A stretch of 25,953 bases of DNA from positions 1 to 25,953 of IMG/VR virus record IMGVR_UViG_3300005764_001402; one strand, given 5' to 3'. This document shows, in pieces, positions 1-25,953 of this stretch. Numbering within the stretch: position 1 is the first letter of the stretch; each line of letters opens with the position of its first letter. This stretch comes from a virus. Its lineage: Duplodnaviria; Caudoviricetes. Under the pieces are notes generated by a model, which saw only the letters and a program-made list of their open reading frames with translations, was not told the origin of the DNA and ran no database searches. A program made the translations under genes and the position numbers.

Positions 1-1
1 C

Positions 2-382
2 CTTGAGCGCAATTGCCGGGTCGAGGGCCAAATCGGCGTTGGCAACGAGCGCGCCACCGAGCCCGAGTTTCCCGTCTTGCACGGCGTAATTGTCGCGCCA
101 CGTTAGTTGCACGTACCCGCGGCCGTAATACGTTTGCCCGGTTTGCGGGTCAGGCACGCCGTACGGCTTTCCTTTTCCTTGTCCGTACTCGGCGATTGGC
201 GCCATCGTTTGCGCCGTCTCGTGAAAGGTCGTCGCCAAGATGTAGGCCAAATGTCGGTCGTCGCATCCGACCGACTCGGCAAAATCGAGTATGGCATTCA
301 TGCCGTCGACTTGCCCCTGCGTCATGGAGCCGGAGAAGAGCGAGCCGCGAACACTATCGAAAAAATACTTGCGTTGAATCAT
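2..382 (-). CDS. Endolysin, glycoside hydrolase family 19 (3' end runs off the window)
   Basis: Not in the ORF track; translated by hand as MIQRKYFFDSVRGSLFSG...LAYILATTFHETAQTMAPIAEYG...YYGRGYVQLTWRDNY...LALDPAIALK. HET and GRGxxQLTxxxNY are GH19 motifs. ATG at 382 overlaps the upstream TGA (ATGA); an alternative in-frame ATG is at 391. Confidence 0.92.
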   Translation of the reverse strand, partial: MIQRKYFFDSVRGSLFSGSMTQGQVDGMNAILDFAESVGCDDRHLAYILATTFHETAQTMAPIAEYGQGKGKPYGVPDPQTGQTYYGRGYVQLTWRDNYAVQDGKLGLGGALVANADLALDPAIALK

Positions 383-519
383 TGCGGCCATTCCCCATCC
401 TTCGGCTTGTCAATCGGCGGCAACCTCCGGCGCGCGTGCCACCATGCATGGAGCAAGACGCCGCCGCCGACAACGACGCCGAGCGCAAGCGCAACCTCAA
501 GCCACGTTCCGACCGTCAT
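379..519 (-). CDS. Small single-TM membrane protein in the lysis cassette (46 aa)
   Basis: MTVGTWLEVALALGVVVGGGVLLHAWWHARRR: hydrophobic helix then a basic stretch; ATGA overlaps at both ends. Confidence 0.65.
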   Translation of the reverse strand: MTVGTWLEVALALGVVVGGGVLLHAWWHARRRLPPIDKPKDGEWPQ

Positions 520-1100
520 TGGACAATGCCGCACGCGTACTCGACGCGGTCGGCGTCGCACAGTTGACCCGACTGAAACGGCCCGCGCACCTGGCCCTTA
601 ACCGAGAAGCACAGTAGATTTTGCTCGGTGGCGCCGGGCGGCGTGTAGCGACACCAAAAGGGATTGCGCCCGGATACCTCCAACGCCCGGCCTTGCTGCG
701 AGATAAGCGGCGGGAGCACGTTATAGGTGTTGCCGCTCGTGCCGACGCATTGCCCGACAATGCTCAAACTCGCACCGTCGAGTACCTGAAAGCGCGCCGA
801 CGCGAACGACTTGCCAATGGTAAACTGAAACGTAACCGGCATGACGTCGCCAAGCGTCGTCGTGCCGCTCACGCCCGACACATCGAATGTCGCCGGCAAC
901 CGGAGGTCGACCCATCCGGTACCCGTACCCGGCAACACAAAGTGGATGAGGTCAGAGGTTACCCCGGTGCATTCCTCGGCTAAGAACGTGTCGGATTGAA
1001 TCCCGCAACACGCCGCCGGTTGACTCGCACACTCGGGATTACACACGCCCTGCGCCGCAGCGAGGCGCGCGAAAAGCAGAATCAAAAAGACCCATCGCAT
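516..1100 (-). CDS. Secreted cysteine-rich hypothetical protein
   Basis: Signal-peptide-like N-terminus MRWVFLILLFARLAAA/QG, 10 Cys, tightly coupled to both neighbours. Confidence 0.75.
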   Translation of the reverse strand: MRWVFLILLFARLAAAQGVCNPECASQPAACCGIQSDTFLAEECTGVTSDLIHFVLPGTGTGWVDLRLPATFDVSGVSGTTTLGDVMPVTFQFTIGKSFASARFQVLDGASLSIVGQCVGTSGNTYNVLPPLISQQGRALEVSGRNPFWCRYTPPGATEQNLLCFSVKGQVRGPFQSGQLCDADRVEYACGIVQ

Positions 1101-1102
1101 TG

Positions 1103-1537
1103 TTAATCTTCTCCCTTTTGTCGGCCCGCCCCCGACCCGAGGCGGCTTTTCAGCATTTCCAATTCCTGTTGGCGAATCACAACGAGGCGTCCGGAATCGT
1201 CGGCGATCTTGTGCATTAATTGCGATTGCTCGGACAGCGCCTCGGTCTGTAGTTTGAGCTCCGCGGTCTGCTCTTTAAACAGTAAGGTCTGTGTTTGGAG
1301 CTCGCTCAAGCTCGTACGCTCCGCGCTAATGAGCGCCGCCACCGATTCGGTGTTGCCGCTCATGCGCGAGGTAATCATGTTCATATTGTCTTGGAAGCGC
1401 GTAAGCAGAAACCACAGCAGCACGCCGGCGACGACGACCGGAAAGCCGACTTGCACAATGACGCGGGAGAGGAGGTCGACCCATCCGGCGCCCGGAATGA
1501 CTACTTGGGGCGGCCCGCCGCCGGCGGGAGCGGTCAT
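1103..1537 (-). CDS. Holin-like membrane protein with a coiled-coil tail (YvrJ-like N-terminus)
   Basis: QVGFPVVVAGVLLWFLL TM segment followed by a heptad-rich helix; upstream of the endolysin. Confidence 0.6.
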   Translation of the reverse strand: MTAPAGGGPPQVVIPGAGWVDLLSRVIVQVGFPVVVAGVLLWFLLTRFQDNMNMITSRMSGNTESVAALISAERTSLSELQTQTLLFKEQTAELKLQTEALSEQSQLMHKIADDSGRLVVIRQQELEMLKSRLGSGAGRQKGED

Positions 1538-2130
1538 GCCTCGCCCGCTAGGCGCCTAAGCGTCGCGCCAAGCGTCGCCGGGTCGAAGCGGTGTAGCTTC
1601 TGCGGCGGCACAAAGCGCACCCGGCGCCCGTAAATGAATCGAGCCACGGTGGCGACCCGCCGGCCCTCCTCCGCCACAATCCAACCGACGAAGGTCATAT
1701 GGGGCGGCGGGCCGTAGACTAAGACTACCGGCGCGTCGTCGGGGTCTTTCGGCTCTATAGGAAGGTCATTCCACAAGTGGTCGAGCGGCGGCGGCGCTTT
1801 CGGCGGCCGCGTTCTCACTTCGAGGCGCCCGAGGTCGCGGCAATCAATCCGCCCGACCCTCGGATGATAGAAAATCCGCCCCGCAATGCTGCCCGCGAGC
1901 TCGCCATGCGCGCCCAAGCAATGCGAGCCAACGTCGTCGCCATCGAAGGCGTTTCGCCGCATGTCGCCAATCGCCGACGCTTGCCGCAAGAGTCCAATGG
2001 CTTGCGCCACTACGCATAAGCCCGGCTCCAAGGTGAAAACGACCCCCGTCGGATAGGCGGGGGCAGGCGTAGCGGCGCCGGAGCGTTTGGCGTCGGCCGC
2101 CGGCGACACGACTGCGCCCGCCCGATACAT
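1534..2130 (-). CDS. Hypothetical protein, possible PD-(D/E)XK nuclease-like fold
   Basis: GAHGELA...DLGRLEVRTR pattern recalls restriction-endonuclease-like phage proteins; ATGA-coupled to the holin-like gene; start uncertain. Confidence 0.45.
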   Translation of the reverse strand: MYRAGAVVSPAADAKRSGAATPAPAYPTGVVFTLEPGLCVVAQAIGLLRQASAIGDMRRNAFDGDDVGSHCLGAHGELAGSIAGRIFYHPRVGRIDCRDLGRLEVRTRPPKAPPPLDHLWNDLPIEPKDPDDAPVVLVYGPPPHMTFVGWIVAEEGRRVATVARFIYGRRVRFVPPQKLHRFDPATLGATLRRLAGEA

Positions 2131-2209
2131 GGCGGGGCGGTGCGTCTATCACACCGGCGGCGCGAGTCTACCGAGCGTGCTATGAGCGCTCGGGAGGGGG
2201 GCCGCACCA

Positions 2210-2812
2210 TTGGCGACCGTCGAGGAGGAGGAGCGCTATCGCCGGGCGTTGCTCTTTCTCCTCCGCGACGACCCCGCCACCGCGCACCTGGCCCCCGCCG
2301 CCGAGCTCTACCGCGGCGGCCCCGTGGTCTACGTGAACGGTCAAGAAGTGGTCTGTGGCGGCCGCGACGCGCCGCTCCCGGCCACTATCCAACCCGGGCC
2401 GCTCGACCCCTTCGTATGGCGTACCCTCGACCCCCCGCGGCCCTACAAACGGCGCAAACCCCCCTCGCACAAGGGCCGACCGCATAAGACGGTCGAGCAA
2501 GCAAAAGCCGAGGGGCCGCCCGTCATGACCTCGTGGCTCGGCTCCGGGGCCGAGTACCTCGGCCGCCCCGAGCCACCGCCCACCGCCTCGCTCGCCCCTA
2601 TCCACGCCGCCGCCGTCGAGCGCTTCGACGCCGAATGCGACGCCCCCGAGCTCGGTTTCATACCCGCCCACAACGCCCCGACCCTCAAGTTTCGCCCCCG
2701 TCGCCCCCGAGCTCGCCGCCCTCAACCGACCGACCGCACCCTCTATTCCCCCTTGTATGACGGTATCTTAGACGTCGACCCCCTCGACCTCGACGCCCAC
2801 CGCATGAGGTAA
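2210..2812 (+). CDS. Hypothetical protein
   Basis: 200-aa ORF with TTG start and GGAGG upstream; followed closely by 2819..3082. Confidence 0.55.
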   Translation: MATVEEEERYRRALLFLLRDDPATAHLAPAAELYRGGPVVYVNGQEVVCGGRDAPLPATIQPGPLDPFVWRTLDPPRPYKRRKPPSHKGRPHKTVEQAKAEGPPVMTSWLGSGAEYLGRPEPPPTASLAPIHAAAVERFDAECDAPELGFIPAHNAPTLKFRPRRPRARRPQPTDRTLYSPLYDGILDVDPLDLDAHRMR

Positions 2813-2818
2813 GCCGCG

Positions 2819-3082
2819 ATGCCTCGCCGCCGCTCCCATGACGCCTTGAAGGCACGCGACCTCGGCCGCCGCTCGCTCGTCGGCGACCCCCGCCCACCCC
2901 TCGACATTACCGCCGAGCTCCGCGCCTTGAAGGCTCGAATCGTCGCGCCAACTACCGAAAAACCCTATTGGTCGGTCTACCGCGGCGGTCGCTTCCTCGG
3001 CGCCGGCAAGACCCCCGAGCGCGCCCTCACCGCCGCCACTATGCGGGCGTATCTTGACAGGTACCCCTCGCACGGCGCATAG
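2819..3082 (+). CDS. Hypothetical protein
   Basis: ATG preceded by GAGG; 6 nt after the previous stop. Confidence 0.55.
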   Translation: MPRRRSHDALKARDLGRRSLVGDPRPPLDITAELRALKARIVAPTTEKPYWSVYRGGRFLGAGKTPERALTAATMRAYLDRYPSHGA

Positions 3083-3336
3083 CCCATCGCATTCGGTGCC
3101 GGCCCCGTGGGATGACCGGCCGGCGTGCCAGGTGAGCCCGGCGCACCCGACGACCTCGGCCCCCCTCGGGGAAGCGGCGTCGGGATAAGTGACCGGCATT
3201 CCTGCTGTATTCCCCCGCTTCGGGACCAGGGGGGTTCCGGCCATGGGCATCGCGTTTCCCCTCTTCGACACCCCCCCATGGCCCCGAGCGCGTGCGGACG
3301 ACCCGCCTCCGCGCCATACCTCGCTTCACTTCTCGC

Positions 3337-3771
3337 CTAGTCTCGCCGCCCCACAGGGGGGGGGACTAGGGGGGGGGTCCGAGCTTGACCAGCCAGGCAA
3401 GGCAAGACCCGGCCCGGCCCACTCGAACCTAGGCGACCATCGGGAGCCGGCCAACCAACCTAGGCCGCTCGCATTCTAGCAGAACGCGGCGAGAGTGTAG
3501 CGCCGCGCGGGGTATGGCCGCTCGCCTCCCGGCTCGCTCGCCCCGGCCCCTGGCCCCCGGTCATGCCACTGTCAGCATGCTAGCAGGCTAGCCTGCTGGG
3601 CCTAGCAGGCTAGGGTGCGGGAACCCGCGCGGGGCGCGGGTTGCCGCCGCAGGGCGGGGCGAGGCGTGAGCCCGCTAGGCCTGGCCAGGCGCAAGCCTAG
3701 CTGGCTAGCTGGCTGGCCAGGCCGCGAGCCCCAAGCGCAGCTTGGGGGTCAGCGAGCGACAGCGAGCGGCC
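3337..3771. repeat. Non-coding palindrome/hairpin-dense region (candidate packaging site, terminus or origin)
   Basis: G9-ACTA-G9 (3356-3377); 12 CTAG in 3337-3708; palindromes AGCAGGCTAGCCTGCT (3582-3597) and GCCTGGCCAGGC (3679-3690); hairpins at 3622-3642 and 3729-3747; GGCCGCTCGC at 3463 and 3516, inverted at 3762. Confidence 0.7.
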
Positions 3772-3918
3772 CTCGGCCCCGGCTCCGGCCGAGCAATCTC
3801 GGCCCGCATGCACCCTCGGCCGCGCCATGCGTTGACGTTGCGACCCCTCGGCCGGCGGGTCGAGGGTCAACGCTACGGGCTCGCCAACGGTAGGGGCGGC
3901 GTGGTAGCGGGGGCGGGC

Positions 3919-4590
3919 ATGGCGGAGGAGCGCACGGGCGAGGGGACGCGCAAAAACCTCGGCCCGCCGGTGGCGGTGGTCGTCGAGCGGCTCGCCAAGA
4001 TGCAACGGGCGTGTCGAGCGTCGCGCGAGGAGAAGAAAGCGGCGGCGCGGCGGTGGCTCGAATCGGTCCCGGGGATGAACCTTGCCGAGCTCCGGACGTC
4101 GACGTCGACGAAGTATTGGACGGTGGCGATGCTGCACTTGGGCGGCTACGACCTCCGGACGATCGCGGGCACAATCGGTTGGTCGAATGTGGCGCGGGCG
4201 GCGCGGGCGTTAAAGCATCCGGCGGTGCGTCGCATAATCGAGCTCATTCGGGCGGAGCAAGTCGACCGGATATTGCGTGGAGAGTACGGCGTGCAGGCGG
4301 CGGCGAAGGCGGCGGCGCCGGCGGTCATGGAGCACGTTGCGGAGCTCGCCGGCGGGGTCAAAGACAAGGCCACCGGGGCGCGCATTGGGCGGGCGAAGCG
4401 GGATAGCGACGCCTTACGCGGTGCCGAGCTCCTCCTAACCGTGTCGGGCGATAAGGTCGAGCGCAAGGCGGTGTTGCACGCGCACCTCTTCGAGCAAATG
4501 AGCGACGACGAGTTGGAGCGGTTGGCGGGGGCGGGCGAATGGCCGGAGCGCTTTCGCGGGGTCGCGGGGTACTTGCCGGGGGGCGAATGA
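3919..4590 (+). CDS. Putative terminase small subunit
   Basis: In-frame ATG at 3919 preferred over 3742. HTH-like segment (GYDLRTIAGTIGWS), helical body and C-terminal MSDDELERLA resemble TerS proteins; first gene after the palindromic region. Confidence 0.5.
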   Translation: MAEERTGEGTRKNLGPPVAVVVERLAKMQRACRASREEKKAAARRWLESVPGMNLAELRTSTSTKYWTVAMLHLGGYDLRTIAGTIGWSNVARAARALKHPAVRRIIELIRAEQVDRILRGEYGVQAAAKAAAPAVMEHVAELAGGVKDKATGARIGRAKRDSDALRGAELLLTVSGDKVERKAVLHAHLFEQMSDDELERLAGAGEWPERFRGVAGYLPGGE

Positions 4591-4763
4591 GCGACGACCG
4601 CTATTGGGTCACGGTGCGGGTCGAGGTCGAGCGTGGGCGTGGCTCGGGAGCGGCCCGGGGGTCGATCGACGCGGCCGAGCGTACCGACGTCGAGCCCGAG
4701 GCGTTGGGGCTCTTTCGGACGGCCCTGTACCGAGCCCTTGCCGACCTCGACGGCGGCGAATGA
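4587..4763 (+). CDS. Hypothetical protein (58 aa)
   Basis: MSDDRYWVTVRVEV...; ATGA overlaps at both ends. Confidence 0.65.
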   Translation: MSDDRYWVTVRVEVERGRGSGAARGSIDAAERTDVEPEALGLFRTALYRALADLDGGE

Positions 4764-4939
4764 GCGCGCCGCTAGACCTCCATACGCTCGCAATCGTGGT
4801 TGCGGCGCTCCGCCGAGCGCTCGAATTTCAATGGTGGAGCGCCGCCGACCCCGACGCCGTCGCCCCGGCGCGTCAAGCGTGCCACGCAACGCTCAAGTGG
4901 GCTGAGGCGCTCTGTAAGGGCGAGGAGGCCGACGAATGA
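4760..4939 (+). CDS. Hypothetical protein (59 aa)
   Basis: MSAPLDLHTLAIVV...; ATGA overlaps at both ends. Confidence 0.65.
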   Translation: MSAPLDLHTLAIVVAALRRALEFQWWSAADPDAVAPARQACHATLKWAEALCKGEEADE

Positions 4940-5139
4940 CGCGCGCCGAGGCGCTAGACGAGCTCGGGCACCGCTACCGTATCCGATTCGTCGTCGAGGT
5001 CGAGCACGAGGGCCGGTCCTACGCCGCCCGAGGGGCCACCATGACCGAGGCGCCGAGCGAGGTCGAGGCGGCCGCGGTCGAGCTCTTGCGGCTCATGCTG
5101 GGCCGAGCGCTCGCCCAACTAGCCGAGCCGGTCGACTAG
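4936..5139 (+). CDS. Hypothetical protein (67 aa)
   Basis: ATGA overlap and GAGGAGG upstream. Confidence 0.65.
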   Translation: MTRAEALDELGHRYRIRFVVEVEHEGRSYAARGATMTEAPSEVEAAAVELLRLMLGRALAQLAEPVD

Positions 5140-5381
5140 TGGTGCGCGTGCTGCCGCTCGACAACGCCGAGGACGTGCGGCAAGCCCTCGACGACCTCAG
5201 AGCCCAAATCGACGCCGGCGACGTACGCGCCGTCGCAATCGTCGCCGCCCATGCGGACGGTGGCATAGAGCCGTGGTGGGGCGCGTCACGGAGCTACGGC
5301 ACCCATGCGGGCACGGTCTTGCGCGGGATGGTCGCGTACCTCGCGGCCGTCATGGACGCCGAGGCGCTCGACGGGCGCTAG
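5139..5381 (+). CDS. Hypothetical protein (about 80 aa)
   Basis: GTG overlaps the previous TAG; VRVLPLDNAEDVRQALDDLRAQIDAGDVRAVAIV looks like a real small phage protein. Confidence 0.6.
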   Translation: MVRVLPLDNAEDVRQALDDLRAQIDAGDVRAVAIVAAHADGGIEPWWGASRSYGTHAGTVLRGMVAYLAAVMDAEALDGR

Positions 5382-5620
5382 TCGCGTGGTTGCGTCGGGA
5401 GCTCGGCGATTGCCGCCCGACGCCACGCCTTAACCACGGCGCGCCAAAAACGCCCGTGGTCAACGCCCGCCTCGGCGGCGCTCCGGGCGGCGTGCGAGTC
5501 CAAGCACGCCCGCTCGTGCGAGGCGCGGGCGAGGGCGTTTCGGGAAACGGTCTTGCCGCATGCGCGGCACGTAATGAAAGGGCCGTTAGGTTGCCAGCGG
5601 AGGAGCATGGCGGGCGTCAT
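5378..5620 (-). CDS. Small putative Zn-finger protein
   Basis: CRACGK...HERAC; ATG at 5620 overlaps the upstream TGA. Confidence 0.6.
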   Translation of the reverse strand: MTPAMLLRWQPNGPFITCRACGKTVSRNALARASHERACLDSHAARSAAEAGVDHGRFWRAVVKAWRRAAIAELPTQPRD

Positions 5621-5784
5621 GCCGCGACCTCGGCGCAATGGTAGCAACGCCGGCGTGCCACCGGGCGGTTGTCGAAATCGGCGACGACGTGCCCGCATTC
5701 GAGCGTGTCGAGGAGCCGGTTAGGCGTACGCTCCCGAGCGACGACGCGCCGGAGCGGCGCCCGTTTGCGGCGCTCGGCGGTCAT
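5617..5784 (-). CDS. Small putative Zn-ribbon protein
   Basis: LECGH...RRCYHC; ATGA overlaps. Confidence 0.65.
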   Translation of the reverse strand: MTAERRKRAPLRRVVARERTPNRLLDTLECGHVVADFDNRPVARRRCYHCAEVAA

Positions 5785-5945
5785 GGCTCGACCTTCCGCG
5801 CCCCGGGCCGCGGGCGCTTGGCGGCGCGGCGTAGTTGGCGGAGCTTCGCCGGCGTCAACGCCTTGCCGCCCTTGCGGCCGCCCTTGGCGCCGACGCATGC
5901 GGGGCAGATAAGGACGCGCTCATGAACGGGGCAATGCGGCGTCAT
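5781..5945 (-). CDS. Small basic protein with Zn-binding and KGG-like motifs
   Basis: CPVH...CPAC then GAKGGRKGGKALTPAK; ATGA overlaps. Confidence 0.65.
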   Translation of the reverse strand: MTPHCPVHERVLICPACVGAKGGRKGGKALTPAKLRQLRRAAKRPRPGARKVEP

Positions 5946-6160
5946 ACCTCGACCTCGGCCCGAAGTAGCGCCTGGTAGCGCGCTTCCTGCCATGCAATCG
6001 CCTCGGCCGCATTCTCAGCGGTCAAGACAGGAAAGCGAGCTGTACGCTCCATGATCGCTTGTGCCATAACCTCCCGGCGCGTAATACGCTCGCGCACCGC
6101 GGCGGGAGTATCGGGGCGCTGCTTGGCGCGCTGCAACGCGCGCATGCTGTGATTGCTCAT
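5942..6160 (-). CDS. Hypothetical protein (72 aa), first gene of the reverse cassette
   Basis: Directly downstream of a sigma70-like promoter; ATGA-coupled to the next gene. Confidence 0.7.
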   Translation of the reverse strand: MSNHSMRALQRAKQRPDTPAAVRERITRREVMAQAIMERTARFPVLTAENAAEAIAWQEARYQALLRAEVEV

Positions 6161-6166
6161 AGCCCC

Positions 6167-6195
6167 AACCTACCGTAACCTCTTTCGTTAGTCAA
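6167..6195 (-). promoter_or_regulatory. Sigma70-like promoter, probably leaderless
   Basis: TTGACT-17 nt-TAGGTT, 6 nt before the ATG at 6160; no clear SD. Confidence 0.7.
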
Positions 6196-6248
6196 ATGGT
6201 CGAGGGTCGGGATAGGCAAGGCGACCTTTCGAGCGTACAAGGCACCCC

Positions 6249-6467
6249 ATGGAGCAAAACGAGCCCTTGGCTTTTGCCGGTGCCAACGACGGCCCTATGC
6301 CACCGGCCCCAGTGGTTACCTTAGAGCGCCGCCCCGAGCTCCATGCGGTCGCGCGGAAGGTCATTGCCATACTCGACCCGCTCGACCCCGCCGCCCGGCT
6401 CCGGGTCATCCGGGCCGCGGCGCTCCTCCTAGAGCTCGACGTCGCAACCCTCGGGCTCTACCCCTAG
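6249..6467 (+). CDS. Hypothetical protein (72 aa)
   Basis: ELHAVARKVIAILDPLDPAARLRVIRAA helical motif; 9 nt upstream of the fibre gene. Confidence 0.6.
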   Translation: MEQNEPLAFAGANDGPMPPAPVVTLERRPELHAVARKVIAILDPLDPAARLRVIRAAALLLELDVATLGLYP

Positions 6468-6476
6468 GGCGCCGCC

Positions 6477-8246
6477 GTGGATTCCGTTACCGGCCCCCGA
6501 GGGCCGCAATGGCGGCCGCCACGGCGCACCGGCGGCGCCTCGGGCGGTACGCCCGGCCCCCAAGGGCCGCCCGGCCCGACCGGACCCGCAGGGCCAGGGG
6601 TGCCCGCCGGCGGCACGTCGGGGCAAGTCTTAGGCAAGACGTCGGCGACCGACTACGCGACGGCATGGATAAACCAAACCGGCGGCGGCGGGGCCAGCGT
6701 GACCGTCGGCCCGACGCCGCCGCCCGCGCCCGCCGTCGGCGCATTGTGGTGGCGCAACGACCCCGACGGCCGCCTCTTCGTTTTCTACGACGACGGCAAT
6801 TCGACCCAGTTCGTACCCGCGACGCCGACGCTTAAGGGCGACCAAGGGCCGGCGGGTCAATCGTCGAGTTACATTGAATATCGTTTCTCGACAGCCACGG
6901 TGGCGCCGCCCGCCTCGGGCAACGTCCAATTGAATAACGCGACCGCAAGCGCCGCAACGCTTCTGTGGGCGTCCAATACAACGTCATTGAACAATGACGC
7001 GACCGTGGGCTTAGGCGCTATCACGGTCGGGAGCAAGGTCACGGTTCAGGTTCAGACTGACTCGACGAGCCTCTATCAATATCAGGTAACCGCTACCCCG
7101 ACGAATCACGGCACGTATACCGACATACCTGTTAGCTGGGTCAAGAGCGGTACGGGGCCGGCCATTGCCAATAATGCGTCTATCTTCCTCGCCGTCTCTA
7201 TCGCCGGGCAAACCGGGCCGCAGGGGCCGCAAGGGCCGGCGGGGCCAACGGGCGCGACCGGAGCGACCGGGCCGCAAGGGCCGACCGGCGCCACCGGCGC
7301 GCAAGGGCCAGCGGGAGCAACGGGCGCGACCGGCCCCGCCGGTGCTGACTCGACGGTGCCCGGCCCGACGGGGCCGCAAGGTGCCACCGGTGCCACCGGG
7401 CCGACCGGCCCCGGCGTGGCCGCCGGCGGCACCACGGGGCAACAGTTACAGAAGTCGAGCGCGGCCGACTACGCGACGGCATGGGTCACGCCGCCGACTA
7501 TCCCGACGACGCTACCGCCCTCGGGGCCGGCGGGCGGCGATCTAACGGGCACGTACCCTAACCCGACCGTGGCGGCGGGCGCCGTCGGTAACGCCGAAAT
7601 TTCCGACGTCGCATGGTCGAAGGTAACCGGCGCCCCGTCGAGCTTCCCGCCCTCGGGCGCGGCGTCGGGCGACCTCACGGGTACCTACCCGGCGCCGACA
7701 ATCGGCGCGCTCAAGGTGACTACGGGCGCCGTCGCGGCGCTCGCCATTACCGACGCGAAGATAAATGACGTCGCGTGGGGCAAGGTGACGGGTGCGCCCG
7801 CGAGCTTTCCGCCGAGCGGGACGGCCGGCGGCGATTTGAGCGGGACGTACCCTAACCCGACAATCGGCGCGCTCAAGGTAACGACCGGCGCGCTTGCCGC
7901 GGCCGCCGTGACCGACGCGAAGGTTAACGACGTCGGTTGGTCAAAGGTCACGGGCGCCCCGTCGAGCTTTCCACCGTCGGGCGCCGCCGGCGGCGACCTC
8001 GCCGGCTCGACGTACCCTAACCCGACGATAGCGAACGGCGCCGTGACCGATGCCAAGATTACGAGCGTGTCATGGTCGAAGGTAACCGGCGCGCCGACCG
8101 CCATGCTCGGGCTCGCGTCGATTGGTTTGACAGCGCCGGCGTCGCCACAAGTCGGGCAACTGTGGTGGCGGAGCGATACCGGGAAAATGTATATCTATTA
8201 TAACGACGGCACCTCGACCCAATGGGTACCCGTCAACCTCGGGTGA
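6477..8246 (+). CDS. Collagen-like tail/head fibre protein with internal repeats
   Basis: G-X-Y runs, four PPSG..GDL.GTYP.P...W.KVTGAP repeats, duplicated G.LWW...G...YxDGxSTQ(F/W)VP domain. Confidence 0.85.
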
Positions 8247-8250
8247 CAAT

Positions 8251-9354
8251 ATGGCGGCCCTCGATTTTCCTAATTCGCCAACGAACGGGCAACAGTACGC
8301 CGCGCCCAATGGCGCCACGTATCAATGGGATGGCGCCGCATGGGTAACGACCGGCGGGCAACCGGCGACGCCGACGGGGCCGGCGGGCGGGGATTTAAGC
8401 GGTACGTACCCAAACCCGAGCGTAATTGCGGCCGTCGCGTCGAAATGGACAACAAGCGGCGCGACGATCACGCCGACCGATGCGACAAAGGTTGTTACCC
8501 TGAATAGCCCCTCCTCCGATCACCTCGCTTTTGGGCCACGCCCGGCAAAGGGTCGGCTCTATGCCGACGGTGGCTCGGATAATCTCATGCTAACACTTAA
8601 CCGCGCCAACACCGGCAAGGATACACTAGCCGAGTCTGCATGGCGTTTGAAGCTAAACGGCACGACTGCCGGCGATACGGCACAGCTTGCGTACACGCCG
8701 GCGGCAAGCACGACGGAAACAGCACTGTTAACGCTCGACAGCGGGGGCACCTTGTCAGTCGCAGGGCAATTCAATCTGCCGAATGCGGGTAACCTACAAA
8801 CCTGGCTGAATAGCGGAAGCGCCGTAACAGACATCTACGCTAACAATGGGCAGACCGTCGGAGCGTCAAGGCCACAATGGTTCATGCGGCTCGATACCGG
8901 GGGCGATTTAGCTTACTTCACGCGGCGAGCGCCGAATGCGGGCGCGTACGTGAATACGCTTTTGTCCGACGGCTCCGGCAATCTTACCATTAGCGGCGCG
9001 ACCGCAACGAAGGCGAGCGGCACCACATGGGCGAATCCATCCGACCCGCGGTTGAAAGAAGACGTGGCGCCGTACTCGCGGGGCACGGCCGAGCTCGTGC
9101 AGCTTGACCCCATCATGTATCGCTACAACGGTCGGGCCGGCACGTCGCCCGACATTCATGGAATCGGGCTCGACGCCGCCGCCGTCAAACCGATCATGCC
9201 CGAATGTGTTAGGACCGTATCGGTACAACTCGATCCCGACGACGCCGAGCCAACGGACATTTTGACCCTCGACGCGAGTCCGATCATTTTTACGCTTATC
9301 AATGCCGTCAAGGAGCTCGCGGCACGGGTCGCGGCGCTCGAAGCGCATGCCTGA
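8251..9354 (+). CDS. Tail fibre with C-terminal intramolecular chaperone (peptidase S74-like)
   Basis: N-terminal LDFPNSPTNGQ; SDPRLKEDV autocleavage motif; C-terminal coiled coil LINAVKELAARVAALE. Confidence 0.88.
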   Translation: MAALDFPNSPTNGQQYAAPNGATYQWDGAAWVTTGGQPATPTGPAGGDLSGTYPNPSVIAAVASKWTTSGATITPTDATKVVTLNSPSSDHLAFGPRPAKGRLYADGGSDNLMLTLNRANTGKDTLAESAWRLKLNGTTAGDTAQLAYTPAASTTETALLTLDSGGTLSVAGQFNLPNAGNLQTWLNSGSAVTDIYANNGQTVGASRPQWFMRLDTGGDLAYFTRRAPNAGAYVNTLLSDGSGNLTISGATATKASGTTWANPSDPRLKEDVAPYSRGTAELVQLDPIMYRYNGRAGTSPDIHGIGLDAAAVKPIMPECVRTVSVQLDPDDAEPTDILTLDASPIIFTLINAVKELAARVAALEAHA

Positions 9355-10045
9355 GACGCCGCCCGCCGCCGGGCGCGTGCTCGGCCCCGATCATCCATTA
9401 GCCATTCGCGCCGCGGCGCGGGTCGCCCTCGAACAACGCAAAGCCGCGGCGGCGTACGGCACGCACGGCGACCCGTGGGCGTTCGTGCGCGACTGCGTAT
9501 GGACGCGCGACGAAGCGACCGGACAAGTACGGCGCTACCCGGCGCACGAGTACGCCGAGCTCTTGACCCGGCGGTGGCAATCGCTCCCGATACTCGTCGT
9601 CGCCAAGAGCCGGCGCATGGTGTGCACCTGGCTGTTTGTCGCGCTCAACTATTGGCTCGCCCGCTACACGCCACTAACGAAATGCGCGTTCATGGCACGC
9701 AAGCTCGGGCGAACGGAAACCGAGGGCTCGTGCGAGCTCGTACGGCGGGCGCATTTTATTCACCGCCATACGCCGGCGTCGCTTGAGCCGGTCGAGGTCG
9801 ATTACTCTATCGGCCTTTTACGCTTTCCCAACGGGTCGGAAATCGTCGCCCTCGGCGAAGGCGAGGAGCAAGCCCGGCAACATACCTTTACCTCGGTGCT
9901 CGCCGACGAGGTTTCGTTTTGGGAACATGCGTACGAGACTTGGGTTGCGCTCCGGCCGACCATCGAAGGCGGCGGCCGCATAACCGCCGTCTCCTCCGCC
10001 GGCCCGGGATTCTTCCGCGACCTGTGCCATGACCAACTAGGCTAA
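9347..10045 (+). CDS. terL: Terminase large subunit, ATPase domain only (232 aa)
   Basis: Walker A-like AKSRRMVCTW, LRFPNGSEI, Walker B VLADEVSF, coupling motif VSSA; stop follows at FFRDLCHDQLG. ATG at 9347 overlaps the fibre stop. Confidence 0.85.
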   Translation: MPETPPAAGRVLGPDHPLAIRAAARVALEQRKAAAAYGTHGDPWAFVRDCVWTRDEATGQVRRYPAHEYAELLTRRWQSLPILVVAKSRRMVCTWLFVALNYWLARYTPLTKCAFMARKLGRTETEGSCELVRRAHFIHRHTPASLEPVEVDYSIGLLRFPNGSEIVALGEGEEQARQHTFTSVLADEVSFWEHAYETWVALRPTIEGGGRITAVSSAGPGFFRDLCHDQLG

Positions 10046-10347
10046 TGGAGCATCACGCCTCATGCATGCGTTTCCAAGCATGGGATATGGGCGAGCAAGT
10101 ACCGTGCACCTGCCCGGCTACTTGGCCCCGGCGTACCGTGGCGCGTAACCCGGGCGAATGGTACGAGGAGCGCCGGCAAGAGGCGGAGCGCCTCGAGGCG
10201 GAGCTCGCCGGCGCCCGCAAGGTGCGCGACGCAATTAACGCCGTCGAGGGCGGGCGTTGGGCGGCGGGTCATATGGTCGACGCGGCAAACGAAGCGGTGC
10301 ATCGGATCGAGCGCGCCCTAGAACAAGCACGCTACGTCGGCGACTAG
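10045..10347 (+). CDS. Hypothetical protein (100 aa)
   Basis: TAATG overlap with the terminase stop; His/Cys N-terminus then coiled coil. Confidence 0.65.
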   Translation: MEHHASCMRFQAWDMGEQVPCTCPATWPRRTVARNPGEWYEERRQEAERLEAELAGARKVRDAINAVEGGRWAAGHMVDAANEAVHRIERALEQARYVGD

Positions 10348-10359
10348 GAGGGGCACAGT

Positions 10360-10524
10360 ATGGCAACGAAGCACGAGCCCGAGGAAAGCGGCGCGGCGAA
10401 GGTCGACATTACGCGACCCGACGGCACGCATATTCTCGTCGAGGGTAGCGCCGCCTTTGTCAGCCGCAAGGTCGCCGAGATTTTGACGGTGCTCTACCCG
10501 CCCCCGCCCCCGCCGCCGGCGTGA
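10360..10524 (+). CDS. Hypothetical protein (54 aa, poly-Pro tail)
   Basis: Not in the track. AGGAGG SD; MATKHEPEESGAAKVDITRPDGTHILVEGS...YPPPPPPPA; GTGA overlap with the next gene. Confidence 0.7.
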   Translation: MATKHEPEESGAAKVDITRPDGTHILVEGSAAFVSRKVAEILTVLYPPPPPPPA

Positions 10525-10745
10525 CCTTCACTAGCGAGGTCACGGCGCCGGTTAGCGTCGAGGTCACGGGCTACACGCCGCCGAGCTCGGGGCGGTACCA
10601 TGACCGGCCCGAGCGGTGCACGCCCGCCGAGGGCGAGGCGGTCGAGCTCGTGGTGACCCTCGGCGGGGTCGACGTGACCGACGCGCTACCGGCCGACGTG
10701 CTCGAAGCGCTCGCAAGCGAAGCGCTCGACCTCCTCGCCGACTAG
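10521..10745 (+). CDS. Hypothetical acidic phage protein (74 aa)
   Basis: GTGA overlap; YTP...G....PERCTPAE pattern typical of small phage proteins. Confidence 0.65.
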   Translation: MTFTSEVTAPVSVEVTGYTPPSSGRYHDRPERCTPAEGEAVELVVTLGGVDVTDALPADVLEALASEALDLLAD

Positions 10746-10924
10746 CGGGCGCGCGAGCGGCGCCGGCGGGCTTTCTTCGCCCGCGCCCACCGCACCCGTA
10801 CGGCGTGGCGGGCTTGCCGGCTACGCTCCGCGGGGTCGAGCGCCTCGGCCCGAGCTCGGCCGCCCTTGCTTGCGCCGAGGCGCCCTAGAGCGGCCGCGGC
10901 GGCGCTAATCTCCTCGGGGGTCAT
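10742..10924 (-). CDS. Small basic KGG-like putative nucleic-acid-binding protein (60 aa)
   Basis: AAAALGRLGASKGGRARAEALDPAERSRQARHAVRVRW; AAGGGG upstream of the ATG at 10924. Confidence 0.75.
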   Translation of the reverse strand: MTPEEISAAAAALGRLGASKGGRARAEALDPAERSRQARHAVRVRWARAKKARRRRSRAR

Positions 10925-10958
10925 GGCGACCCCTTGTACGAGCGCGGGCGGGTATTGC

Positions 10959-11609
10959 CTAGGCTCGCGCCTTGCGCCACCGGGCGAGGGCGACGACCCC
11001 GAGCCACGCGGCGAGGTCTTGCGGGTCGTCGTACGGTACGAGCTCGTAGCGCCCCGTACGTTGTAGGTGCACGCCGACCCGGGCCGGCGTGCCCCATTCG
11101 ACGGGTACGAGGCGGCCGCCGCCCGGCGGGGCCGTATACAAGCCCTCGGTCGCATACCCGGCGGTTTGGAGCGCGTAGGAGCCCGCCATGCGGGCCGTCG
11201 CCTTGCGCTCGGCGACGGTCACGTACCCGCCGAGCTCGCCGACGCAATCGGCCGTACCAGCATACTCGTAGGTCGGGTGATACAGGATAACCTGTGAGGC
11301 TATCGGGCGGTAACCGTAGTCAGCTTTGAAGGCGCGCCACGCTTGCACGTAGCCGACCGCCTCGGGGTGTACCGAGCTCCAATCGAGATCGTCGGCGTCG
11401 TCGAGGTCGCAACAGAGGTCAACGTGTATGCCGCGCCGGCGGGCGTGTAAGAGTACGTGCGGGTTAACCTTGGAATAGTCGGGCGAAATGCCCGCGGCTT
11501 CGAGGAGCTCGGTAACCGACGGCACGGGCGCGCCGTCGACCCGGTAGACGTGCGCCTCGGGGTCGAAGGTCAGAATCGAGCCGGCGGTTTCGTCGAGCGC
11601 GCCCGCCAT
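10959..11609 (-). CDS. PD-(D/E)XK exonuclease (RecB/Cas4-like phage family)
   Basis: FDPEAHVY, PSVT, RGIHV, YAGTAD...ERK, LQTAGY motifs. Confidence 0.85.
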   Translation of the reverse strand: MAGALDETAGSILTFDPEAHVYRVDGAPVPSVTELLEAAGISPDYSKVNPHVLLHARRRGIHVDLCCDLDDADDLDWSSVHPEAVGYVQAWRAFKADYGYRPIASQVILYHPTYEYAGTADCVGELGGYVTVAERKATARMAGSYALQTAGYATEGLYTAPPGGGRLVPVEWGTPARVGVHLQRTGRYELVPYDDPQDLAAWLGVVALARWRKARA

Positions 11610-11612
11610 CGC

Positions 11613-12830
11613 TCAAAACTCGCGCCGCGGGCAATTCATGCTCCGCGGGGCGCCGTAGCTCCGCGGGGCCGCCGAGCCGTAGCGGCGCACGAGCCGGGGG
11701 CGGGGCCGCGGAGCCGGCGCCGGGCCGCCGAGCGCCGCCTCGACCGCCGCGGGTACTTGCGCGCAAAGCTCGTCGTAGGCGCGCCACGAGCAATCCGACA
11801 GCCGCTCGCGCCCCTGAGTCTGACCGACCCAATCGACGAGGTAGGCGCGAGCCGCGTCGAATACGCCGGCGTGCTGGTCTTGGGGTACCTCGGCCGCCTC
11901 GACCGCCTCGTGTAATATCGCCATGAGGCGATTGACGCGAGCGGGCGAAAGCGCGTCGGGCGGCGTGGCGCCGCCGGCGGGCACCGGCGGAGCGCTCGAC
12001 CGCACCGGCGGCCGCGGGGCGGGGCGCGCCGGCGGGGCGGCGCGGGTCTGCATTGGACGCACCGGCGGGGCGGCCCGAGGCGGCGCCGGGCGCGCCGGCG
12101 ACGGCGGCGGAGCGGTACGCCTGACCGATTCCTCTAGCTGACCTTGCAACGAGCTCGCCGGAGCCGCGCCGCTCTTCGACTTGGGCGCCTCGAATTCGCC
12201 CGCCTCGGCGCCGCCGTTGTCGAAGCCACCGCCGGGCGTATCTTCGAGGTCTTGGGTAAAAATCTCGCTCAACCCGGCGCATCGAAGCACGGCGTCGGTT
12301 TGCGCGCTTTTCTGCACCATTTTGACGGTCTTGTTGACGTCGCCGTAATCCTGGTCACGGTGGCGCGCTCCGCGGCCCTCGGCGACTACGACGCCACTAG
12401 TAGTCACTAGCTCACACTTGAGCGCGACAACGCCCGCCTCAGACCCGAGCATTTCCCACGTTTCGACGTCGCGTACGAAGCGCGGGCGGAGCCGGAGGAG
12501 CCCGCACAGTTTCTCGCTCCCGGGCTTGCACAAGGTACTCTTGCCGCCACACTCGGCACACGCCCGAGCCGTCATATTTCCCTTGTCGGGACAGTCGGTC
12601 TTGTTGCCGCGGGGGCCGACCTTTTTGTGGATTAACGTATAGTCGATGCCCGCGACGAGTTGGCTCAGAAGCCAATCGACGAGGAGCTTACGCGACTCGG
12701 CGTAGGTCGCTAGCTGCGCGGCGAGCGCGGCGGGGTCGTTCAAGATAAGCGCGTCGGCACCCTCGGGCGGTACCACGGTTAGCGCGCCCTCGGGCGGTGC
12801 GGCTACGACCTCGGGGGTTTCCTGTTCCAT
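11613..12830 (-). CDS. Putative single-strand annealing/recombination protein (405 aa)
   Basis: ATG at 12830 with AAGGGAG SD; LCKPGSEKL...KMVQKSA...IFTQDLED core, Pro-rich linker; adjacent to the exonuclease as in Red/RecET pairs. Confidence 0.65.
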   Translation of the reverse strand: MEQETPEVVAAPPEGALTVVPPEGADALILNDPAALAAQLATYAESRKLLVDWLLSQLVAGIDYTLIHKKVGPRGNKTDCPDKGNMTARACAECGGKSTLCKPGSEKLCGLLRLRPRFVRDVETWEMLGSEAGVVALKCELVTTSGVVVAEGRGARHRDQDYGDVNKTVKMVQKSAQTDAVLRCAGLSEIFTQDLEDTPGGGFDNGGAEAGEFEAPKSKSGAAPASSLQGQLEESVRRTAPPPSPARPAPPRAAPPVRPMQTRAAPPARPAPRPPVRSSAPPVPAGGATPPDALSPARVNRLMAILHEAVEAAEVPQDQHAGVFDAARAYLVDWVGQTQGRERLSDCSWRAYDELCAQVPAAVEAALGGPAPAPRPRPRLVRRYGSAAPRSYGAPRSMNCPRREF

Positions 12831-12876
12831 GGTGGTACTCCCTTTCGCCGTGCTCTCATGGTAGTACGGCGCTTTA

Positions 12877-13278
12877 GTGGCTAGCTGTGCGGCGCGGGCG
12901 GTCAAGATGCAAGCGCACCCGGGGCACGCCGCCGGCTTGCCTGATTTACGAGCGCTCTTTGCCGACGACCCGACCGACTCGCATACGTGGCGTCGCTTCG
13001 TACGCGACCGGGGCGAATCGCCGGAGCGGTGCTTAGCCTTGGCGGTCATGACGCAAGCGCTCCTCGACCTCCGGTTGCCGGAAGGTCGCGCGCACGGGAA
13101 AGACGCCGGCGTGTATGAGCGCACATGGGCGTGGTTTCAAACGAACGACCGCGGTTGGCCCCTCGCCTTTGTGAGCATTTGCGAGATGTTCGATTGGAGC
13201 CCCGAGGCGGTACGAGCTCGCGTGCTCGGCCGCTCGCCGGAGCCGCTCCGACTCGTACCGCGCCGGCAACAGTCCTAG
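12877..13278 (+). CDS. Conserved hypothetical protein, possible regulator
   Basis: ERCLALAVMTQALLD...W...D..WPLAFVSICEMFDWSPEAVR pattern; start at 12877 or 12907. Confidence 0.7.
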   Translation: MASCAARAVKMQAHPGHAAGLPDLRALFADDPTDSHTWRRFVRDRGESPERCLALAVMTQALLDLRLPEGRAHGKDAGVYERTWAWFQTNDRGWPLAFVSICEMFDWSPEAVRARVLGRSPEPLRLVPRRQQS

Positions 13279-13324
13279 GACGCATACCCCCTAGACCATA
13301 CGCCCCGGGGGCCGAGGCGTCAAC

Positions 13325-13351
13325 CAATACGTACCGCTACCGATACGTATT
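13325..13351. promoter_or_regulatory. Operator-like inverted repeat
   Basis: AATACGTA-N10-TACGTATT; CAATACGTA recurs at 13691. Confidence 0.55.
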
Positions 13352-13361
13352 TAACCCGCGC

Positions 13362-13391
13362 TTGGCTCCATAGGGGTCGCGCGGGTATGCT
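13362..13391 (+). promoter_or_regulatory. Probable leaderless promoter for the Cro-like gene
   Basis: TTGGCT-18 nt-TATGCT, 7 nt before the ATG at 13399. Confidence 0.5.
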
Positions 13392-13398
13392 TGGCCCC

Positions 13399-13653
13399 AT
13401 GCCCCGCCGCCGGCCCGACGGCCGCCGAAAGCCCCGGATACGGGTCAATGCGATTTACCGGGGCATCCAAGCCGCGGGCGGCCCGACGGCTCTAAAGCGC
13501 GCCCTCGGGGTATCGCTCCCGACCCTGGCCCGGTGGCGCCGGGAGGGGCGGGTTACCGACGCCGCTACCGTGCTCGCATGGGCCGAGCTCGTGCACCCGG
13601 GCGACCCGGCGGCGGCGTATCAGTTCGCTCGGCGCCTCGCCGGTCTGCGGTAG
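13399..13653 (+). CDS. Cro-like HTH regulator
   Basis: IQAAGGPTALKRALGVSLPTLARWRREGRV is a typical Cro/YdaS-type HTH. Confidence 0.8.
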   Translation: MPRRRPDGRRKPRIRVNAIYRGIQAAGGPTALKRALGVSLPTLARWRREGRVTDAATVLAWAELVHPGDPAAAYQFARRLAGLR

Positions 13654-13736
13654 CCCGCAGCAGATTGCCGCACTATTCACAAGCGCATGGCAATACGTAT
13701 CGACGGTGCGCCGGCGGCACGGTAGACCTCGGCAAC

Positions 13737-13922
13737 GTGTCGAAGATTCGTAAGCCCGCCCGTGACTTGCCGCCCCGTATCAGCGTACCCGTAAGCGACG
13801 ACGACGCCGCCCACTTGCGGCGCATCCAAGCCCGGACCCACCTACCCATGTCGGCCCTCAGTCGGTTGCTCTTTCATCGCGGCATTCAAGGCTACCTCGT
13901 CGACGGCAAACTGACCGACTGA
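13737..13922 (+). CDS. Ribbon-helix-helix DNA-binding protein
   Basis: RISVPVSDDDAAHLRRIQARTHLPMSALSRLLFHRGI; GTG start inferred. Confidence 0.7.
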   Translation: MSKIRKPARDLPPRISVPVSDDDAAHLRRIQARTHLPMSALSRLLFHRGIQGYLVDGKLTD

Positions 13923-13930
13923 GCGCATTT

Positions 13931-13958
13931 TGCGGCAATTTGCCGCCGCCTCTTGACG
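13931..13958 (+). promoter_or_regulatory. Palindromic operator next to a -35-like hexamer
   Basis: GCGGCAATTTGCCGC (13932-13946) then TTGACG (13953-13958); a 14/16 inverted copy lies at 13657-13672. Confidence 0.55.
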
Positions 13959-14079
13959 GGTGCTACATACCCGGGCTAGAAGCCTTAGCTCACGTAACAC
14001 GCGCCGAGAATTTAATAGACTTGTAGCGGCGGCGTACCCGAGCGGGGGAGCGGCGTCGGGGGCGGTTGGGTAGGGGTAC

Positions 14080-14721
14080 GTGCGCCCGGTGATACTCGAT
14101 ACCGGGGCGTACGGGATGCATGGAGCCGGGCGGAAGTGGGGCGAGGGAATAACGCGCCCTCCCGACCGAGGCGGCTCAAATCCTAGCCGACTGATTGCCC
14201 GAGCGGCCGCCCTCATTTCCGAGTTATCAACGTGCTTGGTTACCCTCGGCGCCCTCGACCTCGACCCGCCGCGGTTGCCCGAGCTCGTGGCGCCGGCGGC
14301 GTTGTCGACGAAGGCGGCCGCCAAGCGCCTCGGGTGCTCGGCGTATACCCTCGCCGAGCGCGTACGCCGTGGCGAGCTTCAAGCCCGCCAAGACGCCAAG
14401 GGCGGCCCGTACCATTTCGACCCCGCCGAGCTCGCCCGCTTCGAGGCGCGCCGGGGGGTCGGTCGGGTTGCGGAGCGTATAGCCGACTCGTATACTCCCG
14501 GGCATGACAAACGACGAACTCCGAGCGCTCCGGCGTCACCTCGGAATGACACAGCAGCAGCTAGCCGACGCGCTCAGCGTGACCCTCAACACGGTCGCGC
14601 GATGGGAACAAGGCGTGCACAGCATCGGCCCGCTAGCGACCCTGGCACTGTCGCACCTGGTTCAAATGCATGGGCGACGGCCCCCCCATGGGGCGACCCC
14701 GACCCGGAGCCGGAGGGCTAA
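14080..14721 (+). CDS. xis: Excisionase-like (MerR/HTH_17-type) protein
   Basis: LSTKAAAKRLGCSAYTLAERVRRGELQARQ...GGPYHFDPAELARF; start uncertain; C-terminal tail overlaps the XRE gene. Confidence 0.75.
   Translation: MRPVILDTGAYGMHGAGRKWGEGITRPPDRGGSNPSRLIARAAALISELSTCLVTLGALDLDPPRLPELVAPAALSTKAAAKRLGCSAYTLAERVRRGELQARQDAKGGPYHFDPAELARFEARRGVGRVAERIADSYTPGHDKRRTPSAPASPRNDTAAASRRAQRDPQHGRAMGTRRAQHRPASDPGTVAPGSNAWATAPPWGDPDPEPEG
14468..14496 (+). promoter_or_regulatory. Leaderless sigma70-like promoter inside xis
   Basis: TTGCGG-17 nt-TATACT, 7 nt before the ATG at 14504. Confidence 0.75.
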
Positions 14722-14728
14722 GGCATGA
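14504..14728 (+). CDS. XRE-family HTH regulator
   Basis: ELRALRRHLGMTQQQLADALSVTLNTVARWEQG; ATGA-coupled to the integrase. Confidence 0.9.
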   Translation: MTNDELRALRRHLGMTQQQLADALSVTLNTVARWEQGVHSIGPLATLALSHLVQMHGRRPPHGATPTRSRRAKA

Positions 14729-15990
14729 CCGGGGCCAAACGGCGCGGGCGCTTCGTCGCCGACTACTACGTGAAAGCCGGGGGCCGGCTACAGCGCCGGC
14801 GCCTATCGTTCAAGACCGCCGCCGAACGTGACGCCGAATTGGAGCGGCAACGGGCGGTCGAGCGCCGGCAACGCGGGTTAGCTACCGACGTCGATCGGTC
14901 GGTTACGGTCGCCGCCTTCGCCGCCGAATGGCTCGCCGGGCTCGTGGGGCAAATCAAAGACCGCACCCTAGAGGCGTATACGGCGGCGGTTAAGCTCTAC
15001 CTCGTGCCCCGCCTCGGTGATCGCCCCGTGGCGGAGCTCACGCGCCGCGACTGCAAGGCGCTTTTGAAAGACTGCCGACAGCAAGGCGTCGGGTACGTCA
15101 AGGCCGACGGTACCAGGGTACAAAAGCCGCTCGCTAAGGGGTCGGTGTATGCCATTTACAGCGCCCTCCGGGCGCTCTTAAACGAGGCGGTCGAGGAGGA
15201 GCTTATTTCGGGTAACCCCGCCGCCCGGCTCGGCAAGCGCCTGCATTTGCACCCGACGACCCAACACAGAAAGGCGGCGGTTGCGGCCCGGGTACTCACA
15301 AAGGCGCGGCTCCGCGAGCTCGCCGAATGGGTACGTGTAAAGCTCCCGACGGCATACCCCTTGCTTCTGACCCTCGCCCGTACCGGGCTCCGGCTCGGCG
15401 AAGCCCTCGCGCTGCGCCTCGACGACTACGACCCCGAGGGCGCTACGCTCCTCGTGGCCCGGGCGTGGAATGACAAGCACAAGAAGCTAGAGACGCCCAA
15501 GCACGGGGCGCGGCGGGTCGACGTATCGCCCCAACTAGCCGCTATCCTCGACGCCCACATTGCGGCGCTTCGTAAGGTCGTCGGGCTCCATGGGAAGCCC
15601 AAGACCGAATGGCTGTTCCCGTCGCTCGCGTGGGGCATGCTCGACGCCCGCAACGTGCGCCGGCTCCTCCGCCAAATCGCCGCCGGCGCCGAGCTCGGCC
15701 GCGACTTGAAGCCCCATGACCTCCGCCACACGTACGGGTCAATTCTCACGAGCGAAGGCGCCCCGCCTCAGTACGTTCAAGCGCAAATGGGGCACGCCTC
15801 GATACAGCTAACGGTCGACCTATACGGCTCCGGGTTGCCACCGGCCCCCGGTACCCCGCCCGTGAGTTATCAACACTGGGTCGAAGCCCTCGACGACGGC
15901 CCCTCGACACGTCGCCATTCGCGGCGTACTGGTCACGGCATGGTCACAGCGCCGCGGGCGCGTAAGACCAACGGGGCGGTAAATGCCTGA
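14725..15990 (+). CDS. int: Tyrosine integrase
   Basis: TGLRLGEALAL, TPK, HDLRHTY, MGHAS, TVDLY catalytic motifs. Confidence 0.96.
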   Translation: MTGAKRRGRFVADYYVKAGGRLQRRRLSFKTAAERDAELERQRAVERRQRGLATDVDRSVTVAAFAAEWLAGLVGQIKDRTLEAYTAAVKLYLVPRLGDRPVAELTRRDCKALLKDCRQQGVGYVKADGTRVQKPLAKGSVYAIYSALRALLNEAVEEELISGNPAARLGKRLHLHPTTQHRKAAVAARVLTKARLRELAEWVRVKLPTAYPLLLTLARTGLRLGEALALRLDDYDPEGATLLVARAWNDKHKKLETPKHGARRVDVSPQLAAILDAHIAALRKVVGLHGKPKTEWLFPSLAWGMLDARNVRRLLRQIAAGAELGRDLKPHDLRHTYGSILTSEGAPPQYVQAQMGHASIQLTVDLYGSGLPPAPGTPPVSYQHWVEALDDGPSTRRHSRRTGHGMVTAPRARKTNGAVNA

Positions 15991-16170
15991 TTTCATTAGT
16001 GGGCCGCGCAGGGATCGAACCTGCGACCCGCTGATTAAGAGTAGGCGCGATGGGCAACACCGCCCCACGTCGCCCCATGTAAAGCCACGTCTTTTCTCGA
16101 TTTGGCGCGGCTAGGGCATGGGCGCATGTGGGGCCGTATTGCTTCCCGTGGTCACAAACTGGTCACAGCG
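15930..16170. repeat. Integrase arm-type sites flanking the att core
   Basis: TGGTCAC pairs with 11-bp period at 15930/15941 and 16149/16160, each ending TGGTCACAGCG. IHF-like WATCARNNNNTTR match on the minus strand at 15980-15992. CGCCCCAYGT tandem at 16061-16080. Confidence 0.8.
16000..16042 (-). mobile_element. attP core: 3' half of tRNA-Lys(CTT), not a complete tRNA
   Basis: Minus strand reads ACTCTTAATCAGCGGGTCGCAGGTTCGATCCCTGCGCGGCCCA: CTT anticodon loop, T-arm and acceptor 3' strand. The 5' half is absent. Lies 9 nt after int. Confidence 0.9.
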
Positions 16171-16183
16171 GGAGGGGCGGCGA

Positions 16184-16579
16184 ATGGGCGACACGGGTAC
16201 GTTAATTGGCGGCGAGTTATCAACACTATCCACAGCCCCTACGGTAGGAACTACGGAAGAAAAGACCGGAGAGGTAGTAACCTCTAGGCAAGGGGAAAAG
16301 GGGGAGTCTGAGGGGGGAAAGGGGGCGGCCGCGGTCGACGCCTCGTGGGCTCGCGCGCTCGCGTCGGTCGAGGCGTGCCGCCGCGGGATTTGCGCGTACA
16401 AGAATCCCGAGGCGCCCCGCGATGGGCGCGCGGCCGCCAACGGGTGCGACGGCTACCACGCGAGCCGCGGCATAGAGTCCGACGGCCGCCCCGTGGTCCG
16501 GTGGTCACTCTGCCCGCGCCATCGCGTTTGGTGGGTCGCCGAGCGCAAGCGCCGTGCCGCCCGGAGGGCGGAGCTATGA
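16184..16579 (+). CDS. Hypothetical protein with Cys/His cluster; possibly replication-associated
   Basis: GGAGG SD; low-complexity N-half over DnaA-box-like and purine-rich DNA; C-half C-x4-C...C...CPRH. Confidence 0.55.
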   Translation: MGDTGTLIGGELSTLSTAPTVGTTEEKTGEVVTSRQGEKGESEGGKGAAAVDASWARALASVEACRRGICAYKNPEAPRDGRAAANGCDGYHASRGIESDGRPVVRWSLCPRHRVWWVAERKRRAARRAEL

Positions 16580-16710
16580 CCGAGCCCGGGTACTGGCTAC
16601 CGCTCGGCGTGTTTCTCTTGCTCGTGCTCGCCGACCGACCGTGCTCGGCATGCGGGCGCTTGCTTCGCCACCGGCTCGACTGTCGCCGGCGCCCCGCCCA
16701 CCGGGTATGA
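16576..16710 (+). CDS. Small hypothetical protein (TM segment plus Cys/His motif)
   Basis: ATGA overlaps at both ends; WLPLGVFLLLVLA then CSAC...H...C. Confidence 0.55.
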   Translation: MTEPGYWLPLGVFLLLVLADRPCSACGRLLRHRLDCRRRPAHRV

Positions 16711-17267
16711 GCGCGCCGCCTTGGGTCGTCGTCATCGTGCACGGGCTACCGCGGCCCGCCGGCTCGAAGCGGGTTTTCATGGTCGGCAAGGGCGCCGAGC
16801 GCCGGCCCGTGGTGACCGACGATTGCAAGGGCGGCGGCGATTGGCGGGCGTCGGTACAGCACGCCATCGCTCGGGCGTACCGCGGCGCGCCCCTCGACGG
16901 CGCCCTAGAGCTCTCCCTACACTTCACCATGCCACGCCCGGGGGGCCATTTCGGGCGCCGTGGGCTCCTCCCGAGCTCGCCGACGTACCCGGGCCGAAAG
17001 CCCGATCTAACCAAACTCATTCGCGCGGTGGAAGACGCCGCCACCGGGCTCCTATGGCGCGACGACGCGCAAGTAGTCAGCCAAGCCGCGGCGAAGCGCT
17101 ACGGCGAGCGGCCCGGCGTGGTGATTCATTGCCGGCGCCTCGACGGTGCCGAGGAGGGTTTGAACCATGGCTGCGGTCGTATGGGCGAAAGAGGGGCGGA
17201 GCATACAGCTAGCGACCCGAGTGACGCGCGAGCTCCACAAGCGAATAAAGCTCGCCGCGTTCGATAG
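16707..17267 (+). CDS. rusA: RusA-family Holliday junction resolvase
   Basis: GLPRPAGSK, KPDLTKLIRAVEDA...WRDDAQVV...KRYG. Confidence 0.92.
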   Translation: MSAPPWVVVIVHGLPRPAGSKRVFMVGKGAERRPVVTDDCKGGGDWRASVQHAIARAYRGAPLDGALELSLHFTMPRPGGHFGRRGLLPSSPTYPGRKPDLTKLIRAVEDAATGLLWRDDAQVVSQAAAKRYGERPGVVIHCRRLDGAEEGLNHGCGRMGERGAEHTASDPSDARAPQANKARRVR

Positions 17268-17358
17268 CGAGCAAACGCTGTCCGATTGGGTAACCGAGGC
17301 ACTCGCCGCCCACTTGGAGCGCGTCCGGCAAAAGGCGCCGGCGGCCGCCTCGGAATAG
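17167..17358 (+). CDS. Ribbon-helix-helix DNA-binding protein
   Basis: GAGGAGG SD; IQLATRVTRELHKRIKLAAFDSEQTLSDWVTEAL. Confidence 0.8.
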   Translation: MAAVVWAKEGRSIQLATRVTRELHKRIKLAAFDSEQTLSDWVTEALAAHLERVRQKAPAAASE

Positions 17359-17368
17359 GCGACGAAAG

Positions 17369-17460
17369 GCGTAGCAACGGCAATTCTAGCCACGGGGGGT
17401 CGGCGGGAATGGCGCGGGGCGGGTCGGCGAGGAAAGGCACCTTAAAAGCCGTTGCTACGC
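17369..17460. repeat. 13-bp perfect inverted repeat
   Basis: GCGTAGCAACGGC (17369-17381) and GCCGTTGCTACGC (17448-17460). Confidence 0.8.
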
Positions 17461-17603
17461 TTCCGGGCCGGTGCGCCCGGTGCGGTGCCGAGCTCGTCGG
17501 GCGGCGGCGTGACGCACGCTATTGCTCGGGGCGCTGCCGCATGGGCGCATGGGATAAGGCGCACCCTCGCATGGTCGCATGGGATCGGAGCCGGGCGCCC
17601 TAG
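17409..17603 (+). CDS. Small Zn-finger protein
   Basis: CARCG...DARYCSGRCR; start uncertain. Confidence 0.65.
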   Translation: MARGGSARKGTLKAVATLPGRCARCGAELVGRRRDARYCSGRCRMGAWDKAHPRMVAWDRSRAP

Positions 17604-17648
17604 CCCTTGCGCGACACATGCCCGGGCACGTATCGTCTAGGAGGGTAA

Positions 17649-17933
17649 ATGGCGACCCGCAAGGAAAACGGCAAGGTAACGGAAACCGTCAAGCGCCTGC
17701 TCAAGCTCGAAGATAGAGCCGGGGCGCTCTACGAGCGCGTCGTTGGCGTCGAGAATGCGACCCAGGCGCTCCGCGTCGAGGTGCACGGGCTCCGCGACGA
17801 CCTAAACCAAGGCGTCGGCCGACTGCTTACCGGGCTCGAACGCCTCGAAGCGGCGATTGACCGAGTGGCGCAAATCCGCCCCCGGCTCGACGCCCTCGAA
17901 GTACGGGTTGACCGTTTGGAGCGCCCCGCATGA
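17649..17933 (+). CDS. Coiled-coil hypothetical protein
   Basis: AGGAGG SD; possible promoter TTGCGC-18-TATCGT (17607-17636); heptad pattern. Confidence 0.75.
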   Translation: MATRKENGKVTETVKRLLKLEDRAGALYERVVGVENATQALRVEVHGLRDDLNQGVGRLLTGLERLEAAIDRVAQIRPRLDALEVRVDRLERPA

Positions 17934-18136
17934 TTGTGCTCTTTGTGGGTCTTCCTATCGCCGGGCTCTTTTGCTGGCTCGTGTTTGACGTGCTCCTAGA
18001 GCCATTCCTAAGCCGGACCCGATGGCAGCCGAATCGCGGCGCTAGAACGTCGGCAAGCCCGCTTGTCGCGCCCGCTCCGCCACCGATTGCGCCGCAAGGT
18101 CCGCCGCCGCCGGCCCCGCTATCCCGCCAACCCTAG
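17930..18136 (+). CDS. Small membrane protein
   Basis: ATGA overlap; N-terminal TM helix and Pro-rich tail; overlaps the convergent gene by 95 nt. Confidence 0.55.
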   Translation: MIVLFVGLPIAGLFCWLVFDVLLEPFLSRTRWQPNRGARTSASPLVAPAPPPIAPQGPPPPAPLSRQP

Positions 18137-19376
18137 AAATCCCGGCGCCGAAACGCGCCGCGCCCGGGCTAACCAGCATGCTACGGGCGGCGAATGGGGC
18201 GCTTAGGTCGGCCGCCGTACGGATACCCGTTGCCGTCGGCACGCCAAGGGCCGGAACGCCGACGTAGCGCGCCCCGTAATGCGCCCCGGCACTCATACCC
18301 CCGCCGGCGGTCGCGCCTTCGATAAGGTCGCGGAGCTCGCCGGGGGCACCGCTCCACGCGGTTTGTAACATGCGCTCATAAGCCCCTTTTTGCGAGCCAA
18401 AGAGGGCCGTTTGCGTTTCCTCGCCGAGCGCGTCGTACGCCGCCCGCATGTAGGTTACCGGGTCGCCCGCGTTGACGGCACGTTGCCGCATGGTGGCAAC
18501 CCACGCGGCGGCAAGCGCGGGGCGCTCCTCGACGGTCGCTTGCTTCGCTAGCGCCTGAATACCCGTTTGTAGCGCCTCGGGGCTTTGCGAGGCGAGGTCG
18601 ATTGCGTGAACGCCGGTAACACGGAGCGGCGGCGGGGGGAGCGACGCCGCGGGCGCGGCAACGCTCGTGCCCTCCGCGGTAAGCGTCGGCCCGAGCTCCT
18701 CGGCCGAGGTCAAAACGCGCCCGAGTTTACCCGAAACGACCCGCGCCGCGGGGCCGAGCACGTACTTAGTAACCGGCCCCATTGCAATATCTGTTAGCCC
18801 GCTCACGGCGCCTTGCTCGGCGATATTCCGGGGCGATATCTCCTCGCCGGCTAGCTTTTCGCGGATTGCTTCGCCCCCGCCGCCCCCGCCCGCCGCAAGG
18901 GCTCCCGACGCGAGCCACATAGGAAGGCCGATTTCCGGTTGGGCGATTGCAAGCGCTAACGGCCCGACGGTCGCTAGGGCCGGCGGTATCAGGTTGAGCC
19001 ACGGCGAGCTCCCGGGGCTAGCCGTAGCCGAGGGCGTCGAGCTCGCGTCGGCGGCCGCCGTGTAAGACGCCGGCGCCGCGCCCGAGGTCGGAGCTACCGC
19101 CGACGGCAATAGCGGCGCTTCCGGTTGCGCTTGTGGCGCGGGATTGGCGACGGTCTGAACGCCCGCCATTCGCGCCGGGTCAACGAAATTTTGGAATGTG
19201 TAGCCGGCGCGTTGCTCCGCCGCTACGGCGGCGTCGTGGTCAAGTAGCGTCGGCGAAACAATTTCCCGAATCGTCGTCGAGCCATCCGGGGCGGTCGATT
19301 GCAAATATTGGCGGTAAAAATTCTGCTCTTGCGGTGGCGCGTCCGGTTGCGCTTGCGGTTGCGATTCATCGGCCAT
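18042..19376 (-). CDS. Putative internal virion / DNA-ejection protein
   Basis: Ala/Gly-rich helical protein with hydrophobic segments; last gene of the virion operon. Confidence 0.6.
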   Translation of the reverse strand: MADESQPQAQPDAPPQEQNFYRQYLQSTAPDGSTTIREIVSPTLLDHDAAVAAEQRAGYTFQNFVDPARMAGVQTVANPAPQAQPEAPLLPSAVAPTSGAAPASYTAAADASSTPSATASPGSSPWLNLIPPALATVGPLALAIAQPEIGLPMWLASGALAAGGGGGGEAIREKLAGEEISPRNIAEQGAVSGLTDIAMGPVTKYVLGPAARVVSGKLGRVLTSAEELGPTLTAEGTSVAAPAASLPPPPLRVTGVHAIDLASQSPEALQTGIQALAKQATVEERPALAAAWVATMRQRAVNAGDPVTYMRAAYDALGEETQTALFGSQKGAYERMLQTAWSGAPGELRDLIEGATAGGGMSAGAHYGARYVGVPALGVPTATGIRTAADLSAPFAARSMLVSPGAARFGAGISRVGGIAGPAAADLAAQSVAERARQAGLPTF

Positions 19377-19379
19377 GCG

Positions 19380-21560
19380 TTAGCGCGGTTGCGACGGTTG
19401 CACGGTACGGCGCACGTCGACCGGATAGAGCGTTGTTGTTGTCGGCCGCGGGGTCGTCGTCGTGGTTGTCGTTTCGGTCGGTATGACTGCGCCCGTTCGC
19501 TCATCCCACGGGTACGCGCCAAAATGCACGGGCGACGGCCCCGAAAGGTATTGGTCGGTGACCTTTTGCAGTTTGGCGGGCGTAAGGTCGGCGGGGTGCA
19601 TACTCTCAAATACGCCCGGCGCCGCCATCATTTTGTCGATCATATTTACCGAGCCGCGGAGCCGGCTTTCATAGTCGGCCGCCGTGCGTTCAGTACCCGT
19701 CGGGAAATTCGCAACGGCGCGCTCCGGTATGCCCGCCGCTATCGCGGCGTCGCGGATTTGTGCGTTCATTTGCAGGAACGTTTGATATGCCGGGTCACTC
19801 GCACCAAAAAATTCCTTGAGCCACGGCGTTACATAACCAAGATACTGCGCGCGTTGCTCGGGCGAGTATGTATTGAGCAAATCGTTTATAACGCCACGGA
19901 CGACGGCTTTACCCGCCAAATCTTTTGATTCGGGAATTTTCCCGTACTGTAATTCGATATCCTTTTGCATGAGCTCCCGGCGTCGCTCGAAATCGAGCCC
20001 CGCGGGGGTTGTTTCCTCGTAACTAACCGTGCCGCCCTCTTGTCCTGGCAACGGGCGGGTTTCAGTGACCCGTTGCGTGCCCGCCGGCATGCCGCCCGGG
20101 TACGCGGGCGTAAGCGCTCGCTCGGCTTGCCCCGGGGTTTCTTGCTGCCACGGTACGGCGGCGGCGGGCGCGGGCGGTACGGGCGGGGGTGGCGCGGCGC
20201 GCTCCTCGGCGGGCGCCGGGGGCGCCCCACTCGCAACGCCGGAGAGCTCGGCGCCGGGTACGACTTGGTACGGTGGCGACGGCTCCGCCCGAGCCACCAT
20301 AACGGGCGCCGGCGCCGGCCTCGCTTGCCCCGGGAATTGAAAGAGCGGCGGAGCTCCGGCGGCAAGCATGGGCGGTGCAACAACCGGGGCCGCTTCCGAC
20401 CGTGGGGCGACACGGGCGGGCGGAGCCGGCGGTACCCTCTCAAACGTGCCGTCTGGTTTGAGCCGCAAGACCTCATGCGGCGGCGGCGGGGGCGGTTGTG
20501 GCGCGGGCGCCGCGGGGGCCGGCGCCGGCGGCGGAGCGCCTTGGCTCGGCGGTGCCCCGGTATCCGGTGGCGGTGGCGACGGCGGTGGCGGTGGCGGTGG
20601 AGCCGGGCGCGCGGGCGGTGGTGGTGGAGCCGGGCGCGCGGGCGGTGGCGGAGCCGTACGAGCGGGCTCCGGCGGCGCGGGCTCCGGCGTCGGGGGCGTC
20701 GGCTTCGCTGGTTGCACCGCGGGGCGTTGCTCTAGCGGCGTTACTCCCGTGGGTTGCTTTTTGATATTCAGATACGAGGGAACGCCGTTAATCGTGCGGC
20801 CGCTCGGTACGGTTTGCTCGCCGGGTTGCAAGGCGGCCGCCGCTTGCGCCGGGTCGGTGTACTCGTGCTCCGCGGGTTGCTGCGGGTCGACAACCTGAAA
20901 GCCACCGGTCGGGCTCGGTACGACAACCTTACCGGTTTTGCGCGCGTAATCTTCCGCGGCCGCTTGGCTCAAATAGTTGCCTGCGATGTAGGGCGACCCT
21001 ACGGTAATTGCTCCGCCCGGGAGTTTGTACTGTACTTGCGACCCTGCCCCCGCCTGCGCCACCATGCCGCGACCCGCGCCGATCGCTTGCGTAATCTCAT
21101 CGTTAGTGAGGGGCACGCCGATAGCGAGCTTCGATTGCGTGCGAATCGCCGGGTCATTGCTTGTAAGGCCAATCATGGTCGAGCGGTCTTGCTCGGCTTT
21201 CACCTGCGTAGCGTAATCGAGCGGTGCGACGTCGGGATATGAACGGCCGCCCGCCGGCAAGTAGCGCACGTCTTGCGGTGCCGCGACGCCGGCAACGGCC
21301 GGCGTCCCGTCCCCTGGCTGCGCCACCGCCGGGGCGCCGCTCGGCGGAGCCCCGCCCATTCCGACGAGATATGTTCCCGCCGTAAACGGCGAGTCGATAA
21401 GTGTCGCCCGGCTCGCGGGGTCGGAAAGCGCCCGAGCGCGGGCGTTCATGTAGTTAATCAACCCGCCGCCGCGGAGTGAGGCGAGCATACCGATAGTTCC
21501 GAGCGCTCGCCCGGCGATGTTTTCCACGCCCCCGAGAATCCCGCCGCCCGGAGAATCCAT
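19380..21560 (-). CDS. Putative DNA-ejection protein with long Pro-rich linker
   Basis: 726 aa; Gly-rich amphipathic N-terminus, Pro/Ala-rich centre, helical C-terminus; operon position. Confidence 0.6.
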   Translation of the reverse strand: MDSPGGGILGGVENIAGRALGTIGMLASLRGGGLINYMNARARALSDPASRATLIDSPFTAGTYLVGMGGAPPSGAPAVAQPGDGTPAVAGVAAPQDVRYLPAGGRSYPDVAPLDYATQVKAEQDRSTMIGLTSNDPAIRTQSKLAIGVPLTNDEITQAIGAGRGMVAQAGAGSQVQYKLPGGAITVGSPYIAGNYLSQAAAEDYARKTGKVVVPSPTGGFQVVDPQQPAEHEYTDPAQAAAALQPGEQTVPSGRTINGVPSYLNIKKQPTGVTPLEQRPAVQPAKPTPPTPEPAPPEPARTAPPPPARPAPPPPPARPAPPPPPPPSPPPPDTGAPPSQGAPPPAPAPAAPAPQPPPPPPHEVLRLKPDGTFERVPPAPPARVAPRSEAAPVVAPPMLAAGAPPLFQFPGQARPAPAPVMVARAEPSPPYQVVPGAELSGVASGAPPAPAEERAAPPPPVPPAPAAAVPWQQETPGQAERALTPAYPGGMPAGTQRVTETRPLPGQEGGTVSYEETTPAGLDFERRRELMQKDIELQYGKIPESKDLAGKAVVRGVINDLLNTYSPEQRAQYLGYVTPWLKEFFGASDPAYQTFLQMNAQIRDAAIAAGIPERAVANFPTGTERTAADYESRLRGSVNMIDKMMAAPGVFESMHPADLTPAKLQKVTDQYLSGPSPVHFGAYPWDERTGAVIPTETTTTTTTPRPTTTTLYPVDVRRTVQPSQPR

Positions 21561-22114
21561 TAAAGCCCCGCGAATATCTGACCAATCAATTTCATGATCG
21601 GCCCCGTGTCGGCGTGTACCACGGGCGCCGGCGGCGTGACCTTCGTTGCCGGCCCCGTCGGCGACTGTGCGAGGTTGACGATTTGCCGAGCCGCCGCCCC
21701 GGGCGAATTGCCGGCGCCGCGGATTTGGTCGAGCGCGTTAAAGAATTGCCCGAGCCCCGTTCCGATCTGCGTCGAGGCGCTCGGGTCGGCGAGCTTCTGC
21801 GCGGTGCCCTCGATACCCTGCATGAGCCCGCCGAAAAATCCGGGGCCGGTAAAGGTAGAGCTCGGCCCCGCAAGCTCGACGCCCTCGGGCACCGCTTGCC
21901 CGAGGCTTGCCAAGTAACCCGCCTCGCTCGGAGCGCCACCGCCGAGAAGCCCGCCAATCCCTTCCGCGATGTTACTTAGCCCACTTGCTGCGCCGAGGTT
22001 TCCGAGCGCGCCCTCGACGGCACCGCCCGCGCTCGCAAGCCCGCTTCCTATGGCGGAGCCGGCGGTACCCGCCGCCTCGCCAATCGCCGAAAGGGCCGGA
22101 AGTACAAAGGCCAT
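21560..22114 (-). CDS. Putative ejection/pilot protein
   Basis: Gly/Ala-rich hydrophobic N-terminus; GGAG SD; TAATG coupling. Confidence 0.6.
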   Translation of the reverse strand: MAFVLPALSAIGEAAGTAGSAIGSGLASAGGAVEGALGNLGAASGLSNIAEGIGGLLGGGAPSEAGYLASLGQAVPEGVELAGPSSTFTGPGFFGGLMQGIEGTAQKLADPSASTQIGTGLGQFFNALDQIRGAGNSPGAAARQIVNLAQSPTGPATKVTPPAPVVHADTGPIMKLIGQIFAGL

Positions 22115-22129
22115 TGCCCCGCCCTCCCT

Positions 22130-23455
22130 CTAGAGAATGTTCATACCCTTACCGCTCGACGTGGTAATCGGCGCCGTCGCTTGCGTGAGAGCCAAGCCCG
22201 GTTGCACGCCACCGGTCAGGATATTGAGTAACTGCCCCGTTGCCTGCATAGGGAGCCCGTATTGCTGCATAAGCGTTTGACCTAACTGTTGCACGGCGTT
22301 CGCCTGCATACCCGCTAGCTGCGGCCCCATCATTGCCATTTGCCCGCCTTGCTGCGCGGCGCTTTGAATCCCTTGCGCGCCTTGCTGCAACCCTTGCAGA
22401 TACGGGAGCATGGATTGCCCGAGCGCCGCTTGCCCCTGTGCCGCTTGCTGCACACCTTGGGCGGCGCCCTCAAGCCCGGTAATCCCTTGCTGCGTAATGT
22501 TGCCGACATTGCCCGCGGCTTGGTTGACGCCGCTTATCGCGCCTTGCTGTAGGTTGCCGAGATTCGACGTCGCGCCGGTCAAACCCTGCAAGCTCGCTTG
22601 GCGTTGCGCCGCTTGGTCGGCGGCGAACTGATAGGCGAGGTTACGTTGCGCGTCGGTCATGGCTTGCGCGCCGGCGCCGCCCGCTTCAAGCCCTCGGGCG
22701 GCAAGCCCCGGCTGTACCTGTTGCATAACCCGACGCGCCGCCGCTTGGTAGAGGTCTTCACCTTGTATCGGCGACGCCGCTTGCTGCGCGTAGCGTTGCG
22801 CTAGGTCGACAGCGCTTTGTGCGCCCGTTTGTGCCGACCCGCCGCGGAGGAGCTCTTGCGCTCGCGTAAGCGCGTCTTGTGCACCCGTCAATGCCGGCCC
22901 CTGCGCCGCGCCTCGGGCAAGGTCGAGCGCCGATTGCGCGCCCGCCGTCCCTTGCGCCGCCGTTTGCTGCAAGCCCGGCAACATTGCCTGATATTGGCTG
23001 TAAAGATCTTGCGCGCCGGTTAACCCTTGCCGGGCGGCCCCGAGCCCCTCCCGGGTCGCTTGCATCCATTCGGGCATCATTTGCTCGGCCCCGGTAATGG
23101 ACGTTTGCAAGGCGTTGACGGCTTGCTCGCCTTGGCCCGCGACACGCCGGCCAATATCCGTTGCGCCGCCAATCACGCCGGGGGCGTATTGCTGTATCTG
23201 ACGAATCGCCGACGCGAGCGGCCCTTGTGCGCGGCCGCTCGTGATATCGGATTGCAACCGTTGCGCCCGACGCCCGACGCCTAGCCCGAGCCCCTGCAAG
23301 AGCGGTTGCACCGCTTGGCGCGACACGGCGCCCGCGGTACGCATCGGAAGCGCGCCAAAGGGCGACGTAACGGATTGGCTTTGCTGATTCTTGCCGTAAA
23401 AGCGTACGCGCTCGGGGGCGGCGTGGCGGTGGTAACGTCGGCTATCCTCGGTCAT
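22130..23455 (-). CDS. Putative ejection/pilot protein, Gln/Ala/Gly-rich coiled coil
   Basis: Long QAG-rich helices and LAARGLEAGGAG motif; follows the GNAT genes as in podovirus-type operons. Confidence 0.65.
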   Translation of the reverse strand: MTEDSRRYHRHAAPERVRFYGKNQQSQSVTSPFGALPMRTAGAVSRQAVQPLLQGLGLGVGRRAQRLQSDITSGRAQGPLASAIRQIQQYAPGVIGGATDIGRRVAGQGEQAVNALQTSITGAEQMMPEWMQATREGLGAARQGLTGAQDLYSQYQAMLPGLQQTAAQGTAGAQSALDLARGAAQGPALTGAQDALTRAQELLRGGSAQTGAQSAVDLAQRYAQQAASPIQGEDLYQAAARRVMQQVQPGLAARGLEAGGAGAQAMTDAQRNLAYQFAADQAAQRQASLQGLTGATSNLGNLQQGAISGVNQAAGNVGNITQQGITGLEGAAQGVQQAAQGQAALGQSMLPYLQGLQQGAQGIQSAAQQGGQMAMMGPQLAGMQANAVQQLGQTLMQQYGLPMQATGQLLNILTGGVQPGLALTQATAPITTSSGKGMNIL

Positions 23456-23979
23456 GCGGCCCCCTTTCTCCCGAGCGTGTCGGCGTTACGCCCCTCGACG
23501 TCGAGGGCGAGGGCGTCGACGCCACGCATGACACTAAGCGCGGTCGTCGCCCAACCGCGCGAGCTCCATTGCGTGTCGCCGGGCACGGTGCGGCCCTCGA
23601 CGACGCCGATACCGTGGCGCCGACAGTACGGGAGCAACCCGTCGCGGAATAGTGCGCGGCCGACGCCGGTTTGCCTATGCTCGGGAACAACGTAAATCCA
23701 TTCGACGAAAAACGAGCTCGCCGGCTCGCCGACCGGCCGCGACCAAACCTCGCCCGCCAAAAACCCCCTCACGTCGCGGTCGGCGGCGAGCCAAACCTTA
23801 CACGCCGGGTCTATGTCGAGGCGCCGGCGCCAATCTTCGGCGTAATGCGCGGCCGCCGTATTGGGGTCGAGCCGGGGGTAAGCGTCGGGGTAGTGGGTTT
23901 GGTGCTCGACCATGAGCGCTTGAAGCATGGTGCCGAGCGCTCGGGCGTCGTTGGCGGTCGCCGGGCGCACTAGCCTCAT
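23452..23979 (-). CDS. GNAT-family acetyltransferase
   Basis: ATG at 23979 (ATGA overlap); VRPATAND...WIYVVPEHRQTGVGRALF (motif A). Confidence 0.88.
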   Translation of the reverse strand: MRLVRPATANDARALGTMLQALMVEHQTHYPDAYPRLDPNTAAAHYAEDWRRRLDIDPACKVWLAADRDVRGFLAGEVWSRPVGEPASSFFVEWIYVVPEHRQTGVGRALFRDGLLPYCRRHGIGVVEGRTVPGDTQWSSRGWATTALSVMRGVDALALDVEGRNADTLGRKGAA

Positions 23980-24653
23980 GGCTCCGCCTTCGGGGCCGCC
24001 GGAGCTCGCCGGCGGCGTACCTTTCGACGCCGGCGGCGGCGTACGACCGGGCGCGCCGCGGCGCCGTTGCCATTCGCGGCGGCAAGCGGCGGCGTAATCT
24101 CGGGCTCGGGCACGTCGAGCGCGGGCGCCGGCTCCATGGCGGGCGCCTCGGGCACTAGGGGCCGCTCGGCGGCCGCCACCGCGATGCTCGATACGGGCAT
24201 GACGTAGTGCACGAGGTAGGGCGCCCAACCGCGCTTTAGCCATTGGTCGTCGCCCGTGAGGGCGCCAAGCTCGACGTGTGTTATCCCGGCGGCGGCGAGG
24301 TCGCCGCATGCCAATCGGACAAGGGCGCGGGCGACGCCGAGCCCTCGCGCCACCGGCGCCACATAGAGCCAATGGGCGGCGCCATAGCGGGTCGGGTACC
24401 CTAAGAGGCGCTCGGAAATCTCGCCGCCCAAGAATCCAAGCAGCGCGTGGGTACCCTCCTCGCACGCGACGTAAAGCAAAAGGCGCGGGTCGACCCCGAC
24501 GCGGCCCGCAAGGTGCACCGTGAAATCCTCGACGGTTTGCGGGTCATGGCGCGGGTATTCGACAACCCGGAATTGTTCGAGCTCGGCGACAAGATGCGCG
24601 AATGCGACATGGAGCGCCGGCAAGTCTTGGAAAATGGCGCGACGTACGATCAT
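23976..24653 (-). CDS. GNAT-family acetyltransferase with basic C-terminal tail
   Basis: VRRAIFQD...WLYVAPVARGLGVARALV; tail RRRRRRKVRRRR. Confidence 0.88.
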   Translation of the reverse strand: MIVRRAIFQDLPALHVAFAHLVAELEQFRVVEYPRHDPQTVEDFTVHLAGRVGVDPRLLLYVACEEGTHALLGFLGGEISERLLGYPTRYGAAHWLYVAPVARGLGVARALVRLACGDLAAAGITHVELGALTGDDQWLKRGWAPYLVHYVMPVSSIAVAAAERPLVPEAPAMEPAPALDVPEPEITPPLAAANGNGAAARPVVRRRRRRKVRRRRAPAAPKAEP

Positions 24654-25792
24654 GCTAGCTCAAGGATAAACATTACGCCGGTATCGACGCCGCTCGACGC
24701 CACGGCTTGCCCGCCGAGGAGTGCAGTCACCTTGAATCGGTGTTGCCCGGCGGCGACATTACCGACCGCCATCGTAGTAATTTGATAGGGAACGACGGCA
24801 ACGCCGGAGCCCGTTACCAACCCGGTATTATTCATTTCGCATGTTACCGTTCCGTTGGTCGGTACGCCCGCCGTGCCGTCAATACGCAGGCGCGACGTAA
24901 TCGAGACTGCAGCGCCCGACGACGCAATGCCGACGTGCCCGTTTATAAGCCCCCACGCAATATAACTTCCGCCCCGAGACGTCCATGTTTGCTCCATGCA
25001 TAACGCCTCGGTGCCGAGCGTGATTAGAAACCCGCTCGCCACACTTGCGCCAACAAGCGCCTGAACACTCGCCCCGACAGCAAGCATGGAGCGCAAAACG
25101 GAGAGGTCGGCAAGTGTACAGTAGACTTTGCCGTCGCTCCCCTTGATATTGAATAGACCCGCCCACGCGGTACCCGGCGCCGGCGCTCGGTCAATCTCGA
25201 ATTGGTCAGCGCCGTAATTGAGGCGGGCTAGCCACGAGGCTTTCGTATTGTCGAACGCATTCAGGGCGCTTGTATTACCCCCAAAATCCACATACGTGCC
25301 CGTCGTAACGAGCCCGCCGCGGGGGTTGATATTCAGCGTACCGCCTTGCACGACGCCGATTGCAGGGTTTGGATAGGTGCCGCTCAAATCGCCGCCCGCC
25401 GCGGAGCTCGGCGTGATCGGCCCTGAGAGCTTCGCTTGCGTAACGCTCCCGTTCGCAAGGTCGGCGGTAATTATCGACCCGTCGATTATCTTCGACGTGC
25501 CAACGCTATTATCGGCGAGCTTTGCCGAGGTAACGCATTGGTCGGCGAGGTCGACCGTTGCCACGCCGCTATCGGCGAGCTCACGCGACCCGACGGCGCC
25601 CGGGGCGAGCTTCGCACCCGTAATCGCACCGTCGGCGATATTGTCATTGGTTACGCCGGTATTCCAAGCGCTGTAAATCGTATCGAGGTCCGCATCCATT
25701 TCGGACGCGAGAATGTTTTTGTATCCGGCCGCGACCTTTCCCTGATAGGTCGTCGCGCCGCCTTGCTTCGTCGGTCGGGTTAACTGCGGCAT
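24650..25792 (-). CDS. Tail fibre/spike protein
   Basis: About 10-aa (I/V)TxAKLADxS repeats, [11 protein letters not shown], beta-rich C-terminus. Confidence 0.8.
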   Translation of the reverse strand: MPQLTRPTKQGGATTYQGKVAAGYKNILASEMDADLDTIYSAWNTGVTNDNIADGAITGAKLAPGAVGSRELADSGVATVDLADQCVTSAKLADNSVGTSKIIDGSIITADLANGSVTQAKLSGPITPSSAAGGDLSGTYPNPAIGVVQGGTLNINPRGGLVTTGTYVDFGGNTSALNAFDNTKASWLARLNYGADQFEIDRAPAPGTAWAGLFNIKGSDGKVYCTLADLSVLRSMLAVGASVQALVGASVASGFLITLGTEALCMEQTWTSRGGSYIAWGLINGHVGIASSGAAVSITSRLRIDGTAGVPTNGTVTCEMNNTGLVTGSGVAVVPYQITTMAVGNVAAGQHRFKVTALLGGQAVASSGVDTGVMFILELA

Positions 25793-25796
25793 GTTT

Positions 25797-25952
25797 TTAG
25801 CGCGTCTCCCTTGCCGACGGTTGTACGCGGAGCTCGAAATCGCGGAGGTCGAGCCGCACGGGGTCGCGGTGCTCTAGGGTCGCCTGAAAGGCACGGGCGC
25901 GGAGCTCGGGCACCGGCAACTCAAACTCTTCGAGGTCGAGCGACGCGACAAC
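25797..25952 (-). CDS. C-terminal fragment of an upstream virion protein (possibly tail nozzle/stabilisation protein)
   Basis: Hand translation VVASLDLEEFELPVPELRARAFQATLEHRDPVRLDLRDFELRVQPSARETR*; beta-strand pattern; function inferred from position only. Confidence 0.5.
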   Translation of the reverse strand, partial: VVASLDLEEFELPVPELRARAFQATLEHRDPVRLDLRDFELRVQPSARETR

Positions 25953-25953
25953 C

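Follow-up and report, generated by a model that had tools for sequence, protein, structure and literature searches.

The terminase ATPase gene and its surroundings

The window, i.e. the whole stretch of DNA that was analysed (25,953 bases), corresponds to the whole record G000, a linear virus contig, 68% complete, of a tailed soil phage. The phage is temperate, as it carries a tyrosine integrase gene. The following genes and features were distinguished:

2..391 (-), endolysin gene (GH19), truncated by the contig end
516..2130 (-), start of the divergent late operon, by comparison with relatives; three genes, including one for a holin-like membrane protein (1103-1537)
3919..4590 (+), terS-like gene (223 aa; frame open from 3742), on the same strand as the ATPase gene
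6477..9354 (+), two tail-fibre genes in the interval between the terS-like gene and the ATPase gene, variable among relatives
9347..10045 (+), TerL-N, the ASCE core of a terminase ATPase (232 aa), stopping ahead of the lid subdomain
9605..9628 (+), deviant Walker A motif, K87-S-R89-R90-M-V-C-T94, with no glycine
9893..9910 (+), Walker B motif, D187-E188, with the catalytic glutamate E188, aligned to T4 gp17
9992..10000 (+), coupling motif, S216-S217-A218, in the T4 T285-T287 region
10043..10047 (+), stop codon TAA of the ATPase gene overlapped by the ATG of the following gene (TAATG)
10045-10347 (+), small gene after the ATPase gene, unrelated to terminase; conserved part from 10138
14725..15990 (+), tyrosine integrase gene
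18042..25792 (-), distal end of the virion operon, encoding a tail fibre, two GNATs and ejection-like proteins

The layout described in an earlier, sequence-only reading of this DNA holds: the ATPase gene follows tail-fibre genes, starts 4.76 kb downstream of the end of the terS-like gene (4590) and occupies the strand opposite to the virion genes (18042-25792). Its remoteness from terS, which the same reading had singled out, is not a conserved trait. A terS-like gene is present upstream on the ATPase strand in 36 of 53 loci, at distances ranging from 12 bp to 6.2 kb, and the remaining 17 loci contain at most 4.7 kb of upstream sequence. Its identification as TerS is tentative: it matched no family of Pfam, PHROG-terS or NCBIfam, and the Terminase_2 cluster scored 0.91 (rank 12 of 30). 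A scan of positions 1900-11000 for promoters and terminators remained at chance level, and no RNA holder is listed for positions 1-3000.

Other observations on the window concern: (i) the interval between the terS-like gene and the ATPase gene, which seems to be a hot spot for the insertion of fibre and small genes (12 bp to 6.2 kb); (ii) tail-fibre genes oriented in both directions (6477-9354, + and 24650-25792, -); (iii) two tandem GNAT acetyltransferase genes (23452-24653, -), located between the tail-fibre and ejection-like genes and found also in genomes G001-G004; and (iv) a 198-aa gene heading the late operon (1534-2130, -), assigned to PHROG 18407 (function not known), which few relatives possess and which gave no match to the profile of the lid and nuclease partner described below.

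The ATPase open reading frame encodes 232 aa and terminates with TAA. Its product (P0001) has no Pfam, PHROG or NCBIfam match at E ≤ 0.01 (PHROG terL, E 0.16). A profile built from 34 relatives matched residues 105-288 of T4 gp17 (E 1e-11), and the AlphaFold model of the window protein (pLDDT 87.9, pTM 0.85) resembles T4 gp17 (Foldseek E 5e-12; VIA-align Z 20.6). The protein is a T4-gp17-like terminase ATPase with an ASCE core of terminase topology. The Walker B and coupling motifs proposed from the sequence do align with those of T4 gp17, and the Walker A motif is present in a deviant form. Among short proteins of the family, the Walker B and coupling residues are strongly conserved (D187 in 92/97, E188 in 97/97, S216 in 90/97 and S/T217 in 97/97). 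The family Walker A consensus is K-S-R-R/Q-M-x-x-T/S-W, with K87 and R89 present in 97/97 short proteins and R89 aligned to T4 R162 in the profile alignment. The classical form (R-x-x-G-K-T/S) was not found, since neither glycine nor lysine occupies its usual position in any of the 97 short and 44 fused relatives. The glycine-less motif is shared by short and fused proteins alike, and is therefore a family trait and not a consequence of the split; with the usual glycine missing, ATP handling may differ from that of the terminases studied so far.

The view that the ORF ends as a genuine gene, and not through damage, is confirmed. The stop codon occupies an identical position in 54 of 54 sequences (the window and 53 IMG/VR loci, 76-92% identical), all three stop codons being used (TAG in 23, TAA in 21 and TGA in 10). 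Contigs of two runs, X4 (9536-10290) and X5 (9853-10601), span the stop, including positions 10030-10050, with 0 differences; runs X1 and X2, which may be the source sample, were left out of this evidence. In the protein database, 64 relatives are of similar length and only two are longer, at 42 and 35% identity. Beyond the stop, the DNA shows no conservation: the longest word shared has a median of 6 nt there, compared with 11 nt in the last 60 coding nucleotides (52 loci).

A separate gene for the lid and the nuclease

The window itself holds no RNase H-like TerL nuclease ORF, as had been noticed from the sequence, and profile searches of it came out empty: with the partner profile, the lowest E value in the six frames was 0.34, and a further search gave no match at E ≤ 10. 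Five long relatives (completeness of at least 90% in four, terminal repeats in two) were searched with a longer homolog, which gave two matches in each: the ATPase gene and a gene of 289-293 aa on the opposite strand. With a full-length TerL profile (44 fused relatives), exactly two matches and no third were obtained in 5/5 of these genomes. Of the two options left by the sequence-only reading, a split terminase with its nuclease near the portal and outside the window is supported, each of the five long relatives having a separate gene for the C-terminal half and no second terL; a motor with another nuclease or none is not supported.

This partner gene (approximately 290 aa) was located in 55 loci. 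Of the 52 loci examined, 50 have an ATG or GTG of the partner's own at a conserved start (MPFL/VPFL), which often comes immediately after a stop codon. Downstream of the partner, at 45-910 nt, 53 of the 55 loci have a portal-like gene, and the remaining two loci stop before reaching that point; identification of this gene as the portal is weak, the PHROG matches being to head-tail adaptor (E 5e-13) and portal (E 0.011). The partner chain matched no terminase family in profile scans of 87 members, and a sequence search of the PDB gave a chance match only.

In relatives, the late operon runs on through the endolysin, lid and nuclease, portal-like, scaffold-like and major capsid genes. The complete genomes G003 and G004 display the same plan: on the ATPase strand, the terS-like gene, variable small genes and fibres, and the ATPase gene; on the other strand, lysis genes, the partner, portal-like, scaffold-like, N4-gp56-type capsid and tail genes, two GNATs and ejection-like genes. 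The genes flanking the partner in these two genomes are variable cargo: a Mom-like modification gene (L064:9073-9525) directly precedes it in G003, and a PAPS-reductase-like gene (L066:15056-15769) directly follows it in G004. Another record, G002 (54 kb; L072 and L074), contains two differing tail/ejection/replication blocks, one per end, and may be chimeric or represent a tandem of two related phages; no host flanks were present in the 37 kb gene-called at both ends. An ATPase 84% identical to that of the window was found on a 9-kb contig (L133) of a Gaiellales MAG, which may be a hint of the host or a mis-binned virus.

Both genes are present on 13 contigs, two of which are complete. They occupy opposite strands in 13/13, with starts 4.6-10.8 kb apart, and point away from each other (directly in 12 cases and across the record ends in one). 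Protein distances of the ATPase and of the partner correlate (Mantel r 0.955, p 1e-4; 12 complete pairs), and the median dN/dS values are 0.106 and 0.110, respectively (66 comparisons each, 12 pairs). The two genes are under purifying selection and co-diverge.

The full-length profile (A3; 44 fused relatives) is covered by the window ATPase over positions 17-219 and by the partner over 226-494, with no overlap. The junction corresponds in fused relatives to an unconserved loop with a median of 18 residues (9-53 in 42 of 44 rows and 2 in the other two). By sequence profile, the ATPase ends at approximately T4 residue 303; structural alignment pairs its last residue with T4 315, P74-26 220 and Sf6 173, an end point uncertain by about ten residues because the last ten residues of the model are of low confidence (pLDDT 54-62). 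The published lid ranges begin at T4 314, P74-26 221 and Sf6 173 (PMC6379665, Table 1). In the model of the partner (pLDDT 88.1), residues 79-275 match D6E 233-417 (Z 20.4), where 230-241 is the D6E linker (PMC5727402). Ahead of the linker, residues 1-78 are modelled as a hairpin, a strand (37-41) and helices (47-71); the lid and, by alignment, the last strand of the ATPase sheet travel with the nuclease.

Residue E70 of the partner aligns to the T4 lid glutamate E351, the proposed partner of the Walker A arginine (PMC6379665), and is found in 87/87 partners, down to 38% identity. The residues invariant in all 87 are D46, E70, D109, D164, D167, H256, D260 and D263, and others of the lid region are nearly so (H42 and Y43 in 85/87, W54 and R69 in 86/87). 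Alignments and models place the cut before the lid and not at the ATPase-nuclease hinge, the partner carrying the last strand, the lid and the invariant glutamate, followed by an intact RNase H nuclease. The statement that the ORF stops just after the ATPase domain was thus correct as to the stop and incorrect as to the domain, as the ORF ends before the lid. The lid and the nuclease are not in the same polypeptide as the ATPase; an RNase H-fold nuclease with acidic catalytic residues is encoded in the relatives and, according to contig matching, probably also in the phage of the window.

The position of this gene in the window's phage was approached through spacing and contig records. The partner starts 739-2035 nt after the endolysin start in 17/17 loci measured (741 nt in G001, whose ATPase is 92% identical to that of the window). 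Given that the left end of the window cuts the endolysin gene, the conserved spacing in relatives predicts a start of the partner approximately 350 nt or more to the left of position 1. A 434-nt contig of run X2 matches positions 1-240 exactly and extends 194 nt beyond the left end, and a record of equal length and depth aligns collinearly with G001, stopping 157 nt short of the partner start. Contigs of runs X4 (1038 nt) and X1 (1299 nt), about 82% like G001, reach into and through most of the partner gene and share four indels with an X2 record. Synteny, together with contig records matched by length, depth, strand and shared indels, suggests that the window's phage likely has the partner gene just past the left end.

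Short, fused and adjacent forms in the wider family

When 1.84 billion representatives were searched with a profile, 2,979 matches were obtained. Among the best 150 of these (three added rows are excluded), 92 end at or near the same place as the window protein, 49 are full-length and 9 are neither. Pfam and NCBIfam give nothing useful for the ATPase or the partner, and PHROGs nothing for the partner; with 92 short forms in the best 150, terL surveys will miss such genes or call them fragments. A cultured split member was looked for and not found, the closest cultured matches being 20-26% identical. Pelagibacter phage Hodr and Pseudomonas phage Rollin were considered as cultured split members and rejected, since they match the C-terminal half but encode it within single genes (501 and 477 aa, respectively).

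Genomic context was available for 35 further loci (27 new ones from 80 kept of 208 viral matches, and 8 from genomes): 30 stop at the same place, 4 are fused and one is cut by the contig end. Of the 30 short loci, 6 have the partner next to the ATPase gene and 15 have it 0.7-7.3 kb off on the same strand, while in 9 it falls outside the locus. In the adjacent splits L134, L135, L139, L140 and L163, the stop codon of the ATPase gene and the start codon of the partner share bases (ATGA or TGATG), an arrangement that looks more like coupled genes than a frameshift site. The gene following the short ATPase of L140 (L140:514-1542) matches only the strand and lid part of the partner profile (8-73), after which 266 residues are unmatched, possibly as a result of a swapped nuclease domain. 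Four ATPases (P0139, P0154, P0186 and P0189) contain large insertions, the interpretation of which as inteins is a guess; three of them still use the family's short stop.

In a quick tree of 134 ATPase domains (87 short and 47 fused; rows with insertions or partial cover were excluded), 32 changes of state were counted, of which at least 11 are forced by starred branches. Six of the short proteins are closer to a fused sister (48-64% identity) than to other short proteins (30-42%). In a careful tree of 24 hand-picked rows, 9 changes are forced, and a single short clade was rejected by the AU test, the p-value of which is biased because the rows were chosen after the 134-domain tree had been seen. 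Short and fused forms are interspersed, and the join has therefore likely been broken or remade repeatedly at one loop. The counts of state changes are undirected, and module exchange could add to the pattern.

A proposed two-chain motor, its alternatives and known systems

The window gene is one half of a conserved two-gene terminase. The two genes, each with its own start and stop, tile one full-length TerL without a gap, and complete genomes contain no other terL. Very probably, the gene encodes the ATP-binding core of a TerL made as two proteins, a core that would act only when docked to the lid and nuclease chain encoded on the opposite strand. We infer that the two chains bind each other. 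As the ATPase half is devoid of the lid and the nuclease half has it, the motor is likely assembled from two different proteins.

In the proposed motor, chain A (232 aa; Walker A/B and coupling motifs) and chain B (approximately 290 aa) would form a 1:1 protomer by strand and lid complementation, chain B being composed of a hairpin, strand 37-41, lid helices 47-71 with E70, a linker and the nuclease. Such protomers would surround the portal in the usual ring. R89, the Walker A arginine of chain A, may toggle to the lid glutamate E70 of chain B, i.e. across chains, and DNA cleavage would be performed by chain B via D109, D164/D167 and D260/D263. Chain A would be transcribed with the terS-like gene and chain B with the head genes; as a product of the head operon, chain B could gate motor assembly.

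We have moderate confidence in a broader proposal, in which a large uncultured family of tailed phages would run its packaging motor from obligate heterodimers, with the force-transmitting lid and the toggle glutamate on the nuclease chain and the two chains in separate operons, the join having been broken or remade many times at one loop, and the nuclease chain serving as a trans-activator able to time motor assembly. As the halves occur fused, adjacent, kilobases apart or on opposite strands, in the heterodimer reading the covalent link between core and lid would be dispensable. Models of terminase motors rest on the movement of the ASCE core, lid and nuclease in one chain. A natural cut between core and lid allows each side to be made, mutated and titrated separately, and offers a direct test of the need for a covalent link in the action of the lid and of the Walker A arginine toggle, and of whether motor and nuclease can differ in stoichiometry.

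The driver of the split is a separate matter, and one proposal compatible with the two-chain motor is lower detection by bacterial TerL sensors such as Avs, in place of regulation or of neutral drift in a loop that tolerates breaks. KpAvs2 binds a phage large terminase, as predicted via the ATPase domain (PMC11564622), and the repeated state changes at one site, together with the odd Walker A motif, would fit an arms race. We nevertheless regard this driver as unlikely, since the junction loop is unconserved (9-53 residues in 42 of 44 fused relatives) and neutral fission suffices.

One improbable reading is a phi29-like motor ring built of chain A alone, with the lid replaced by an N-terminal helix or by portal contacts and chain B acting as a loosely attached cutter for initiation and termination only. 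The ATPase model folds well alone (the pTM given above), and separate operons permit different amounts and timing of the two chains. However, chain B keeps lid residues that have no RNase H role (H42, Y43, D46, W54, R69 and E70; 85-87 of 87), and the lid is reported to be central to coupling ATP hydrolysis and movement (PMC6379665, PMC5727402).

Rejoining of the halves, whether through trans-splicing of RNA or protein or through an inversion of DNA bringing them in frame, appears very improbable. The divergent layout is such that a single inversion would put the halves in order, inteins and introns are common in terL, and three short relatives have large insertions in the ATPase. On the other hand, orientation is the same in 13/13 contigs, and the words shared at the junctions of these contigs (7-12 nt; control median 8-10 nt, 95th percentile 10-12 nt) do not exceed background in 11 of 13, the other two sharing 12-nt words only. 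No Rfam family, which means described families only, was detected in the window and six related loci (136 kb), neither end has spare residues for a split intein, and the lack of conservation after the stop (6 nt compared with 11 nt) points the same way. An invertible segment, an intron and a split intein were each rejected on these grounds (no recombination word, no Rfam match, no extra residues); frameshifting, readthrough and bypassing are unable to join opposite strands.

A reading of the ORF as a truncated remnant or the product of misassembly, with a second complete terL performing packaging, has a negligible chance of being correct even for a window only 68% complete, as the stop is shared by 54/54 sequences and spanned with 0 differences in runs X4 and X5, dN/dS is approximately 0.11, and the full-length TerL profile has no third match in complete relatives; neither an assembly error nor full-length closest homologs with a second complete terL, the two outcomes that the sequence-only reading had named as refuting, were encountered.

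Terminases encoded by two genes are already known, and what would surprise a specialist is the cut ahead of the lid, the separate operons and the repeated change of state. A literature search, largely confined to papers outside subscription, found no report of a terminase split over opposite strands or ahead of the lid, and no passage on split or separate-gene terminases was found in two reviews (PMC13595956, PMC7617512). Single-chain TerL proteins (T4 gp17, PDB 3CPE/2O0J; D6E, PDB 5OE8; P74-26; Sf6) have in common with the present system the ASCE fold, Walker B glutamate, coupling motif, Walker A arginine, lid glutamate and RNase H fold (Z 20.4 to D6E); they differ in that here two opposite-strand genes are involved, the lid is on the nuclease chain, and the Walker A motif is lysine-first without glycine. 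In Arthrobacter phages of cluster AY (BillyTP, BlueShadow), the large terminase is encoded by two consecutive ORFs (PMC11920828, PMC12820723), and separate ATPase and nuclease genes are thus a shared trait. Genes 2 and 3 of BillyTP (PP978841; 359 and 198 aa, 17-nt overlap) lie on one strand between terS and the portal gene, and their sizes and sequences suggest a cut after the lid. Cluster AY has a GKG-type Walker A, adjacent genes and a probable post-lid cut, in contrast to the 232 + ~290 aa, opposite strands and pre-lid cut described here.

The terL frame of Streptomyces phage Hau3 is also in pieces, being interrupted and a candidate for translational bypassing (PMC10732093). Its pieces, which lie on a single mRNA with 7-10 nt between them, are proposed to yield one protein, an outcome that is impossible for genes on opposite strands. 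Lambda gpA shares the lysine at the first P-loop position (KSA-R79-VGYS; PMC6379665, Table 1) but retains a glycine. The family described here lacks this glycine in 141/141 aligned proteins. The terminase ATPase-nuclease coding sequence of herpesviruses (UL15/UL89) is likewise separated by opposite-strand genes; there, two exons on one strand are spliced into one protein, whereas here two proteins are encoded.
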